Part shown: positions 1 through 64,000 of the stretch, one piece after another | How positions within the stretch are numbered: the stretch's first letter is position 1 | Layout of the letters: every line of letters begins with the position of its first letter | DNA from: Patescibacteria group bacterium | Lineage (GTDB): Bacteria; Patescibacteriota; Microgenomatia; UBA1400; PJMF01 | Direction of reading: 5' to 3' | Assembly (NCBI GenBank): GCA_016861205.1 | Contig: BOKX01000001.1 | Location: 8,539 to 72,538 of the forward strand | DNA length: 64,000 nt | Position numbers and translations under genes: made by a program | The notes under the pieces: generated by a model | Told to the model about the DNA's origin: nothing | The model's input: the letters and a program-made list of their open reading frames with translations, nothing else | Database searches by the model: none

Positions 1-770
1 GTGGAAGACTGCAGCCCAATTCCGGCGCTAATGGCCAATCCAGCCGCCAGCCAGGCACTGAGTGATTGAGTCAAGAACACCGCCCCTCCCAAAAATGCGC
101 CCCAACCAAGCACCTTCTTGATAGAAACAGGCCGAGCCAGGAGCCACCACCAGACTGCGTACCCGACCAACAGCCCAGCTGCGACATTGGGATGTGGGGT
201 GGTGCCGTATGGTAGTACCAGTTCCCTACCCTGCCAGACAGTAGTGGCGAGACCGAACCCTTGGTGAAGGTTGCTTTCACCCAGCCAGTGATATGGTAGT
301 AATGAACGTTGTGCGAACCATTGGAAGTACAACACCGTTGCTTGAAACACGAGCGCTAACTGCAACGATTTTTTCAAAACAGGAGTTTGCCACCAAGTGC
401 GAACAGGTGGTTGAAGGTTAACAATCACAAGCCAACAGAAGCTGAGCCAACTGAGGCCCGTCCACCACGAACTTACGTTTGGGCGGCTGTTTGACTGAAC
501 AACCAAGAGAAACATCAAGGCTGCAACTGAAACAAGTTGTTTAAAAAAGGGTCCTCGCAATAGTGTTTTTTGCCAAGTTACTAGCCCACCCAAGCAAATC
601 ACCGCCCAAATAAAAAAGTCACTCAGGTACCACTTTGCTAGAAGATAGTCGCTCAATAAGCCATGAATGTACGCTTGGGAGCGACCGAAGCTGACAAACA
701 AATTGAGTGGAACAGTCAATACCGTCGCGGCGAGCAACCAGGGACCAAGCTGCGACAGGCGATTTTTCAT
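1..770 (-). CDS. Polytopic membrane protein, C-terminally truncated by window edge (possible O-antigen ligase/Wzy-like)
   Basis: My manual translation of the minus strand from ATG at 770 runs stop-free to position 1 (MKNRLSQLGPWLLAATVLTVPLNLF...). It is hydrophobic and Trp/Leu-rich with multiple predicted TM helices. The ORF track misses it because it has no in-window stop. It lies 16 bp downstream of pheT. Confidence 0.4.
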   Translation of the reverse strand, partial: MKNRLSQLGPWLLAATVLTVPLNLFVSFGRSQAYIHGLLSDYLLAKWYLSDFFIWAVICLGGLVTWQKTLLRGPFFKQLVSVAALMFLLVVQSNSRPNVSSWWTGLSWLSFCWLVIVNLQPPVRTWWQTPVLKKSLQLALVFQATVLYFQWFAQRSLLPYHWLGESNLHQGFGLATTVWQGRELVLPYGTTPHPNVAAGLLVGYAVWWWLLARPVSIKKVLGWGAFLGGAVFLTQSLSAWLAAGLAISAGIGLQSS

Positions 771-786
771 TTTGCACCCACTTTGG

Positions 787-2775
787 TTATACCGCACCTA
801 CCAGGGTGACACCTGGTAGTGACAAAATGTGTTGCACAATTTGTTTGCGGACTGGCTCAACTTCAACCACTGACAAGTTCCGATTCGGATCGTGAAAAGT
901 GACTCGGAAGGTGAAGTTGCGCTGGTATGTGTCGCTCAACTCCACGGTTTGTACCAGAGCATCTTGATTCTTTATGGTGTCTAACACGGTACCGACAGCG
1001 ACTCCTTCGGGAATGGTGAATGTAAAGTCTTCATAGACCATCGAGGTTTTAGCCAATGGTTGGTAACTGGGGTGGGTGTTCACCACTGACAGGAAGCGCG
1101 CATCCAAGGGAATGGTGATCGCAGTTTGACCAGCTGGCAAAACTTGGAGCCTTCCAATCTCAGCTTCTGTCCCCTCGCGGTTGATGGCCACGATGGTGGC
1201 CTCGGTAGCGTGAGCAGCAACTGGTTTGATGGTGACGCCTGTCACAAAGAGACTGTCTAACAGTGCCTCAACGGCCCCACGCACGGTACGATACTCAGCT
1301 GTGGAAACCAGCGCCAACTGCAGTGGTTGATGAGGAATGTCGCCGATTGCAGGCTCGTATACACAGGCGATCTCGAAAACCGAGAGCTGAGGTCGTTGTG
1401 GGTTATTGGCAATTAGCTCACAGAGTGACGGAATCAGTGATCGACGTAGGTAGACCCGATCATCAGTCAAAGGGTTAGCTAACTTTAGGTGTTCGTCCAG
1501 TGGATAGCCCGACTCTTGGGCAAGTTCTTCACTCACCATCGAGTAGGTGTACACTTCTTGCCAACCGATATGAGCCAAGAAGGTTTTGATTTTTTGTTCA
1601 ACATCAAAAGTGGTGTGTTCAGGCTTGATTTGCGGAATTGCTGTTGGCATTAACACGCTTGGTAAGCGATGGTAACCGTAAATGCGGGCGATTTCCTCAA
1701 TGACGTCAGCTGGAATAGCGATATCAGGTCGGAAGGTGGGTGGCGTGACACGCAGCTCACTCTCAGTTGCTTCAACCTGACACTCCAAAGTATTGAGGAG
1801 CTCAGTCAATTCTGTGATCGGCAACTCAACACCGAGGTAGGCAGCAATTTGGGCCAACTTGACGGTGACTGTTGCTGGAGCGGTCTCGCCAGGAAAATCG
1901 TCGTACACGGGGCTGGCTACCTGGGCGCCGCACAACTCTTGGTAGAGTTCGACACCGCGAGCCAAGGTTGGTTCAGCTAGGTGTGGATCCACATTTTTTT
2001 CGTTGAGTTGGGCTGCCACAGTACGGATCGCGTGACTCATTGAAGTGGTCCGAACTTTTTTGGCTGGGATTGACTCAATCCAAAGTAAAACACGTTGCGT
2101 TTGGTTATCGACTGAGGTGTTCTGGGTACCTTTGATGGCGGGCAGGTCGATGATGTCACCGGCTGGATTTTTGAAAACTACCTCACCACCTTTGGTCTCG
2201 TACTTTTCACCATCCAAAGTGACGAATGGTTGGCCAGCTGTAGCCTCGACCACCCGGATTTCACCACCCAACTGCATGATTTTGTCGTAATCAAAAGCGT
2301 GACACGGATGTCCTAACTCGTGGGTCACATAGTTTGTGATATCGATGACGCTGTCGTGGACCATTTGGTCAATTTGACGGAGTCGTTTCGCCATCCACTC
2401 TGGAGTGGGAGTGTGATCAACGGCATCCAGTACCACGCAGTGAATTCGCTGGCACAGCTCAGGGTTGTTGATGATCGCCGGCACTTGTAACGGGGCCTGA
2501 CTGGCGACCGTTACGTCAGGTTGAGCGACGGTTTTTAACCGTGCAGCTACGCCAAATTGGGGCAAGATGACCGCTGCTTCGCGAGCAATACCACGGACAG
2601 ACATCATGTCCACGCGATTGGTGGTGACTTCGATGTCATAGACAGGTTCGCCTTCAATTTCATGGATGCGCTCGATTGATGGACCGCAGAGTGATAAATA
2701 TTTTTGAATCTCAGGTGGGGTTGCTTCGGTTTCTAGATGTTCGAGCAACCAAGTGTGTGGGATTAAGATGTTCAT
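787..2775 (-). CDS. pheT: Phenylalanine--tRNA ligase beta subunit
   Basis: 662 aa ORF with the typical PheT architecture (B3/B4 region and B5-core-like segments). It sits immediately downstream of pheS in the conserved infC-rpmI-rplT-pheST operon. Confidence 0.92.
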   Translation of the reverse strand: MNILIPHTWLLEHLETEATPPEIQKYLSLCGPSIERIHEIEGEPVYDIEVTTNRVDMMSVRGIAREAAVILPQFGVAARLKTVAQPDVTVASQAPLQVPAIINNPELCQRIHCVVLDAVDHTPTPEWMAKRLRQIDQMVHDSVIDITNYVTHELGHPCHAFDYDKIMQLGGEIRVVEATAGQPFVTLDGEKYETKGGEVVFKNPAGDIIDLPAIKGTQNTSVDNQTQRVLLWIESIPAKKVRTTSMSHAIRTVAAQLNEKNVDPHLAEPTLARGVELYQELCGAQVASPVYDDFPGETAPATVTVKLAQIAAYLGVELPITELTELLNTLECQVEATESELRVTPPTFRPDIAIPADVIEEIARIYGYHRLPSVLMPTAIPQIKPEHTTFDVEQKIKTFLAHIGWQEVYTYSMVSEELAQESGYPLDEHLKLANPLTDDRVYLRRSLIPSLCELIANNPQRPQLSVFEIACVYEPAIGDIPHQPLQLALVSTAEYRTVRGAVEALLDSLFVTGVTIKPVAAHATEATIVAINREGTEAEIGRLQVLPAGQTAITIPLDARFLSVVNTHPSYQPLAKTSMVYEDFTFTIPEGVAVGTVLDTIKNQDALVQTVELSDTYQRNFTFRVTFHDPNRNLSVVEVEPVRKQIVQHILSLPGVTLVGAV

Positions 2776-2783
2776 ATGGTCCT

Positions 2784-4637
2784 TTAAAATTGCTCCAAGA
2801 ATCGCAACTCGCCGCTGTAGAGCAAGCGAATGTCATCAATGTTTAAACCCTCTTTGAGGGTGTAGGTGCGCTCCACTCCCCAGCCGAAGGCAAAGCCGGT
2901 GTACTCCTCAGGATCGATGCCGCCAGCTTTTAAGACATTGGGATGAACCATTCCTGCCCCGCCCACTTCGTGCCAACCGGATTTGCAGAATCTGCACTTG
3001 GCAGTTTCACCATCACGGCGTACCTCACCAGTGCCGCCACAAATGTGGCAACTGAAGTCGACTTCAAACGAAGGTTCGGTAAATTGAAAATGGAATGGTC
3101 GAATCCGACTTTTGGTACCCGGTCCATAGAACTCTTGGGCAAAGTAATCGAGAGTACCTTTGAGATGTTGAATGGTAATCCCTTTATCCACAACCAAACC
3201 TTCAAATTGATGGAACATCTGGGTGTGAGTCGCATCTTGTTGGCGGCGGTAACACCGGGCGATGTTGATCATTCGGATAGGTGGCTGGCTGTTGAGGCGT
3301 TCCATTTCACGGACCTGGCCACTGGAAGTATGGGGAGTCAGCACAAGCTTACCCTTGGTGGAGCTGGGTTCAGCTGCCACAAAAAAGGTTTCCCACTCAT
3401 CGCGGGCGGGGTGATTTTTGGGCATGTTGAGTGACTCGAACGCATACCAGTCCCAGTCAGCTTCTGGGTAGCGAACTCGGGTGAAACCAACCCGCTCAAA
3501 AATCTGGGTGATCTCGGCAATGGCTTGGGACACTGGATGCATGTGCCCGACTTTGGGTTTGATTCCTGGCAAAGTTACGTCTACCTTGGCGGTTTGCTGG
3601 TTCGAGCCGTAGCTGGCCACGGTTTGTTCGATCTCTTGTTTTAACTGGTTCAGCAGTTGGCCGGCTGAGCGGCGACTTTCGGGAGGTAACTCTTTGAGTT
3701 GTTTTGCCACGTCGCTGAATAAACCTTTTTTACCGAAGTAATTGGTAGTGGCGGCCACCTGGGGAGTTTTCAACGTGAGGCGAATGGCCTCAACCGCGGC
3801 GGTGAACTCATCTGGCAGATCGGCGGTTTGGGTGGCTGATCGAGGCTTGGTTTTTGTCTCGCTAGTTGCAGTGCCACTTTCAGCTGTGGCTGCTGGGTCA
3901 GTCACTTGATACAAGACGCGGAAGTGCCCGTCTTTCACCACAATTTGGGTGGCCGTGATCGGCCAACACTCGGCAGTTGTTTTGAGTTGCGTGCCACCGT
4001 CGGGCATAGGTTCGTACTCGCCAATTTGGACAATGCGGAGGGGTTTGTTGGTGGGAAGGTCGAATGGTAACCGAACGCGTCGCTCGTCTAGTTCATCTTT
4101 GGTAACCATTTCGGTAGAAATAGGTAAGGCCGCCGTTTGGACAGCGTCGAGTTCTTGTTGTATAGCTGGTAGCTGGTCGGCAGTAATTTCTTGGTCAAAC
4201 TCAACATAGTTTTTGCCGTTAATACCATGGTTGCCGTCGAGTCCAATAACTCCTGGAATGACATTTTTAACAGCCTGATCTAAAACGTGTCCAGCCGTGT
4301 GCAGATGCATGTGGGTGTAGCGAAGTGGCCAATCGATGGCCAGCTCAACGGTGTCGCCGACGTGCAGTTCCCCACTCAGTTTGCCCTTGTGCTGAATTTG
4401 GCCGCCGTTGTACGAGACGTGCGAGACTTCAAGTTGACCTTGAGGTCCGGTGATAGTGCCGTGATCGGCCGGTTGGCCACCGCCTTGGGCGTAAAAAATA
4501 GTTTGGTCGAGGATGATAAACGTTTGATTCTGTAACTCACCGATTTCAAGGACTTTTGCTGTCGCCCGTTTTTGGTATGAATCTGCTAAATAAAGTAAGT
4601 CAGTCGACATACGAGTTTCCTTTGTTACCTTTCCCAT
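2784..4637 (-). CDS. pheS: Phenylalanine--tRNA ligase alpha subunit with N-terminal AlaX-like (tRNA_SAD/editing-type) domain fusion
   Basis: The C-terminal ~270 aa is a canonical class II PheS catalytic core (FTRVRYPE, HPARD, LRTHTS-like LTPHTSSGQ, FHQFEGL, GFAFGWGVER). The N-terminal ~250 aa matches AlaX/AlaRS-editing-type proteins (YLxDSY, TIFYAQGGGQPADHGTI, IDWxRRY, HTAGHVL = HxxxH). Confidence 0.88.
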   Translation of the reverse strand: MGKVTKETRMSTDLLYLADSYQKRATAKVLEIGELQNQTFIILDQTIFYAQGGGQPADHGTITGPQGQLEVSHVSYNGGQIQHKGKLSGELHVGDTVELAIDWPLRYTHMHLHTAGHVLDQAVKNVIPGVIGLDGNHGINGKNYVEFDQEITADQLPAIQQELDAVQTAALPISTEMVTKDELDERRVRLPFDLPTNKPLRIVQIGEYEPMPDGGTQLKTTAECWPITATQIVVKDGHFRVLYQVTDPAATAESGTATSETKTKPRSATQTADLPDEFTAAVEAIRLTLKTPQVAATTNYFGKKGLFSDVAKQLKELPPESRRSAGQLLNQLKQEIEQTVASYGSNQQTAKVDVTLPGIKPKVGHMHPVSQAIAEITQIFERVGFTRVRYPEADWDWYAFESLNMPKNHPARDEWETFFVAAEPSSTKGKLVLTPHTSSGQVREMERLNSQPPIRMINIARCYRRQQDATHTQMFHQFEGLVVDKGITIQHLKGTLDYFAQEFYGPGTKSRIRPFHFQFTEPSFEVDFSCHICGGTGEVRRDGETAKCRFCKSGWHEVGGAGMVHPNVLKAGGIDPEEYTGFAFGWGVERTYTLKEGLNIDDIRLLYSGELRFLEQF

Positions 4638-4700
4638 TCTATCTCAAAAAAGCCCCGCTGGTGGCGGGGCTTTCGAAAGTTCTTAAATGTGTGGTTGTGC

Positions 4701-5054
4701 TTACCCGCGCACCTTATCAACGATCTGCTTAAAGGTACTAAAATCAGACACAGCCAAGTCTGATAACACTTTGCGGTCCAACATGATTTGAGCTTTTTTC
4801 AAAGCGTTGATGAAGCGAGAGTAAGAAATCTCACTGCCAGCTTGTTCCAAACCAGCTGAAATGCGAGCAATCCACAGTTGGCGGAAGTCGCGTTTGCGGT
4901 TTTTACGACCAATGAAGGCATATTGACCAGCGTGCAGCAAAGCTTCTTGAGCTCGTTTGTACAGCCGGTTATTTGCGCCACGGAAACCCTTGGTGAGTTT
5001 CAGCACTTTTTTGTGACGTCGTCTGCGAGTAATACCGGTTTTTGTCCTTGGCAT
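4701..5054 (-). CDS. rplT: 50S ribosomal protein L20
   Basis: 117 aa, MPRTKTGITRRRRHKKVLKLTKGF... is a typical L20 sequence, in the operon position after rpmI. Confidence 0.95.
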   Translation of the reverse strand: MPRTKTGITRRRRHKKVLKLTKGFRGANNRLYKRAQEALLHAGQYAFIGRKNRKRDFRQLWIARISAGLEQAGSEISYSRFINALKKAQIMLDRKVLSDLAVSDFSTFKQIVDKVRG

Positions 5055-5083
5055 AGGTGGAGATTATACCTCGAGCTACTTGA

Positions 5084-5287
5084 TTAAGCTAGTCCCAGCA
5101 TCCGCTTGATTTTTTTAGCCCAGCGGCCTTTGACTTCAACTGGCACGCGATAAGCTCGGATGGCTTTTTTACTTTTACGGCGGCGCAAGTGACGCATGTT
5201 TTGGTTGCGGCGCAAAACTTTACCGGTGGCGGTAATTTTGAAACGCTTGGCAGCGCCTTTACGGGTTTTCCGTTTCAGAGTTTGCAT
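5084..5287 (-). CDS. rpmI: 50S ribosomal protein L35
   Basis: 67 aa basic protein MQTLKRKTRKGAAKRFKITATGKV..., typical of L35, lying between infC and rplT. Confidence 0.93.
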   Translation of the reverse strand: MQTLKRKTRKGAAKRFKITATGKVLRRNQNMRHLRRRKSKKAIRAYRVPVEVKGRWAKKIKRMLGLA

Positions 5288-5903
5288 GGTTGTCCTCTAC
5301 TCTTGATTCACTTGATACTGTTTTGACTTTAGCTTTTTTGACAGGCATTAATTGAGCGATCAATTTTTTGCCGATCATCTGTGGTTGTAACTCCACAGTG
5401 GCGACTTCAGCTGTTTCACGGAAAATCCGTTGAAGCAACTCGTAGCCAAACTCTTTCTTGGTGATTTGTCGACCTTTTTTGAAGTCGACGGTCAATCTGA
5501 CCTTGTCACCTCGACCCAAAAACTCATGAGCTCGTTTGAGCTTGGTTTGGAGGTCGCCCTCACCGATGAACGGTGAGAACTGCAACTCCTTGAGATCTTG
5601 AGTTCTCGATTTTTTGCGATTTTCCGACTCACGCTGCTGGAGTTGATACTTGTACTTAGCCAACTCGATGATTTTGGTGATAGGTGGTTGAGCTTTCTCA
5701 GTCACCAACACTAAATCTTTTTGTTCAGCTTGTGCTTGGGCCAGCGCTTGACTGGTCGGCATGACGCCAACCATCTCACCACGTTCGTTCAACACTCTCA
5801 CTTCCGGAACCCGGATTTGATGGTTGACCGTAATGTAATGCGCGGTCGGTCGCTTTTTGATGAGCCTTTTTCTAATCACAGACAGGATATTATACCACTC
5901 CAT
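5259..5903 (-). CDS. infC: Translation initiation factor IF-3 (true start probably a non-AUG codon internal to this ORF)
   Basis: The IF3 core is recognisable (VRVLNERGEMVGVM, DLVLVTEKAQPPITKII, FKKGRQITKKEFG). The ORF has an N-terminal extension of ~15-25 aa. infC classically uses AUU/AUA starts, so the real start is likely further downstream in the transcript. Confidence 0.85.
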   Translation of the reverse strand: MEWYNILSVIRKRLIKKRPTAHYITVNHQIRVPEVRVLNERGEMVGVMPTSQALAQAQAEQKDLVLVTEKAQPPITKIIELAKYKYQLQQRESENRKKSRTQDLKELQFSPFIGEGDLQTKLKRAHEFLGRGDKVRLTVDFKKGRQITKKEFGYELLQRIFRETAEVATVELQPQMIGKKLIAQLMPVKKAKVKTVSSESRVEDNHANSETENP

Positions 5904-5964
5904 TGCCGATTGAGAACTAGATTGTTATAATTGGGGTTCTGGAAGTCATTTTTGTTCCAGAGCT

Positions 5965-6038
5965 GGACGGTTAGCTCAGTTGGTTAGAGCGCTTCGTTGA
6001 CATCGAAGAGGTCACAGGTTCGAGTCCTGTATCGTCCA
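5965..6038 (+). tRNA. tRNA-Val (anticodon GAC)
   Basis: Cloverleaf: acceptor GGACGGT/ATCGTCC, D-arm GCTC..GAGC, anticodon stem CTTCG/CGAAG with loop TTGACAT, T-arm ACAGGTTCGAGTCCTGT. No encoded CCA. Confidence 0.9.
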
Positions 6039-6064
6039 CTTTTTAGTCGAGTTGAGTTCACACT

Positions 6065-6847
6065 TTACCCAAGAGGCTTTTGTAGCACGATCACCGCTCG
6101 TTGCACCGCTTCCCCTTCGTGCCAATCGGTTTCGCCCTCAGCAGGTGCCCAATAAACGGCATCCAGTATCGTGAAACCTTGTTCACTCGCTATGTCGAGT
6201 AAAGTATCAAACAAAGTTTTGTAGTACTGTGGGTTGATGATAGCGTCGGGGTGCATCTCGAGTACTCGCTGAACTTCACGCTCAAAGAGATCAGGAGTTT
6301 TGGCCTTAACGAAGTTAAAATCACCTCTGGATGAGGGCAATTCATAGGTAAAACCTGACCAACCGACGGGTTGAGTGACGAGTAACGATAGTCCACCTGG
6401 TTTCAAAACCCGGTAGTACTCGCGCAGAGCTTGGGCCTTGTCGTAGATGTGGGGTAGAACGTCCTTGCAGGTGATGAGATCGAAACCGGCGTCAGCGAAA
6501 GGCAGGATGTTTCCCCTAGCTTCAACTGTCAGCGGATGGTGCTGAGCTTGGAGAGCCTCTGGCTGTAGATCAAGTCGCACCACTCGGGTCTTGGGCTGGT
6601 GGGTTTCGAGCCAGTTTGCTAGTTCTCCTAGTCCACTGCCCACGTCTAGTGCCAAGGTGCTTTCCCCCAGCAACTCCGTCACAGGCTGCAGAACTTCCAC
6701 TTGGAAACTAGTACCGGCATGTGGAGTATGACCAAAATCGTGAATATCTTGTTTGACTGTTTCAGGGTCACGTGCCAGACGGTAGCGAGCATCAGCACTC
6801 ACTGGCACAGAGTACTCTTTTGGGATTTCACTAGATCGATGTGACAT
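6065..6847 (-). CDS. Class I SAM-dependent methyltransferase
   Basis: Motif I LDVGSGLGELANWL and the post-motif LKPGG are typical of the Rossmann-fold MTase family. Confidence 0.65.
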   Translation of the reverse strand: MSHRSSEIPKEYSVPVSADARYRLARDPETVKQDIHDFGHTPHAGTSFQVEVLQPVTELLGESTLALDVGSGLGELANWLETHQPKTRVVRLDLQPEALQAQHHPLTVEARGNILPFADAGFDLITCKDVLPHIYDKAQALREYYRVLKPGGLSLLVTQPVGWSGFTYELPSSRGDFNFVKAKTPDLFEREVQRVLEMHPDAIINPQYYKTLFDTLLDIASEQGFTILDAVYWAPAEGETDWHEGEAVQRAVIVLQKPLG

Positions 6848-6855
6848 GGAAAAGA

Positions 6856-7539
6856 TTAACCACCGCCAAACTGGGTGGATCGCTCATGGTGCATCATATC
6901 TTGAACAGTCGAGGTTTTCTCGTAGGCAGCGCCAGCCATGTTCAAGTTGGGACCAGTTTTACTGCGTTTCTTTTTCTTGCCGTTCAGCTGAGTCGCCCAG
7001 GTAGAGGCACTTTTGATTTTCTGGCGCAACAACATGATGAACGTCCGCAGCTGTTGGAAGAAGGTGATGTAGTACTTCCCGTCTTGACCAGGATGAGCCA
7101 CTTCAGTCATCAGAGTTAGCTGAACTTGGTTGTCAAACTTCTTAACCTCTTGAACCAAAAGTTGGAGTTCTGAGCGGAGCTTGTCGATTTCTTCTTTGAC
7201 TTTCTTCTCGCGCGCGTTGTAGACATCTACCAGATCAACAGGGTTGACTTGATCGTGCAACTTGCGTCGCATCAGCTCTTTTTTACGTTGGGCCTCAGCT
7301 TGCCGCTGTTGTTCAGCTAACGCGTCTTGCTGGTCATATGAGTTGTTATCAAAGTTGTTGAAGTCGAAGTTGCCGCCGGCTTTAGCTAGCGCATCGCTAA
7401 AAAGACTGGTGCTATCGGTCTGGGATTGACCACCACGACCGAGTGACTGCTCGGTTTCGGCGAGCGCCCGCGCCAGAGGATTGGTCGGCAAACTGGGTTT
7501 GGCCGAACCAGTTGGTTTTAGCGGCGGTAATTGGTTCAT
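6856..7539 (-). CDS. Hypothetical protein with a coiled-coil, Lys/Glu-rich centre
   Basis: 227 aa ORF, compact operonic spacing with the downstream MTase, no recognisable domain. Confidence 0.45.
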   Translation of the reverse strand: MNQLPPLKPTGSAKPSLPTNPLARALAETEQSLGRGGQSQTDSTSLFSDALAKAGGNFDFNNFDNNSYDQQDALAEQQRQAEAQRKKELMRRKLHDQVNPVDLVDVYNAREKKVKEEIDKLRSELQLLVQEVKKFDNQVQLTLMTEVAHPGQDGKYYITFFQQLRTFIMLLRQKIKSASTWATQLNGKKKKRSKTGPNLNMAGAAYEKTSTVQDMMHHERSTQFGGG

Positions 7540-7713
7540 ACTATCCGGCGTTGCGATTCCAATCGCAAACGAGTCCTATATTATAGGACTTTTCACTCGA
7601 GGTGTCAATGAACCTCTTGTTGGGGCAAGTATAACAAAAAAAACTTGAAATGCCAGCCGATACTGACATAGTAAATGTGTATCAGACTTGACCTCGGTGG
7701 GCTGAATGAGAAC

Positions 7714-8655
7714 TTACTTGAGATTGGCTAAGTAATCAAGGGTTTTCTCTCGAGCAATCACACTCCGCAGATAACTGGTGTACTCGGGGTTCTTGCTGTA
7801 CTCAGCTTTGACAGCTGGGTTCTCAATTTGGTCGATTTTGGCTTGAATTTCAGCCTCGGTCGCCTCCAGTTTAGCGTCTTCACTGACAGCTTGGAGCACA
7901 AACTCCAGTTGGAGTCGTGCTAAGGCAGTTCCGGCTAACTCACCAGACAATTGCTCAGATGTCTGTTGGCGGCGAGCCAAGTAGTCATCGAGTTTCATGT
8001 TGAGTTGATCGAGGGTTTTCAACAGCTGTTCGAGTTCACGGCGAGTTTCTGAGCGGACTAACAACTCTGGCACAGCCGGTTTAATCTCGTCCACCAAGGC
8101 ACTGCAGACGTGTTTGAGAATCTGGTCCTTGCGTTGGGCTTCGGTGATAGCTGGCTGAGGAGCTGGCGCTGCTTCTTCAGACGCCGTAGCTTTTTTACCC
8201 TTTTCTTTCGTTGGCTTGGCTGCTTTTGGAGTGGAACTTGCTTCGAGTTTTTTCAGTTCAGCCTCGGCAGTTTGGCGCGCTTTTTTGACTACCGCTTGGT
8301 ATTTACCAAGTTTGAGTTCTGGTTGTTCAGCAATCTCGACACTCAGTTCCCAATCTTGCTCGAGGTCAATTTTGACTGGGTGAATATCAGGATAGGTCAA
8401 TGGTTTCTTGTTGTTTTCTTTTAGTAACTCGGCGTACGCCTCTGGCAGTAATTTATCGAGAGCGGCCTCAGCGATTTTAACGTGGCCGATCAGGTCACGA
8501 GCCAATGGCAACGGGACTTTGCCTTTCCGAAAGCCGGCAGTTTTTAGTTGGCCAGCTAAGCGGCGCAGGGCTTTGTCATACTCAGGAGCGACAGTTTTCC
8601 AGGCTAACTTCAGTGTTAATTTGGTGTTGGGGGCAATTGGTGATTGGTCGGACAT
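7714..8655 (-). CDS. tig: Trigger factor (short form lacking the PPIase domain)
   Basis: N-terminal ribosome-binding signature GFRKGKVP. The C-terminal chaperone arm is present. The central FKBP-type PPIase domain is replaced by a Lys/Ala/Glu-rich linker. Start set at the Met of MSDQSPIAP, because the longer ORF start overlaps the divergent gene. Confidence 0.8.
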   Translation of the reverse strand: MSDQSPIAPNTKLTLKLAWKTVAPEYDKALRRLAGQLKTAGFRKGKVPLPLARDLIGHVKIAEAALDKLLPEAYAELLKENNKKPLTYPDIHPVKIDLEQDWELSVEIAEQPELKLGKYQAVVKKARQTAEAELKKLEASSTPKAAKPTKEKGKKATASEEAAPAPQPAITEAQRKDQILKHVCSALVDEIKPAVPELLVRSETRRELEQLLKTLDQLNMKLDDYLARRQQTSEQLSGELAGTALARLQLEFVLQAVSEDAKLEATEAEIQAKIDQIENPAVKAEYSKNPEYTSYLRSVIAREKTLDYLANLK

Positions 8656-8757
8656 GACGGGAATTATACACGGCTTGAGAACCCCCCACCTATTTGTAAC
8701 GCTCCGTTTGGCCAAAATGGTGCGTTATCTGGTAAAAATTGTTACAATGGGCTTACT

Positions 8758-9585
8758 ATGAGCGAAAGCAACGCAACTCTTCTTCATGTAGTAAGCGATT
8801 ATGTGGCTGGTGGCCTGGAATTTGGTGAGATCACTTCTCGTCTGCAGTACCATCTGCAAGATCCACACCAAGTGAGAATTCACAGCACTTCTGTGCCGTC
8901 ACTCGATACAATGGCGATGGCCTTTGTAACTGGCCAGTATGCGTTTGCCCCCCACAAAGGTCGAATGTTTATTTATGGCAATGCTGCCCCACGCCGTACC
9001 ACGAGTAAAGCAAGTAAAGATAACCGTGATAATGGCATTCAGTACGCTCGCCTCGATAACGGTGTCGAGATCATTAATGTGTACTCAGAGTATGCGTTTG
9101 GTTTTGTGAAAGACCACATTGCTGAGTATCGACTAGTTGACTGTCCAGTGGGAGGTTCACAGTTCCGATCTCGAGACTTTTTCCCAGAGCGGGTGGCCCG
9201 ATTGATCGATGGTGATCGATCAGTTCTCGGCGAAGAGTTATCAGTAGCTGATATTCCAGCCATCCCCAACAACTTGGTAGCTTGGACCGATGGTTTTGGC
9301 AACATCAAAACCACCATGCGCAAATCAGATCTGGATAAAGCCGGTCTTACCATGGGCCAAACAGTGCAAGTTATCCTAAATGGGGTCAGTATGATGGGTG
9401 TCATCGCTACTGGTGGTTTTGCGGTCGATCGCGGAGTGCTGGCTATCAACGCTGGTTCCTCTGGGTACGATGATCCTTTTATCGAACTTTTCCTTCGTGT
9501 CCATCACATGAGTGAAAAGACCGCAGCTGTCCGATTTGACTATCCTGAAGGTGGCACCCCATTTGAGATTAAGCCGGTGGTGTAG
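8758..9585 (+). CDS. SAM hydroxide adenosyltransferase-like protein (DUF62 family)
   Basis: Blocks resembling the DUF62/SAM-hydrolase family: N-terminal LLHVVSDY (TDFG-like), SQFRSRDFFPERVARL (STFHGRDIFGPAGALI-like), VAWTDGFGNIKT (IDDFGN-like), and C-terminal beta-barrel blocks. Start chosen at MSESNATLL. Confidence 0.5.
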   Translation: MSESNATLLHVVSDYVAGGLEFGEITSRLQYHLQDPHQVRIHSTSVPSLDTMAMAFVTGQYAFAPHKGRMFIYGNAAPRRTTSKASKDNRDNGIQYARLDNGVEIINVYSEYAFGFVKDHIAEYRLVDCPVGGSQFRSRDFFPERVARLIDGDRSVLGEELSVADIPAIPNNLVAWTDGFGNIKTTMRKSDLDKAGLTMGQTVQVILNGVSMMGVIATGGFAVDRGVLAINAGSSGYDDPFIELFLRVHHMSEKTAAVRFDYPEGGTPFEIKPVV

Positions 9586-9604
9586 CCGGGTCATACATAG
9601 GTCA

Positions 9605-9895
9605 ATGACAACATCAACGCCCGTTTCTACTCATCATAAGTCGCACGATCAGCTGCTCGCTGAGCTCGCGGCTGCCAAAACAAAAGTTCAGGTCGGAGGT
9701 CGATACGCTCACTACAAATATCCAGAAAACACCTATCTGGTCATTGGGCTGGGTTTTCGTGAAGCCAGCGATAGTTTGTGTGTAATGTACCAAGCTGAGT
9801 ACGATCCAAGTTTAGTGTTCATCAGAGAGCTTGAAAGTTGGTTAGAAACCCCTGAAGTGAACGGAGTTAAAGTTCCGCGTTTTTTGGCCATTTAG
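9605..9895 (+). CDS. DUF1653 family small protein
   Basis: GRYAHYKYPENTYLVIGL...VMYQAEYDP matches the DUF1653 signature (YRHYKG..Y.V). Start at MTTSTPVS. Confidence 0.5.
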   Translation: MTTSTPVSTHHKSHDQLLAELAAAKTKVQVGGRYAHYKYPENTYLVIGLGFREASDSLCVMYQAEYDPSLVFIRELESWLETPEVNGVKVPRFLAI

Positions 9896-10269
9896 GATTG
9901 AGAGATTTGCCCTAGGTTGACTTCTCGAATAAACTTTTTTTGGGGGAAACGACCACTAACGTTGCCTTTTTCTTGCAATTCTTGAATGTGGCTTTCAAAG
10001 TATGTTGTGCAGACCCATATCTGCAGAATGAAATCCATTCCATCTAATGCTGAAGGCGGTACAGCATCAAGGGTTTTTTGGTAATCTTGGAGGGCTTGTT
10101 CAGGGCCGGCAAACACATCCATTGTGCTACCAATTTCGGCTATCCGTTTGTTTTCACTATTCATGAGCCGGGCAACCCAACAGAATCCAAGTACAGAGTA
10201 GGGTTTATCACTTGGATCAAACCAGGATTCGGAGTTTTCTATCATATCAATTTGACGGCTGGCGACCAT
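9892..10269 (-). CDS. Hypothetical protein
   Basis: ORF trimmed to the Met of MVASRQIDMIENSE so that it does not overlap tRNA-Cys. No recognisable domain. Confidence 0.4.
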   Translation of the reverse strand: MVASRQIDMIENSESWFDPSDKPYSVLGFCWVARLMNSENKRIAEIGSTMDVFAGPEQALQDYQKTLDAVPPSALDGMDFILQIWVCTTYFESHIQELQEKGNVSGRFPQKKFIREVNLGQISQS

Positions 10270-10307
10270 CTCCTTCTGGGCAAGGTGATATGTTAAAAGG
10301 TTGAGTG

Positions 10308-10381
10308 AGGCACGGAGGGGATTCGAACCCCTGAACGGAGGTTTTGCAGACCTCGCCATTAGGCCACTCTGGTACCGTGCC
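10308..10381 (-). tRNA. tRNA-Cys (anticodon GCA)
   Basis: The reverse complement gives GGCACGG..CCGTGCC acceptor, a 3-bp D-stem (CCA/TGG) typical of tRNA-Cys, anticodon stem GAGGT/ACCTC with loop CTGCAAA, and T-arm GGGGTTCGAATCCCC. Confidence 0.88.
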
Positions 10382-10425
10382 ACTGTTGCCGATTATAACG
10401 TGTCCGGGCTACTGGTCAAAAGCAA

Positions 10426-11148
10426 TTGTTTTGCAGTTGGTCAGCCAGTACAATCGAAGTTATGCCTTCACCCTGGATGATCTCACTGCAGAAATGGTTA
10501 GTTCATGTTAAGCCACAACTGATTTTTTTGTTTCAGGTAGCCGAAGGTTTTGTGGTAGCCGCCTGGCTAGTTGGGGCTACTTTATTTGTGCTGGAGCCAA
10601 CTTGGCGAGTTTGGCTTTATGACCTGGGTCGCCAGTTTGGGGTGGTGGCTCTCTCGTTGTACTTGTCGACTTTGGTCCCGGGCATTATGCAGCGGTTGCA
10701 GTTTCAGCCGTTATTGGCGGCTATGATTATGCCTTTCAGGCGACACTTGGGCATCCTTATGTTTTTGACTGCCTGTGTGCACATGAGTTTAACTTCCAGT
10801 CTGTTTTACATTGCGGCTGGTGTGCCTCTGGCACTCAACTGGGGACAAGTGGCCGGGCTCAGTACTCTGTCGGTTTTGCTGCCGCTGTGGCTAACGTCCA
10901 ACGATCCATCGCAAAAGTACCTTGGCAAAAACTGGAAACGACTTCATAAACTGACATATGTTGCATTATTTCTGGTTTTTGCCCACTTGGTTTTGTTTCA
11001 AAAAAAGTGGTTAATACCGACAGGTATTATGATTGGGTTTGAAGCCTGGTCATGGTTTGTCCTTTGGACGCGAGCTAAGAAAACTCCGGCACCAGATAGC
11101 CAAGCGGCCCCTACCCCACCAGTTACCCAAACTCCACCAACTGAGTAG
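10426..11148 (+). CDS. Ferric-reductase-like transmembrane protein (MsrQ/YedZ-like heme-binding membrane subunit)
   Basis: Six-TM protein with the conserved WKRLHKLTYVALFLVFAHLV block, resembling MsrQ/YedZ. Pro/Thr-rich C-terminal tail. Confidence 0.5.
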   Translation: MFCSWSASTIEVMPSPWMISLQKWLVHVKPQLIFLFQVAEGFVVAAWLVGATLFVLEPTWRVWLYDLGRQFGVVALSLYLSTLVPGIMQRLQFQPLLAAMIMPFRRHLGILMFLTACVHMSLTSSLFYIAAGVPLALNWGQVAGLSTLSVLLPLWLTSNDPSQKYLGKNWKRLHKLTYVALFLVFAHLVLFQKKWLIPTGIMIGFEAWSWFVLWTRAKKTPAPDSQAAPTPPVTQTPPTE

Positions 11149-11180
11149 ACACTGTCCTCAGTTGTTGCTATTATTTTGGT

Positions 11181-12137
11181 ATGACAAAACTCCGGACCTT
11201 TGTACGAACCTTTATCAAGTCGTGTTTCGACCCCAGTTACTACCGTGACATTTGGCACGCTAAACCCAGCTTTTCTTGGCAGTATTTCTTGTTTTTGCAG
11301 GCCATTTTATCGGTGATCGTCACCGTTTGGGTCATGATTCCCATTGCAGCTTTCAACTTGAGTGCCACCATCAGTGATGTAGCGAAGCATTACCCACAAG
11401 AGCTTGTTATCAAACTTGACCAATCAGGGGTGCACATTAATCAGCCACTGCCCTATCAAATTGCCATGCCCAAAGAAAAACAGTACTACGACATGCAGGA
11501 AGGTGACACACCAGACTATCTCGTCACCTTCGCCGATGACGCGACCGTGAATGGTTTAAGCGACGTCTATGCATACGACTCAGTTGCCGTCGTCACGCAA
11601 TCAACCGCCTACTTCATCAAAGACCTAGATACTCGGGAAGTTCGAGCCTATCCATTAACCAATGGTGAAATGACTCAACCGCTCGAAGTATCAGCCGCTC
11701 AGATCGAGATGTGGAAGAACAAAGTCATGGAACTGCCGGTCATTAAACATCGTTGGTATGTGGCTCCGATTGCAGCGGTGATCTTCACCTTTGTTTGGGT
11801 CGGTATGACCTTAGTTCGCTTGATCACGTTAGCAATCTACACGGCCGCCGTGTGGGTGGCAGTCAAGGTGTTCTTTAAGGGCAAGACATTCGAGTATGGC
11901 ACGCTGTTCCGCTTTGGTCTGCACTCACTGACTCTGATCGTGTTGATTGCCATGATCACTAGCTATGCCGGTTATGACGTCCTGCATGGGGGCTGGTACT
12001 TCCTGGCTTACCTGATTTGGACGTTGGTGTGTGTGAATGCAGCCGCTGGTAGTTCCACAACCCGAATGGCTGCAGCTCCAAAAGCAATAGCAAAATCACG
12101 GGCCAAAAAGCCCGCCGCCAAAGCCAAAAGAAAGTAA
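11181..12137 (+). CDS. DUF1189-like membrane protein
   Basis: N-terminal block FIKSCFDPSYYRDI followed by TM helices and a C-terminal TM cluster plus a Lys/Ala-rich tail. The architecture resembles DUF1189. Confidence 0.4.
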   Translation: MTKLRTFVRTFIKSCFDPSYYRDIWHAKPSFSWQYFLFLQAILSVIVTVWVMIPIAAFNLSATISDVAKHYPQELVIKLDQSGVHINQPLPYQIAMPKEKQYYDMQEGDTPDYLVTFADDATVNGLSDVYAYDSVAVVTQSTAYFIKDLDTREVRAYPLTNGEMTQPLEVSAAQIEMWKNKVMELPVIKHRWYVAPIAAVIFTFVWVGMTLVRLITLAIYTAAVWVAVKVFFKGKTFEYGTLFRFGLHSLTLIVLIAMITSYAGYDVLHGGWYFLAYLIWTLVCVNAAAGSSTTRMAAAPKAIAKSRAKKPAAKAKRK

Positions 12138-12188
12138 TATCGGCGGTTTTCTGCCTGATTTGTCGAGCAAAGCTGGTACAATACCCGC

Positions 12189-13352
12189 ATGCCGTCGCAG
12201 GCCAAAACCTACTATATTCATACCTTCGGGTGCCAATCAAACAAGAGCGATTCAGAACGCATTGCTGGTGACTACGAAGCTCGAGGCTTTGCTGAGGCCA
12301 AGGATTGGCGCGTGTGTGACGAGTTAGTGGTGAACACCTGTGCAGTTCGCCAACGGGCGGAAGATCGGGCTAAAGGGTTTTTACACAACGTAGCGGTGTA
12401 CTTCCATGAGCATGGTCAACGTCGTCCTAAAATCATTTTGACCGGCTGCATGACTCACCACGGCCACGACAAGTTGTACGAGATGCTGCCAATTGTCGAT
12501 GAAATTTTGCCGATCAATGAAGTCGGCTTTAACCAAGCCGCAGTTCGCAAAGATGAGTATCATGCTTGGTTGCCGATCTCGACTGGCTGCAACTCATTTT
12601 GTACCTACTGCATCGTGCCCTACTCGCGTGGGCGTGAGGCCTCACGGAGTTTTGAGTCAATCATGACCGAGGTTGATGACCTGGTCAAACGAGGCTACCG
12701 AGAAATCACGTTGTTGGGCATGAATGTGAACTCATGGGGTTTGGAAAAAGTGGGCATTGGTTTTCGCAAACTGATGTTGGAGAACAAAAACTTCACCCGT
12801 GAAGACTTACCAGACAACCAAACCCAGTATTTGTCACCAACTGGTACGCCACCATTCGTAAAACTCATCCAAGCTATTTCCGCGTATCCTGAAATTACGA
12901 AACTGCGGTTTTTGACCAGCAATCCTTGGGATTTTCACGATGAGCTCATCGAGGAAATTGCCAACAACCCCAAAATTGATCGCTACATTCACCTGCCGAT
13001 TCAGTCAGGCAGTAACGAGGTTTTGTACCGAATGAACCGCGGTTACACGCGCGAGAGTTATGTGGAGCTAGTCAAAAAGTTGCGAGCTGCCGCTCCGGAC
13101 ATTGTGATTGGTACCGACATCATTGTTGGTTTTCCCGGTGAGACCGAGGCTGAGTTTGAAGAGACAGTCAGTTTGGCCAAAGATATAAACTGGAAAGTGG
13201 CGTTTGTAGCGATTTACTCCCCCCGACCTGGGACCGCCAGTTGGCGAATTTATCCTGATGAGATTCCTCACTCTGTCAAAAAGCAACGCTGGGAAGTCTT
13301 GGATCAAATCATTAACAAGGATCAGCTAGCAGATCGGCCAGTGATTGTGTAA
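12189..13352 (+). CDS. miaB: tRNA methylthiotransferase MiaB-like (radical SAM MTTase; no C-terminal TRAM domain)
   Basis: MTTase N-domain (YYIHTFGCQSNKSDSE, LTGCM) and radical-SAM CxxxCxxC (CNSFCTYC). Ends at ...QRWEVLDQIINKDQ, about where a TRAM domain would normally begin. Adjacent to miaA. Confidence 0.8.
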   Translation: MPSQAKTYYIHTFGCQSNKSDSERIAGDYEARGFAEAKDWRVCDELVVNTCAVRQRAEDRAKGFLHNVAVYFHEHGQRRPKIILTGCMTHHGHDKLYEMLPIVDEILPINEVGFNQAAVRKDEYHAWLPISTGCNSFCTYCIVPYSRGREASRSFESIMTEVDDLVKRGYREITLLGMNVNSWGLEKVGIGFRKLMLENKNFTREDLPDNQTQYLSPTGTPPFVKLIQAISAYPEITKLRFLTSNPWDFHDELIEEIANNPKIDRYIHLPIQSGSNEVLYRMNRGYTRESYVELVKKLRAAAPDIVIGTDIIVGFPGETEAEFEETVSLAKDINWKVAFVAIYSPRPGTASWRIYPDEIPHSVKKQRWEVLDQIINKDQLADRPVIV

Positions 13353-13387
13353 GGCCTCACAAGTTGGTGAGAGAGAGCTGGTATGCC

Positions 13388-14392
13388 ATGAAGTCAGTAT
13401 CACCCGTCGTTATTTCTCTGATCGGTCCGACAGCAGTTGGCAAAACAGCAGCTGCTGAGTGGCTGATCAAACAGTGTTTGGCGGCAGGTTGGAATGGCGT
13501 TGACCTAGTGGTGGCCGATTCACGGCAAGTGTATCAGGGACTTGAGATCGTGAGTGGCGCTGATATTAATCCTGATTTGCAACCTGTGCAGCAACCAAAC
13601 CTGCCGTATCGCAGCTGGGTGCGCGACGCCGTGGAGTGGCATGGTGTCAGCATCATTAAACCTGATGAGGAGTGGTCGGTAGCACACTTTCAGACTTTGT
13701 TTCAAGCGGTTTGGCAACGTGCGCTGGCAGAACAGCGAGTAGTTTTGTTGGTTGGTGGTACCGGTTTATACCATGATCATATTTTTACCACCGATCCCGC
13801 TTTGCATGTGCCGCCGGATGCGGTATTGCGGGCCAAAACTGCCCAGCTGACTGTGGCTGAACTGCAGGCTCTCGTTTCAGCCGAGCAACCTGCTCGTTGG
13901 CAAGCTATGAATCAGTCAGACCGATCCAATCCTCGGCGGCTGGTTCGGGCATTAGAAATTGGTCAGACACCGTCGCTCAGCACTGAACAACTGTCGCCGT
14001 CTCCGGAGATGGGGCCGCGGCCACCTCACCAGTATTGGGGGTTAATTGACAGCCTTGAGACCATTCGTGCTCGAATTGTGACGCGAGTTGAGCAGCGTTG
14101 GCAGCAGGGAGCCTTGGGTGAAGTCGAGGCTTTGTTAGCGCAGTTTCAGTCGGCTGAGGCGGCTGTAAAGTGGCCGGCGTTGAGTGCAACCGGAGTTAAA
14201 GAGTTAGCGGCGTACTTGGCAGATCAACTGACCGAGGAGCAAGCCAAGCAACTTTGGGCTCAACGCGAGTTTCAGTATGCGAAACGACAATTGACCTGGT
14301 GGCGAAAACAGCCAGCGGTTCAGTGGGTGGATGTTGTTGAACCGGGTTACCTTGAGCTGTTATGGCGGCATGGCAAAAACTTGCTATACTAA
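13388..14392 (+). CDS. miaA: tRNA dimethylallyltransferase
   Basis: P-loop ISLIGPTAVGKT and DSRQVYQGLEIVSGA are MiaA signatures. Start taken at MKSVSP; the ORF-track start is an upstream TTG. Confidence 0.85.
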   Translation: MKSVSPVVISLIGPTAVGKTAAAEWLIKQCLAAGWNGVDLVVADSRQVYQGLEIVSGADINPDLQPVQQPNLPYRSWVRDAVEWHGVSIIKPDEEWSVAHFQTLFQAVWQRALAEQRVVLLVGGTGLYHDHIFTTDPALHVPPDAVLRAKTAQLTVAELQALVSAEQPARWQAMNQSDRSNPRRLVRALEIGQTPSLSTEQLSPSPEMGPRPPHQYWGLIDSLETIRARIVTRVEQRWQQGALGEVEALLAQFQSAEAAVKWPALSATGVKELAAYLADQLTEEQAKQLWAQREFQYAKRQLTWWRKQPAVQWVDVVEPGYLELLWRHGKNLLY

Positions 14393-14409
14393 GAGCAAGG
14401 AGTAACTCC

Positions 14410-15423
14410 ATGTTGTCATTCGGTTCCAATCAGCGCAGTGTCACCATTTCACCTTCAGTGGTGGTGTTTGGCGTTTTCCTGGTGCTTTTTCTCTACTTTT
14501 TGTTTTTCATCCGATCCATTCTGACACTCTTGTTCTTAGCATTCATTGTGATGGTAGCGTTGAATCCCGCGGTGACTGGTTTGGAGAAACGCTTGCGTAT
14601 TCCCCGGGCACTGAGTACCGCGTTGGTGTATTTAGTGGTGTTTGGTTTAATTGCAACCTTGCTTGCCTGGATTGTGCCGGCCAGTGTTCAGCAGTTGTAC
14701 CTGTTGGTTCGAGCTTTTGACATTCCGTTCCTGCAAGATGAAATTCGTAATATTCGCCTTGACCTGAGCGAACTCTCCGCTTTAGCAGGTCGAGTTGGAG
14801 ACTCAGTTGGTTTTGTGTTCTCATTGATTTCTTCAACGTTTGCAGGCATCTTTACTGCTTTCACTCTAATTGTGATGTCATTTTACTTGATGTTGGATCG
14901 ACCGTATTTACATCTCAAGGTCAAGTGGTTTACGAAGCGCGCTGAGACAGTCAAGCTGGCCAAAGAGTTTTTGGACTCGGTGGAGAGTCAACTTGGTGGC
15001 TGGGTACGAGGGCAGTTTATTTTAATGCTGGTGATTGGATTGGTGACGTACTTGGGTTTACTTCTGCTCGGTGTTCCCTACGCACTGCCGTTGGCAGTCG
15101 TAGCTGGTTTGTTAGAGATTGTGCCAAATCTTGGCCCAACACTGGCGGCGGTACCCAGTATTATCCTGGCTTACTTAACCATGGGGCCAGTTTCAGCTGG
15201 TTTGACAGTTTTGTTCTACATTATTGTGCAACAGTTGGAAAACAACATCATTGTGCCAAAGATTTTAAAAGACAATGCTGATGTCAATCCATTAGTTGCT
15301 ATCGTGACGATTCTGATTGGGTTGCAGGTGGGCGGAGTGATCGGTGCGTTATTGTCAGTGCCAGCTTACATTGTGCTGCGAACACTGTACAGCTTATGGC
15401 TGCGCGAGTACGCAAATCGCTAA
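14410..15423 (+). CDS. AI-2E family transporter (UPF0118/PerM-like permease)
   Basis: Eight-TM protein with AI-2E-like blocks (NPAVTGLEKRLRIPRALSTALVYLVVFGL). Strong RBS AAGGAG 7 nt upstream of ATG 14410. Confidence 0.6.
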   Translation: MLSFGSNQRSVTISPSVVVFGVFLVLFLYFLFFIRSILTLLFLAFIVMVALNPAVTGLEKRLRIPRALSTALVYLVVFGLIATLLAWIVPASVQQLYLLVRAFDIPFLQDEIRNIRLDLSELSALAGRVGDSVGFVFSLISSTFAGIFTAFTLIVMSFYLMLDRPYLHLKVKWFTKRAETVKLAKEFLDSVESQLGGWVRGQFILMLVIGLVTYLGLLLLGVPYALPLAVVAGLLEIVPNLGPTLAAVPSIILAYLTMGPVSAGLTVLFYIIVQQLENNIIVPKILKDNADVNPLVAIVTILIGLQVGGVIGALLSVPAYIVLRTLYSLWLREYANR

Positions 15424-15499
15424 TCACTAATAGATTGATCTATAACCATTTTCTCGGTATCTCTACTCTTGACCTTTCAACTATTATAGGCTAAAGTAC

Positions 15500-15833
15500 T
15501 GGTGGGCACAGTTAAGTGATGGCCCCAAGCTCTCGAAGTTTGGGGAGGAAAGTCCGGACAGCAGGACAAAAGGTGCTTTGTCGAAAGGCAAAGGCTCCAC
15601 CTCGGTGGAGACAGTTAGAGCCACAGTGACGATGCGGGTGGCGCCGCGTGAAACGACCAAGCCTCTGGGTATCTCGCTTCGGCGAGAGGGTAATCCTCCC
15701 TGCTGCAACTGCCGAACTTCACCGTAATGGAGTTGTCCCCTTTTCCTCATTTTTAATGAGGTCGGTGATAAGGACGCAGGCATAGATAGATCATCACTCT
15801 CGACAGAATCTGGCTTATCGACTGTGCCCACTT
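15500..15833 (+). ncRNA. rnpB: RNase P RNA (bacterial type A)
   Basis: Conserved P4 strands GGAGGAAAGTCCGG (5' part) and ACAGAATCTGGCTTATCG (3' part). P1 is formed by GTGGGCACAGT (15502-15512) pairing with ACTGTGCCCAC (15821-15831). Confidence 0.88.
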
Positions 15834-15887
15834 TTATTTTCAGACACTGGGTTTGCTCCGGCTCGGGTTGGTCGCTATAATAGGTCC

Positions 15888-16589
15888 ATGTTCACTTCTC
15901 TCCCTTTTGTTACGGACTCGGTTTGGACGTACGTCTCGAGTCAAACATTGAACGAAATTTCCTTGTTTTTGCCACGCTTGATTGCCGCAATTTTGGTGTT
16001 GTTATTGGGTGCGGCTGTGGCCAAGCTTGTTAAGCGGGTGGTGATCAAAATCCTCGAGGCTATGATGGTTTCGAAGTTGGTCAAAAATACCCCTGTTGAT
16101 CACTTTTTGCAAAACGCTGAGCTTGGTCAAAAAACTGAAGACATCGTTGGTTCAGTTGTTTACTGGCTCTTGATGTTGGTGGTGATTCACACCAGCGTTA
16201 CAGTTTTAGGTTTAACCCCTATTTCGGCTGTGCTGGCTCGAGTTCTGAACTACATTCCCAACGTTATCTCGGCCATCTTGGTTTTGTTCTTTGGTCTGTT
16301 GCTGGCTGGGGTGGTTGAGAGTGTCGTCAAAGCTTCCATCAAGAGTATCGATGGGAAAGCCTCTCGGCTGTTTGGCAAAATTGCCAGTTATATGGTCATG
16401 AGTGTAAGCGTGCTGGTTGGTATTTCCGAGCTAGGTATCGCTCGCGAGTTTATCATGATCTTGTTTGTGGGTTTGGTGACTATGATTTCGCTTGGTTTTG
16501 CTTTGGCATTAGGATTGGGCGCGAAAGATTTGGTGCGACAACTGTTGCAGGATTGGTACGAGCGAACTCGAGCTGAGGTTAAAGAATAA
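15888..16589 (+). CDS. Membrane protein with internal repeated TM-helix motif (MscS-type 'conserved TM helix' repeats?)
   Basis: 233 aa with four or more TM helices. Two internally similar halves (LIAAILVLLLGAAVAKLVKRVV.. / ISAILVLFFGLLLAGVVESVVKASIK..). Confidence 0.4.
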   Translation: MFTSLPFVTDSVWTYVSSQTLNEISLFLPRLIAAILVLLLGAAVAKLVKRVVIKILEAMMVSKLVKNTPVDHFLQNAELGQKTEDIVGSVVYWLLMLVVIHTSVTVLGLTPISAVLARVLNYIPNVISAILVLFFGLLLAGVVESVVKASIKSIDGKASRLFGKIASYMVMSVSVLVGISELGIAREFIMILFVGLVTMISLGFALALGLGAKDLVRQLLQDWYERTRAEVKE

Positions 16590-16604
16590 GCATAGGAACA
16601 GAGC

Positions 16605-17393
16605 ATGTCTTCACTTACCGTTTGGGAAGCGTTTTGGTTGGGCTTGGTACAGGGTTTAACCGAGTTTTTGCCAGTATCGAGCTCAGGTCATTTGGTTCTT
16701 TTTCAACAAGTTTTTGATTGGCACGCCACGCTAACGTTCGACGTTTTGTTGCACATGGCGACGTTAGTGGCTATCGTGACTTTCTTTGGTAAGAGCTTGT
16801 TTAAGGTCAGTCGCCGAGAGTGGTTGCTGGTGCTAGTCGGGACTATTCCGGCTGGAGTGGCAGGAGTGCTTTTCAAAGATCAAATTGAGGCTTTGTTTGC
16901 GAATGATGTCTGGGTGGGCTGGGAGTTGGTAGCCACTGGCGTTATCAACTTAGTCACTGATCGTCGGTTAAATCAGCTGGCAAAGCTGCAAAAGCCGACC
17001 GAGCCAAAAATCGAACACCAGCTTTCGTTGTGGGACTCGATCTGGATGGGGGTTGGTCAGGCGGTAGCAATTGTGCCCGGGATCTCTCGATCTGGAACGA
17101 CCGTGGCCACTGGTATTTGGCGTCGGGTTGATCGTGAAGCAGCCTTTCGCTTTTCATTTTTGCTGGCCATCCCTGCTTTAGCTGGAGCTGGGTTGCTGCA
17201 GGTTAAAGACACCACAGCAGCCGAGTGGGCTCAGTTGCCACTGATCCCGGTTGTTGTCGGATGTACCGCGGCGCTACTGAGTGGTTTAGCCAGTTTAATA
17301 GTTTTTCGTTGGGTTATTCAAAAGGCGCGGCTCGAGTGGTTCGGCTGGTACTGTGTGGTAGTGGGTATTGTGGCGATTTGGTGGCTGCGATAA
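16605..17393 (+). CDS. uppP: Undecaprenyl-diphosphatase
   Basis: Signatures GLVQGLTEFLPVSSSGHL and PGISRSGTT of the BacA/UppP family. Confidence 0.9.
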   Translation: MSSLTVWEAFWLGLVQGLTEFLPVSSSGHLVLFQQVFDWHATLTFDVLLHMATLVAIVTFFGKSLFKVSRREWLLVLVGTIPAGVAGVLFKDQIEALFANDVWVGWELVATGVINLVTDRRLNQLAKLQKPTEPKIEHQLSLWDSIWMGVGQAVAIVPGISRSGTTVATGIWRRVDREAAFRFSFLLAIPALAGAGLLQVKDTTAAEWAQLPLIPVVVGCTAALLSGLASLIVFRWVIQKARLEWFGWYCVVVGIVAIWWLR

Positions 17394-17408
17394 CATTTTC
17401 CGATTTTT

Positions 17409-18917
17409 TCATGCAATCAAGTCTGTTGGAGTTCGGTACAGGGCTGCCTCAGTTACGTGTGTCTTGCTGACTGTCTTTTCCCTAGCCAAATCAGCAATAG
17501 TTCGGCTGACTCTAGCTATTTTGAGTACGGCTCGCATAGATAGTTGATAGCGGTCATGCACCTGGTGCAGTGTTGTGATGGCGTCGGCAGCAAACTGACC
17601 GAGCTCACAGAGTTGTTGCCAGCTGGCCTGACTGTTATATGTGTGTGGTAAAGATTTCCATCGCTGCCGCTGTAGCCAGTGCGCGTGCTCAATTTGCAGC
17701 TTTAACTCAATGTAATTAGGTTCTGGTTGTGGTTGCTCTAGTTCGTGAGCCTGAATGTCATCGACCCAAACTTGTAAGTCAAATCGATCTTTAAGCGCGC
17801 CTGACAATCGTTGACCATAGTTTTTTTTGGCCTGAGCTGAGCAGCGACAGACATGGTGCGCAGAGCCGACTTGTCCACATGGACAAGGATTCGCGGTAGC
17901 AATGACACAGACTTGGGCGGGATACTCAACAGAACCTTGCGTAGTTGTGATGTGAATCATGCCTCGGTCAAGAGGTGGCCTGAGTGCAGCTAAACACTGC
18001 GAACGAAATTCTGGGAGCTCATCGAGGATGAGAATGCCTCGATGTGCGAGCGATAGTTCTCCAGGTTGTAAATGATGGCCGCCCCCCAACAAAGCTGTTT
18101 GAGTAATACTGTGGTGTGGCTGTCGGATCGGTCGTTGAGTCTGAAGCTGGGTTGTTAATCCTGCGATCGAGTGTAATTTGGTAACTTCTAGGCACTCAGT
18201 TTCTGTTAATGGAGGTAGCAGCGCCGCACAGCCTTGGGCCAGCTCTGTTTTGCCACATCCTGGCGAGCCAGTGAGCAACGCGTGGTGCCAACCAGCCATA
18301 GCGATACTTAAGGCACGTTTGGCAGTTATTTGGCCGATAATACCCAGCCAAGGTTGCGTGGGTGTGCCGTGCGGTTGAAATGGTGTCGGGGAAATGATGG
18401 GAAGGGCTCGACCGAGACGTGCCCAAGCCAGAATTTCACTCAAGTGCGAGACCTCATAGAGAGTAATGTTGCTGATAATCGAGACTTCGTGGCGATTGGC
18501 TTTTGGGAGGATGACCTTTTTAAATCCCATCGATTTCGCAGCTGATGCGAGGGCTAATGCTCCTTTTACTGGCTTAATAGATCCATCCAGTGACAGTTCC
18601 CCAAGGAATAGAGTGTCGTCGGTGCTGAGTTGAACGTCGCCGTACATCTTGAGCAAACCCACGGCCATTGCCAAGTCAAAGCTGGTAGCAGTTTTATGCA
18701 AGTCGGCAGGTGCTAAGTTGATGATGGTGCGTTTGCTTCGTATTTTGAGACCACAGTTGGCTAATGCCGAGGAGATTCTTTCCCGGGCTTCGTTGACCGC
18801 TTTAGAGGGTAAGCCAATCAGGGTTAACCCGGGGATACCACGAGTTCCATTGACCTCAACCTCAATCTTAATAGGTTGCAAACCGTGGAGGGCAGCCGTA
18901 AACACTCGAGCTAACAT
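17409..18917 (-). CDS. YifB/ComM family Mg-chelatase-like AAA+ ATPase
   Basis: N-terminal Lon-like domain (GLQPIKIEVEV..GLPGLTLIGLP), Walker A TGSPGCGKT, and a C-terminal Mg-chelatase subunit ChlI-like region. Confidence 0.85.
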   Translation of the reverse strand: MLARVFTAALHGLQPIKIEVEVNGTRGIPGLTLIGLPSKAVNEARERISSALANCGLKIRSKRTIINLAPADLHKTATSFDLAMAVGLLKMYGDVQLSTDDTLFLGELSLDGSIKPVKGALALASAAKSMGFKKVILPKANRHEVSIISNITLYEVSHLSEILAWARLGRALPIISPTPFQPHGTPTQPWLGIIGQITAKRALSIAMAGWHHALLTGSPGCGKTELAQGCAALLPPLTETECLEVTKLHSIAGLTTQLQTQRPIRQPHHSITQTALLGGGHHLQPGELSLAHRGILILDELPEFRSQCLAALRPPLDRGMIHITTTQGSVEYPAQVCVIATANPCPCGQVGSAHHVCRCSAQAKKNYGQRLSGALKDRFDLQVWVDDIQAHELEQPQPEPNYIELKLQIEHAHWLQRQRWKSLPHTYNSQASWQQLCELGQFAADAITTLHQVHDRYQLSMRAVLKIARVSRTIADLAREKTVSKTHVTEAALYRTPTDLIA

Positions 18918-18986
18918 ACCCTGAGTGTACGTGGAGAAGCTTGCGTGAAGCTTTAACCAGTAGATACAACGTTTTAGAAACTTGAC

Positions 18987-19685
18987 CTATGGAAACGTAA
19001 AACTAGCCAGGATTTGAGCGTACACTGGCTCTTGATATGGGGCGTAGATGATGAAGGTGTACATGCCATCGTTAAGCATCAAGATCGCCGGTTCTTGAGT
19101 ATTTGGAAGTGGATTTGCACCAGTAGTTGATTTCGTTTTGGCATCATCGTAGTTTAACCGGTCGTACCAAATTGCTAAACCTCGTCGAGTTCCGAATTCA
19201 AGAGGGGCGACCGCCATCTTTTTGCCAAAACACTTTTTATGCTTTTCACACTCAGCAAACTCCTTGAACTTATCAGCTAAGGAGCTCTGGCTCACATCAA
19301 CATAAAATGGATAATCCTGGCAGCTATCGGGCAAACAGACTCCCAAGTTGAGCCGATACTCGTGAGCTTGGTAGTTAGGTGGATAGTATATTGAGTAGCC
19401 AACTGTGGTATTACTTTGTTGTCGCCACACTTTGGGAGGAGCGGCCATTGTAATCACGACTGGGTTATCAATAAAGTGAACATCAGGATATTGCGTACGA
19501 TCGATGGTTTCAAATGAAAGTGGGAAAGGTGAAGACAGTGGTTGAACACTCAGTTCAGGTTGGGGTTTCACCATGCTTGGGCTCAGGAATTGAGCTTGTC
19601 GCCATGACAATGCTGTTACAACGACTACGACACACAGTAGCAAGAAAAAACGAACGGTATTTTTTTTCTTATTCGATTGTCGCAT
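18987..19685 (-). CDS. Hypothetical membrane-anchored/secreted protein
   Basis: N-terminal basic stretch plus hydrophobic anchor (FFLLLCVVVVVTAL), then a Cys-containing globular region. No recognisable domain. Confidence 0.4.
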   Translation of the reverse strand: MRQSNKKKNTVRFFLLLCVVVVVTALSWRQAQFLSPSMVKPQPELSVQPLSSPFPLSFETIDRTQYPDVHFIDNPVVITMAAPPKVWRQQSNTTVGYSIYYPPNYQAHEYRLNLGVCLPDSCQDYPFYVDVSQSSLADKFKEFAECEKHKKCFGKKMAVAPLEFGTRRGLAIWYDRLNYDDAKTKSTTGANPLPNTQEPAILMLNDGMYTFIIYAPYQEPVYAQILASFTFP

Positions 19686-19688
19686 GAC

Positions 19689-20732
19689 TCAGGATAGCTG
19701 CGCCACTTGCTCAACTAATCGGTGGCAGTAGCCCCACTCGTTGTCGTACCAGCTGACCACTTTGACCAAGTCACCATCAACCACATTGGTGAGCGATAAG
19801 TCGACAATGGTGGACTCACTACGACCTTTGATGTCGCTAGACACCAAAGCTTCATCACTGACAGCCACGATACCGCGCCATTGATCTGACTGTGAGGCAT
19901 CAATTAAGGCTTTATTAACTTCTTCAATGGTGGTCGGCCGAGACACCAAGAACACCATATCTGACAGTGATCCCACTGGTGTAGGAACTCGGAGTGATAA
20001 CCCGTCAAACAAGCCTTTGAGCTCTGGGACAACCTCAGTAGTTGAGATGGCTGCACCTGTGGTGGTTGGCACGATGTTCATGGCAGCGGCTCGCGCTCGG
20101 CGCAAGTCTTTGTGTGAGTTGTCGTGCAGGTTTTGATCATCAGTATATGAGTGAATGGTGGTCATCATGGCTTTTTTGACGCCAAACACGGTTTGCATGA
20201 TGGCAGCGATCGGAGCCACACAGTTGGTGGTACACGAAGCATTTGAGACCACGGTCTGGCCAGCTTCAAAACGGTTAAGGCCGATGATGCCAGTCATGAC
20301 GTCTCCCCCTTTGGGCGGAGCTGAGATGATAACTTGCTTGGCGCCAGCTTGGAGATGTAGACTGGCTTTTTCCTTGGAGACGAACACGCCGGTCGACTCG
20401 ATCACGACCTCCACACCCTGTTGGGCCCAAGGTAACTTGGCTGGGTCGCGTTGGGCAGTGACCACAATTTCTTTGCCAGCCACGGTAATAACCCCGAGTA
20501 CTGGCTGGTCGTCAGTCACTTCTTTGACAGTGCGATCTTTGCGATAGGAAATCGCTTGGTTGAGCACACCGTAATTGGAGTCGTACTTGAGCAAATGGAC
20601 CCAGTCTTCGATGTCTATTGAGCCGGAAGTGTTGATCATCTTGAGATCAAGTTGGTCAGTGTGCTTTTGCAACCAAACTCGAAAGGCGGTCCGCCCAATT
20701 CGACCAAACCCATTAATGCCGAAGGTTTTCAT
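19689..20732 (-). CDS. gap: Glyceraldehyde-3-phosphate dehydrogenase (type I)
   Basis: NGFGRIGR NAD-binding motif, active-site ASCTTNC, and C-terminal WYDNEWGY. Confidence 0.95.
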   Translation of the reverse strand: MKTFGINGFGRIGRTAFRVWLQKHTDQLDLKMINTSGSIDIEDWVHLLKYDSNYGVLNQAISYRKDRTVKEVTDDQPVLGVITVAGKEIVVTAQRDPAKLPWAQQGVEVVIESTGVFVSKEKASLHLQAGAKQVIISAPPKGGDVMTGIIGLNRFEAGQTVVSNASCTTNCVAPIAAIMQTVFGVKKAMMTTIHSYTDDQNLHDNSHKDLRRARAAAMNIVPTTTGAAISTTEVVPELKGLFDGLSLRVPTPVGSLSDMVFLVSRPTTIEEVNKALIDASQSDQWRGIVAVSDEALVSSDIKGRSESTIVDLSLTNVVDGDLVKVVSWYDNEWGYCHRLVEQVAQLS

Positions 20733-20766
20733 ACGACTCCTCTGCTCTATTTCCTATACTTGGTCG

Positions 20767-21510
20767 CTACTCAGCAAACTGAGTGGTGACTTGATTACTG
20801 ACGTAGGTTCCGATGTCCTGTCCATCAACTGCTTGCGACAGATTGTTGCCTTCGAATAATTTGAACACCATCACGGCCAAGTCGTTTTCACTACACATAG
20901 CTAATGCTGCTGTGTCCATGACTTCGACACCTGGCATCGAGATAGCATCCTTGAAGGTTAAAGTCTTGAAGCGCCGAGCGTCCTTGTTTTTATTGGGGTC
21001 TTGATCGTAGATACCGTTGACTTTGGTCGCTTTCATCATCACGTCACAGTGCAGTTCCAGCGCATGCAGAGACGCGCCAGTATCGGTAGTCACATACGGC
21101 ACACCGGTGCCAGCAGCCAAAATTACTACGCGGCCTTTCTCCATGTGGCGCATGGCGCGACGGCGCACAAAGCTTTCGGCCACAGCTGGCATCTGGAGGG
21201 CTGACTGAACTCGAGTCGGAACACCGACTTTTTCCAGGGCGTCCTGAAGTGCCAACGCGTTCATGACCGTGGCTAACATACCCATGTAGTCGGCTGTGGC
21301 GCGGTCGATACCATTTTTAGAACCAGCTAAACCTCGGAAAATATTGCCGCCGCCGATGACGACCGCAATTTGCACACCTTTGACGTAAATAGACTTGATT
21401 TGGTTGGCGACTTCCAGAGCGGCTTGAGGGTCAATGCCGTATTCGCGGTCCCCCACCATTGATTCGCCACCGACTTTGAGTAAGATTCGTTTAAAGCGGG
21501 GTGCTGCCAT
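20767..21510 (-). CDS. pyrH: UMP kinase
   Basis: RILLKVGGE, VVIGGGNIFRG and MGMLATVMNALALQ are PyrH signatures. Confidence 0.93.
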   Translation of the reverse strand: MAAPRFKRILLKVGGESMVGDREYGIDPQAALEVANQIKSIYVKGVQIAVVIGGGNIFRGLAGSKNGIDRATADYMGMLATVMNALALQDALEKVGVPTRVQSALQMPAVAESFVRRRAMRHMEKGRVVILAAGTGVPYVTTDTGASLHALELHCDVMMKATKVNGIYDQDPNKNKDARRFKTLTFKDAISMPGVEVMDTAALAMCSENDLAVMVFKLFEGNNLSQAVDGQDIGTYVSNQVTTQFAE

Positions 21511-21531
21511 AAAGACCTTTCTGTGAGCTGC

Positions 21532-22581
21532 TTATTTGCCTGGTAGCAGCCGTTTCAGTTTTGTTTGTGTGCGGAGCCAAGTCCACCTGAGATTGTCTGC
21601 GATTCGGAAGATTTTGTACAGAGGGGGGTTGAGCACTAAGTCATATGTCCCCACGAACTCGACTAGGTCACCTCCATAACCCTTCTTGAAGCGATGAAAA
21701 CCGAACCATGGGTCATGTTGGTTTGGTTCGGGTCCGAGGGAACCCCACATGTCAAAAGTGTGACAGCCCTCGCGTTTGCCAAACTTAATCATCTCCCACA
21801 TCATCAAGTTACTGGCCATCACGTCACGGTGAATCGAACGCGAGGCACCGTAGGGGTAGTACAGGACACCGTTAAAGATGAACATCACCCAGCTCACGAT
21901 GACTTGGTTGTCGTAGACAGCGTGGAAAATCCGCATCATGCCAGAAGCACCCAGCGTTTGCCACATAGTGCGGAAGTACTCGGGGCCATGGGCATAAAAG
22001 CCCTGTCGGGAAGTAGTTTCCTGCAAAACCTGAACATACTGTTCCATGCCGTTATCGCTGGTGTCCTCCACAATCTGCACGCCTTTTTTGGCTGCCAAGT
22101 TGACGTTGTAGCGTGTTTTTTGATTGAGTTTTTCAAACAGCTCGTCCTCTGGGCGGGTCAAGTCTAACTGGAATGTGTAGCGAGTGAAGAGGGGTTTGCC
22201 GGGGACAGCGCCATTGGCAAGCAAAAACTCAGCAATGCGGTGGTGACCGGAGGGCGCGCCCACTTTCTGGGCTACGTTGGGTTCGAGTTTAATGAATAAA
22301 GCGTTGTGTTGCTGACCCAGTTGGCGCAGGGCAGCCAACTGTTCTTCATCCGGCATGAAACCCTTGGGGCAGTAGCCGGCGGTACCACCGATGACCGGAA
22401 TGGGATGAAACGTAACCTGAAGGCCTTTTTGCAGCCGTGCATTATCAAAGAAACCGACGCGCTCGACTTGGAGGCCAGTCTTAGCGCGAAACTCGCCCCA
22501 CTCCCAGGATTGCAGTGGGTGTTCAACAACTTGGTTGTACTGAGTGCGCTCTTGGTCTCGAAGGGGGCGAAGTAACATCAA
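21532..22581 (-). CDS. FemAB-family peptidoglycan interpeptide-bridge aminoacyltransferase
   Basis: 349 aa. FemX/FemAB-like blocks (YNVNLAAKKGV, FRTMWQ, the GNAT-like YYPYGASR region). Consistent with a monoderm cell wall. Confidence 0.7.
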   Translation of the reverse strand: MMLLRPLRDQERTQYNQVVEHPLQSWEWGEFRAKTGLQVERVGFFDNARLQKGLQVTFHPIPVIGGTAGYCPKGFMPDEEQLAALRQLGQQHNALFIKLEPNVAQKVGAPSGHHRIAEFLLANGAVPGKPLFTRYTFQLDLTRPEDELFEKLNQKTRYNVNLAAKKGVQIVEDTSDNGMEQYVQVLQETTSRQGFYAHGPEYFRTMWQTLGASGMMRIFHAVYDNQVIVSWVMFIFNGVLYYPYGASRSIHRDVMASNLMMWEMIKFGKREGCHTFDMWGSLGPEPNQHDPWFGFHRFKKGYGGDLVEFVGTYDLVLNPPLYKIFRIADNLRWTWLRTQTKLKRLLPGK

Positions 22582-22646
22582 GGGTATTATAGCGGGGAAT
22601 CAGGATTGTGTGTAATTCAACTCTCACACCAACTGTAACCTACGGA

Positions 22647-24569
22647 TTAACTATTCAAAAACGTATTGATATCAATCTCGCCGTGCAGCACGCCTTCCAA
22701 CTCAGCATCGTCCAAAACAATCCGGCGACCGCCAGCTTTTGGTTTGGTGGGTTGGGTGGCAGAACCTAAGAGTGGGTTGAAGTTACTACTGACCGGTTGA
22801 TCGAGCAAGCTAGGCGCTATGTCACTCAGGAATCGGCTGCGAACACTGTACTGACTGGTGCCATAGACCCAGCGACGACGGGCGTAACTGAAGTACAATC
22901 GCTCTTTGGCTCGGGTGATACCCACGTAGCACAAACGACGCTCCTCTTCCATTTGTTCAGGGTCGATCAGCGAGCGACTATGTGGCAGCAAACCTTCTTC
23001 CATGCCGACCATGAACACAACTGGGAACTCGAGACCTTTGGCCGAGTGCAAACTCATCAGGGTAATAGCTTGGGCTGGTTCGTCACTCTGGGCATCGGCC
23101 ATGACTTCATCTTGCACTAACGCCACGTTTTCCAAGAACGTGGCCACTTCTTTAAACTGACCAGCCACGTTGATCAACTCTTGCACGTTTTCAATGCGAC
23201 TGGCTTCTTCTGGGTCGCGCTCATCAAATTGATTCAGAAACTGAGTAGCCTTTATGATGGCCAACAGGAGCGGCTGAGGGGCTTGGTTTTCGACAGCGGG
23301 CTGTTCGGCCAACCAGGCTTCAAACTGCGCTAACCGGCGCTTGCCAAGCTTGGTGACTCGCTCGCGACTAACCGTGTCATCGGGGTTGAGCGTCAAGCGC
23401 AGGTATCCCAGCAGATCTTTAACTTCTTTGCGCTCGTAAAACTTAAAGCCGCCCACCAAGCGGTATGGCACCCCATGCCGGACAAAAGCTTCTTCGAACG
23501 GCCGCGACTGTGCGTTGGTGCGGTACAGTATCACTATGTCTCGATAGTCGTAAAGCGAGCGTAATCGGTCAATTTCTTGAGTAATCAGCTGAGCTTCTTC
23601 TTCGCCAGTGGCTGCTTCAAACACGCGGATTTTGTCGGCAGCGGGGTTTTCAGTCCACAGGTTCAGGACGGGATGTGAAGTAGTTTGCGAAATAACTTGG
23701 GTCGCGGCATCCAAAATAGTTTGGGTGGATCGATAGTTTTGCTCGAGCCGGTACTCCGCTACTTTGGGAAAGTCTTGCTTGAGCTGCATCATGTTGTGGT
23801 AATCAGCTCCCCGCCAGGCATAAATGCTCTGGGCGAAGTCACCCACCACGTAGACATTGTTTTGAGGTCGCGAAAAAAGCAGCGTTAATTGGTACTGTGC
23901 CTTGTTTGTATCCTGATACTCGTCCACTAAAACATGGCTCAGTTGGTCCTGGTACTTGGCGAGCACATCTTTATTTTGTTTGAGCAGCTGCACGGCCAGG
24001 ATCAAGAGGTCGTCAAAATCGACTGCTTGCTGGCGGCGGAGTTCGTTTTGGTAATAGTGATAGATGTCTGCCGCGATGCGTTGGTAGCGATTGCTGGCGA
24101 GTGACTCGTACTCCTGCCAGGACAGCAGCTCATTTTTGGCTTCTGAAATAGTAGCTTTAATGGCTTTAGGGTTAAATTCTTTGGGGTCAAAACCGTGGTC
24201 CTTGTAGACTTGTTTCAGCAAGCTGACTTGGTCATCTGTGTCATAAATAGTGTAGTTGGGTGACAGACCGAGTCGGTGACCATCATGGCGCAAGATCTTT
24301 GCTGCCAATCGGTGAAAAGTACCGGCAAACGGTAGCGCTTGGCCCGTCAACTGAGCCACGCGATGATTCATTTCTTGGGCGGCTTTGTTGGTAAAGGTAA
24401 CCAGCATGATTTCGCGTGGGTCAACTTTGCCTTGATCGATCAGCCACGCTACCCGAGTAGTCAGGACCCGGGTTTTGCCTGAGCCAGCCCCCGCCAAAAC
24501 CATGGCCGGTCCATCGGGGTGGATCACAGCTTGACGTTGATTCTCATTGAGATGTTCAAGGTACTGCAC
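22647..24569 (-). CDS. pcrA: ATP-dependent DNA helicase PcrA/UvrD family
   Basis: N-terminal LNENQRQAV.., Walker A GAGSGKT, and helicase motifs of the UvrD/Rep/PcrA superfamily 1 through to the C-terminus. 640 aa. Confidence 0.9.
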   Translation of the reverse strand: MQYLEHLNENQRQAVIHPDGPAMVLAGAGSGKTRVLTTRVAWLIDQGKVDPREIMLVTFTNKAAQEMNHRVAQLTGQALPFAGTFHRLAAKILRHDGHRLGLSPNYTIYDTDDQVSLLKQVYKDHGFDPKEFNPKAIKATISEAKNELLSWQEYESLASNRYQRIAADIYHYYQNELRRQQAVDFDDLLILAVQLLKQNKDVLAKYQDQLSHVLVDEYQDTNKAQYQLTLLFSRPQNNVYVVGDFAQSIYAWRGADYHNMMQLKQDFPKVAEYRLEQNYRSTQTILDAATQVISQTTSHPVLNLWTENPAADKIRVFEAATGEEEAQLITQEIDRLRSLYDYRDIVILYRTNAQSRPFEEAFVRHGVPYRLVGGFKFYERKEVKDLLGYLRLTLNPDDTVSRERVTKLGKRRLAQFEAWLAEQPAVENQAPQPLLLAIIKATQFLNQFDERDPEEASRIENVQELINVAGQFKEVATFLENVALVQDEVMADAQSDEPAQAITLMSLHSAKGLEFPVVFMVGMEEGLLPHSRSLIDPEQMEEERRLCYVGITRAKERLYFSYARRRWVYGTSQYSVRSRFLSDIAPSLLDQPVSSNFNPLLGSATQPTKPKAGGRRIVLDDAELEGVLHGEIDINTFLNS

Positions 24570-24654
24570 AACTTGGCCATCCTATCACATTCCAGACGAG
24601 CTATGAACTCCGTGGTTATGAACTTGAGCTGAGAATCTGTGGTACTATGAGGCC

Positions 24655-25359
24655 ATGTCACAACTCATCATTGCTAACTGGAAATCAAACATGTCACAGG
24701 CCCAGGCTTTGGCCTGGTTGGAGAGTTGGGCCAAAGTATGGCAACCAGACGCAGATCAGACAGTCGTTCTGGCTGTGCCGTTTACCCTGGTAGGGGCTTT
24801 GGACTGGTTTACTGCGCATCAAACGCAGTTTTCAGCCGAGCAGCAAGCGGCCTTTAAACTGGCAGTGCAGGATCTGAGTCCCTTTCCGGCCGGAGCCTAT
24901 ACGGGGGCGATCACGACCGAAAATCTGCAAGGTTTTGCGGTGAAGTATGCCTTGGTTGGCCACTCAGAGCGCCGGCGCTACTTTCATGAAACGAACCAAG
25001 AAGTGGCGAATAAAGTTGAACAAGCTTTGGCAGTTGGGATTACGCCAGTGGTCTGTGTCGATCGAGACTACCTTACGTCTCAGGCAGCGACGTTGTCATC
25101 AAAAGAATGGGCAAAATGTGTCATCGCGTATGAGCCGTTAGAGGCTATCGGCACTGGTAGCCGGCAACCGGCAGCAGAAGTCGAGCCCGTAGTAGCTGAG
25201 ATCAAAGCCCAGTTTGGCCAAGTGCCCGTTGTGTACGGTGGCAGTGTCGATGCTGACTCAGCCGCCGAGTACGTCGGGGTGGTCGACGGTTTGCTGGTTG
25301 GTGGTCAGAGCCTTAAGCCAGATAGTTTTAACGGGATTGTGAAAAACTTTCGCAAGTAA
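24655..25359 (+). CDS. tpiA: Triosephosphate isomerase
   Basis: IIANWK, active-site GHSERR, and YEPLEAIGTG motifs. Confidence 0.93.
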   Translation: MSQLIIANWKSNMSQAQALAWLESWAKVWQPDADQTVVLAVPFTLVGALDWFTAHQTQFSAEQQAAFKLAVQDLSPFPAGAYTGAITTENLQGFAVKYALVGHSERRRYFHETNQEVANKVEQALAVGITPVVCVDRDYLTSQAATLSSKEWAKCVIAYEPLEAIGTGSRQPAAEVEPVVAEIKAQFGQVPVVYGGSVDADSAAEYVGVVDGLLVGGQSLKPDSFNGIVKNFRK

Positions 25360-26209
25360 GATCCCGGGCAAAGTTGCCGATATTTTCAATTGAGTCTTCT
25401 GGATCGCGCCAACTGGAACGACAGGTTTTGAGGGTGGTTTGCGTGGTCGAGACTAAGTTGACCTTCATCAGCAAGCCGCCCACAAAACCACCATCTCCCC
25501 CACCGCACTGCAGGTACACCACATTATCGGTGGTCAACTGGAGTGGATAACGACAGTTAAAGTACGGGAAACCCTGACTATTGGGAATCGTCGTGATTGC
25601 CCCGAGCACCTGATCATCTTTACCAGTTAGGGTCAAGTTAACTGTGTTAGCACCACCACCGCCACCCTGAAAAATGTTGTAGATAACGAGTTTCTGAGCG
25701 TTGTCAGTTTGGCAAAAAGCGAACTCGTCAGGGTCACGGTCTTTGGTGGCTTCGTTGATCAGGTCGGCAATTTTAAACACGGTTTCATTCTCGACGGTTA
25801 CAAGATCACCACCAACTGGGTCGATCATGGTGTACGAACCATCGATTTGTTTGGTGTAAAAGGGTGAACACGAGATAGTTTTCAGCTTGGTATCGGGCAT
25901 CTGGGTGATCTCAGTTGGCAGTGCCTGGTCAAAAAAAGTCGTGCCCTCACTGGTGGCGGTGGGCTGGAAGTATAGCCGTTTACCGCTTAACGGCAGGGGA
26001 GTAGGACTGGGTGGTGTTCCTACTAACTGCGGAACAGGTGAGCTAACCGGTGGTGCAACCGACATTGATTCAGAAAAAGGAATAGGAGCCGACAATCTTC
26101 CCAGCCAAAAACCACCAAACGCCATTGCGCCTGCACCAATCACTAAAGCGGTAACTAACTGCCAAATGGGGCGAGGTTGCTGAGGTAGATCAAAAGGTGC
26201 GTTTGTCAT
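25328..26209 (-). CDS. Hypothetical membrane-anchored extracellular protein (Pro-rich linker, Gly-rich loops)
   Basis: N-terminal TM anchor, Pro/Ser-rich linker, globular region with GGGGG and GGGDGG loops. Convergent 32-nt overlap with the tpiA 3' end. Confidence 0.4.
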   Translation of the reverse strand: MTNAPFDLPQQPRPIWQLVTALVIGAGAMAFGGFWLGRLSAPIPFSESMSVAPPVSSPVPQLVGTPPSPTPLPLSGKRLYFQPTATSEGTTFFDQALPTEITQMPDTKLKTISCSPFYTKQIDGSYTMIDPVGGDLVTVENETVFKIADLINEATKDRDPDEFAFCQTDNAQKLVIYNIFQGGGGGANTVNLTLTGKDDQVLGAITTIPNSQGFPYFNCRYPLQLTTDNVVYLQCGGGDGGFVGGLLMKVNLVSTTQTTLKTCRSSWRDPEDSIENIGNFARDLTCESFSQSR

Positions 26210-26232
26210 GACTGCTATTCAGCATAGCATGC

Positions 26233-27975
26233 TTACTTCAGCCGATAAACCGAGTAATTTTCGGTCTGGTTGATCAATGTTCCAACCTGTGCCCAGTGGG
26301 CTGGTCTGGCTCCCCACTCTTCAAGTTCGGTTGGTCCGAGGACCACATAATCCAGATCGTACCGCTCGAGGATATCTCGATGGGCGACGGGATTTGCAAA
26401 CACGGTGCGAACATCTTGTTCGATACCTTGGTAATCGTAACCATGCGTCCAAACCCAACCGCGGTAGGCTAACATTGGTTGTCGGCCGGCCAAGTTGTAC
26501 ACCCAGTGGTTGTGCTGATCACTGGTCAGCCAGCGAGACCGAGGTTCTGTTTCCTGGCGGGCCCACTCGGCCAGTTGCCATTCTTCTGCGGAGTACAAAG
26601 TATAGCTGTGAAGATCAGTGCGCAGCACCCAGTAGGCATCCAGAGCACCAGCCGCAAACAGGCTCAACCCAATGAGGCTCAACAGGGTGAGTTTGCTGGC
26701 GCGGAAGATTTCTGCCAACCAGCCATGAGCCGGTAGCCACCACCGTTGCCAAGTGCGAGTGAGCCACCCCGCAGCTAGGCCCGAAATACCTACCGAGGCC
26801 CATACTACCAGTTTGGTGTTGTCCCAAATATAAGGTTGGAACAAAAATAGATTGATGGCTGCAAAGATAGTCCAAAAAGGCGCTATCCAGCAGGCTCTTC
26901 TCCACCAATCTTTCTTCGGCCACTGCAACCACTGCCAGCTACCCACCACCGCCAACGCAGGTACCAATCCCCAGTTCTTAAACCACCACCAGAACCAGTT
27001 CTCACCGTACTCTGTGGCGTACCAGCCCGGGTACCACGAGATGAAGTGTCTGGTGGTATGGGCAGCAAAGAAGTAAACATACAGTGGCGTGGCAACCAAA
27101 ACGGCCGGCACACCAATGGCCGCCCAGCGGTAGAACCAGGCTGGGATCTGTGCAGATTTGGTTGGCATGGTAGCTACTGCCCAACCGGCCAAAATACAAC
27201 TGACAGCCAAAAATGAGTGGGTGTGAATAATGGGTAAAATGCCCCACCCCAGACCAACCATCACTCGCAGGCCAAGCTGCCAGCGTCTGGTACGCTTAGA
27301 CAAGCGAGTCCAAGCCGTACCACGTTCCCACCGCCAGATAAGTATTAGCAGGGCCAATGCGATGGGAAAACCCAGATTAAATGCCCGCTGTGGCACGATC
27401 ATGCTGTCGATGACCGACATCCAGCGCAGACCAGCTGAGTCAAGATGTGTGTACTCGTGTTGAGGGTTGAGAATGGCCAGCCATGGTTGGCTAGCTTTGA
27501 AAACATCGTTCAAGTACCAAATAAAACCGAGCCCACCGTTACATAGAAACAGCAGCGTGGCCACTATGGTTGTCGCCTTCGACTTAAACCAGACCTGATA
27601 CCACCATCCCAGTCCCGCCACGATGGCCAATGAACCCAACCAGCTCAAAATGACAAACGAAGAGATAAATGGGACCCCGGCTCGGATGGCTACAGCCGCT
27701 AGCCAGTTAGTAATGAATGGGTAACTCAGCCGTTGATCAATCAGGAACGGGCTAGCCAAGTCACTCAAAGACACATACGCAAATCGGCTGCCCATGGTGA
27801 AATGAGCTGCCCAGTCACCCCAAATGTTAATGTGACCAGCGACAATATTGCCGGCTACATCATTCCAAAAAGCATGTGTCCAAAACCAGGAAAAATACAA
27901 AAACCAGATAGCCCAAAAAGCCACCCACCACCACGGCCACCGTTTGAGCCAGCGGTTCCCAAAATCCATCATCAT
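26233..27975 (-). CDS. Large polytopic membrane protein with C-terminal soluble domain (possible GT-C-fold glycosyltransferase)
   Basis: About 12 TM helices with an extremely Trp-rich N-terminus (WPWWWVAFWAIWFLYFSWFW). The acidic-loop candidate WNDVAGNIVAGHINIWGDW follows the first TM. A ~140 aa hydrophilic C-terminal domain follows the TM region. Confidence 0.3.
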   Translation of the reverse strand: MMMDFGNRWLKRWPWWWVAFWAIWFLYFSWFWTHAFWNDVAGNIVAGHINIWGDWAAHFTMGSRFAYVSLSDLASPFLIDQRLSYPFITNWLAAVAIRAGVPFISSFVILSWLGSLAIVAGLGWWYQVWFKSKATTIVATLLFLCNGGLGFIWYLNDVFKASQPWLAILNPQHEYTHLDSAGLRWMSVIDSMIVPQRAFNLGFPIALALLILIWRWERGTAWTRLSKRTRRWQLGLRVMVGLGWGILPIIHTHSFLAVSCILAGWAVATMPTKSAQIPAWFYRWAAIGVPAVLVATPLYVYFFAAHTTRHFISWYPGWYATEYGENWFWWWFKNWGLVPALAVVGSWQWLQWPKKDWWRRACWIAPFWTIFAAINLFLFQPYIWDNTKLVVWASVGISGLAAGWLTRTWQRWWLPAHGWLAEIFRASKLTLLSLIGLSLFAAGALDAYWVLRTDLHSYTLYSAEEWQLAEWARQETEPRSRWLTSDQHNHWVYNLAGRQPMLAYRGWVWTHGYDYQGIEQDVRTVFANPVAHRDILERYDLDYVVLGPTELEEWGARPAHWAQVGTLINQTENYSVYRLK

Positions 27976-27981
27976 CTTAGT

Positions 27982-28944
27982 TTAATTGGTACCGAGGAGT
28001 TCCGTAAACTGGCTACTCACCCAACCGGGTTTGCCTTCGAAGGTAATTTTGTGCCAACCATCTTTACTTTCTTCAAGATACGGGTACTCGTTTCCGACGG
28101 GAGCAAAACCCAAGGTTGAGCCAGAACTGCTGGGAGTTGAGCGCACTCGGAGCACTTCCTGGTCGTCTTGGTAGAAGTTGGTGGTTTTGATTCTGGCGCG
28201 CGGGCCAGTGATGGTGGCGGTCGGGCTGGCTTTAGGTGAGGCTTTGGGCGAGGCACTGGCTTTGGGAGTCGCACTCGCTGACGCTTTGTTGGCCGAACTC
28301 GTAGCGGCCAAAGCGGCTGAAGCAGTAGCTGTTGGTGAAGCACTAACCGATGCAGCTGGATTTGGACTGGCCTCTGCGGTGGTGGCTCGGGCTAGTTTAA
28401 CTGTCACATTAATTTTATGGCCCTCGACCATGTTGAGCGTGTGCTGCTGAGTTTCATAGCTTGGCAGCGAGACGGTGAACTCATGTTGGCCGGGAGAGAT
28501 GTTGTCGAGCACGATTGGGGCAAACTCCTTGGCTTGGTTATCGAGGCTGACAATCGCTCCATCGGGAATACTGATCAGCGCTAACTGGGTGGCTTTTTTG
28601 TTGGGCAACTTTTCCATTTCGTAAATGACTCCCCCACTCAACTCGGGTCGTGGCCCTGGTTTCCAGGTCACGACTGTCAACAGACCTTTGTGCAGAGTGA
28701 CGGTAGTTTCATAGGCGGCCAGGTTGTTATCATCAGGCTGGATTTTCAAGGTGTAGGTGCCGGGTTTGAGATCTTTGCTGATTAATGGAGTTTTGTCGAG
28801 GTACTGGCCATCGAGGAAGAGTGAGCTAGGAGTGTCATTGGTAATGACTTGCAGACCAGCTTTGGCAGTGATGCCACGTGGAATACACGCAGCCAGGCTG
28901 AGACTGGCGCAAGCCACAATGATGAGCGTAACAAGTTTCCTCAT
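27982..28944 (-). CDS. Lipoprotein with PEGA-like domains, Ala/Ser/Pro/Lys low-complexity linker and C-terminal SH3b domain
   Basis: Signal peptide with lipobox LSLAAC. Repeated PEGA-like beta modules (TYTLKIQ.., HEFTVSLPSYETQ). Linker ASASATPKASASPKASPKASPTA. C-terminal SH3_3-like block (YLEESKDGWHKITFEGKPGWVSSQF). Confidence 0.55.
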   Translation of the reverse strand: MRKLVTLIIVACASLSLAACIPRGITAKAGLQVITNDTPSSLFLDGQYLDKTPLISKDLKPGTYTLKIQPDDNNLAAYETTVTLHKGLLTVVTWKPGPRPELSGGVIYEMEKLPNKKATQLALISIPDGAIVSLDNQAKEFAPIVLDNISPGQHEFTVSLPSYETQQHTLNMVEGHKINVTVKLARATTAEASPNPAASVSASPTATASAALAATSSANKASASATPKASASPKASPKASPTATITGPRARIKTTNFYQDDQEVLRVRSTPSSSGSTLGFAPVGNEYPYLEESKDGWHKITFEGKPGWVSSQFTELLGTN

Positions 28945-29018
28945 GGTCGTCTGGGTACTAGTGTACCATGAGTCTGTCTGGATATGAGCCGGTTTTGACC
29001 GATCCGAGGTAAGTTTAA

Positions 29019-31442
29019 CTATGACTGGAAAGCTACCTTTAAAACTTGGTCAACAGTTTTGACCGGTTTGAAGGTGACTTCTTTTTTGACTGAGTCAGGG
29101 ATCTCGGCCAAATCACGGTGGTTGTCAGCAGGAATGAGCACGAGTTTTGTGCCAGCTCGGTGAGCCGCAATACTCTTCTCTTTCAGGCCACCAATGCGCA
29201 AAACTCGGCCGCGCAGTGTGACCTCGCCAGTCATGGCAACATCGCGTCGGACTGGTCGATTGGTGAAAGCTGAAACGATAGCGGTGGTCATGGTGATGCC
29301 AGCTGACGGTCCATCTTTAGGTACAGCACCCTCAGGGACGTGAATGTGGACGTCACTTTTATCAATTTTTTCAGTGGGAATTCCTAGTTGTTCGGCGTGT
29401 GACTTTACGTAGGTCAAGGCTGCTTGAGCCGACTCTTTCATGACATCACCCAGTTTACCGGTCAGTTGAATGGCACCTTTGCCAGGTGTGAGTGCAACTT
29501 CGATGAACAACACATCGCCACCAACTGCTGTCCAAGCCAAACCAGTGGCCAAGCCGACGCTGTCTTTGGCTTCAGTCAGCGTTACATCGTACTCAGGTGC
29601 ACCGAGGAACTCAATCAGCTTCTTGGCGGTTACCGTGGCTACTCGATTTGTCTTGACGGATAACAGCTGGCGAGCGACTTTGCGCAGCACTTTGCTGAGG
29701 GTTCGCTCTAAATGACGGACCCCAGCTTCTTTGGTGTAGCGCTCAATAATCGTTTTCAAAATCTCGTCATCAAGTTTGATTTGTTTGGCAGCAATGCCGT
29801 TAGCGGCTAAAACTTTTTTGAGCAAATGCTTTTTGGCAATTTGGAACTTCTCTTCTTGAGTGTAGCCAGTGTACTGGATAATTTCCAATCGATCGCGCAA
29901 AGCGGCTGGGATGGTTTCCAAGGTGTTTGCCGTGGTAATGAAGATAACATCGGACAGATCGTAAGGTACATCGAGATAATGATCTTCAAAACCATGATTT
30001 TGCTCGGGATCGAGGGCTTCCAGCAAAGCCGCAGATGGATCGCCGCGGAAGTCGTTGCCGATCTTATCGATTTCATCGAGCATGAAGACAGGGTTACTAC
30101 TCTTCGCTTGTTTCAAACCAGTGATGATGCGACCCGGCATAGCACCAACATAGGTGCGGCGATGACCACGAATCTCGGCCTCGTCGCGAATGCCACCAAG
30201 TGATACTTTGGTGAACTGGCGGCCGAGTGACTGGGCAATCGATTTGCCGATACTGGTTTTACCTACACCAGGTGGTCCCACAAAACACAAGATAGTGGGC
30301 ACACGTTTGTCTTCAGGTTTTTTCTGATTTTGCTTGAGTTGCATGACCGCGATGTACTCCAAGATGCGGTCTTTAACATCTTTCAAACCATAATGGTTGG
30401 TATTCAGTACTTTTTCGGCTTCACTCAAGTCAACTTTGGTGTCGTTTTTGACGCCCCAAGGCAACTCGAACATGGTATCGAGCCAAGTTCGCACATACCC
30501 CGACTCAGGGTTATTGACAGACATCTGTTTGAGTCGGCGAATTTCCTTGGCCACTTTGTCGCGCACCTCTACAGGGAACTTCGCTTTCTTCAACTTTTGC
30601 TGATACTCGCCGAGTACTTCTTCTTCGTCATCGAGCTCGCCGAGCTCTTTTTGAATGGTGCGCAAGCGCTCTCGCAAAATATTTTCGCGCATGTGTTTAT
30701 CAAATTTCTCTTGGGTTTTGTGAACTACATCCTTTTCGATTTCCAAGACTTTGGCTTCTCTGGCCAAGTGGTCGACTACTGTCCGTAGTCGCTCTTTGAC
30801 ATCCACCAACTCCAGCAGCGCTTGCTTATCTTTGGTTTTGATCGACAGGGTGCTGGCAATTTGATCGACCAGCTCGCCATCAGTGACGCCGCTCATCAGT
30901 TTCATGAAGTTCAAAAACTCCACTGGCTTGCCCATGTGGACGGCTTTGCGGAACTCTTTCTGCAAGTGAATTGCCAAGGCACGCTGTTCATCATCTTTGT
31001 GTGATACATCCTCGAGCTTGATAACTTGGGCTAAAAAGTTGGGGCTGGTTTTGAGGTAGCGCACGATCTGCACCCGGCCCAAACCGCGCATCAGCGCGTT
31101 GACTTGGTCGTCGGCGGCGAGCGTTCGCTCGACACTGGCCAGTGTCCCAACCGTGTAGAGGTCAGCTGGACTGGGGTCATTCACATTGGGGTGGCGCTGG
31201 CTGACGAGCACCACCAGCTTCTGGGTTTTCATGGACTCTTGAATAGCGGTGATCGAAAGCGGTCGCCCGAAGGTCAACACCGACTCAGTGCTGGGAAACA
31301 ATACTCCCTCGCGAATCGGGACCACCGGCAACACCAGCTGGTTGGCTGGCAATGGGCGCAGCACAGTTGGCTGCTCAGTAGTGGAGTTACCACCAGAGGG
31401 ATTCTGGGGGTCGTTGGTGCCTGGAAAGATTTCAGTCATCAT
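29019..31442 (-). CDS. lon: ATP-dependent Lon protease
   Basis: LON N-domain, AAA+ Walker [10 protein letters not shown], and protease domain with catalytic-site [11 protein letters not shown]. Confidence 0.95.
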
Positions 31443-31484
31443 CGTGAATTAGCATTCTAACGTGTCGACTGCTAAATGGCAAGA

Positions 31485-31548
31485 GTGCTTTTGGCCAAGT
31501 ATTCTCGGCCGCTCAAAAAGGCGCCCTTGAACACTTGGCCAAAAGCAC
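31485..31548. promoter_or_regulatory. Perfect 16-bp inverted repeat (GTGCTTTTGGCCAAGT ..32 nt.. ACTTGGCCAAAAGCAC) in the lon leader/intergenic region
   Basis: Arms at 31485-31500 and 31533-31548 are exact reverse complements. The element sits between the stop of the upstream gene (31624) and the lon start (31442). It is not followed by a U-tract on the coding (minus) strand. Confidence 0.5.
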
Positions 31549-31623
31549 GATTAGAGTGAATATTTTTGACAGCAAAAAGGCATCTTCAAACCCAAGCAAG
31601 AAGGCCTGGTTCTGGGGTAGTGA

Positions 31624-32445
31624 CTATGCAAACTGAAACAGAACCTTGATGTGCCGAGCTTCGGATTGAATTGAAATTGAAGGTTGGACCCCAGTTTCCA
31701 AGCGGATTTTTTCGGCGACGGCTTGGACTTTGCGAATGTTGCCCTCTCCTATGCCGTGGATGGCTAGCTTTCGCCACCCATACTTAATAACCAGTTCCTT
31801 TTTACTTAGTACCTCACGGACGATCTCTTCTTCTGTTTCGTGGAGCGAAACAAACACCGCAAAAGGTTGTTCGGTCACAATTGATTCATAAATGTCAAAA
31901 AACTTTTGGTTTTCACTGTCACCTTGTTTGCTAAGCTGTTCCCAAAGAGGCCTGATGATTTGTTCTAAATAGTTGGCTGTGCACAAATTGGTAATATTTT
32001 TGGCTCGGTCGCCGAATCTGCCGATTAAATCAAATCTAAGCTCGGTGGCCCGCTGGTTGTTGCCTTGTAGATGTTGGTGCCGAACCAGCAGTGCACCTTT
32101 CCAGATGACTCGGTCGCGGACGGGTATTTTTTCGTGTGCAAAACTTATCAACTGAGGGTCAATGCCAGGATGTTGCTCAAAGTCTTCGATCTCTTGAATT
32201 TTGGTTTGAGATTCGTCAGACAAAAGAATGGCATTTTCTTCTTGGACGGCCTGCTTAATAATTTGAGGCAGCAGTGTTTCCCGTTCTTTGGTCGTCAGTT
32301 CAGCTACATTGAGCTGAATCGCATTTCCCTCAACAATTGTCCGAGGACCGTTCTCAACGTTCACCAAGGCGATTTTGGCTCGGTTCAAGTTATGGCTGAT
32401 ATCCCCACCAATGAGTTGTTTGAGGTTGTCCAAGAAAGAAGGCAT
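31624..32445 (-). CDS. Hypothetical protein (possible Smr-like C-terminal region)
   Basis: 273 aa. The C-terminal segment ...VFVSLHETEEEIVREVL...KLAIHGIGEGNIRKVQAV loosely resembles the two Smr motifs (LDLHG / IHGKGxG). Weak. Confidence 0.35.
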   Translation of the reverse strand: MPSFLDNLKQLIGGDISHNLNRAKIALVNVENGPRTIVEGNAIQLNVAELTTKERETLLPQIIKQAVQEENAILLSDESQTKIQEIEDFEQHPGIDPQLISFAHEKIPVRDRVIWKGALLVRHQHLQGNNQRATELRFDLIGRFGDRAKNITNLCTANYLEQIIRPLWEQLSKQGDSENQKFFDIYESIVTEQPFAVFVSLHETEEEIVREVLSKKELVIKYGWRKLAIHGIGEGNIRKVQAVAEKIRLETGVQPSISIQSEARHIKVLFQFA

Positions 32446-32450
32446 CTGGT

Positions 32451-32693
32451 TTAGGCAGATTTTTTAAGATACTTATCGTAAAAAGTGATTAAAGACGCAA
32501 TATCATCACGGACAAAAATTTCGGAACCCTTTTTGATGCCCCCGAATTCACCAAGGGTCATCTCTTGTCCATCATGACTAAGCACACGATAGCCTGAGTT
32601 TTTTTCAGTCACAAAACCGTCGCTATCAACCGTTTTATCAAAAACCTTCAGGATGTATTCTTTGAGGTTTTGAGCAAAAGTAATGGATGTCAT
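32451..32693 (-). CDS. Hypothetical small protein
   Basis: 81 aa from the Met of MTSITFAQNL. It stops 6 bp upstream of the next ORF start and lies immediately downstream of tRNA-Ile. Confidence 0.4.
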   Translation of the reverse strand: MTSITFAQNLKEYILKVFDKTVDSDGFVTEKNSGYRVLSHDGQEMTLGEFGGIKKGSEIFVRDDIASLITFYDKYLKKSA

Positions 32694-32752
32694 TGTGTTG
32701 GAGCAGTTAAAACTATAGTGCAACTATACCGCAGTTTAACTTTAAATCAAGC

Positions 32753-32829
32753 TGGTGGGTGTACTACGAATCGAACGTAGGACCTCTGTCTTATCAGGAC
32801 AGCGCTCTAACCGTCTGAGCTATACACCC
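32753..32829 (-). tRNA. tRNA-Ile (anticodon GAT), CCA encoded
   Basis: Reverse complement GGGTGTATAGCTCAGACGGTTAGAGCGCTGTCCTGATAAGACAGAGGTCCTACGTTCGATTCGTAGTACACCCACCA. Perfect 7-bp acceptor stem, anticodon loop CTGATAA. Confidence 0.92.
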
Positions 32830-32897
32830 ATCTCGAGTGGGCAGCCGCCGTAACACGGCGGATTCAGAAAGATATTTTAACATATCTTTGCTCAAAG

Positions 32898-33341
32898 TCA
32901 GTCCCGAGGTTCGGTGAGTTGGTCGAGGTCGGCTACAATTTCATCAAACATAATCTGATCTTCTGTCCCAGCTAACAAATGCCGTCTCAGTTTTGGTAGT
33001 CGAGGTACAGCTGAGTTCAGGGCGTTCTCGATGATTCGCTGGTGACGAGGTGACCTAACCTGGCCATAATATATTTGCAGGCCAAATAAAATGTTAATTG
33101 GTAGGCAAAGACTCCAAAATCCCAAGCTAAAGTACGGCACATTTTCCACCACAAAAGCTTCGGAGACAGCTAACCCCGCAAACAGGGCGTTAAACATCAG
33201 ACCCCAGCAACAGCCATTGGCTTGGAGTGACTGGCTATTAATATAGTCAGCGACCAGTTGCTCCCCCACCGGATGGTACCAATCATAGGTGGGTTCTTCA
33301 GTGGTTGGGCTGGTTGAGGTTGTTTCGGCTCTTTTTGCCAT
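32898..33341 (-). CDS. Hypothetical small membrane protein
   Basis: 147 aa with two or three TM helices in the C-terminal half and a Thr/Pro-rich N-terminus. Confidence 0.4.
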   Translation of the reverse strand: MAKRAETTSTSPTTEEPTYDWYHPVGEQLVADYINSQSLQANGCCWGLMFNALFAGLAVSEAFVVENVPYFSLGFWSLCLPINILFGLQIYYGQVRSPRHQRIIENALNSAVPRLPKLRRHLLAGTEDQIMFDEIVADLDQLTEPRD

Positions 33342-33424
33342 CTTGGCTGGTTATCCTATAACCAAGACCAGCCAAACACAAGTCGAGAACATGAGGTCAG
33401 TGGTGCTTTCACCAGCAACGGCCA

Positions 33425-35989
33425 CTACTTGGTGTCAAACTGGAACTTTTCCCCGTCCCAGCTGACGCTGACCGTTTGTCCCTCTTTAAGTTGGCCACCG
33501 ATGAGTGCGGTGGATAGCTCGTTGAGCAAGGTGTTTTGAATCAGCCGCTTAAGTGGTCGGGCGCCGAACACCAGGTCGTAGCCAGTAGTCGCGAAGTGGT
33601 CGATAGCTGAATCAGCCACCTTGAGCTTGATGTCCTTTGGTGCCAGTCGGTTGGCGAGATGTTCAATCTGGAGTTTGACTATCTGTCGCAGCTCTTCTGG
33701 TGATAATGGTTGGAAAATAACTGTTTCATCAATCCGGTTCAAGAACTCGGGCCGGAACGTTTGACTCAAAATGCCTTCCAAAGCCACCCGTTGGTCGGCG
33801 GGTTGGCCGGGGTTTTGCATGATGATGTCGCTGCCCAAGTTGGACGTCATGATGATGAGGGTGTTTTTGAAGTTGACGGTGCGGCCCTTGCTATCAGTCA
33901 GCTGGCCGTCATCGAGCACTTGGAGAAGGACGTTAAACACCTCGGGATGCGCTTTCTCGACTTCGTCGAGTAAGATGACCGTATAAGGATGGCGGCGAAC
34001 CGCCTCTGTTAGCTGGCCACCTTCTTCGTAGCCGACATAGCCAGGGGGCGAGCCGATTAGGCGAGCCACCGAGTGTTTTTCCATGTACTCGCTCATGTCG
34101 ATACGGACCATTAAGTGTTCGTCGTTGAATAGGATTTCAGCCAAGGCTTTGGCCAGCTCCGTTTTCCCCACCCCAGTTGGGCCGAGGAACAAGAATGAGC
34201 CGATGGGTCGCTGGGGTTCACTGATGCCAGCCCGACTGCGGCGGACAGCGTTAGCGACCGCGCGAACGGCTTCGCTTTGGCCCACCACGCGTTTACCGAG
34301 TTCAGTCTCCAGGTGCAGCAGCTTATCACTTTCGCTACTGAGCATTTTTTGGACTGGGATGCCGGTCCAGCGGGAGACGACCGCAGCGATATCTTCTTCA
34401 GTGACTTCTTCTTTCAAAATCGAGGTGTTTTTCTGAATCTCGACCAACTTGGCCTGAGCTGTTTTCATCTCAGTTTCTAACTTGGGGATTTCACCGTACT
34501 TAATCTCGGCGGCTCGCTGCAAGTTGACCTCGCGCTCGGCCCGAGCTGCTTCTTCGCGTAACTCATCCAGTTTTTGGCTAGCCGTTTTTAACTCTTCGAT
34601 GGCACTTTTTTCAGTTTGCCACTGGAGGTCAAGTTCACGGTGTTGCTCTTTGAGTTCAGCCAGTTCTTTGTCCAGTTCGTGCAAGCGTTGCGTCGAAGCA
34701 TCATCCTTTTCTTTCTTCAACGCTTCTTTCTCAATTTCCAGCTGGCGAATTTTGTGTTCGAGCTGATCGATAGCGGTCGGTTTGCTATCGATTTCGAGCC
34801 GAATCGCTGACGCGGCTTCATCCATCAGATCGATGGCTTTGTCCGGCAAAAATCGATCACTAATGTAGCGATCTGACAGCTGGACCGCTGCCACAATCGC
34901 GTTGTCGCGGATGCGCACCCCGTGATGGGCTTCATACTTCTCTTTGACCCCGCGCAAAATGGAGATGGCATCCTCGATAGATGGTTCTTCGACCATCACT
35001 GGCTGGAAGCGGCGCTCAAGGGCGGCATCTTTTTCAATATACTTCCGGTACTCTTTGAGTGTGGTGGCGCCAATGGTGCGCAACTGGCCACGGGCGAGGG
35101 CTGGTTTGAGCAAATTGCCAGCATCAGTCGAACCTTCTTGGGCACCGGCGCCGACGATGGTGTGCAGTTCGTCGATGAACAAAATAACTTGGCCGTCAGT
35201 GCTTTCGATCTCTTTAATAACGGCTTTCAAACGATCTTCAAACTCACCTCGGTACTTAGCCCCGGCGATCAAAGCACCCATGTCGAGCGCCATGACTCGT
35301 TTGTTGCGCAGTGCGTCGGGGACGTCGCCTTCCACAATTTTACGTGCCAAACCTTCGACGATGGCTGTTTTACCAGTGCCTGGTTCCCCCACGAGTACCG
35401 GATTGTTTTTGGTGCGGCGGGACAAAATTTGAGTCACTCGCCGGATTTCCTCATCACGCCCGATGACCGGGTCAACTTTCCCCTTCTCTGCCAGGGCAGT
35501 TAAGTCTTGGGCATACTTTTCGAGGGCCTGGTACTTACTTTCAGGATCGGGATCGGTGACGCGCTGGTGGCCACGCAAATCAGTCAAGACAGCTAAGACT
35601 TCTTCTCGATTAACACCAACAACTGCTGCCACTGATTTTAAGCTCAGCAAGCCTAAGAACAAGTGTTCGGTGCTCAAGTACTCATCACGTAGCTGGGTGG
35701 CTTCTGTCTCAGCTTGGTCGAGCACTCGACGGAGGTCACTAGAGGCGCTGGCGGGCGAAGAGCTTGAGATGGTGGGTAGTTTGCCGAGTTCAGTTTTGAC
35801 GGCGGCAGCAACGGAGTCAGGGTTCTGCTCGAGTTTTTGCAGTAACTTGGGCACAATACCCTCTGGCTGCTCGATGAGCACCAGCAGCAGGTGCCAGGGA
35901 GTTAACTCGCTGTGATTCAGTTTGCCACTCAACTGCATGGCACCCTGAATGGCCTCGGCGGCCTTGGTGGTGAAGTTGTTGAGGTTCAT
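33425..35989 (-). CDS. clpB: ATP-dependent chaperone ClpB
   Basis: Clp N-domain repeats, two AAA+ modules (GEPGTGKTA; GPTGVGKTE) and a long M-domain coiled coil between them. Start set at [13 protein letters not shown]; the longer ORF carries a hydrophobic N-terminal extension. Confidence 0.93.
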
Positions 35990-36036
35990 ATACCTGCCAA
36001 TTGTACCGAGTTGTCCAAAAGCTGTGAAGAGGCAAA

Positions 36037-36063
36037 TTAGCAGAGTAAGGCTATGACTGCTAA
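36037..36063. promoter_or_regulatory. CIRCE-like inverted repeat TTAGCAGAGT-N7-GACTGCTAA upstream of clpB
   Basis: About 48-74 bp upstream of the clpB start. The outer arms TTAGCAG/CTGCTAA are perfect. CIRCE consensus is TTAGCACTC-N9-GAGTGCTAA. Followed by the perfect palindromes GATTGATATATCAATC (36084-36099) and ATCTATTT..AAATAGAT. Confidence 0.4.
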
Positions 36064-36139
36064 TTTGGCTTGTCAGAAAAGAAGATTGATATATCAATCT
36101 ATTTCAATATATATAAAAATAGATCAAAATAGCTGCGAA

Positions 36140-37177
36140 TTAACTCACCACTTGGCACGCTTCGGCCACCAGGGTCGACTCGGTTAGTAACTGCTGGGTG
36201 TAGCGAAACTTGAACTCAGTGTGGTCTCCAAAAGCAATCTCACTCATGGGCCCGAACCACTCGGAGGCGTCAAAGTGATACTCGGTGTGAGGGTTTGGCA
36301 TAACCTCGAGCACGAACTGGAGAGGTAGCTGACCGTATGCCCAGAGCGAGCCTGATCGCGCGTCTGGTTCGATTGACACCCGCTGCCAAGATTGATCGCT
36401 GATCTCACCGTCTTTCTGTGAGTTAGGCGCCAAGTCGTTAGCCATCTCAATGATTCGTAGCAGCCGCCAGTAAAACGCCAGCTCGGCCCACCGAGCCAGT
36501 TGCGGATCGGTCTCGGTTTGGGCAATGTATGCCAAGGCTTCTAGAGAGATGATTTGAGCGGTCGTCTCCACCGTGGCTTTGAGGAGCAGTTCTTGTTCTG
36601 AGCTTGTTTTTGACCATTGGCTATACATGGCTTCGATAGCTACCAACTGTTGCGAACTCAAGTGGCTACCTTCATGCGCTAAGGTGGCCAAAAACTGAAC
36701 TAGTTGCGATTGTGGTTGAATAGCTGGATCAACTTGCTCTCTCGGCACATAGACTTGGTGTGTACTATCGACATGAGCAGCGATGCCAAAATAGGTGGTC
36801 ATTGGGTTTTGCGGTTGCAGATTGGTTATCTGCCAAGTCATCGTGCCTAGTCCGAGCTCGACCATGACGCCCTGCACGTAGTTAACCCAGTCAACCGCGT
36901 TTTGTTCGGACAGATTAGTGAGCCAGTTGGAATCATAACTATGGAAAACCGTGTCACGAAGGGCAGCTAGACAGGTGTCGCGGTCTCCAAAATCGGTGTT
37001 GGGCAGCAGCAAGTGTGTTAGGTTTTGGTCGGCTAAGTGGTCTAAGAAGGTTTGGGGCTGATCGATAGCTGGCGGACTTTGTAACAGGATGAAGAGGTAC
37101 AGCCAATAGACATGCAAACTGACCAGCGCGAGGATCACTTCTGGGGTGGTTTGGGTGAATCGTTCCTTGAGTTGCAT
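36140..37177 (-). CDS. Hypothetical protein
   Basis: 345 aa ORF, N-terminal TM helix, no recognisable domain. Confidence 0.4.
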   Translation of the reverse strand: MQLKERFTQTTPEVILALVSLHVYWLYLFILLQSPPAIDQPQTFLDHLADQNLTHLLLPNTDFGDRDTCLAALRDTVFHSYDSNWLTNLSEQNAVDWVNYVQGVMVELGLGTMTWQITNLQPQNPMTTYFGIAAHVDSTHQVYVPREQVDPAIQPQSQLVQFLATLAHEGSHLSSQQLVAIEAMYSQWSKTSSEQELLLKATVETTAQIISLEALAYIAQTETDPQLARWAELAFYWRLLRIIEMANDLAPNSQKDGEISDQSWQRVSIEPDARSGSLWAYGQLPLQFVLEVMPNPHTEYHFDASEWFGPMSEIAFGDHTEFKFRYTQQLLTESTLVAEACQVVS

Positions 37178-37248
37178 AGACCGAGTTGGTCGGGATTGTA
37201 CTGATTTTTATTGGGAACTCAAGATGCCGGAGAAATTTGAGTGCGGTT

Positions 37249-37809
37249 TTACTGCCGCTGATAGGTGAAAAAAACCTGTGGAATACTGTCTATGACTGGT
37301 TGTGGTTGCGGGAGTCGGCTTACGTCCCGACGATAGGTCTGTTTGGGCACGATTTCGATAACGTTTTCATCGAGGTGAGTAGTGAAGCGGGCCATAAAGT
37401 CTTGGCCAATGGCGGTGTAGCCGTGGCGGTGGAAGTAGTCATCGAAAGCGGCATCGCGATCAGTGACCGACGAAGTTGAGAAGTAGCGGAGGTGTTTGAT
37501 GGGTTTATCTTGCAGCTGGGCCAGTTGCTGGCCAACTTCCTTGGCTAACGGCGAGGTTCGTTTGCAGAGGGCAGCCAAGATAGGGTTGTAGGCTTTGATC
37601 TCGGGCAAATCCCACTCGTCATAGTAGTAAATTGCTACCCAACCATCGGCCAATGGTTGTGGCTCTGGCCGGAGTGGCTCTGGGCCGCGCAGGTGTTGCA
37701 GCGGCTCTAACACGAGTATCTGGAGTAGTTCGGCGGGTGCATTAGCAAGTAACCGCCATAACTGGCCAGGGTTTTCTGTAGTTTGGGGGGTGTTTTCGTG
37801 GTGGGTCAT
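37249..37809 (-). CDS. Hypothetical protein
   Basis: 186 aa ORF immediately downstream of the 16S terminator, no recognisable domain. Confidence 0.4.
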   Translation of the reverse strand: MTHHENTPQTTENPGQLWRLLANAPAELLQILVLEPLQHLRGPEPLRPEPQPLADGWVAIYYYDEWDLPEIKAYNPILAALCKRTSPLAKEVGQQLAQLQDKPIKHLRYFSTSSVTDRDAAFDDYFHRHGYTAIGQDFMARFTTHLDENVIEIVPKQTYRRDVSRLPQPQPVIDSIPQVFFTYQRQ

Positions 37810-37879
37810 AGTTCAGTTTGATTTGATTTGGTGTTTTGCAGTATACCATCGGTTCAGCCCGTTGAAAATTTTTAACCAC

Positions 37880-37915
37880 AAAAAAACCACCTCAAGAAAG
37901 GTGGCTGTTTTTTTT
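37880..37915. terminator. Bidirectional rho-independent terminator (A7-CCACCT-caagaa-AGGTGG-ctg-T8) about 155 bp past the 16S 3' end
   Basis: 6-bp GC-rich stem flanked by an A-run on one side and a T-run on the other. On the minus strand it reads as hairpin plus U8 directly downstream of the 16S gene. Confidence 0.6.
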
Positions 37916-38068
37916 GCATCTGACGCAAACACGGCGGTAGAAACCAGTTCACTTTTCACCCGAGGGTGAAAAGCAGCCCAGGTATGGTGACCATGGGACT
38001 TGGTTGTTTCATCACTATTACTAGTGAAGGGAAAATAAGGGGTCGTGATGTCCCTACCCATTCTCCTT

Positions 38069-39545
<1,477 letters not shown>

Positions 39546-39920
39546 AAAAAAAGTTTGATTGCTCTATTTAAAAAAATTGTACGGATTTTCTGTCCATCGA
39601 AAGATGGTAGAAATTCCGACAATTCTAGATCCGAAGATCTAGAGTCCAGTTTCTACCACCATGTTCGTTTCAGATGATGTATGAATGTATATTCATACAT
39701 TTTTTCCTTAGTGAATGATGGTTAGCTGTCAAATTCACTAAGGTCTTAACTTGTTAACGATCATAGAAACTCATGCAAAAACCCCACTGGTGTTTCACCG
39801 GTGGTGCTATACTGAGTTTAAATCTGAGACTAGTTCCCGTGTGGGCTTGGTCCGAAGAAACATTATTCTAACAAAATTGAGCCAGATGTCAAAGGGAAGA
39901 ATTACAAGGAAAGGAAACCT

Positions 39921-40721
39921 ATGGCAGTTGAACAAGGTTACAATCCAGAAGCTGAGCCACCAAAGCGTGAGGTGGTGGCAAAACTGAATCAGAGTCATAG
40001 CGAAGAGCTGTTAGGAGCTGTCTTAGGTGAGAAAATTATTGAGCCACAACCAGAGGTACTGCAGCGATCGCCGGCACTTTTTGAAAGTTTAGGTATCACT
40101 GTTCAGAAAAGTGAAGATACTGGAAAACACCAGGTCGCGATCGATGCTTCACACTTGGGAAAAACCTTGGCCAGAAAAATGTGGAAGGAAAAAATCTGGT
40201 TTTTGGCTCGCCCGCCACAAGAAATTGTCGCTCAGTACCGGACTTTGCTTGGCTTATCCCAAGAGTTTGGCCAGGTACCAGCTAACGTGATGACCCACAT
40301 GTACATGTTGGGACGGCAGCCAAGTGCTGAAAAACTGAGTCGGGTTGTGGATCGTCAGTTCGGCGTCGGCCAAGAGTTGCTATCAGCCTGGTTAGCACTG
40401 GCCTCAGCCTTACCGCCGTTTTTAGCTCGATCGGAACGTTTCCCTTTGAAAGACGATGTGATCACGGTGGTACAGAAGGTATGGAACGATGCCTTGGCAA
40501 TGGAGACCGCTTTGGGTGACCTCAAAGGTATTTTGGCAGCACACCCAGAGCTGCAGCTCACTCCTGGGCAAACGCAAATTCTCCGTGTTTGGGAACAAAA
40601 ATTGCCGCAATTGTTGGCTGGTTTACCCGCCGAGTACAAACCGAAACTGGAGGAGTTGTCAACTGAAACAACCGGTCACATTCAACCAGTTCGGCGAGTC
40701 ACACCACCGAACGAGGGCTGA
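39921..40721 (+). CDS. Hypothetical protein
   Basis: 266 aa ORF divergent from the 16S gene. An AT-rich 375-bp leader with hairpins lies upstream. No recognisable domain. Confidence 0.4.
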   Translation: MAVEQGYNPEAEPPKREVVAKLNQSHSEELLGAVLGEKIIEPQPEVLQRSPALFESLGITVQKSEDTGKHQVAIDASHLGKTLARKMWKEKIWFLARPPQEIVAQYRTLLGLSQEFGQVPANVMTHMYMLGRQPSAEKLSRVVDRQFGVGQELLSAWLALASALPPFLARSERFPLKDDVITVVQKVWNDALAMETALGDLKGILAAHPELQLTPGQTQILRVWEQKLPQLLAGLPAEYKPKLEELSTETTGHIQPVRRVTPPNEG

Positions 40722-41927
40722 TTAAGCAACCTGCGGGTTGGTGGGCTCAGTGCCATAGGCCTCAAACTTAGCTAGCACCCCGGCAGCTAGGTGGATAAGC
40801 TCGGCGAGCAGTTCACGACGCCGATCGCCACTGATGATTTGAAAGTCTTCTTTGCTGGGAAAGTTCTCGATTATGAAGTTAAACAGATCTTGAGCAGTTT
40901 GGCCCAACTCGCTCAGCTCAGGATGTTCAAACAAAATCATATCGATAATTTGGCAGGCTGAGAGGATTTGGTTGACAGTGCCCCATCGCAAGCGGTTTTC
41001 ATTGTAGGTATCACTAAAGATGGTGCCAAACTGTTTGACCATGTCTTGCTTCCAACCGGTTCGACCGCCTTTACTACCCGGTTCACCGTGGTTATCGCCA
41101 AATCCGTCGACGATTTCAGGTCTGGAAATCATGGTTTGCAAGTATCCCAAAGCAAGTTGGAGCTGTTGTTGGTCACTATCACTCAAGGATGAGAAGTGGT
41201 CGCTGTTGATGTGGTACTGGCGTTCACCGGAAGGCACAATTCGGCAGTGGCCACGACCTTTGGTGCCGTACCGCAAGATAAAGTGCATTTGTTCAGTTTG
41301 GCTGAGTTGTTGATCCTCAAATAACGTTCGCAATCGGCGTGCCACCGCCGGGGTAATCCGGCGCAACTGAACTTGGTCGCTGACTGGGGGTTGTGCAAAG
41401 TCATCGAGAACATCACGAATAGTCACTAAAAACTCTTGATCACCGGCGGGACTTTTGACTAGCTCGAAGGTGCGAATGACACCGGTCTGTTTTAACTCGG
41501 CGAGCACAACTGCTTGATGCGAGGTGGCAGTAATGGTGAAGCGGTGCAGATATAGCTCGTCACTGATTCGGCCGATGATCTCGCGGGTCAACTCAATTTT
41601 TTCAGTCTGACTAGCATGGTCGGCAGTGGCGACAGCCAGACCTTCGAGGTGGTTTGAAAAGCCTGGTCGACGGCCAAAAATGGCAAAACCAACGCCAATC
41701 GGTCGATCATGGCGATGAGCCGTCATCATAAAGCTGTTTTGCTTCACGACTGGGGCAGTTCTCAGCTGAGACAGTGTCTCAGCGAGCGCCTCACTGGGAG
41801 GTTGGAGCGTGGCCAGAGTGGCTGATACTTCTCCCAACTCAACGTGATTAGTCACTTGATATCTGGCCAAACCAACCATTTCCGGACCAGTTGTATATGC
41901 GGTTTCAACATTAACCATAAGCGGCAA
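40722..41927 (-). CDS. Hypothetical protein
   Basis: 401 aa ORF, convergent and abutting the previous gene. No confidently recognisable domain. Confidence 0.4.
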   Translation of the reverse strand: MPLMVNVETAYTTGPEMVGLARYQVTNHVELGEVSATLATLQPPSEALAETLSQLRTAPVVKQNSFMMTAHRHDRPIGVGFAIFGRRPGFSNHLEGLAVATADHASQTEKIELTREIIGRISDELYLHRFTITATSHQAVVLAELKQTGVIRTFELVKSPAGDQEFLVTIRDVLDDFAQPPVSDQVQLRRITPAVARRLRTLFEDQQLSQTEQMHFILRYGTKGRGHCRIVPSGERQYHINSDHFSSLSDSDQQQLQLALGYLQTMISRPEIVDGFGDNHGEPGSKGGRTGWKQDMVKQFGTIFSDTYNENRLRWGTVNQILSACQIIDMILFEHPELSELGQTAQDLFNFIIENFPSKEDFQIISGDRRRELLAELIHLAAGVLAKFEAYGTEPTNPQVA

Positions 41928-41952
41928 TTATACTCGAATTTGAAACAATTTT

Positions 41953-42645
41953 CTACTTTAGGCCGATTCGTTCGGCAAAAACCAGTAGTCTTTTACTAGT
42001 AGTACCCGGTGGCCAACAGGTTTGCAGAACTATTGTTTCTGCGGAGTACTCTTGCTGTAAAAAGCTGACATCGTCGGGATTGACCACCTGACTGTGGGTC
42101 ACTCGGTACTCATAGCGTTGCTCATCGTGCCAAATAAACACTTCGTCATCAGGCTTGAGTTTGCCGAGCAAGTAAAACACGGCGTTGTACTGGAATCGCA
42201 AATCTGGACTCGATGAATGGGCAAAGTAGTACCCTAAGCCAGGATTATCAGGAATAGCTGTCCCGGAGGCCTGTGCGATTCCCTGGCGCAAAGCTTTGGT
42301 GTACTGGGCTTTGTTGTTTGGATCAACGTTAAAGATGACTGGTTCATCGAGTTGCAGCCGCGGAATAGTAATGCCATACGCTTGATGGCGGCTTTGGCCA
42401 CGTAGGTCAAGAATGCCTTCGAAGTTGGGAATAATCAGCTGTCGAATATCCTGGACGCCAAACACCCCACTGAGTACCTGTTGAAACTGATACTTAGTCT
42501 CTACGACGAGGACGGGAATGTACGTTAGGCTCAGCCAAGCCATGAACACCATGATCAAGGTAGCTGAAGTGATGGTGATAAACCAGTCAGAACTAATGAG
42601 GTGGCGAAGGTAAGTGCCTGCCGACTTGGGCCGTAAACCGGACAT
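41953..42645 (-). CDS. Sortase (transpeptidase)
   Basis: N-terminal TM anchor and catalytic-Cys block IVLQTCWPPGTTSKRLLVFAE (TLxTC-like). Adjacent to a cell-wall-sorting-signal protein. Confidence 0.75.
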   Translation of the reverse strand: MSGLRPKSAGTYLRHLISSDWFITITSATLIMVFMAWLSLTYIPVLVVETKYQFQQVLSGVFGVQDIRQLIIPNFEGILDLRGQSRHQAYGITIPRLQLDEPVIFNVDPNNKAQYTKALRQGIAQASGTAIPDNPGLGYYFAHSSSPDLRFQYNAVFYLLGKLKPDDEVFIWHDEQRYEYRVTHSQVVNPDDVSFLQQEYSAETIVLQTCWPPGTTSKRLLVFAERIGLK

Positions 42646-42654
42646 AGAGAAAGT

Positions 42655-43848
42655 TTAGCGAATCCAGCGCTTTTTAGCCATCTGGAGGCCAATTCCGGCC
42701 AATCCACTGCTTGCCCCAATCATCGAGATCACAGTTGGCATACCAGTGTCAGGCTGCTTTGTCAGTGGCTTAGTGTTGATGTAGATGGTTTTTTGACAGG
42801 TGTTGTCGCCCCCGCGCCATTGATCAGAGCTGTCTAAGACATAGGCTTTGACCGTGTAGGTGCCGGCAGTTTCGTAGCGTTGCTCGAAAGTTTGGCCATC
42901 ACTCTCTTTGGTGATACCGTTGCCAAAATCGAGTTTGTAGCGCTTCAGGTTACCCTTGTTGTCGTAACCAGTGACTTTGAAACTAACGGTACTAGGTGCT
43001 TGCGCATTGTTGCCTGCCGTTACGAATAGGTCACTACAGGCAGCTTTGTGTGACTCGACACTTGAGCTCTTGACCGTGACGCGAGTTTCACAGCTGCTGT
43101 TGGTTCGCCAGTTGCCTTGACTGTCTTTAACGTCGACTCGAGCCACGAACGAGCCAGAGGTTTCGTAGGTGTGTTGGATTTCGGCTTGGTCGGTTTCTTC
43201 TTGTTTGCCATCACCGAAGTAGTATTTGTAGCGTTGAATCGAACCTTTGTTGTCACTGGCTCGCGCACGCAGGGTGACTTTGGCGGGCACAGTTTGGTTG
43301 TCACCACCCACCACAGATAGCTGTTCACAGCGACTCTGGTGAGCTACGGTGGGAGTTGCTTTAACACTAGGTGTTGGCTGTGGAGTAGCAACTGGGGTTG
43401 GTTTTGGGGTAGCCACAGTCTCGGCTTTTTTGACACTGAGGTAGTCAGTGTTGCCGCAGTTGTTGATAGTGGCTGACTGACAAATAAAGCTGTAGCGCCC
43501 ATTTTCAGGTACGGTGTAACCGCGCAGTTCTGGTTGATTGCTGACGCGTTCTTTTTTGCCACTGGGTAGCCGGACTTCGATGTAGCCACCGAGCAAAGTT
43601 GACTTGCCGTTTTGGGCAAAACAGTTCACGTCAATGCGGTCCCCTACCTTGAGGCCAGCTTCGGTGATCTGGGCACCGTTAATCCAGGGCTTGTCGCCAG
43701 CAGTGCTGACACGGAACTGGGTATCGACTGGTTTGACACTTTGGCAGCTGGGGGCTGGGTCGGCACTGCTGTTTGCTGCCGAGCTGCCCTGGGGCAAAGC
43801 CAAGGTTAGAGCAAATAACGTTACGAGGATGAAGAAAATGCGACGCAT
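42655..43848 (-). CDS. Secreted surface protein with two PKD-like repeats and C-terminal sorting signal (QPDTG + TM + KKRWIR)
   Basis: Signal peptide present. Repeats YKYYFGDGKQEETDQAEIQHTYETSGSFVARVDVKDSQGNW and YKLDFGNGITKESDGQTFEQRYETAGTYTVKAYVLDSSDQW. C-terminal KQPDTG followed by a hydrophobic stretch and a basic tail. Confidence 0.65.
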   Translation of the reverse strand: MRRIFFILVTLFALTLALPQGSSAANSSADPAPSCQSVKPVDTQFRVSTAGDKPWINGAQITEAGLKVGDRIDVNCFAQNGKSTLLGGYIEVRLPSGKKERVSNQPELRGYTVPENGRYSFICQSATINNCGNTDYLSVKKAETVATPKPTPVATPQPTPSVKATPTVAHQSRCEQLSVVGGDNQTVPAKVTLRARASDNKGSIQRYKYYFGDGKQEETDQAEIQHTYETSGSFVARVDVKDSQGNWRTNSSCETRVTVKSSSVESHKAACSDLFVTAGNNAQAPSTVSFKVTGYDNKGNLKRYKLDFGNGITKESDGQTFEQRYETAGTYTVKAYVLDSSDQWRGGDNTCQKTIYINTKPLTKQPDTGMPTVISMIGASSGLAGIGLQMAKKRWIR

Positions 43849-43917
43849 AATGTTATAAGTACTATATAACTAGATCATTATACCGGTTTTTGGGGAAAAT
43901 GTACATGTTGGTGGAGT

Positions 43918-45009
43918 TTACCCCACAATCACGCCCCCGCCTCGGCAGATCAGAGTTTCGCGTGGACCGCCCGCCTGGTAGATAACCGCCGACTGGCCTT
44001 CAGCTACGCCTTGTAGGGGTTGGCTAAACTGGACCTTGGTGCCAGTCAGGGTGGCTGGGATGAGTTGACCGGTGTGACGAATGCGGACCAAAACTGGTTG
44101 CTGCAAGTCTGGCTGACTAATCCAGTGCCAGGCTCTCACCTCGAGGTGGTCGCGGTAGGTTTCAGGTCCGAAGCCCACTACCAGCTGGTTGCTGGCTGGT
44201 TCTTTGCGGATGACGTAAAACGGTGGCAAAAGATGCTTGTTAACCTCTGTCCCATCTGGCTGAGTGACGACCAACTTGGAGTTAACGGTAAAACCGTGGC
44301 GTTGCCCAACGGTGTAAAACCACAGACCTTTGTGCTGGCCAATCACGTTGCCTTGGACGTCGACTACATCGCCAGGGTTTTCGCCGAGTCGGTCTTTTAG
44401 AAACTCATGGACATTGATGTCGCCAATAAAACAGATGCCGACTGAGTCTTTTTTGGCCGCAACACCCAAGCCTCGTTGTTCGGCTTCAGCCCGAACCTCT
44501 GGCTTTGTGAGATGGCCAATCGGAAACAGGGTGTGTTTAAGCTGTTCTCCACTCAGGACATGGAGGAAGTAGGTCTGATCTTTGTGAGTATCGGTGCTGG
44601 TCAGCAACTCGCCAGGAGCGGCTTGGTGGTCAACCTGGGCGTAGTGCCCAGTTGCGACATAGTCAAAACCATGAGCCATTGCCCAGTCGTAGAACAGGCC
44701 AAACTTAATTTCTTTGTTGCACATCACATCGGGATTTGGGGTGAAGCCTGCCTGATATTCGTTGAAAAAATACTCAACCACGCGTTGCCGGTAGGCATCT
44801 TTAAAGTCCAAGACCTGAAATGGGATATCGAGGCTCAAGGCTACTTTCAAAGCGTCTTGCCGATCGGCATCGGTTCGGCAACCTGGGGCGCGCCAGCACT
44901 CGAGATACACGCCAGTCACGTCGTACCCCTGGTCGACGAGCAAATGAGCTGAGAGTGATGAGTCTACCCCACCGGACATACCGAGGGCGACCCGTGGTCG
45001 TGATGACAT
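43918..45009 (-). CDS. mnmA: tRNA-specific 2-thiouridylase MnmA
   Basis: PP-loop SGGVDSS, MnmA blocks (CNKEIKFGLFYDWA; QTYFLHVLS), and the C-terminal beta-barrel. Start at MSSRPRVAL. Confidence 0.9.
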   Translation of the reverse strand: MSSRPRVALGMSGGVDSSLSAHLLVDQGYDVTGVYLECWRAPGCRTDADRQDALKVALSLDIPFQVLDFKDAYRQRVVEYFFNEYQAGFTPNPDVMCNKEIKFGLFYDWAMAHGFDYVATGHYAQVDHQAAPGELLTSTDTHKDQTYFLHVLSGEQLKHTLFPIGHLTKPEVRAEAEQRGLGVAAKKDSVGICFIGDINVHEFLKDRLGENPGDVVDVQGNVIGQHKGLWFYTVGQRHGFTVNSKLVVTQPDGTEVNKHLLPPFYVIRKEPASNQLVVGFGPETYRDHLEVRAWHWISQPDLQQPVLVRIRHTGQLIPATLTGTKVQFSQPLQGVAEGQSAVIYQAGGPRETLICRGGGVIVG

Positions 45010-45038
45010 AGGCGCACAGACGTTATTAGAACCTATAA

Positions 45039-45824
45039 TTATAGCGGATAGGTCAGTGAAATAAAAGGACACGCCTCGGTGGCGAATCGAGCCACTTCCC
45101 AGGTGCCAGTCCAGTTGGTTGGTGTCAGGGCATATAGTGCCCACTGTGGACCGGTGGCCAGCGTGCTTTGAGCGTAAAACACAACGGTGCCGTCCTCGCC
45201 GAGAGGCACTTCGGAACTCAAGGGTGTTTTGCTCCCAAAAGAAGGTTGATAGCCAAATCGAAGTTTGTAGTCCAGATAGCCAAGAGTGTTAACTACGCCG
45301 AAGGCGTTGCGCGACTGTCCGGCTGATAACAGTTGGATGCCCCGCTGGTGCATCTCGCGCAGGAAGAGATAGTCGATCACTGCCCCGAGTGAGGAGTTGG
45401 CAGTGTTCGTCAAATCCAGGCGATCGGTGGCTTTGAAGGCAAAGGTGGCTTTTTCGGTGCCGTTGACGGCAAAAATCCCCGACCCCACCAACTTGCCCTG
45501 CTGATACATGAGGAGGCCCAACACTTTTTGTCCAAGCGCCGTTTTTTTGGCAAACCACTCCTGGCTAGCAATCACGTCGTACTGGTTCTCCAACATTTTT
45601 TGCTGATAGTACTCCAGCCAGCTGCCAAACTGCTCAGCCGAAAGTTCCTCCAGAGTCCAGGTGATTTGTTTGGCGGCCAACAGCTCATCCACATTGGACA
45701 GGAACTTGCGCAAACCCTTGCTCAGGATGTGCGGGGTCACACTTTCGTCAGGAGTGAGACTGGGAAATCGCCAGCGAATTTTCTCTGGTCGGGTCAGATG
45801 GTACGGCTCTAGGTTGACGGTCAT
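45039..45824 (-). CDS. Hypothetical protein, possibly FemAB/CelD-like GNAT-fold (Acetyltransf_6-like)
   Basis: 261 aa. The C-terminal block LGAVIDYLFLREMHQRGIQLLSAGQSRNAFGVVNTLGYLDYKLRFGYQP weakly resembles the FDFGRGDE.YKERFGA signature of the Acetyltransf_6 family. Its start overlaps the stop of the upstream ATP-grasp gene by 4 nt. Confidence 0.3.
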   Translation of the reverse strand: MTVNLEPYHLTRPEKIRWRFPSLTPDESVTPHILSKGLRKFLSNVDELLAAKQITWTLEELSAEQFGSWLEYYQQKMLENQYDVIASQEWFAKKTALGQKVLGLLMYQQGKLVGSGIFAVNGTEKATFAFKATDRLDLTNTANSSLGAVIDYLFLREMHQRGIQLLSAGQSRNAFGVVNTLGYLDYKLRFGYQPSFGSKTPLSSEVPLGEDGTVVFYAQSTLATGPQWALYALTPTNWTGTWEVARFATEACPFISLTYPL

Positions 45825-46855
45825 ACTTTCTCAAGCTCTGGAAACATCTGGTACAACAAAACCTGAGCCACGTTGCGAGCGGGGCCCTTCATGGGGTAGT
45901 GGTGGATGCTGTAGTGGGGGCCAGCGTTGACTTCGATGACGAAGTTTTTGACCGTGCTTTGATCAGCTGTTAGGTCCTCAGTCATGAAGTCGAGACCAGC
46001 GAATGGTAACTCGGGTATGGCTTGGATGGCTTTGAGGGCAATTTCCTTGACTGAAGGGTGTGCCTCGTCAGTTAGGTCAACGCTGTCGCCGCCTTGTGAT
46101 AAGTTGGACACCAGTTTCAGAAACACTTGTCTTCCTGCCTCAAGTACACTGTCAGCTGTCAGGTTCTGTTGTTTAAGTAACTCGAGCGAGTCTTCTTTCA
46201 ACATAACGTGAGGGTAGGGATCGTCGTGTTTGGGGTTGATGTTGCGCAAAGGATCTTGGTTTTTGATCTCGATCAGTTCGGCAATGGTATGCTGGCCATC
46301 CCCCACTACGTTGGCTGGAATCCGAGCCATGATTGCCAGGACTTTGTCAGGTGTTAACGTAATCCGATACTCGTCGCCACTGACTTGTTTTTCGAGCAAA
46401 AAGCCTTGGTCAAGATTGATGGCAGCCTGTCGAACGGTTGGTAAGTGTTTGGCAACATCGTCACGGTTTTGCAGGTTGGTATACACGGCACTGCCGTTAT
46501 TGCCATGGGAAGACTTCAAGACGACTGGATAGCCCAAGGCATCAGCCGCTGCCAAAACTTGGTCATCAGTGGCCTCTTGCGAAAAATGCTGGCCGTCGGC
46601 AATCGTGACACCCGCTTCCTGCAGAAACGTGCGAGTGATGCGCTTGTCCAGACAAGCATAGTACGAGACAAACGTGGTGTTGGCTGAAAACCCACCAAAG
46701 AAAAACCGCTTCTTGCCTTGATAAGTCAGCTCAAATAAGCGACTGCTGTCGATTTGCCGCCAGCTGACGCCGTGTTTTTCGGCCTCTTCGAGCATGACGC
46801 GTTCTTTAGTGCTGATATTTTCTTCATTTCTGAACTGCATGGCACTCATAGTCAC
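45821..46855 (-). CDS. ATP-grasp ligase resembling the N-terminal (Asp-adding) module of cyanophycin synthetase CphA (paralog 2)
   Basis: Blocks YPVVLKSSHGNNGSAVY, PANVVGDGQHTIAELIEIKNQDPLR, ANLSQGG, and the C-terminal VIEVNAGPHYSIHHYPMKGPARNVAQ. Compare CphA PAHVTGDGTSTITELIDKTNQDP / VIVEVNAAPGFRMHVAPSQGLPRNVA. 4-nt overlap with the next gene. Confidence 0.7.
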   Translation of the reverse strand: MTMSAMQFRNEENISTKERVMLEEAEKHGVSWRQIDSSRLFELTYQGKKRFFFGGFSANTTFVSYYACLDKRITRTFLQEAGVTIADGQHFSQEATDDQVLAAADALGYPVVLKSSHGNNGSAVYTNLQNRDDVAKHLPTVRQAAINLDQGFLLEKQVSGDEYRITLTPDKVLAIMARIPANVVGDGQHTIAELIEIKNQDPLRNINPKHDDPYPHVMLKEDSLELLKQQNLTADSVLEAGRQVFLKLVSNLSQGGDSVDLTDEAHPSVKEIALKAIQAIPELPFAGLDFMTEDLTADQSTVKNFVIEVNAGPHYSIHHYPMKGPARNVAQVLLYQMFPELEKV

Positions 46856-47835
46856 TTCACTTTCTGTTCAATCATTTCTAGAATCGCCGAGGCAACATCT
46901 CGGGGCTGACCTTGAATAGGATAGTGGTGCATTCTCAGGCCGGGTGAAGCGTTGACTTCAATGACTCCAGCGCGAGTTTGATTGACAATTGGGGTGGTTA
47001 AGTCCTGACACATGATGTCGATACCGATCACATTCAGGTCGCAGGCTCGAGCGATGGTTTCAAACAAAGTCTTGTTTTCTGGGCAGACCTGGTCGGTTAC
47101 ATCCCAGGCTTCGCCGCCGGTGGACAGATTGGCAGTTTTGCGCAGAGCCACCTCTTGGCCTGGGGGGACAACTGCCTCAAGCTCCAATTTCTGGTCGGCC
47201 AGATTTTGACGAACGGTGTCATCAACTTCAATTAAGGTTAGGTTGTAGGTGTGACCTTTACCGCGCCAGGGGTGTTGGTTTTTGATCTCGATTAGTTCGG
47301 CAATCGTGTGTTCTCCGTCCCCGACCACATGGGCTGGTTTGCGAAATGCCACTGCGACTAGCTGGTAGTCGACACAGACTACCCGATACTCAGTCCCCTG
47401 GAGCATTTCTTCACAGATCGACTCTGGTTGCTGTTGCCCTAGCCAGAGTTCGCGGACCGCCGCCGCGTCGGCTACGCCGACGCTGACGTCTTTCCCGTGG
47501 CGACCACCGACTGGTTTGACCACTACCGGGAACTGAAGTTGAGACAACTGGTCAAAATCCGCTTCCGACTTGATCAACACAAATGGCGCCGTGGGCAACT
47601 GAAAGTGGCTTAGGACGAGCTTGGTGAGTGGTTTGTAGTCAGCGATAGTTTTGCCGACTGAGGACTGCCAACTGGTTCTCGAGCCACGGGTGTACCATTG
47701 GTGGCCGTTTTTTGACATCAGGATTGTTTGGCGATCGCCCAACAACTGACACTCGATACCACGCTTGGCCGCGGTTTCAGCCATGATGCGGGAGCTGGCT
47801 TCCAAGGGTGGGCGGTTGGTGGTGGTTTCAGACAT
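46852..47835 (-). CDS. ATP-grasp ligase resembling the N-terminal module of cyanophycin synthetase CphA (paralog 1)
   Basis: FPVVVKPVGGRHGKDV, PAHVVGDGEHTIAELIEIKNQHPWRGKGH, ANLSTGG, GVIEVNASPGLRMHHYPIQGQPRDVASAILEMI. Shares the identical HTIAELIEIKNQ stretch with its neighbour. 8-nt overlap with the upstream DUF1704 gene. Confidence 0.72.
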   Translation of the reverse strand: MSETTTNRPPLEASSRIMAETAAKRGIECQLLGDRQTILMSKNGHQWYTRGSRTSWQSSVGKTIADYKPLTKLVLSHFQLPTAPFVLIKSEADFDQLSQLQFPVVVKPVGGRHGKDVSVGVADAAAVRELWLGQQQPESICEEMLQGTEYRVVCVDYQLVAVAFRKPAHVVGDGEHTIAELIEIKNQHPWRGKGHTYNLTLIEVDDTVRQNLADQKLELEAVVPPGQEVALRKTANLSTGGEAWDVTDQVCPENKTLFETIARACDLNVIGIDIMCQDLTTPIVNQTRAGVIEVNASPGLRMHHYPIQGQPRDVASAILEMIEQKVK

Positions 47836-48790
47836 GAGGCACTTCCTCTATCACTTGATGAAATTGATTTTTGACACCGATTTCATAGATACCTTGACGA
47901 TACTTGGCTAGGTCATCAAAGAAACTAGGATACAACAACTGCTTAGTTTCGGCTGTGGGGGCATATTTGTCAATCTCCTCGAGACTAATCCGACCCAAGT
48001 AGAGGTGATAGGGATTGTGAGACTCATCTTGGAGCCAGTGCCAGATCTGTAAACAACCCTCGAGGTAGCAAATATCCTTAGTTGGACCACCGGGCTGGGA
48101 TGTGTCTGTCAAACCGCGTTTTGCCCGCAGTGTATGAAGCCAAGACATGCGTTCACTGATGCCCAAAGCGCGAAGCTGGGCATAGGTCTCAGTAAATGAG
48201 TACCGCTGCGCCAGCCAGGTGGTGAGGTATGTTCGAAAGGTTTTGCGCATGTAACGGCCGCTAAACAGGTTGGTATGAAGGCCGGCCAAGCCTTCTTCAG
48301 TACGGCGGAAATGGTCGTCAGCCGCTGTGTAATCCGGCCAGTTTTGGAGTTGATGATTATGAATGCGCAGGTAATGCGTTTCGAGTTCATGGCGGTACAC
48401 ACCTTGGAACTCGAGAGGTGAGTAGATCAGGGGCAGCCGAAACTCGATCTTATCAGGTGAAACTCGACACTGTGTGACCATTTGGTCAGTAAAAACGACT
48501 TTGAGCGGCTCTTTCAGCCGATAGGCGTGATTAAACTGGTCGATCGCTTCTCGAATACTGGCTTGGGTGACAATTTCAGTCTTTGGTTTCCAGGGGTCAA
48601 CTGTATTGATGTGAATGATCATTTCTCGAGCAAACTCGGCCAACCGGTCCTTAGGGAGTCCCCAGGCATGCAGTTGATCGGTTGCGATGTTCTGTCGGTA
48701 GGTAAACTGGGGATTATAGGTTTGGTCGGCCAAAAAATGGTTGTACTCTTCAACCAAGTTAGTGGGTGTCAGGTGCGAAATAATCTGCAT
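47828..48790 (-). CDS. DUF1704 'QEGLA-motif' family protein, putative metallocarboxypeptidase (MATCAP-like)
   Basis: HExxxH-type motif HELETHYLR followed by the family-typical EEGLA (RRTEEGLAGLHTNLF). 320 aa, a length typical for the family. 1-nt overlap with the upstream ATP-grasp gene. Confidence 0.6.
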   Translation of the reverse strand: MQIISHLTPTNLVEEYNHFLADQTYNPQFTYRQNIATDQLHAWGLPKDRLAEFAREMIIHINTVDPWKPKTEIVTQASIREAIDQFNHAYRLKEPLKVVFTDQMVTQCRVSPDKIEFRLPLIYSPLEFQGVYRHELETHYLRIHNHQLQNWPDYTAADDHFRRTEEGLAGLHTNLFSGRYMRKTFRTYLTTWLAQRYSFTETYAQLRALGISERMSWLHTLRAKRGLTDTSQPGGPTKDICYLEGCLQIWHWLQDESHNPYHLYLGRISLEEIDKYAPTAETKQLLYPSFFDDLAKYRQGIYEIGVKNQFHQVIEEVPHV

Positions 48791-50073
48791 TAACTCACGT
48801 CTCCAACCAAGAAACCGCTCAGGTCGTTACGCCCGATTTCCAGCTGATACTTGCTGCGGTTTAATGACTTCGAGACTACCATACTGGTACTCTGTTTGCG
48901 ACCTTTGAGCCGGAAGGACACTTGGACCACCGGTGCGCGGCCCTCCTCTTTTTCTGGTTGGTACCATAGAAAGTCATCAAGATCGATCAAGCCTAGTTTT
49001 TTGGCCAAGTCGCTAGAAATACAGCTGCGAAAACGACCGGTGTTAACGAGGGCCATGGTTTCTTCTTTGATTTGTTGATCGCCGTAAACGAGTACTTCTT
49101 CAAACGGCTTGATGATGGTCAAGCCGTCCTCGGCTTTGATTTTGTCGGAAAACTTTTCAGCAAACAAAGCCTGTCCAATCCGGACTCCATGGTCTGGATT
49201 TAAGACATTCAAATCTTGGACCCGCTCCAGCCGACGGCGCAAGCCTGCCCGGTTGGCAATTTGGATCGATAACCCTGGATTGGCGTTCAACTCAACTACC
49301 ATGGGGCCCTGCTCTTCGTGAATGAACAGGTCGATGGCGCAGTACATCAGGCCAGCCGCGTCAGCGGTCTTAACGGCGATAGTGAGGACGTCTTTCCAGT
49401 GCGGAATGCGAAAGCCACTCAATTTTTTCTTGGTGCCAGGCAGATATTGAATGGGAGTCCCTTTACCAATAATCGCGTGAGTTGTTACGCCCGTGGCCAT
49501 ATCAATGCCGACACCGATCGCACCTTGATCGAGGTTTGCTCGGCCACCAGACTCTTCAGTGGGAATGCGGATGTACGACATGATCGGGACGTGATTGAAA
49601 ACAATGACCCGCACGTCGGGCGTGCCCTTGGTGGTGTACTTGTAAAACGTGCCGTGAATTGGAACGCGCTCCTCAACAATGACATGGTGGTTAACGCCAT
49701 ACGTGCTGTACTGACCTTCTAAAATATCAAAGCAGTGAAACTTGATCTCATCCAAACTCCACACCTTGCCTAAAGTGTCCACCCAGTGTTGCTTGTCATT
49801 TTGCTGGGTTTTGAAGATCAACACTCCTTTACCGGCGTTGCCGTTGGTAGGTTTGATGACGAAGTTTTTCTCTAGGTGTTCCCACTCGAATTGGTTCACG
49901 TCTTCGTAGGTCGTCAAAATGGCAAAAATTTTGGCGGTCGGAATATGCTTGTTTTCGAGCAAGACTTTGGTGGCGTACTTGGAGGCGCAAAACTGACGAG
50001 CTGTGGCCGAGTTCAGCTTGCCGTAGATGAGCTGGCGGGCGTTCATGCCCAGAATGTCGCGTGCTTTAGGCAT
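48790..50073 (-). CDS. RimK-type 'alpha-L-glutamate ligase-like' ATP-grasp enzyme fused to a C-terminal retropepsin-like (DUF785/Zn_protease-type) domain
   Basis: N-terminal ~310 aa: GMNARQLIY...KYATKVLLENKHIPTAKIFAI, FVIKPTNGNAGKGVLIF, DVRVIVFNHVPIMSYIRIPTEESGGRANLDQGAIGVGIDMATG, MVVELNANPGLSIQIANRAGL. These match my recollection of the TIGR02291/RimK-related family. C-terminal ~110 aa: ALVNTGRFRSCISSDLAKKLGL...VVQVSFRL...LEIGRNDLSGFLVGD, resembling the AKIDTGA.TS..RPVI..LLGR..L block pattern of DUF785. Confidence 0.65.
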   Translation of the reverse strand: MPKARDILGMNARQLIYGKLNSATARQFCASKYATKVLLENKHIPTAKIFAILTTYEDVNQFEWEHLEKNFVIKPTNGNAGKGVLIFKTQQNDKQHWVDTLGKVWSLDEIKFHCFDILEGQYSTYGVNHHVIVEERVPIHGTFYKYTTKGTPDVRVIVFNHVPIMSYIRIPTEESGGRANLDQGAIGVGIDMATGVTTHAIIGKGTPIQYLPGTKKKLSGFRIPHWKDVLTIAVKTADAAGLMYCAIDLFIHEEQGPMVVELNANPGLSIQIANRAGLRRRLERVQDLNVLNPDHGVRIGQALFAEKFSDKIKAEDGLTIIKPFEEVLVYGDQQIKEETMALVNTGRFRSCISSDLAKKLGLIDLDDFLWYQPEKEEGRAPVVQVSFRLKGRKQSTSMVVSKSLNRSKYQLEIGRNDLSGFLVGDVS

Positions 50074-50084
50074 AGCCGTACTCT

Positions 50085-51068
50085 TTACTCTTCAATAATT
50101 GACTTGAAGCGCAGCCATTCTAGTAAGCGTAAACCGGTGTACCGACCGACCACAATGTTGATTGCTGCCACGCCCAGCAAGGTCAGTTCTGGTTGCAAAA
50201 TGACGCCTTTTTGGACGAACTCGGAACCAACGACAATAGAACATAGCACCGCCGTGATCAACGTTTCAAAGGTCAACTGGAGGGTTGCGGACTGGCTACT
50301 GGTGAGCTGCGACTCCATAAAGTTTTCTGTTAATAGCATGATGATCAGCAACGGGAAGATGCTAATACCAGCGATGAAGTTACCGGGTAGGTAGACTGAA
50401 GAAATCAGCGCCAGTAACACCACAATTGAGACTCCCCAGAGCAACAAGGCAGTCCGAGGTAAGTAGTGCAGTTTCAGGCGTTTGAGAATTTGGCGAGCGG
50501 TCAAAGCAGCCAATAAGGTGATCATGAACAGCACAATGCCGTTGATAATCCCCGTCGAGACAAACGCAACCGATAGCACCGCTGGAATGTAAATGCCGAA
50601 GCCTTTCATGCCAATGATGTGGCGGGTGAACGAAATGAAGGCGGCAATCACTGGGAACAACAGGACTAACACCACGATGTTGGCTGGCAACCCGCGGTTG
50701 ATAGCTTCTCGGATAGGATGTTGTAAGAAGTTATGCCAACTCAAGGGGCCGATGGGGTTTTCATCCAGCCAAGCAGCTAGCTTGCTTTTCTGAGGCGCAG
50801 TGGACTGAGTAATGTCCTTATCCTGTTTCTCTTGAATCCTTTGTTCCAGTTGAGCCGAAATTGACGCTAACTGTGCCGATAGGCTGGCCTCGCCGCTTTG
50901 GGTAGCCACTTCCGCGCTCAAAGTCGCGTCGGTAGCTGGTGAAGGACTGGCTGAGGCAGCACGAAGTTGGGACACAGTTTGGGCGGTGACGAGTGTGGGG
51001 TGGGTGGCGCTAGCTACCCAGGCGAACAGGCTCAATGCCAGCAGTCCCCAAATAAAGTGGCGAATCAT
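50085..51068 (-). CDS. Secreted-N-terminus multi-TM membrane protein (possible 7TM partner of RimK-like ATP-grasp systems)
   Basis: Signal peptide (MIRHFIWGLLALSLFAWVASA), ~100 aa Ser/Ala/Gln-rich extracytoplasmic segment, then 6-7 TM helices. Stops 11 bp upstream of the ATP-grasp fusion gene. Confidence 0.45.
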   Translation of the reverse strand: MIRHFIWGLLALSLFAWVASATHPTLVTAQTVSQLRAASASPSPATDATLSAEVATQSGEASLSAQLASISAQLEQRIQEKQDKDITQSTAPQKSKLAAWLDENPIGPLSWHNFLQHPIREAINRGLPANIVVLVLLFPVIAAFISFTRHIIGMKGFGIYIPAVLSVAFVSTGIINGIVLFMITLLAALTARQILKRLKLHYLPRTALLLWGVSIVVLLALISSVYLPGNFIAGISIFPLLIIMLLTENFMESQLTSSQSATLQLTFETLITAVLCSIVVGSEFVQKGVILQPELTLLGVAAINIVVGRYTGLRLLEWLRFKSIIEE

Positions 51069-51113
51069 AACGTGTATTATACTCCTTCGCTTAATGCTCC
51101 AGATGGCCAGCGT

Positions 51114-51482
51114 TTATAAAATAAACCCAACAATTGACTGTAAGAAGCTGATTAAAAATGAGGCAAACAGCAGCGAGAAAAACTGGTTGAGTTGCACGCC
51201 GCCCACGGTCATTTCAGTGATTCTAAAGCCTGGTACTAAGTACATCGCCAACCATAGAATGAGGACATTTAGGACGAGTGAAAAGAAACCCAACGTAATG
51301 ATGTTGATGGGTAAAAACAAGAGGCTCAAGATTGGTTTGACGAACTTTTGCAGGACCGTTAAAACAAGACCAGCCAAAACTAACGCCGTCCAGTTGGCAT
51401 AATCGATTGTCGGTAGCAACCAACTGAGAATCGCAATGGTGACGGTTGTTGAAATGATCGGTTTGAGTAAGTTAAGTGTCAT
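51114..51482 (-). CDS. Phage holin family IV-like (DUF360) small membrane protein
   Basis: 122 aa with four TM helices and the characteristic ..LVPGFRI.. turn (LAMYLVPGFRITEMTVGG). No phage genes nearby. Confidence 0.5.
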   Translation of the reverse strand: MTLNLLKPIISTTVTIAILSWLLPTIDYANWTALVLAGLVLTVLQKFVKPILSLLFLPINIITLGFFSLVLNVLILWLAMYLVPGFRITEMTVGGVQLNQFFSLLFASFLISFLQSIVGFIL

Positions 51483-51574
51483 GGCGGCCGTTGGTCAGTG
51501 ACTACCATGGTACAGCCGAGCCACTAGGCTGTAAAGTTTTGGTCAAGTGACTGCCTCATAGCGAGCTCGGAGTT

Positions 51575-52984
51575 TTAGGTGAACATCTGATTCAACCGGC
51601 GTCGCGACTGTTGTCGTTTAGAGAAACGGTGTGCTTCGTCCCGAAGCTGTTGAATCAACTTTAGGCCAGGATGTGTCTCGGGTAGTCGCAAAACGTGGTA
51701 ACGTGGCACGCTGCCCAGTTGGTAATCCTTTAAAGAACGCTTAGGACTCGGTTGGGAAATCAACTCGGGACCAGGGATGATTAATCGATCAGGGTCCTTG
51801 GCAATACTGATGACAGGAGTTGTCCACTGCCAGACCTTCAGAGCAGCACGTAACTGGCCTTTGCCACCGTCGATCACAATCAGGTCGGGTTGACCCCATT
51901 CGGGGTGATTTTGGCGGCGTTGCAGGGCTTCCTGGAGCATAGCGAAGTCATTTGGTGTGTCCAGAGTGCGAATGTTAAAGACTTTGTACTCTTGGTTGGC
52001 TGCCTGACCGTCAATGAATGTAACCATCGAGACAGCTGCGTAGGTGCCACTGATGTTGCTGACGTCATAAGCTTCGATGCGGTGCAGTGGGAAGGTGGCT
52101 GGCAAACTCAGGTAGGTTGAGAGCATTTTTCGCAAGTACACGACACCCTCCTCGGCTTGTGATGCCCGGAGGTGCGGTAGTGTTAAATCAGGTCGTAGTG
52201 AGTATGTTCGTTGGGTGACGGCGGTGATGACTTCTACTCGGTCTCGTAGGGTGGCAGCTAGTTCGTACTGTTCTTGTTCTGACGCGAGCTTCATTTGTTG
52301 CGAAATCATCCGGACCACATCTTTTTTTTGACCTTTGAGGAACATGACCAGTTGTGCAATGGTTTGCTGGTACTCTTCTGGAGTAACGCGACCGATACAG
52401 GCACCTGGACACTGACTGATGTGGTAGAAGAAACACGGTCGGGAGTTGGGTTTGGCTGGATCGACACCTTCGTTGCACCAGGGGAAAATCTTGCGAGCAA
52501 TTCCTAAGACTTCCCTCACTTTGTAGGCACTGGGGAAAGGTCCCAGGAGTGTCCCCTTCATCGGTCGAGTTTCGGTTTCTTTCTTACGTCGAGTTAACAC
52601 TCTGGGGTAGGGTTCGGCCGTGATCTGGATGTAGAGCGGGGTTTTATCGTCTTTGAGCAAGATGTTGGTCGGTGGTTGGTGTGTGCGAATGAGCTCAGCC
52701 TCGACAAGCAAAGCTTCAAGCTCACTATCGAGCACCTGCCACTTAAGCTGCTGGGCAGTCTCGACCATGCCGCGAATGCGGCTGCTGAGCTGGTTCACTT
52801 GGCGATAGGTGTTAACGCGATTTTTGAGATTTTTGGCTTTACCGACGTAAAGAACTTGGTTAGCGCCGTCGAGAAACCAGTATACCCCCGGTTGCGAGGG
52901 CAACTGCCGCGCCGCCGACTCCCAGGCCAATGAGGAAGCCTCGGTTGGTGAAGTAACTGATGAAGGCTGGGGCGAGTTGGGCAT
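51575..52984 (-). CDS. uvrC: Excinuclease ABC subunit C (short form lacking the C-terminal HhH domain; start uncertain)
   Basis: GIY-YIG (QPGVYWFLD..LYVGKAKNLKNR), Cys-rich region, UVR domain (EQYELAATLRDR), and the endonuclease domain (IEAYDVSNISG, IDGGKGQ). 469 aa against ~600 aa typical. The annotated start overlaps the upstream ORF by ~125 bp. Confidence 0.8.
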   Translation of the reverse strand: MPNSPQPSSVTSPTEASSLAWESAARQLPSQPGVYWFLDGANQVLYVGKAKNLKNRVNTYRQVNQLSSRIRGMVETAQQLKWQVLDSELEALLVEAELIRTHQPPTNILLKDDKTPLYIQITAEPYPRVLTRRKKETETRPMKGTLLGPFPSAYKVREVLGIARKIFPWCNEGVDPAKPNSRPCFFYHISQCPGACIGRVTPEEYQQTIAQLVMFLKGQKKDVVRMISQQMKLASEQEQYELAATLRDRVEVITAVTQRTYSLRPDLTLPHLRASQAEEGVVYLRKMLSTYLSLPATFPLHRIEAYDVSNISGTYAAVSMVTFIDGQAANQEYKVFNIRTLDTPNDFAMLQEALQRRQNHPEWGQPDLIVIDGGKGQLRAALKVWQWTTPVISIAKDPDRLIIPGPELISQPSPKRSLKDYQLGSVPRYHVLRLPETHPGLKLIQQLRDEAHRFSKRQQSRRRLNQMFT

Positions 52985-54740
52985 GCGTGTCGGTGATTAA
53001 TTTGGCTTGGTAATTTTGTAGTTGCATTGTAACCTGAACAGCTGAGGTCGTGGGCCAGAGTTCATCAGGGTTGATGGCTACCAACGGCAGCCGTTGGGTT
53101 TGATATGGTAACACTACCGGCAAGGTTTTTTCTGCTACGGTCACTTTTTGTCCGCCAAGTACCGCGGTGACGCTGGCTCTGGCTCCATACCATGCAGAAC
53201 CAGTTTGGTTAACAACTTCAAGCTCGAGCCAACCAGGAATAGATATGCCCCAGATTTTTTTGGGGACAATTCTGACTTCTAGATCTGGCTCTGTTTCAGG
53301 AAATGTGGTGCCAAAATCAACACTGACATCTTTGGTGTTTTGGTCAGTTAACTTGTATGAACCTGCTGGATACGGCAAAGTACTGGACTGACCGTTGATG
53401 GCAAACACAATGTGGTTGAGATCAAACTGGTCGAAGTAGTTCACTCCCCCGGTGGTGTTGCCCCAGGTGGGATCGATTGGTCGCCACTGGTTTGTTTGGT
53501 AATCATAGTACTCAGGCCAAGCGTGCAAAATATCCTCTACTAAACTGAGTGGGCGCAGCGCGCTATTTTCGGTATGGGCATAGCCTGTTAATCGACGTGT
53601 GGGAACTTGATTTGCTCGAGCGAGAGCAATAAACGTGTCAGTAAACTCTTGGCAGTTGACGTTGGCTGGGCTGGCCAAGGTAGTAACTGCCCCTAGGCGA
53701 GTCGGTGTTCCTTGGGTGGGGTCAAAACCATAGCTTAAGGTGTTAACGACGTAGTCATACATGGCTCGAGGGGTGTGGTGCTCGCTAGCGACTTGTTGGA
53801 CGGCAGGCTGATCACTCTCCCAGTAGGTTTGTGCTTGCAAGAGGCTCGAGCTTGGTTCGGCTACTGGAATGGTGAGATCTGGCTCCAGCGTGAGTTTAGC
53901 TTGGGCAGTGGCGTAGACGATTGTTTCAGAGGCAGCCGGAAGTTGGTACGTTGCAATCCAGTTGCCATCTGGGTCTGCTTCGATTTTTTGCGGCAAAGGG
54001 TCGAGTTGTGAGTAGTGCAGTTTTTGGTAAGGCGTATCTGGGGGCAAGGCAATTTGCATCAAGCCCGGACCGTTGGTAGTGTTTTCCAAGTTGTAACGCA
54101 GCGTCAGGTTAAAAACTTGTTCTGAGCCAAATAAAGCTGCGACACCGGTACTGCCCACCTGGGAAAAATGGGTGATGATCTGGTTGTCTTGATTTTCCAC
54201 CAAAGTAGGATCGGGGGTGACTCGAACAGGCTGGCCGTATTGACTGGGAGTTCTGAGGGTGACTGAGTAGCGGTCGTAAGTTTGTTCAGTACTGAGGGCA
54301 GGTACATATAACTCAAGCACTTTGCCACTAACTACACTGGCATCCTCTTGGTCATAGATAATTTTGATGGTTCGAGTTTTGCCCTCGCCGACCACTTTAT
54401 CGGGAAACGTCAGGCCAACGCTGGTCAGATGGTCGGTTTTGACCACGTTGGGCTGAATGACTTGGTCGTCGCTGGTGACGCGGACATTTTTAATGTCAGT
54501 CCCAGAGGTAATCTTGAGCGCGTATTGTCGGACGTACAGCGTCGGAGTTTTGTTTGTGATGTGAATTTGGTGTTCAACAGTCGTGTTTTTAATGCCGGTC
54601 ACGGTGTACGTACTGTCGAGAGTGAAGCTGAAGTTGGAGTCGGCTTGGGCTGGTTGGAGTGGTGGGATGATGGCCAGGGTAACTAGGAAGAGTATCCAAG
54701 TCACCACAGTTTTGAATAGAAATTGAAGCGGCTTTCTCAC
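52860..54740 (-). CDS. Secreted transglutaminase-like (papain-fold) protein with C-terminal TM anchor
   Basis: Signal peptide. Transglutaminase-core Cys block NCQEFTDTFIALARANQVPTRRLTGYAH followed by HAWPEYYD (His/Asp candidates). C-terminal GLGVGGAAVALATGGILVSRRR anchor. Confidence 0.6.
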   Translation of the reverse strand: MRKPLQFLFKTVVTWILFLVTLAIIPPLQPAQADSNFSFTLDSTYTVTGIKNTTVEHQIHITNKTPTLYVRQYALKITSGTDIKNVRVTSDDQVIQPNVVKTDHLTSVGLTFPDKVVGEGKTRTIKIIYDQEDASVVSGKVLELYVPALSTEQTYDRYSVTLRTPSQYGQPVRVTPDPTLVENQDNQIITHFSQVGSTGVAALFGSEQVFNLTLRYNLENTTNGPGLMQIALPPDTPYQKLHYSQLDPLPQKIEADPDGNWIATYQLPAASETIVYATAQAKLTLEPDLTIPVAEPSSSLLQAQTYWESDQPAVQQVASEHHTPRAMYDYVVNTLSYGFDPTQGTPTRLGAVTTLASPANVNCQEFTDTFIALARANQVPTRRLTGYAHTENSALRPLSLVEDILHAWPEYYDYQTNQWRPIDPTWGNTTGGVNYFDQFDLNHIVFAINGQSSTLPYPAGSYKLTDQNTKDVSVDFGTTFPETEPDLEVRIVPKKIWGISIPGWLELEVVNQTGSAWYGARASVTAVLGGQKVTVAEKTLPVVLPYQTQRLPLVAINPDELWPTTSAVQVTMQLQNYQAKLITDTHAQLAPAFISYFTNRGFLIGLGVGGAAVALATGGILVSRRR

Positions 54741-54791
54741 CCGCCTATTATGGCATAGCCCTATTCTTGAAGTCGAAGTAAAAAAGGGTGG

Positions 54792-57700
54792 CTATTTTTG
54801 AGCCGCGAGTTCATCCCGCAAGTATTTGCCGGTAAATGACTGAGGGTGATTGGCCACTTCAGCTGGAGTACCAACTGCCACTACTTCTCCACCCGCCTCG
54901 CCACCTTCAGGACCTAAATCGATGATCCAGTCAGCATTTTTAATGACGTCGAGGTTGTGCTCGATGACGATGACGGTGTTGTTGTTACCCACTAACTGGT
55001 GTAAAACATCGAGTAACTTTTGAACGTCACCAAAGTGTAAGCCAGTGGTGGGTTCATCGAGGAGATACACCACATGGTCGTTGGTGCGTCCAGATAGCTC
55101 TTTGGCGAGCTTGACGCGCTGGGCTTCGCCGCCACTCAGTGTGGGTGCAGGTTGGCCGAGTTCAATGTAGCCTAAACCGACTTCTTGCAGGGTTTTGAGT
55201 TTGCCGCGCAGCGTCCCGTTGGTTTCGAAGAAGCTGTACGCTTCATCCACTGTCATGTGCAGAACATCAGAGATGGTTTTGCCTTTGTACTGAACTTGCA
55301 GAGTTTCTTCGTTATAGCGTTTGCCTTGACAAACATCGCAGGTGACATAGACATCTGGCAAAAACTGCATCTCGATTTTGAGCTGGCCGTCTCCCTGACA
55401 CGCTTCACAACGGCCACCTTTGACGTTGAAACTAAACCGGCCAGCGTTGAAGCCGCGCATGCGGGCATCTTGGGTGTTGGCAAAAATGGACCGGATATAG
55501 TCAAAAATCTTGGTGTAAGTAGCTGGGTTGGATCGAGGGGTTTTGCCGATCGGACTTTGATCGATCAAACTAATTCGCTTGACCATCTCAGGGACACTAA
55601 TGCGCTCGATAGCGCCAGGTTTTTGGTCGATGCTTTTGCCCAAGTGTTTGGCGAGATTGTAGTAGAGCGTTTCGTGGAGCAACGTTGATTTACCAGAGCC
55701 AGAGATACCGGTGATGGCAGTCAAGGTATTGAGTGGGAAACTCACTTCGAGGTGTTTTAAGTTGTGGTGTCGAGCCCCGCTGATGCTAATACTCGGCTGC
55801 TGGGTGGGTTTGAGTACTCGAGCGGCAGCCTCAGGGTCGATCACAGTCCGCTCAGAAGTAGCTTTGGATTTCGGCCGAGACACATCTTTGTGTCGACTCA
55901 AGTACTGACCAGTTAGTGATTTCTTGTTGTCAACCAGTTCATTAGGTGTGCCTTGAGCCACCACTTCTCCACCGTTCTTGCCGGCCTTGGGGCCGAAATC
56001 GATGATGTAGTCGGCAGCCAGCATCACATCTCGATCGTGTTCAACAACGATGACGCTATTGCCGCGGTCGCGCAAACTCTTGAGAGTTTCGATCAACTGA
56101 TGATTGTCACGTTGGTGCAGACCAATGGTTGGTTCATCAAGAATGTACAAAACTCCTGTTAAGCCAGTTCCGATCTGCGAAGCCAAGCGAATCCGTTGGG
56201 CCTCACCGCCCGCTAAGGTTGAGGCTTCTCGATTTAAACTCAGGTAGTTCAAACCGACCGAAGATAAGAAGCCTAACCGAGCTTTGATTTCTTTCAAGAT
56301 AGGCGCGGCAATCTTGGTCTCTTTAGCTGAGAGAGTGAGTTTGCCAGCTTGGGTGTCGGTCCCAGCCAGAGTTTCAATCCAGTGGAGCGTTTGGTTGATT
56401 GGCCAAGCGCACACCTGAGCGATATTTTGGCTGTCAATGTGGACTGACAAAGCTTCTTGTTTGAGGCGGGCGCCTTGGCAAGTGGGACAAGTTTCGCGTT
56501 GCATGAACTGTTCAATTTCGCGGCGAATGAACTCGGAGTCAGTTTCGCTGTAACGGCGCTCGAGGTTGTTGATGAAACCCTCAAACTTCTCTTGAATAGC
56601 AGTCTCTCGGCCGAAGCGGTTCTCGCCCATCACGGTGTAGATCTGATCTGAGCCGAACAACAACTTGTGCTGGGTGGCTTCATCGTACTGTTCCCAAGGT
56701 GTTTTGCGGAAGTCGAAACCAGCTTCTTCAACCACGGTGCGCACCAGTCTGGCCCACCAAGTATCGTTGCTGAGGGTTCGAGCAAACGGAATGATAGCCC
56801 CTTCACTCAAGCTCAAGCTGGGGGCAACCACACGATCGACATCAATTTTGAGCAACGAGCCTAAGCCATTACACGTTTCACAAGCGCCTTGCGGGGAGTT
56901 GAAGGAAAACAGGCGTGGCTCAAGCTCGTTAATCGAGATACCACAGTAGCTACAGGCTAGCTTTTCGCTAAACAAGCGATCTTCCATCAATTTTGGCTGA
57001 GTTGGAAACTCGAAACTCTGATCCATCACAAAGCTGGCTACGATGAAACCATCGGCCAGCTTGAGAGCGCCCTCAGCTGACTGAGCGACTCGGCTACGCA
57101 GGGCTGCGCGTTCGGTCTGGTCTTTGAGTTGCTGGTGACTGATGGTAAACCGATCGATGACGACTTCTATCGTGTGGCGGTTGGTTTTGATCAAGGTAAT
57201 GTCATCACCTAGGTTGTAGAGATGTTTATCAATTCGCACTCGAGAGTAGCCCTGTTTCTGGAGGTTTTCGAGCAGTGAGTAAAACTCGCCTTTGCGCTCG
57301 CGTACCACTGGTGACAAGATCATGACCCGAGCCGGTTCACCGCTGGCCCGGCGATCAAGCTCGGCCATCAGGTGATCAACAATTTGGTCAATGGTTTGCG
57401 TAGAAATTTCTCGGCCACAGTTGGGACAGTGGGGATGGCCGACGCGAGCGTACAGTAAGCGCAGGTAGTCATAGATTTCAGTGATAGTCCCGACAGTTGA
57501 ACGGGGGTTGTGCGAGGTGGTTTTTTGGTCAATCGAGATAGCCGGTGACAGGCCATCAATCTGGTCGACATCTGGTTTGCTCATCACGCCCAAAAATTGG
57601 CGAGCGTACGAACTCAAACTTTCCACGTAGCGACGTTGACCTTCTGCATACAGCGTATCAAAAGCCAATGAACTCTTGCCACTGCCCGACAGGCCCGTCA

Positions 57701-57794
57701 AAACTACCAGCTGGTTTTTAGGGATCTCCAGTGAGATATTTTTGAGGTTGTGTTCGCGGGCGCCGCGGACCGTAATTTTATCTGGCATATGCAC
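54792..57794 (-). CDS. uvrA: Excinuclease ABC subunit A
   Basis: Two ABC ATPase modules (GLSGSGKSSLAFDTLYAEGQRRY; GISGSGKSTL), zinc-finger Cys clusters, and C-terminal LSGGEAQRV. ~1000 aa. The start may be the Met 2 codons in. Confidence 0.95.
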   Translation of the reverse strand: MHMPDKITVRGAREHNLKNISLEIPKNQLVVLTGLSGSGKSSLAFDTLYAEGQRRYVESLSSYARQFLGVMSKPDVDQIDGLSPAISIDQKTTSHNPRSTVGTITEIYDYLRLLYARVGHPHCPNCGREISTQTIDQIVDHLMAELDRRASGEPARVMILSPVVRERKGEFYSLLENLQKQGYSRVRIDKHLYNLGDDITLIKTNRHTIEVVIDRFTISHQQLKDQTERAALRSRVAQSAEGALKLADGFIVASFVMDQSFEFPTQPKLMEDRLFSEKLACSYCGISINELEPRLFSFNSPQGACETCNGLGSLLKIDVDRVVAPSLSLSEGAIIPFARTLSNDTWWARLVRTVVEEAGFDFRKTPWEQYDEATQHKLLFGSDQIYTVMGENRFGRETAIQEKFEGFINNLERRYSETDSEFIRREIEQFMQRETCPTCQGARLKQEALSVHIDSQNIAQVCAWPINQTLHWIETLAGTDTQAGKLTLSAKETKIAAPILKEIKARLGFLSSVGLNYLSLNREASTLAGGEAQRIRLASQIGTGLTGVLYILDEPTIGLHQRDNHQLIETLKSLRDRGNSVIVVEHDRDVMLAADYIIDFGPKAGKNGGEVVAQGTPNELVDNKKSLTGQYLSRHKDVSRPKSKATSERTVIDPEAAARVLKPTQQPSISISGARHHNLKHLEVSFPLNTLTAITGISGSGKSTLLHETLYYNLAKHLGKSIDQKPGAIERISVPEMVKRISLIDQSPIGKTPRSNPATYTKIFDYIRSIFANTQDARMRGFNAGRFSFNVKGGRCEACQGDGQLKIEMQFLPDVYVTCDVCQGKRYNEETLQVQYKGKTISDVLHMTVDEAYSFFETNGTLRGKLKTLQEVGLGYIELGQPAPTLSGGEAQRVKLAKELSGRTNDHVVYLLDEPTTGLHFGDVQKLLDVLHQLVGNNNTVIVIEHNLDVIKNADWIIDLGPEGGEAGGEVVAVGTPAEVANHPQSFTGKYLRDELAAQK

Positions 57795-57906
57795 AAAAAG
57801 GCCGAACTGACATTATACCGTATTTAAGCCGAAACTGCACAAGTGTTGAAACTGGATCAGACAACTGATTGACCTAGGTATGTAAAATACCGGCAGGAGA
57901 AAAAGT

Positions 57907-58461
57907 ATGACGCGTAAAGATACGTTAGGACCTGGTGATTCTGATAACTTTGATGGCGACGACTTTGATGATGATGACTTTGAGTTTGAGGATGGGGATG
58001 AAGAAGCAGAAACGCCAGAGGAAATCCTAAACGAAGTTTGGCACCAACTTTTTGAAGAAAATGGGGTTGATGAGACCGCTGTTGACGTTTTTGTGGTAGT
58101 TGACCTTCTGAGTGCAGGTTTATCAGGCGCTGAAATTCTAGAACTGGTGAGTGATCGAGCCAACGATGCTGAGTGGGCAGAGCTTGAACCAGTTTTCAAA
58201 CGGGTCATAGCGCGTCGTGAAGCCTATGTTGATTACCAACCGGCCATGAAAGAGCGGATTGCTCTTGCTTTGACTACTGCCATGCAGCAGCTGATTGCCG
58301 ACGAGATCATCAAGGCAGAAAATCTGATCAAGAATGGTCACACTACTGACGAAGAACTTGCTGATGATATTGAGTACCATGTTTGGGAAGTTCTGATGAG
58401 CACGTTTGATGATGACTGGATTAGTCAGGAAGCCAAGCAGCAACTGAAGAAAAAACGTTAG
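57907..58461 (+). CDS. Hypothetical acidic protein (Asp/Glu-rich N-terminus)
   Basis: 184 aa with an N-terminal DNFDGDDFDDDDFEFEDGDEEAETPEE tract. Divergent from uvrA. Confidence 0.45.
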   Translation: MTRKDTLGPGDSDNFDGDDFDDDDFEFEDGDEEAETPEEILNEVWHQLFEENGVDETAVDVFVVVDLLSAGLSGAEILELVSDRANDAEWAELEPVFKRVIARREAYVDYQPAMKERIALALTTAMQQLIADEIIKAENLIKNGHTTDEELADDIEYHVWEVLMSTFDDDWISQEAKQQLKKKR

Positions 58462-58728
58462 AGCGAATGACCGACTGTGGATTTAATTGGGTGTATCAGG
58501 TGTCTGGTGGCGGGTGACTTTTTCGGCAATGGCCTCAAAATGCTTTTCAGCCAGATTTTTGCCAGTTAAATCATGGATTAAAAATTGGGTGACTTGTTGC
58601 CAGTGATCATAATTCTGAGAGGCCAACTCCCGTGCTGGATTTGGGGGTCATTAACGTCATGCCACCATTGATCGTGGAACGTGCTCCAGACAGGATGCTG
58701 TCGTTTTTCAGAAAAATGGCGTGGGACT

Positions 58729-61005
58729 TCAAACACCATCCAACTCCTGAACTTTGTCTCTGATTAGAGCGGCTAACTCAAAATCCATGTCGTTAGCAGC
58801 TTGTTTCATACGGCGACGCAGTTTGGGAATGAGCTGGGTAACTTCAGCTGGTGTCAAAGTATCAGGCGAGATTTCAGCCAAATCGATCTGCTCATGTTTA
58901 CTCAGATTCAAAACCAAAGCTGACCGTTCTTTTTGGGTCAGTTTGGCTAGCTTTGCAGCTTCATCCTCTGGTGGTTTCTCAATCATCCGTTCACGGATGG
59001 GTTTGCTAATGGTTTGTGGGGTGATGCCATGTTCTTGGTTGTACGCCACTTGAATACCACGCCGGCGATAGGTTTCGGCAATCGCCAGTTTCATTGAGCC
59101 AGTCAGTCGATCAGCGTACATGATGACCTGGCCCTCTACATGCCGAGCCGCCCGACCCATGGTTTGGATCATTGAAGTGGTTGAGCGCAGGAAGCCTTCT
59201 TTGTCAGCGTCCAAAATCGCTACCAACGTAACCTCGGGCAGGTCGAGACCTTCTCGGAGCAAGTTAATACCGACCACCACGTCGTACACGCCTCGCCGCA
59301 AGTCAGCCAAGATATCCGATCGCTCCAGTGTCTCGACATCAGAGTGTAAGTAGGCAACTTTGGGCAATTCAGCCTCAAGTAAATCACTTGTTGGGACTGC
59401 TGCGGTGTGGTACATAGGATCGATTTTATCGATGGGCATCGACTCGACAGGTAAATCACCAGTGAAAAGAGTTCGGTCAGGATCAGGATGACTGTCGAGT
59501 TCCTGTTGTTTGGTAACCGCCTGGGCAATCAGCTCTCTGACTTTGTCAGCATCGTTTAAGTACTCAGTTAAGGCTTCGGCCATTCGTTTGGTGAGGGTGG
59601 TGACTAAGACACGTTGACCACGTTGTTTGCGCTTTACGATCTCAACGATCAAGTCTTCGATTTGGCCGGTAATAGGCCGCAGCTCCACCGGTGGGTCGAT
59701 GAGGCCAGTGGGCCGAATCAATTGTTCGACCACTTCCCCGCCCGCCTGGCTGATCTCCCAGTCATTAGGAGTGGCTGAGACATAGACCACTTGGTTAGTT
59801 TTGGCTTGAAACTCGTGAAACTGCAAAGGTCGGTTATCAAGTGCACTCGGCAAACGGAAGCCATACTCGATCAACGTTTCCTTGCGAGCGCGGTCACCGT
59901 TGTGCATGCCGCGGACTTGCGGCACCGTGATGTGGCTTTCGTCAATGATGGTCAAGAAACTATCAGTGTCAAATAAACGAACATTTTCCCAGAAATAATC
60001 CAGCAATGTGAATGGTGGGTCACCAGGTTTGCGGCCGTCAAAGTGTCGTGAGTAGTTCTCAATACCATTCACAAATCCAAACTCTTGAATCATCTCGAGG
60101 TCGTAGTTAACCTTTTGCTCAAGTCGGTAGGCTTCCACTACCCGATTTTGAGCCTTAAGCTCAGCAACTCTGGTTTGCAAGTCATGGCGAATTTCGGCCA
60201 AACTTTCAGCTTGGGTTTTGGGGTTAACCACGTAGTGTTTGGCTGGGTACAGCACATAGCGCTTGGCGCGGCTGGGCTGGTTGGGGTCTGGAGTGGTGGC
60301 AGGCTCGGCAATCTTAGACCCAGTCACTGGGTCAATGCGATCAATGCTGATAATTTTGTTTTCCAATGTATCAAGCCGCAACGCTGTGTCTTCGTACGCT
60401 GGCCAAAGCTGAATGACATCGCCTCGTAAGCGATACGTGCCACGACGTAAGTCGTCGTCAGAGCGCTCGTACTGCAGATTACTTAAGTTCAAAAGCAGCG
60501 CTTCGCGGGAAATCAGCTCGCCTTCGATCAGCTCCATCAAGTAGCGACCGTACTCCACTGGTGAACCCAAGTTGTAAATACAAGAAACCGAAGCCACTAC
60601 AATCACATCAGGACGAGTCAACAAGTTGGTAGTGGTGGCGAGCCGAAGTTTATCGATCTCATCATTGATGGTGGCTTCTTTCTCGATATAAGTGTCACTG
60701 CTGGGAATGTAGGCCTCAGGTTGATAGTAGTCGTAGTAGGATACGAAGTAACTGACTGCACTGGTCGGGAAAAAATCGCGAAACTCTTGATACAGCTGGG
60801 CGGCCAAGGTTTTATTATGGGCAATCACTAGGGTGGGTTTCTGGGTTTGGGCGATGACGTTGGCCATGGTGAACGTCTTGCCACTACCGGTAACGCCGAG
60901 TAGCACTTGGCTGTGTTTTTGGGCGTTTACACCTTTGACTAACTGCTCAATGGCTTGAGGTTGGTCGCCGGTCGGCTGGAAGTTTGAGGCAAGTTGAAAT
61001 GGCAT
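58729..61005 (-). CDS. uvrB: Excinuclease ABC subunit B (with ~65 aa insertion in the C-terminal helicase domain)
   Basis: GDQPQAIEQL, Walker A GVTGSGKT, beta-hairpin YYDYYQPEAY, DESH box, VLVTTLTKRMAE, and the C-terminal UVR domain. 758 aa against ~670 aa typical. Extra segment RELIAQAVTKQQELDSHPDPDRTLFTGDLPVESMPIDKIDPMYHTAAVPTSDLLEAELPKV between EYLNDADKV and AYLHSD. Confidence 0.92.
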   Translation of the reverse strand: MPFQLASNFQPTGDQPQAIEQLVKGVNAQKHSQVLLGVTGSGKTFTMANVIAQTQKPTLVIAHNKTLAAQLYQEFRDFFPTSAVSYFVSYYDYYQPEAYIPSSDTYIEKEATINDEIDKLRLATTTNLLTRPDVIVVASVSCIYNLGSPVEYGRYLMELIEGELISREALLLNLSNLQYERSDDDLRRGTYRLRGDVIQLWPAYEDTALRLDTLENKIISIDRIDPVTGSKIAEPATTPDPNQPSRAKRYVLYPAKHYVVNPKTQAESLAEIRHDLQTRVAELKAQNRVVEAYRLEQKVNYDLEMIQEFGFVNGIENYSRHFDGRKPGDPPFTLLDYFWENVRLFDTDSFLTIIDESHITVPQVRGMHNGDRARKETLIEYGFRLPSALDNRPLQFHEFQAKTNQVVYVSATPNDWEISQAGGEVVEQLIRPTGLIDPPVELRPITGQIEDLIVEIVKRKQRGQRVLVTTLTKRMAEALTEYLNDADKVRELIAQAVTKQQELDSHPDPDRTLFTGDLPVESMPIDKIDPMYHTAAVPTSDLLEAELPKVAYLHSDVETLERSDILADLRRGVYDVVVGINLLREGLDLPEVTLVAILDADKEGFLRSTTSMIQTMGRAARHVEGQVIMYADRLTGSMKLAIAETYRRRGIQVAYNQEHGITPQTISKPIRERMIEKPPEDEAAKLAKLTQKERSALVLNLSKHEQIDLAEISPDTLTPAEVTQLIPKLRRRMKQAANDMDFELAALIRDKVQELDGV

Positions 61006-61103
61006 GCTGAGTAGCAGTCTATTGTATCAAGCTTTCGGCATTGATTCGCCCAGCAAATTACCCAAGTTGTATCTGGTGGTATACTATCGACCAAGGAGGC
61101 ACT

Positions 61104-61403
61104 ATGCCATCAGCTGAGTCTGCTACTGCACCACACATTCTCGAGAAAAATGAGATCTTTCACCGACTGTCTCCGGCTCAACAAGCCAGTTACATGGAGA
61201 TGTATAACTTTGTTTGGCTTCAATATGGCAGTCAAGGTGTGGCCTTGACCCATGAAAATGCTCAACCCCACCTCTGGGTGTTATGGGATAAAGTCACCAG
61301 CCGTCACAACCCAGGTCGGTTGAGTGAGGAATTGGTTCAGTCAGCCATTTTGTCGGCTCAACCACTACCAGTTGAACAGCCCGAACCGGCCGTTACTGCT
61401 TAA
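61104..61403 (+). CDS. Hypothetical small protein
   Basis: ~100 aa from the Met preceded by RBS AAGGAGG (61093-61099). No recognisable domain. Confidence 0.4.
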   Translation: MPSAESATAPHILEKNEIFHRLSPAQQASYMEMYNFVWLQYGSQGVALTHENAQPHLWVLWDKVTSRHNPGRLSEELVQSAILSAQPLPVEQPEPAVTA

Positions 61404-61426
61404 GCCAAGTGGTGTAGACTACCTTT

Positions 61427-62179
61427 ATGGAAATTCACGCCCTTCGTGCTCCATTAGTTCAGCCTGGTGATAACCTTGAAGCGGTTTTGCGACAGACAAT
61501 TACCCAGTTACCTGAACGAAGTGTGGTGGTAGTGGCTTCCAAAATTGTGGCTACCAGTGAGAATCGCTTTGTCCCGAAAACAACCGACGATAAAGCTGAG
61601 AAACATGCCTTGGTCCGTCAGGAAGCTGAGTGGTATCTTGACCCGCACTCTTCCAAGTACAACTTGATGCTAACAGTCAAAAATAACTGGATGTTTGTGA
61701 ATGCTGGGATTGATGAGTCTAACGCCCAAAATAACTACCTGCTTTGGCCGGCTGATCCGCAGCAATCAGCTAATCAGATCTGGGAGTTCTTGCGCCGAGA
61801 GTATGGTGTCAAAGAAGTCGGGGTGACGATTTCGGATAGTACGAGCATTCCCCTTAACTGGGGGGTGACCGGTCACGCCATCGCTCACTCGGGCTTTAAA
61901 CAACTCCGCAGTTACATAGGTCAACCAGACTTATTTGGTCGGACTATGAAAATGGAACAAACCAATCTGGCCCAATCCATTACCGCCGTGGCCTCGGTAG
62001 AAATGGGTGAAGGTAACGAACAAACTCCAGTCGCCATCGTCAGTGACATTACCAATATTGAGTTTCAAGATCGAGTGCCCACGGCTGCCGAACTGGCCGA
62101 ACTGCATGTTGAGCTGGCTGATGATGTTTTCGCGCCACTATTGACCAGTGTAGAGTGGCAAAAAGGTGGCGCGAAGTAA
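61427..62179 (+). CDS. CofE-like gamma-glutamyl ligase family protein (F420-0:L-glutamate ligase fold, PF01996-like)
   Basis: Blocks VVVASKIVATSENRFV, YLLWPADP, VGVTISDSTSIPLNWGVTGHAIAHSGF, DLFGRTMKMEQTNLAQSITAVASVEMGEGNEQTPVAIV resemble CofE/FbiB-N. Confidence 0.5.
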   Translation: MEIHALRAPLVQPGDNLEAVLRQTITQLPERSVVVVASKIVATSENRFVPKTTDDKAEKHALVRQEAEWYLDPHSSKYNLMLTVKNNWMFVNAGIDESNAQNNYLLWPADPQQSANQIWEFLRREYGVKEVGVTISDSTSIPLNWGVTGHAIAHSGFKQLRSYIGQPDLFGRTMKMEQTNLAQSITAVASVEMGEGNEQTPVAIVSDITNIEFQDRVPTAAELAELHVELADDVFAPLLTSVEWQKGGAK

Positions 62180-62199
62180 CTTGGCGCCGCTCCTAAGCC

Positions 62200-62589
62200 C
62201 TACTTTTTTCCGACCACTTGCCAACAGTTTTTCTCAGGATCTAAGAAAGTGCAGAACCAAACCTGATTTTCAGGTGTCGAAAATGGGGCTAAAAATGGCT
62301 CAGCCACGATGGTCACGCCGGCTTTTTTCAATTTTTCAAACCAAAACTGCACCCCTTCTTCGGGATAAAGGTTAAAGAGGTGGCGAAAAGGTTCTGCGGC
62401 TCCGCCTTTGATCTCAGAGTGCTTGCCCAGCCACAGCCATAAATCACCAGACACTTTTAGCATGTAGCCATAATCACCTGGAATATCCAGCTTTTCGAGG
62501 AGTTCAAAGCCCATGACGTCCTGGTAAAAAGGCACCAGTTTGTCAGGGTTTTCGGAGAAAATTAAAATCCGATATTTGGTGAAAGCCAT
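62200..62589 (-). CDS. VOC-family (glyoxalase/bleomycin-resistance fold) protein
   Basis: 129 aa with paired beta-alpha-beta-beta-beta modules typical of VOC proteins (FYQDVMGFEL..; ..GVQFWFE..). Confidence 0.5.
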   Translation of the reverse strand: MAFTKYRILIFSENPDKLVPFYQDVMGFELLEKLDIPGDYGYMLKVSGDLWLWLGKHSEIKGGAAEPFRHLFNLYPEEGVQFWFEKLKKAGVTIVAEPFLAPFSTPENQVWFCTFLDPEKNCWQVVGKK

Positions 62590-62644
62590 AGCCCCTTTCG
62601 TGTCTCAGGTTTTGGAGTATCTGGTGATATTCTACAATATACCT

Positions 62645-63403
62645 ATGACCTATCTTTTTCTGTTCGCCCATCCAGACGATGAAACCGTGGCTTGCGCCGG
62701 GACTATTAAGCGATTGACCGAGGCTGGCCACCGGGTAGTTGTGGTGTCTGTGACCGATGGATCAGCTGGCCAAGTGTCCGCCCGAGCTCAGGCAGATTTG
62801 GCCGCGGCTGGGAGCGTGGGCGCTTTGCGACGAGCAGAGCTGGCAGCAGCTTGTCAGCAGCTCGGGGTACATGAGTGGAGAATCCTAGAGTATGAAGATG
62901 GTCACATCACGAATGAAGCGGTTTGGAGTGAGTTAACACAAAGTTGTATTGAAGTGATTGATGCCTACCGACCTGATGTGGTAGTGACGTTTGATCACAC
63001 CGGCTGGTACTTCCATCTCGATCATGTGGCAGTCTCGATCGCCACCACGTTGGCAGTTCAGCAGGCTGCCCACCAGCCCGATCTTTTCTTCCATGTTCAT
63101 GTGATGGTCAACTCGGCCAGGTGGCGGTACGTGTTTGCAGATACGGCTCCGATTACCCATGTGGTGGACGTGTCACATTTGAAAGACTTCAAACTCGATG
63201 TAATTAACGCCCATGCTTCACAAGATATCACCACGATTATTAACTATGTCCAGCAAGGTTTCCGACATTATGAAACCTACCAGTTGGTGCGAGCTACCCC
63301 ACAGGGCGAAGCATTGCTGATGGACGCTAACATTTTTGTGCCGGTATCGCCAGAGCACGAAGCAGATATCAAGCGGCGGACGGTCGAGTCAGCGTCAAGT
63401 TAA
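62645..63403 (+). CDS. PIG-L/LmbE family N-acetylglucosaminyl deacetylase
   Basis: The signature LFLFAHPDDETVACAGT and the downstream His/Asp blocks of the LmbE-like fold. Start at MTYLFLF. Confidence 0.7.
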   Translation: MTYLFLFAHPDDETVACAGTIKRLTEAGHRVVVVSVTDGSAGQVSARAQADLAAAGSVGALRRAELAAACQQLGVHEWRILEYEDGHITNEAVWSELTQSCIEVIDAYRPDVVVTFDHTGWYFHLDHVAVSIATTLAVQQAAHQPDLFFHVHVMVNSARWRYVFADTAPITHVVDVSHLKDFKLDVINAHASQDITTIINYVQQGFRHYETYQLVRATPQGEALLMDANIFVPVSPEHEADIKRRTVESASS

Positions 63404-64000
63404 AGACTGGCTCGGGTTTTGCTCCCAGCTCAAGTTTGTAAGCCTCATCACCGCGCATGAAGTCGTAGCGGGTTTTACCTTCTGTGATCGCGGTTTCCAG
63501 AGTGTGTGCTAGCAAAACACTTCCCACTCTTAAGTAGCCATAACGTCCGGCATCAAAACCAGAGTTGTACAGCAAGTATTGGCTGTGCCAGTCAAAAATC
63601 AATAACGCTGCTGCTCGGTCACCATTTACTTTTAAGAAAAAAAGCTTGACTAAGTTAGCTTCGGCCAAGGCCGGAATAGCCGTCCCAAAAAAGGCTTCGC
63701 GGCCGCCCACCCAGAAGCCGGCTTTTTCAGGACTGGAAGCCCGATGTAACCGAATAAAATCTGGCATGGCTGTGGCTACCGCGTCAGAAGTGGTCAGAAC
63801 CTCGTAACTAATTTCATCATCAATGCCGCTGTTTTTTTGAGCTTGGCGATATGACTTGGCAACTTTTGGTTCAATAGATTGCCAATAGGTTGCTACGTCT
63901 GTTGGTAAGGTGATGACGGGGCAGGTTAGTTGTTTTTCAGCGCTGATTAACCACTCCCGATCCAGACTGAGTTGGGTGAGCCAAGATCTAGTCGGGCTGT
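63369..64000 (-). CDS. FemAB/CelD-like GNAT-fold protein (Acetyltransf_6 family), N-terminus beyond window end
   Basis: The C-terminal hallmark KTRYDFMRGDEAYKLELGAKP (FDFGRGDE.YK..FGA) is present. The reading frame continues to the window end. Confidence 0.55.
   Translation of the reverse strand, partial: SPTRSWLTQLSLDREWLISAEKQLTCPVITLPTDVATYWQSIEPKVAKSYRQAQKNSGIDDEISYEVLTTSDAVATAMPDFIRLHRASSPEKAGFWVGGREAFFGTAIPALAEANLVKLFFLKVNGDRAAALLIFDWHSQYLLYNSGFDAGRYGYLRVGSVLLAHTLETAITEGKTRYDFMRGDEAYKLELGAKPEPVFNLTLTRPSAA

Follow-up and report, generated by a model that had tools for sequence, protein, structure and literature searches.

A MATCAP-like metallocarboxypeptidase encoded with a RimK/RloC-type ATP-grasp ligase and a Glu-Glu-tailed membrane protein in Patescibacteria: a possible add-and-trim system

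In the tubulin code, ATP-grasp ligases (TTL/TTLL) extend an acidic C-terminal tail and carboxypeptidases (VASH, MATCAP, or CCP) trim it. Human MATCAP/TMCP1 (KIAA0895L) and TMCP2 (KIAA0895), two of these tubulin-tail carboxypeptidases/deglutamylases, were recognized as writers of the code only in 2022-2023; the TMCPs shorten alpha-linked polyGlu and require a penultimate Glu, and the activity of TMCP1 is abolished by the E281A substitution and likewise by E316A (PMC10499314). In the polyglutamylation of ribosomal protein S6, the bacterial ATP-grasp alpha-L-glutamate ligase RimK is paired with a retropepsin-like protease (RimB) that removes the added residues, and the ligase is in physical association with a retropepsin-like module. 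The Pseudomonas aeruginosa RloABC system, which influences osmotic tolerance, resistance to antibiotics, and the formation of biofilms in a manner still unexplained, consists of a secreted retropepsin (RloA), a 7-TM protein whose transglutaminase domain is inactive (RloB), and an ATP-grasp enzyme (RloC). The QEGLA proteins of TIGR02421 share the Pfam family and motifs of MATCAP; they are a long form, often fused or adjacent to an N-formylglutamate amidohydrolase (FGase), and in Mesorhizobium FGase, QEGLA, and a GshB-like ligase occur together. Iyer et al., in Mol Biosyst in 2009, reportedly linked ATP-grasp ligases to peptidases and discussed a bacterial origin of TTL.

Here we describe an operon in which a gene of the MATCAP family is embedded among ATP-grasp ligase genes. 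The window, that is, the whole stretch of 64,000 nucleotides that was analyzed from a Patescibacteria group bacterium, a member of the candidate phyla radiation, encodes the following core features:

47828..48790, minus strand: predicted MATCAP-like (PF08014) metallocarboxypeptidase, 320 aa, ATG start
48374..48391, minus strand: its HExxxH motif, HELETH, residues 134-139 (H134-E135-L-E-T-H139), aligned with human H280/E281/H285
48284..48298, minus strand: its EEGLA motif, residues 165-169 (E165-E166-G-L-A), aligned with human TEEGLA (E316), containing the predicted third metal ligand
48790..50073, minus strand: RloC-like/RimK-type ATP-grasp ligase (ATPgrasp_ST), 427 aa, PF14397 E 9e-59
48793..49212, minus strand: C-terminal retropepsin-like domain of that ligase, with Asn for the catalytic Asp (ALVNTGRFRS)
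50085..51068, minus strand: RloB-like 7-TM membrane protein, PF14402 86.7 bits, E 2.3e-24
50088..50147, minus strand: C-terminal tail of the 7-TM protein, predicted to be cytoplasmic and a candidate substrate, with a Glu-Glu end: GRYTGLRLLEWLRFKSIIEE

The preliminary description placed ORF 47828-48790 in the DUF1704 family, and so in the same family as MATCAP, and this assignment is borne out by profile, sequence, and fold: the ORF is a real, full-length member of PF08014 (MATCAP, formerly DUF1704). The Pfam search gives 83.3 bits (E 2.1e-23; cut-off 27), and in a phmmer search of PDB sequences residues 6-310 match the catalytic domain of human MATCAP (7z5g; E 6.8e-27). In Foldseek, the AF2 model (pLDDT 95.9) matches human MATCAP (7z5g/7z6s) with a TM of 0.81-0.82 over 329 columns (E 1e-18), the runner-up having a TM of 0.43. 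The HELETH and EEGLA motifs on which the assignment had been made are present and fit the family: H134, E135, H139, T164, E165, E166, G167, and A169 are invariant across a 40-sequence alignment, and the TEEG(LA) motif begins 25 residues past H139, the second His of HExxxH, which is the family spacing. The full-length alignment with human MATCAP has 28% identity (38% for the related prokaryotic protein P0343), with no differences at the catalytic residues of HExxxH and (T)EEGLA; the same chemistry, that is, stepwise loss of C-terminal residues next to Glu, is predicted. The window protein is the catalytic domain only, without the N-terminal microtubule-binding extension of human MATCAP, and a segment scan detected no hydrophobic or predicted TM segment. 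Unlike human MATCAP, it occurs in an organism with no tubulin substrate, and its gene shares an operon with a presumed antagonist ligase.

The label "flavohemoglobin expression-modulating QEGLA", which had also been attached to the ORF, does not hold. With 70.9 bits versus a TIGR02421 cut-off of 338.65, and with EEGLA as its motif, the ORF is in PF08014 but outside the proteobacterial equivalog; proteobacterial TIGR02421 members reach only 51-53 bits against it in blastp, and when TIGR02421 proteins are compared with the window protein or the human ones, the scores are only 37-58 bits. The ORF instead represents a short form, for the most part patescibacterial, with a far closer relationship to human MATCAP.

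The overlaps with ATP-grasp genes on both sides are as first described: the stop codon of the ligase ORF 48790-50073 and the start codon of the MATCAP-like gene share one base (TAATG), and the MATCAP-like ORF overlaps ORF 46852-47835 by 8 nt; further junctions in the operon are GTGA and ATGA. In the survey of genome neighborhoods, 73 of the 78 evaluable loci have an RloC-like ligase gene as the direct upstream neighbor of the MATCAP-like gene, most commonly with an intergenic gap of -4 nt, and at almost every locus the 7-TM gene lies immediately upstream of the ligase gene. At one locus (L083) the ligase and carboxypeptidase are fused in a single protein of 792 aa; further fusions are found in at least six representatives of 50%-identity clusters (644-787 aa). 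MATCAP-like paralogues outside the cluster (in L081 and L085) adjoin other ATP-grasp genes, the Mesorhizobium QEGLA gene adjoins a GshB-like ATP-grasp gene, and in L095 the trio of 7-TM, ligase, and MATCAP-like genes is found with different flanks. The coupling of the MATCAP-like gene to ATP-grasp ligases is strong and recurrent. The ligase neighborhood originally noted is, however, conserved on one side only: the conserved partners are the upstream RimK/RloC-type ligase and the 7-TM protein, and the two downstream ligases are lineage-specific additions.

The upstream ligase scores 199 bits against PF14397, well above the cut-off, and 229 bits against TIGR02291 (cut-off 314.2); from these profile scores we consider it an RloC homologue, not an equivalog. 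It also exceeds the cut-off of PF08443 (RimK; 47.9 bits) and reaches 59 bits versus 143 for TIGR00768. The best PDB matches of the ligase profile are RimK structures (5zct/4iwx; E 2e-5), and TTLL7 follows at E 0.57; PF03133 (TTL family) is not matched at E <= 0.01 by any of the three ligases in the operon. Membership in the TTL family is therefore rejected for all three, and with it the proposed analogy to TTL + MATCAP; TTLL polyglutamylase + TMCP deglutamylase, or RimK + RimB, is the better analogy. For the ligase, identities of 62-87% among the 120 top-listed homologues, out of more than 4500, point to an important function.

The C-terminal domain of the ligase is assigned as retropepsin-like from structure prediction and Foldseek alone: its AF2 model (pLDDT 76.7) yields only retropepsin folds, including RloA (9g58), RloA2 (9g59), and DUF785 (2pma), at E 1e-4 to 1e-3. 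Sequence-based searches give a faint trace, that is, weak matches to PF13975 in 20 of 32 members; hmmsearch against the PDB found nothing, and hhalign against single RloA sequences returned probabilities of 0.4-1.9% (E 0.026-0.16). The catalytic position is N in 61 of the 72 orthologues and D in five, and conserved Arg residues flank the N; the domain is thus predicted to be catalytically inactivated (Asp to Asn).

Five further genes surround the trio:

46852..47835, minus strand: stand-alone CphA G-domain-like ATP-grasp ligase 1, TIGR02068 E 1.2e-93, score 315 versus 850
45821..46855, minus strand: stand-alone CphA G-domain-like ATP-grasp ligase 2, TIGR02068 E 5e-75, score 253 versus 850
45039..45824, minus strand: 261-aa protein, possibly FemAB-like GNAT (PF13480 weak), accessory, often duplicated
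51114..51482, minus strand: Holin_4_2-like 4-TM protein, PF04020 E 6.9e-22
52860..54740, minus strand: membrane-anchored transglutaminase-core (TG-core) protein, between uvrA and uvrC, PF01841 E 7.5e-13

Each downstream ligase aligns with the complete G domain of CphA1, which extends a peptide C-terminus (ligase 1 with residues 152-462 of 7lgn, E 1e-56; ligase 2 with 7wac, E 1.5e-48), and ligase 2 has 4-nt overlaps with its neighbors. They are not cyanophycin synthetases, because they are stand-alone proteins that correspond to the G domain only (CphA residues ~150-480), without the N domain and the Mur-like M domain. Ligase 1 occurs in only about one quarter of the loci. The gene for the 261-aa protein co-occurs with the CphA-like ligases; searches of Pfam and the PDB gave no significant match for the protein, and PF13480 is weakly matched by two of the 18 members of its family. 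The holin-like gene is upstream of the 7-TM gene in 63 loci, and the TG-core gene, whose product has an intact Cys-His-Asp triad (C363, H406, D423) and TM segments at both ends, is kept in 56; whether either protein is part of the ligase/carboxypeptidase system is uncertain.

Homologous to parts of RloABC are the operon's 7-TM domain (PF14402), ATP-grasp domain (PF14397/TIGR02291), and retropepsin fold, and the 7-TM/ligase gene order is shared, but the NCBIfam cut-offs for RloB and TIGR02291 are not reached by the window proteins (58 versus 900 for the 7-TM protein with NF052267, RloB). The 7-TM protein lacks the inactive transglutaminase domain of RloB (no PF14400 match), and the retropepsin, which is secreted and active as RloA, is here cytoplasmic, fused to the ligase, and predicted to be inactive; the MATCAP-like gene is an addition relative to RloABC. 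With RimK/RimB the operon shares the pairing of an ATP-grasp ligase with a putative trimming peptidase and the association of a retropepsin-like module with the ligase. It differs in that the module is fused and has lost its catalytic Asp, in that a MATCAP-type metalloenzyme is the proposed working peptidase, and in that the candidate acceptor is a 7-TM membrane protein and not S6.

That candidate is suggested by the C-terminus of the 7-TM protein, which ends in LEWLRFKSIIEE (IIEE in the window's own protein) and is placed in the cytoplasm by positive-inside analysis. The two enzymes are predicted to be soluble. A Glu-Glu terminus is found in 48 of 72 orthologues and a terminal Glu in 58, with a terminal Glu run of 0 to 5; the background among other ORFs is six in 750 (0.8%). 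The Glu-Glu end is kept even in orthologues in which the remainder of the tail has diverged. In contrast, none of 120 proteobacterial RloB proteins has this terminus, a control that comprises gammaproteobacterial sequences at least 64% identical to the Aeromonas protein. Loci with CphA-like genes have seven Glu-Glu tails and 14 others, and loci without them have 41 and 10, a comparison that is confounded by phylogeny and so supports no conclusion. RimK's acceptor likewise has an acidic C-terminus, Glu-Glu. As a separate observation, trimmed tubulin tails also end in Glu-Glu, the same as the 7-TM tails.

We propose that the MATCAP-like enzyme trims, and the RimK/RloC-type ligase extends, a C-terminal tail, the acceptor most likely being the Glu-Glu tail of the 7-TM protein; we assign this reading a probability of about 0.5. 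The three co-translated genes of the conserved core would encode a cytoplasmic system in which a C-terminal carboxylate receives amino acids from the ligase, alpha-linked Glu being the likeliest, and the product of the ORF, as an active MATCAP-type metallocarboxypeptidase (HExxxH and Glu ligand), takes the added residues off one at a time. With the cytoplasmic tail of the 7-TM protein as the likeliest acceptor, tail length would set the state of this membrane protein; binding of the acidic tail may fall to the ligase's inactivated retropepsin-like domain, and in the window's lineage the added CphA-G-domain-like ligases and GNAT-like protein may diversify the appended residues. Counting against the tail as acceptor, about one third of the 7-TM orthologues lack the Glu-Glu terminus (e.g., INT, ITT, EKKS, and LER ends), most of them in the window's own sub-clade.

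The alternative that survives best is that the product of the ligases is an acidic peptide or polymer, free or exported and of a poly-alpha-Glu or cyanophycin-like kind; the 7-TM protein would export or anchor it, and the MATCAP-like enzyme would limit its length or recycle it in the cytoplasm and so replace the secreted RloA of Pseudomonas. In that organism, deletion of rloB or rloC rescues mutants without the periplasmic RloA proteases (rloA1-3), which implies that the product reaches the periplasm and is easier to reconcile with export of what RloC makes than with modification of a cytoplasmic tail. The channel of RloA is positively charged and cleaves polyGlu, RimK makes free poly-alpha-Glu as well, and the G domain of CphA1, to which the accessory ligases are similar, elongates a polymer; also, if the retropepsin module is catalytically dead here, another peptidase is needed. 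However, such a product leaves unexplained why conservation of the 7-TM protein's Glu-Glu end is confined to cases with the cytoplasmic carboxypeptidase, and no transport activity is known for the 7-TM family. We consider this alternative possible, although on balance improbable.

We think it unlikely that the ligase and carboxypeptidase act on the C-terminus of another protein (e.g., ribosomal protein S6) or on small cytoplasmic peptides, with the 7-TM protein serving only as scaffold or regulator. RimK/RimB is a precedent, the best solved relatives of the ligase are S6-glutamate ligases, and the paralogous MATCAP-like genes lie beside ATP-grasp genes without any 7-TM gene; yet in the conserved cluster the pair is hardly ever without a co-translated 7-TM gene, and Glu-Glu ends are absent from the other conserved neighbors: they occur in none of 63 holin-like and none of 56 TG-core proteins, and a search of the neighbors at the paralogous loci detected none.

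Still less probable is a cluster that builds or edits a cell-envelope peptide (a peptidoglycan stem, a cross-bridge, or a teichuronopeptide-like decoration) with a muropeptide-type carboxypeptidase. The Pfam label of PF14397 is "sugar-transfer associated", and the envelope is also suggested by weak Ddl-like matches, a GNAT that may be FemAB-like, and the proximity of a sortase and PKD surface protein; the conserved core, however, includes no gene for a glycosyltransferase or of the Mur type, the CphA-like and GNAT-like genes belong to the accessory set, and the known targets of MATCAP-family members are the alpha-carboxyl tails of proteins. Least of all do we credit an absence of functional coupling, that is, a housekeeping peptidase whose place next to the ligases reflects gene order conserved in reduced genomes, for although the whole string uvrA-TG-uvrC-holin-7TM-ligase-MATCAP-mnmA is conserved, unrelated functions included, so that part of the linkage could be frozen gene order, the in-frame fusions recur, the trio persists with different flanks in L095, and the MATCAP family is independently tied to other ATP-grasp subfamilies.

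If the add-and-trim reading is correct, it describes a post-translational regulatory cycle in Patescibacteria, a group whose biology is largely obscure, and it offers a biochemical handle on the Pseudomonas Rlo system. For the closest prokaryotic relatives of MATCAP, the combination of a conserved operon with a RimK-type ligase, repeated fusions, and a Glu-Glu-tailed membrane protein encoded alongside also provides a testable model for the origin and pre-tubulin role of a tubulin-tail enzyme. The searchable literature does not discuss the origin of MATCAP/TMCP: we found no paper that joins MATCAP, ATP-grasp, and bacteria, the sole mention of DUF1704 was in a Plasmodium genome comparison, and a Tn-seq study of Patescibacteria does not mention the genes of the operon (PMC10633639). 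A bacterial add-and-trim system is possibly the source of the eukaryotic enzyme. More tentatively, the trio could be a switch, complete in itself, that works by reversible C-terminal polyglutamylation of a bacterial membrane protein, a "tail code" widespread in Patescibacteria, and the eukaryotic MATCAP/TMCP could have been acquired from such a system and retargeted from the ...EE tail of a membrane protein to the ...EE(Y) tails of tubulin. The preliminary description had suggested an ancestral ligase/trimming cycle, and this idea gains support from phylogeny: with the nearest sister group of the eukaryote-like clade counted whole as eukaryotic, because the contig of one member is eukaryote-like, neighbor-joining trees place the eukaryotic MATCAP/TMCP clade within the prokaryotic short-form clade.

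The MATCAP-like gene lies within six minus-strand genes that are tightly packed, with overlaps, at 45039-51068:

50085-51068 (-): 7-TM protein (PF14402, E 2.3e-24)
48790-50073 (-): ATP-grasp ligase, 427 aa (PF14397, E 9e-59; TIGR02291 'alpha-L-glutamate ligase-like', 229 bits)
47828-48790 (-): MATCAP-like ORF, 320 aa, ATG start
48374-48391 (-): HELETH (HExxxH) motif of this ORF, residues 134-139
48284-48298 (-): EEGLA motif of this ORF, residues 165-169
46852-47835 (-): stand-alone ATP-grasp 1 (TIGR02068, E 1e-93; CphA1 residues ~150-480, E 1e-56)
45821-46855 (-): stand-alone ATP-grasp 2 (TIGR02068, E 5e-75; CphA1, E 1e-48)
45039-45824 (-): 261-aa protein, no Pfam family

From the 7-TM gene onward, the junctions are a gap of 11 nt, TAATG, an 8-nt overlap, GTGA and ATGA; both stand-alone ATP-grasps are similar to the cyanophycin synthetase G domain.

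As the preliminary description had proposed from the HExxxH and EEGLA motifs, the 320-aa ORF belongs to the DUF1704 family, which Pfam has renamed 'MATCAP' (PF08014; 83.3 bits, E 2.1e-23 in a profile search with a cut-off of 27). H134, E135, H139, T164, E165, E166, G167 and A169 do not vary in a 40-sequence alignment. The suggested kinship with MATCAP is borne out: in a PDB sequence search, residues 6-310 pair with the human catalytic domain (7z5g, 7z6s; E 6.8e-27), with HELETH opposite human HEIGTH (H280/E281/H285) and TEEGLA opposite TEEGLA (E316); the human enzyme is inactivated by E281A and by E316A (PMC10499314). The AlphaFold2 model (mean pLDDT 95.9) has the MATCAP structures as its sole strong PDB matches (E ~1e-18, TM 0.81-0.82 over ~329 columns), and the next best match has a TM of 0.43. 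The label 'flavohemoglobin expression-modulating QEGLA motif' does not apply; judged by its profile scores, the ORF is a PF08014 member outside the proteobacterial long-form subfamily TIGR02421 (score 70.9 bits, cut-off 338.65).

A scan with one genome per species gave 80 loci, almost all from Patescibacteria (Paceibacterota, Woesebacteria, Peregrinibacteria, Cerribacteria). Most loci share the string uvrA - transglutaminase-core - uvrC - holin-like - 7TM - ligase - MATCAP-like - mnmA in tblastn layouts. The RloC-like ligase adjoins the MATCAP-like gene in 73 of the 78 loci with enough upstream sequence, most frequently with a 4-nt overlap; the same arrangement appears in three metagenomic look-ups, and a different partner, a PD-(D/E)XK nuclease, in only three loci (L037, L043, L047). 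Only about a quarter of the loci also have CphA-like ligases and the 261-aa protein, between the MATCAP-like gene and mnmA; thus the earlier picture of ligases on both sides holds for this window but not as a general pattern, the conserved partner being the upstream ligase alone. At L095/L096 the trio of 7-TM, ligase and MATCAP-like genes is present with entirely different flanking genes.

The two genes can also be a single gene. In a Peregrinibacteria MAG (L083 6669-9047), one 792-aa ORF joins the RloC-like ligase to the MATCAP-like domain through a degenerate middle domain. Among 1.84 billion cluster representatives, searched exhaustively, 1163 are family members at E <= 1e-3, and at least six of these are ligase-MATCAP fusions (644-787 aa; confirmed by blastp to the ligase, 144-263 bits); several representatives (P0382, P0402, P0417, P0422, P0425 and P0437) are such fusions of ~785 aa. 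Second MATCAP-like copies outside the cluster (L081 6910-10226, L085 3036-6193) adjoin ATP-grasp_4, ATP-grasp_3 and GSH-S-like genes. In proteobacterial plasmid loci (L090 4573-6564; L091 4004-7701), the long-form QEGLA protein adjoins N-formylglutamate amidohydrolase (FGase) and is followed by a GshB-like ATP-grasp in Mesorhizobium; in Vibrio it is fused to an FGase domain. Among the papers searched, none connects ATP-grasp ligases with MATCAP or with bacterial relatives of MATCAP.

Across the best 120 listed of more than 4500 matches, the ligase shows 62-87% identity; carboxypeptidase identity (27-55%) is far below this. Sequence searches gave no identification for the last ~130 residues of the ligase; weak retropepsin-family matches occur in 20 of 32 ligase members, and the AlphaFold model of this domain (pLDDT 76.7) has no structural matches outside retropepsin-like folds, among them Pseudomonas RloA (9g58), RloA2 (9g59) and DUF785 (2pma). 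The catalytic Asp position is occupied by Asn in 61 of 72 loci (Asp in 5, His in 4, Lys in 1, Ser in 1) and is followed by conserved Arg residues (e.g., NTGRFRS). The trio system is thus a relative of Pseudomonas rloABC, which encodes a secreted retropepsin (RloA), a 7-TM protein with an inactive transglutaminase (RloB) and an ATP-grasp (RloC) (PMC12239564); we confirmed the rloABC arrangement at Legionella and Aeromonas loci. Three things set the trio system apart from rloABC: its retropepsin forms part of the ligase polypeptide and has been inactivated, the transglutaminase domain is missing from its 7-TM protein, and it has an additional MATCAP-type metallopeptidase.

A candidate substrate is the 7-TM protein, which in the window ends ...RFKSIIEE (E326-E327 codons at 50088-50093, minus strand).

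Encoded C-termini of the 7-TM orthologues and of comparison proteins
7-TM orthologues, genome loci: Glu-Glu end 48/72, Glu end 58/72
Other ORFs >=150 aa, same loci: Glu-Glu end 6/750, Glu end 78/750
Holin-like neighbour: Glu-Glu end 0/63
Transglutaminase-core neighbour: Glu-Glu end 0/56
MATCAP-like protein: Glu-Glu end 1/78
Gammaproteobacterial RloB orthologues (a taxonomically narrow proteobacterial control): Glu-Glu end 0/120, Glu end 1/120

The terminal Glu run is 0 in 14 loci, 1 in 10, 2 in 20, 3 in 12, 4 in 15 and 5 in one, and EE is kept despite a divergent remaining tail (...GLEE, ...TPEE, ...DAEE, ...NTEE, ...DTEE); non-EE tails are concentrated in the window's own sub-clade. The proteobacterial RloB orthologues occur with a secreted RloA and have no MATCAP-like partner. 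Judged by hydrophobicity and the positive-inside rule, the tail and a strongly basic loop (192-206) both lie on the cytoplasmic side; the ligase and carboxypeptidase should be there too, and neither a TM segment nor a signal-like hydrophobic stretch is predicted in any soluble protein of the operon. Human and Tetrahymena TMCPs, the tubulin-tail carboxypeptidases that include MATCAP (TMCP1), cut back polyGlu chains that are alpha-linked, and need Glu at the penultimate position (PMC10499314). The conserved EE, the shared cytoplasmic side and this chemistry suggest that the ligase would extend the EE tail, whichever residue it adds, and that the MATCAP-like enzyme would trim the extended tail. 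Family, fold, motifs, gene linkage, fusions, tail counts and placement in the trees are observations, while catalytic activity, the added residue, which substrate is used and any role in physiology are inferences.

Alternatively, the system may make an exported product rather than a modified cytoplasmic tail; this fits better with the genetic data from Pseudomonas, where losing rloB or rloC compensates for missing periplasmic proteases (PMC12239564). We rate the system as a putative further case of ligase-peptidase tail modification, for which the closest functional analogies are RimK with RimB and TTLL with TMCP. TTL with MATCAP in the strict sense, the pairing originally envisaged, is a poorer fit because the operon has no TTL-family ligase: the best solved relative of the ligase profile is RimK (S6-glutamate ligase, 5zct/4iwx; E 2e-5), and TTLL7 is not significant (E 0.57). 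The system offers a concrete, cheap biochemical test.

The finding is also relevant to how a tubulin-code enzyme arose. The human catalytic domain matches Patescibacteria proteins at full length with 107-186 bits (28-37% identity) and proteobacterial QEGLA proteins at only 37-47 bits; P0343, a prokaryote-type representative encoded within a trio whose 7-TM tail ends ...IIDTEE, reaches 215 bits (38% identity). Of 100 bootstraps of a neighbour-joining tree with 84 sequences, 99 place the human protein within the Patescibacteria clade. In a second tree (148 sequences, including 18 eukaryote-type representatives and six more taken as eukaryotic), the eukaryotic group is monophyletic in 59/60 bootstraps and joins L081, P0343 and L084, without the window protein and L026, in 58-60/60; the L081/L085 second copies rank among its closest prokaryotic relatives. 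Both trees are distance-based and use the long QEGLA form as root, so long-branch effects are possible; taken at face value, they would derive eukaryotic MATCAP/TMCP from the prokaryotic clade operonically tied to RimK-type ligases. One of the six sequences taken as eukaryotic (L093 188-3175) comes from a metagenomic contig of 67% GC that looks like a compact eukaryotic genome; it has a VPS9/RhoGEF gene next to it and a divergent eukaryotic-type tubulin gene ~650 nt away.

Several other features were observed. The gene string (window 43918-57794; loci L001-L086) mixes DNA-repair, tRNA-modification and envelope genes and is kept across very divergent Patescibacteria, with MATCAP-like identity down to 27%. 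It also appears in dozens of MAG records (L007-L086) titled 'uncultured Pseudomonadales bacterium', and in others titled 'Vitreimonas', 'Limisphaerales' or 'Methylococcaceae'; these taxonomic labels look unreliable. Its transglutaminase-core protein (52860-54740, minus strand, 626 aa), between uvrA and uvrC, has a TM segment near each terminus and a Cys363-His406-Asp423 triad that looks intact; its ORF overlaps that of uvrC by ~125 nt. At 41953-43848 (minus strand), the gene of a secreted protein that has two PKD domains and ends in a hydrophobic anchor is followed directly by a sortase gene (PF04203); several related loci also have this pair after mnmA. The 261-aa family, which accompanies the CphA-like ligases and frequently occurs as tandem duplicates, has a 'YKLRFGY' motif and weak FemAB-like GNAT matches; a second protein without a Pfam family (401 aa) is encoded at 40722-41927 (-). 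The rRNA genes appear unlinked, because a complete 16S rRNA gene (38071-39551, minus strand) has no 23S or 5S match anywhere in the 64-kb window and the nearest tRNA-Ile is more than 5 kb away. At 15504-15833 (+), a match to bacterial class A RNase P RNA barely exceeds the gathering score (105 bits against 100).

What the first reader, a model, noticed from the sequence alone, without database searches (positions are those of the whole stretch)
48790..50073. RimK-related ATP-grasp fused in one polypeptide to a retropepsin-like (DUF785-type) peptidase domain
The N-terminal ~310 aa carry the ordered blocks I associate with the 'alpha-L-glutamate ligase-like' TIGR02291 family: GMN.RQL.Y, FVIKPTNGNAGKGVLIF, RVIVFNHVPIMSYIRIPTEESGGRANLDQGAIGVGID, ELNANPGLSIQIANRAGL. 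The C-terminal ~110 aa carry a TGR..S.ISS...K.GL block and a downstream VVQVSF...EIGRNDLSGFLVGD block, the pattern of DUF785 'ATP-dependent Zn protease' retropepsin-like domains. In the literature these two domains are known as separate, operon-linked partners (RimK-associated). Here a ligase and a peptidase are on the same chain, suggesting coupled synthesis and processing.
Basis: partly seen in the sequence, partly recalled or inferred. Interest (0 to 1): 0.62.

Follow-up and report, generated by a model that had tools for sequence, protein, structure and literature searches.

The report
Peptide ligase fused to dead retropepsin domain

Summary
Residues 1-290 are an intact ATP-grasp ligase: PF14397 at E 9e-59, related to TIGR02291/RloC but below its cut-off, with a fold closest to ArgX/LysX/RimK. 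Pfam does not recognise residues 318-427. They are nevertheless a divergent RimB/RloA/DUF785 (PF05618) retropepsin-like domain. The AF2 model matches only retropepsin folds, and a profile of the domain recovers proteins that do score for PF05618 and match the solved RloA structures. The proteolytic reading fails. The family's AKIDTGA active site reads ALVNTGR here (N344). Among 120 orthologues that position is N in 106, D in 5, H in 5 and S in 4, while the neighbouring Thr-Gly is invariant. The equivalents of RloA K46, R114 and R137, which hold polyglutamate, are L342, A380 and S403. RloA D48N is inactive by experiment. The domain is as conserved as the ligase, so it is probably a non-catalytic dimerising or regulatory module. 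The gene lies in a conserved rlo-like operon (7TM, ligase, MATCAP-like carboxypeptidase with intact HExxxH and EEG, two further ligases). Ligase-retropepsin fusions are already known. This is a new variant of a known kind, of moderate interest.

The parts
48790..50073 (-). Whole gene: 427-aa ATP-grasp ligase with a C-terminal retropepsin-like domain (the end coordinate range includes the stop codon)
   Evidence: ORF list. All 120 listed homologues are full length (411-432 aa) at 62-100% identity. The full-length AF2 model has pLDDT 87.7.
49204..50073 (-). ATP-grasp ligase domain, residues 1-290 (RloC/RimK-related, apparently active)
   Evidence: PF14397 at E 9.1e-59. TIGR02291 scores 229 bits, below its cut-off of 314. 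K74, E134, R155, D248 and E261 are invariant and N263 nearly invariant in the 62-sequence alignment A2; I read these as ATP- and Mg-binding positions. The best structural matches are ArgX, RimK, LysX and CphA1.
49123..49203 (-). Conserved linker helix and flexible tether, residues 291-317 (GVRIGQALFAE.F.DKIKAEDG)
   Evidence: Nearly invariant within the clade. Residues 309-315 have pLDDT below 50 in the full-length model, which has pTM 0.71. The helix is also matched in the DTGA-type fused relatives, where profile positions 1-20 align.
48793..49122 (-). Retropepsin-like (RimB/RloA/DUF785-type) domain, residues 318-427, predicted to be catalytically dead
   Evidence: AF2 model. Foldseek matches to Ddi1 RVP, RloA, RloA2, 2pma and retroviral proteases at E 8.5e-5 to 6e-4. 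Profile search plus Pfam scan of the hits. No direct PF05618 hit.
49036..49044 (-). N344-T345-G346, which takes the place of the catalytic D-T-G
   Evidence: HMM alignment: D in 128 of 139 distant domain copies. Among 120 orthologues the first position is N 106, D 5, H 5, S 4; T is 120/120 and G 119/120. Codon coordinates.
50085..51068 (-). Upstream gene: 327-aa membrane protein matching the 7TM module of RloB, without the inactive transglutaminase domain
   Evidence: PF14402 at E 2.3e-24 over residues 133-324. The RloB model NF052267 matches only its positions 315-507 of 508. The gene ends 11 bases before the ligase start. Present in 79 of 80 related loci.
47828..48790 (-). Downstream gene: 320-aa MATCAP/QEGLA (DUF1704) metallocarboxypeptidase homologue with intact HExxxH (48374-48391) and EEG (48290-48298) motifs
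   Evidence: PF08014 at E 2.1e-23 and TIGR02421. Motif positions. The role of these motifs in TMCP1/2 is described in PMC10499314. Its start overlaps the ligase stop as TAATG. Directly downstream in 66 of 72 related loci.
46852..47835 (-). Operon gene: 327-aa ATP-grasp ligase resembling the cyanophycin-synthetase G domain
   Evidence: TIGR02068 at E 1.2e-93, matching model positions 156-470 only. Overlaps the MATCAP gene by 8 bases.
45821..46855 (-). Operon gene: second ATP-grasp ligase of the cyanophycin-synthetase G-domain type, 344 aa
   Evidence: TIGR02068 at E 5e-75. Overlaps its neighbour by 4 bases.
45039..45824 (-). Operon gene: 261-aa protein of unknown family
   Evidence: No Pfam hit. 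One weak FemAB-type NCBIfam hit at E 0.026. A 256-aa gene sits at the same position in L003. Overlaps its neighbour by 4 bases.
51114..51482 (-). Small membrane protein (PF04020/DUF360) upstream of the 7TM gene, in conserved synteny
   Evidence: PF04020 at E 6.9e-22. Present in 66 of 80 related loci.

Best explanation
The protein is an RloC/RimK-type ATP-grasp amino-acid ligase. It probably adds glutamate or another amino acid to the C-terminus of a peptide or protein. It carries a retropepsin-like domain of the RimB/RloA (PF05618) lineage on a flexible tether at its C-terminus.

In this Patescibacteria clade that domain is a pseudoprotease. It keeps the fold and the Thr-Gly loop that I take to be the 'fireman's grip' of retropepsin dimers. 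It has lost the catalytic Asp (N344) and the K/R/R residues that hold polyglutamate in RloA (L342, A380, S403).

I infer that it now does only the non-proteolytic job known for RimB. That job would be to dimerise and to dock on or activate the ligase, or to hold the growing tail. Trimming of the product would fall to the intact MATCAP-type metallocarboxypeptidase encoded immediately downstream. The 7TM RloB-like protein encoded immediately upstream would couple the system to the membrane.

Shown here: the fold, the homology, the residue losses, conservation equal to that of the ligase, and the operon. Inferred: the ligase substrate, dimerisation, the activating role, and the division of labour with MATCAP.
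For: - Architecture and homology.
- Loss of the active site: AKIDTGA in the family against ALVNTGR here. Position 344 is N 106, D 5, H 5, S 4 among 120 orthologues, with T345 at 120/120 and G346 at 119/120.
- In a column-by-column comparison, the residues conserved in Asp-bearing relatives that I read as structural are kept (A, T, G, I, L, A, L, G, L and G-R-x-D-L-x-G-F). K47, D49, A52, S56, D58, R85 and R108 are changed.
- R85 and R108 map to RloA R114 and R137 by their spacing from the catalytic Asp in the 9g58 alignment.
- Experiments in the literature: RloA D48N and D48A are inactive, and R114A and R137A have the strongest effects (PMC11957051). RimB D31E is inactive. RimB also binds RimK and raises its poly-Glu synthesis about fourfold, so it has a second, non-proteolytic role (PMC11957791).
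- The domain is not decaying: mean conservation is 0.73, against 0.77 for the ligase.
- MATCAP neighbour: HELETH and EEG are intact. TMCP1/2 of that family are carboxypeptidases and deglutamylases.
- Operon: conserved in 80 species-level loci.
- All five operons examined that have a DTGA-type fusion as a separate gene lack MATCAP immediately downstream of it.
Against: - No biochemistry was done on this protein.
- Five of 120 orthologues carry Asp at the catalytic position, so some residual or alternative chemistry cannot be excluded.
- P0189 combines an intact DTGA domain with MATCAP in one chain, so MATCAP and an active retropepsin are not mutually exclusive.
- The link between Asp loss and MATCAP rests on one clade, so it may reflect a single evolutionary event.
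- Dimerisation and docking on the ligase were not modelled. The pTM of 0.71 and the disordered tether give no fixed orientation between the domains.
- The amino acid ligated and the acceptor are unknown.
Confidence: 0.72

Rival explanations
1. One reading: the protein is truly bifunctional. The ATP-grasp domain builds a poly-amino-acid tail and the fused retropepsin domain cleaves it, as in RimBK or RimK plus RimB.
For: - The fold and homology to RimB/RloA proteases are real.
- The published RimBK hybrid is proteolytically active (PMC11957791).
- DTGA-type fusions of the same architecture exist.
- The domain is strongly conserved.
Against: - The residue at the catalytic position is N344, and across orthologues it varies as N/D/H/S while the flanking T-G is invariant. 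That pattern does not fit a catalytic residue.
- RloA D48N is inactive.
- The K46, R114 and R137 equivalents are L342, A380 and S403.
- PF05618 does not score the domain at all.
Confidence: 0.07
2. The dead retropepsin domain is mainly a 'reader' or clamp. It uses the former substrate cleft to hold the acceptor or the growing tail, so that the ligase works processively or selects its target. Dimerisation or activation of the ligase would be secondary.
For: - Inactive members of peptidase folds often persist as peptide-binding modules. This has been argued for inactive transglutaminase-like domains (PMC3495828).
- New clade-specific conserved residues line the former active-site loop (R347, R349) and the segment I take to be the flap (D-D-x-L-W, residues 366-370).
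- The flexible tether would let the domain reach the ligase active site.
Against: - The residues that bind polyglutamate in RloA are all lost, so any ligand differs from the family's known one.
- No candidate ligand has been identified.
- My data cannot separate this reading from the dimerisation/activation reading.
Confidence: 0.18
3. The C-terminal region is not a retropepsin homologue at all, and the motif resemblance is chance.
For: - No direct PF05618 hit, and only E 0.1-0.2 hits to other aspartyl-protease models.
- The profile search against PDB sequences found nothing relevant.
- TM-scores to solved retropepsins are only moderate, 0.45-0.58.
Against: - The profile recovers PF05618-positive proteins at E 1e-8 to 1e-5 against a library of 1.84 billion sequences.
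- The motifs align in register.
- The top 42 Foldseek matches are all retropepsin folds, each with probability 1.00.
Confidence: 0.02

Closest known systems
rloABC operon of Pseudomonas aeruginosa (RloA secreted retropepsin, RloB inactive-transglutaminase-7TM protein, RloC ATP-grasp; Lormand et al. 2025, PMC11957051)
   Same: - The ATP-grasp domain belongs to the same Pfam family (PF14397) and relates to the same NCBIfam lineage (TIGR02291).
- A PF14402 7TM gene lies directly beside the ligase gene.
- A retropepsin-like module of the PF05618 lineage belongs to the same system.
   Different: - The retropepsin module is fused to the C-terminus of the ligase. It should therefore be cytoplasmic, whereas RloA is a separate, secreted enzyme with a signal peptide.
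- It lacks the catalytic Asp and the K46, R114 and R137 equivalents.
- The 7TM protein lacks the inactive transglutaminase domain.
- The operon adds a MATCAP-like peptidase and two ligases of the cyanophycin-synthetase type.
- The host is a Patescibacterium rather than a proteobacterium.
- The TIGR02291 score is below the family cut-off.
RimB-RimK pair and the RimBK hybrid of Desulfotalea psychrophila (Little et al. 2025, PMC11957791)
   Same: - A cytoplasmic retropepsin-like domain works with, or is fused to, a RimK-clade ATP-grasp glutamate ligase.
- RimB has a non-proteolytic, ligase-stimulating role that could survive loss of catalysis.
   Different: - In RimBK the protease domain sits at the N-terminus of a true RimK (PF08443) and is active. 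Here it sits at the C-terminus of a PF14397 ligase and lacks the catalytic Asp.
- The window holds no rimA and gives no sign of an RpsF-tail context. Neither was tested.
ATPgrasp_ST + RimB-like fusions with an intact DTGA motif, found in metagenomes (P0135, P0138, P0157, P0158, P0163, P0225; triple fusion with MATCAP in P0189)
   Same: - Same domain order and the same conserved linker helix.
- The 7TM gene lies directly upstream.
- 33-50% identity to the window protein over the full length.
   Different: - They keep AK(I/V)DTGA and the RP and DR arginines, and most score for PF05618.
- Apart from P0189, their operons have no MATCAP gene immediately downstream of the fusion gene.
Eukaryotic tubulin-tail enzymes: TTL/TTLL ATP-grasp ligases with MATCAP/TMCP carboxypeptidases (PMC10499314)
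   Same: An ATP-grasp amino-acid ligase is paired with a MATCAP-family HExxxH/EEG metallocarboxypeptidase. In eukaryotes these add and remove C-terminal Tyr/Glu tails.
   Different: This is a bacterial operon with a membrane 7TM partner and an unknown substrate. The ligase is of the RimK/RloC type, not the TTL type.

Membership tests
PF14397 ATPgrasp_ST (Pfam) | HMM score above the gathering cut-off over the full domain | tested here: met
   199.4 bits against a cut-off of 31.4. Residues 15-286 cover profile positions 5-277 of 278.
TIGR02291 alpha-L-glutamate ligase-like protein (the RloC type) | HMM score above NCBIfam's curated cut-off | tested here: not met
   229.2 bits against a cut-off of 314.2, although the alignment spans profile positions 9-295 of 317. 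The protein is a relative, not an equivalog.
TIGR02291 / RloC system | Encoded next to a PF14402 7TM gene (RloB-type partner) | tested here: met
   The PF14402 gene ends 11 bases upstream. It is present in 79 of 80 related loci.
TIGR02291 / RloC system | The partner RloB carries an inactive transglutaminase domain N-terminal to the 7TM module | tested here: not met
   Only residues 133-326 match, to RloB model positions 315-507 of 508. Residues 1-130 gave no domain hit and look like a signal peptide followed by low-complexity sequence.
ATP-grasp superfamily (active ligase) | Conserved ATP- and Mg-binding residues (Lys in the phosphate-binding strand, a hinge Glu, and the Asp/Glu/Asn Mg ligands in the E-x-N motif) | tested here: met
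   K74, E134, R155, D248 and E261 are invariant and N263 nearly invariant across 62 sequences. The assignment of these positions to ATP and Mg binding is from my own knowledge. The fold matches ArgX, RimK and LysX.
PF05618 Zn_protease / RimB-like / DUF785 | Direct HMM score above the gathering cut-off | tested here: not met
   No PF05618 hit for the isolated C-terminus, even at E<=10.
PF05618 Zn_protease / RimB-like / DUF785 | Homology shown through intermediates and by fold | tested here: met
   The A1 profile hits PF05618-positive proteins at E 1e-8 to 1e-5. P0188 then matches 9g59, 9g58 and 2pma. The model matches 9g58, 9g59 and 2pma in Foldseek.
Clan AA retropepsin-like aspartic peptidases | Catalytic Asp in the D-T/S-G motif | tested here: not met
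   N344-T-G. Among 120 orthologues the position is N 106, D 5, H 5, S 4. It is D in 128 of 139 distant family domain copies.
RimB/RloA polyglutamate endopeptidases | Basic residues that coordinate polyglutamate (RloA K46, R114, R137) | tested here: not met
   The equivalents are L342, A380 and S403. These columns are K 73%, R 86% and R 82% in Asp-bearing relatives. The mapping comes from the 9g58 alignment, and the residue roles from PMC11957051.
Clan AA retropepsin-like aspartic peptidases | Homodimer with the active site at the interface | not testable with these tools
   Only single-chain prediction is available. The invariant T345-G346 fits a retained interface loop but does not prove it.
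RimBK hybrid (PMC11957791) | RimB domain at the N-terminus of a PF08443 RimK, proteolytically active | tested here: not met
   The domain order is reversed, the ligase is PF14397, and the catalytic Asp is absent. P0267 is an example of the true RimBK layout.
PF08014 MATCAP / TIGR02421 QEGLA (the neighbouring gene) | Pfam score above the cut-off, plus HExxxH and EEG metal-binding motifs | tested here: met
   83.3 bits against a cut-off of 27. HELETH at residues 134-139 and EEG at 165-167. Motif roles from PMC10499314. TIGR02421 scores 70.9 bits, below its cut-off of 338.

The most novel reading that the evidence does not exclude
In this Patescibacteria clade the retropepsin domain has been converted from a polyglutamate endopeptidase into a dedicated non-catalytic subunit. 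That subunit could be an obligatory dimerising activator or a tail-binding clamp of the ligase. The conversion happened when a MATCAP-type carboxypeptidase and extra ligases joined the operon. The clade would then be a natural separation-of-function mutant, showing that the ligase-stimulating role of RimB/RloA-type domains can be selected for on its own. It would also be a bacterial system in which an ATP-grasp ligase and a MATCAP peptidase write and erase a C-terminal tail.
Probability: 0.35. Interest if true: 0.6.

Novelty: new variant of a known kind. Interest (0 to 1): 0.42.

Why it matters
The rlo and rim systems affect osmotic tolerance, biofilm formation, antibiotic sensitivity and ribosome modification in Pseudomonas. 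What RloB and RloC do is still unknown. So is the reason the retropepsin partner both cleaves the ligase's product and stimulates the ligase.

This clade is found in at least 88 species-level genomes. In it the retropepsin domain is tethered to the ligase, strongly conserved, and stripped of its catalytic and polyglutamate-binding residues. That isolates the non-proteolytic role and gives a direct construct for testing it.

The operon also places a MATCAP-family carboxypeptidase with intact motifs next to ATP-grasp ligases in a minimal-genome bacterium. This is a bacterial counterpart of the eukaryotic enzymes that write and erase tubulin tails.

For annotation, these proteins are now named only 'alpha-L-glutamate ligase-like' or 'hypothetical'. 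Their C-terminal domain goes unrecognised.

Tried and rejected
- Scanning the isolated C-terminus against Pfam at E<=10 gave no PF05618 hit. It gave only sub-threshold gag-asp_proteas, Asp_protease_2 and RecG_wedge matches.
- phmmer of the whole protein and hmmsearch of the C-terminal profile against PDB sequences found no retropepsin. The one profile hit was an engrailed homeodomain at E 0.37, which I dismissed as chance.
- The search for homologous proteins with the 114-aa C-terminal fragment returned nothing, because too few shared words were found.
- Iyer et al. 2009 (PMC3268129) first analysed these ATP-grasp operons, as far as I recall. It is not held in the library, so I cite nothing from it.
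- Scanning all ORFs of the 64-kb window with both domain profiles found no second, active retropepsin gene.
- I considered an Asn-dependent self-cleavage (asparagine lyase) role and rejected it, because the position varies as N/D/H/S across orthologues.
- I considered a frameshift or assembly fusion artefact and rejected it, because all 120 listed homologues and 80 species-level loci keep the architecture.
- I did not attempt dN/dS, because synonymous sites should be saturated at about 70% amino-acid identity. I used protein-level conservation instead.
Full report
**1. The observation**

The window holds a 427-aa ORF on the minus strand at 48790-50073, with an ATG start.

Its start lies 11 bases after the stop of the upstream gene. 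Its stop overlaps the start of the downstream gene as TAATG. The next three genes overlap by 8, 4 and 4 bases. The gene therefore sits inside a tightly packed, probably co-translated operon.

The best 120 database homologues are all 411-432 aa long and 62-100% identical over the full length. Those that carry names are labelled Patescibacteria, Woesebacteria or Pacebacteria. The two-part architecture is therefore real and conserved, not an assembly artefact.

**2. The N-terminal domain**

- Residues 15-286 match PF14397 ATPgrasp_ST at E 9.1e-59. The RimK model PF08443 also matches, at E 1.6e-12.
- TIGR02291, the 'alpha-L-glutamate ligase-like protein' family that includes Pseudomonas RloC, aligns over profile positions 9-295 of 317. 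It scores 229 bits, below its curated cut-off of 314. The protein is a relative of that family, not an equivalog.
- In a 62-sequence alignment that includes distant fused relatives, K74, E134, R155, D248 and E261 are invariant and N263 is nearly so. I read these as the ATP-grasp nucleotide- and Mg-binding positions.
- The full-length AF2 model has pLDDT 87.7. It is most similar to ArgX, RimK, LysX and the cyanophycin synthetase G domain. All of these ligate amino acids to peptide or protein carboxylates.

The ligase half looks functional.

**3. The C-terminal domain: what it is**

Pfam and NCBIfam annotate nothing after residue 290. Scanned alone at E<=10, the region gives no PF05618 (Zn_protease / DUF785 / RimB-like) hit. 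It gives only sub-threshold aspartyl-protease matches around the TGR motif, at E 0.1-0.2. Three independent lines rescue the homology.

(a) Fold. An AF2 model built from a 45-sequence alignment of residues 296-427 (A1) has a core pLDDT above 90. Its top 42 Foldseek matches in the PDB are all retropepsin folds, with the first 26 below E 1e-3. They include:
- Ddi1 RVP domains (E 8.5e-5)
- Pseudomonas RloA 9g58 (E 1.2e-4) and RloA2 9g59 (E 1.7e-4)
- Legionella DUF785 2pma (E 6e-4)
- RSV, EIAV and HTLV proteases

TM-scores are moderate, 0.45-0.58.

(b) Profile search. An exhaustive HMMER search of 1.84 billion cluster representatives with the A1 profile found only 194 proteins at E<=1e-3. Ten of them were scanned against Pfam. 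All ten hit PF05618, nine above the gathering score. They show a range of architectures:
- stand-alone proteins of about 110-130 aa
- retropepsin + 7TM_transglut fusions (P0217, P0264)
- an N-terminal retropepsin + RimK fusion (P0267)
- an ATPgrasp_ST + retropepsin + MATCAP triple fusion (P0189)

(c) Link to solved structures. One of these intermediates, P0188, matches RloA2, RloA and 2pma by sequence at E 7.8e-6, 9.3e-5 and 0.0099.

The C-terminus is therefore a divergent member of the RimB/RloA/DUF785 retropepsin-like lineage.

**4. The C-terminal domain: what it is not**

I aligned 139 domain copies from the profile hits to the A1 model. The family motif A-K-(I/V)-D-T-G-A is in register with A-L-V-N-T-G-R in the window protein. 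The catalytic position is Asp in 128 of the 139 copies.

Among the 120 close orthologues that position is N in 106, D in 5, H in 5 and S in 4. The following Thr is invariant (120/120) and the Gly nearly so (119/120).

A column-by-column comparison of the window clade with the Asp-bearing relatives shows two classes of position.
- Kept: the positions I read as structural, namely A46, T50, G51, I57, L61, A62, L65-G66-L67 and G-R-x-D-L-x-G-F.
- Changed: K47 to L, D49 to N, A52 to R, S56 to A, D58 to S, R85 to V/A, and R108 to K/S.

From the alignment of P0188 to the RloA chain 9g58, R85 lies 66 residues after the catalytic Asp and R108 lies 89 after it. Those spacings match RloA R114 and R137 relative to D48. 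K47 corresponds to K46.

Lormand et al. report that K46, R114 and R137 coordinate polyglutamate in their model of the RloA active site. They report that R114A and R137A give the strongest loss of activity and fail to complement. They use D48A and D48N as catalytically dead controls (PMC11957051). Little et al. show that even RimB D31E is inactive (PMC11957791).

In the window protein the equivalents are L342, N344, A380 and S403. A catalytic position that drifts among N, D, H and S next to an invariant Thr-Gly indicates selection for the loop structure rather than for catalysis. In retropepsins this loop forms the 'fireman's grip' at the dimer interface; that statement rests on my own knowledge of the family.

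The domain is still as conserved as the ligase. Mean column conservation is 0.73, against 0.77 for the ligase. It has also gained clade-specific invariant residues: R347, R349 and D-D-x-L-W at 366-370. It is functional, but most likely not as a protease.

**5. Context**

The operon on the minus strand runs as follows:

| Window coordinates | Product |
|---|---|
| 51114-51482 | PF04020 small membrane protein |
| 50085-51068 | PF14402 7TM protein; matches only the C-terminal 7TM half of RloB, with no inactive transglutaminase domain |
| 48790-50073 | the ligase-retropepsin gene |
| 47828-48790 | MATCAP/QEGLA (PF08014) homologue |
| 46852-47835 | ATP-grasp ligase of the cyanophycin-synthetase G-domain type |
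| 45821-46855 | second ligase of the same type |
| 45039-45824 | 261-aa protein with no family |

mnmA follows the operon.

The MATCAP homologue keeps HELETH (HExxxH) and EEG. These are the metal-binding motifs of the eukaryotic TMCP1/2 carboxypeptidases, which remove C-terminal Tyr/Glu and also shorten polyglutamate chains (PMC10499314).

I examined 80 loci from GTDB species representatives. The 7TM gene is present in 79 and MATCAP in 75. MATCAP lies directly downstream in 66 of the 72 loci that have enough flank. Two loci inspected in detail show the same gene order. The 64-kb window contains no second retropepsin-like gene.

**6. Relatives with an intact protease**

Fusions of the same architecture that keep DTGA exist in the public data. 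In five of them (P0163, P0135, P0158, P0225, P0138) the 7TM gene lies directly upstream. The gene directly downstream is not MATCAP but one of:
- a penicillin-binding protein
- a RimK-type ligase (in two of the five)
- a DUF3541 protein
- mnmA

The P0138 locus reads 7TM, fusion gene, mnmA. That is the window's flanks without the cassette of MATCAP and extra ligases.

P0189 is the exception. It combines DTGA and MATCAP in one 800-aa chain, in an operon with further ligases and a second MATCAP.

This pattern suggests an active fused protease as the ancestral state. The Asp would then have been lost in a clade whose operon had gained a carboxypeptidase. It rests on few loci and probably on one evolutionary event, so it is an inference and not a demonstrated correlation.

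**7. How it most likely works**

Shown:
- an intact RimK/RloC-type ligase
- a flexible tether (residues 309-315 have pLDDT below 50, and pTM is 0.71)
- a conserved retropepsin-fold domain without its catalytic and polyglutamate-binding residues
- translational coupling to a 7TM protein and to a MATCAP-type peptidase with intact motifs

Inferred:
- The ligase adds amino acids, glutamate by analogy, to a peptide or protein C-terminus.
- The dead retropepsin domain retains the second role known for RimB. RimB binds RimK and raises its poly-Glu synthesis about fourfold (PMC11957791). Here the domain would dimerise and dock on the ligase, or alternatively hold the acceptor or tail.
- Trimming is done by the MATCAP homologue.
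- The 7TM protein links the system to the envelope, as RloB is proposed to do.

I put about 0.72 on the pseudoprotease helper reading as submitted, with the precise helper role unresolved. The alternative that the domain is mainly a tail-binding clamp gets about 0.18.

**8. Comparison with what is known, and novelty**

The closest systems are the rloABC operon and the RimB/RimK pair, including the published RimBK hybrid.

The statement that the two domains are known only as separate partners is out of date. RimBK is characterised, and PF14397 + PF05618 fusions are detectable in public data.

Four features differ from those systems:
- the domain order, combined with an RloC-type ligase
- the systematic loss of the catalytic and substrate-binding residues across a Patescibacteria clade of at least 88 species-level genomes
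- the absence of the inactive transglutaminase domain on the 7TM partner
- the MATCAP-plus-ligases cassette

Current names for these proteins are 'alpha-L-glutamate ligase-like protein', 'sugar-transfer associated ATP-grasp domain-containing protein' or 'hypothetical protein'. None reflects the C-terminal domain.

I rate this a new variant of a known kind, of moderate interest. It is a useful natural separation-of-function case for the rim and rlo field, and a bacterial pairing of an ATP-grasp ligase with a MATCAP peptidase. It is not a new kind of system.

Noticed in passing
window 52860-54740 (-), 51575-52984 (-), 51114-51482 (-): A 626-aa membrane-anchored protein with a PF01841 transglutaminase core, uvrC and a PF04020 small membrane protein lie upstream of the 7TM gene. 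The transglutaminase Cys/His/Asp residues look present by eye. This order is kept in about 60 of 80 related species loci. In Pseudomonas, RloB carries an inactive transglutaminase domain on the same chain as the 7TM module. The separate protein here may or may not belong to the system.
   Followed up: partly
window 45039-45824 (-): The last gene of the operon encodes a 261-aa protein with no Pfam hit. It has one weak FemAB-type NCBIfam match at E 0.026. A 256-aa gene occupies the same position in L003, and a third ATP-grasp gene replaces it in L001.
   Followed up: partly
window 46852-47835 (-) and 45821-46855 (-): Two stand-alone ligases match only the ATP-grasp G domain of cyanophycin synthetase (model positions about 150-475 of 862). 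They have no Mur-ligase-like domain. They may extend or branch the product made by the RloC-like ligase.
   Followed up: no
L004 3474-5876 (protein P0189, GenBank EKD49309.1): This 800-aa triple fusion (ATPgrasp_ST + DTGA retropepsin + MATCAP) is named 'ketopantoate hydroxymethyltransferase' in GenBank, which looks like a misannotation. Its operon holds three more ATP-grasp genes, a second MATCAP, and a 7TM protein with PKD domains.
   Followed up: partly
proteins P0217 and P0264: Here retropepsin-like domains (one or two copies, with DTGA intact) are fused to the N-terminus of the PF14402 7TM module, in the place where RloB has its inactive transglutaminase domain. P0217 is named 'RimK/LysX family protein' although Pfam found no ATP-grasp domain in it.
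   Followed up: partly
L006-L085 record titles: Many MAG records that carry this Patescibacteria-type locus are titled 'uncultured Pseudomonadales bacterium'. One is titled Vitreimonas, one Limisphaerales and one Methylococcaceae. These are probably placeholder or wrong taxonomic labels in the source records.
   Followed up: no
L089 2553-3548 and L087 8350-9222: In DTGA-type relatives the gene after the fusion gene varies. It is a DUF3541 protein followed by MurL in L089, and a RimK/TTL-like ligase flanked by T4SS-pilin-like genes in L087. The accessory genes of this system appear to be highly modular.
   Followed up: no
window 43918-45144 (-): The mechanically listed mnmA ORF starts at a GTG that overlaps the previous gene by about 100 bases. 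The true start is probably the internal Met before MSSRPRVALGMSGGVDSS.
   Followed up: no
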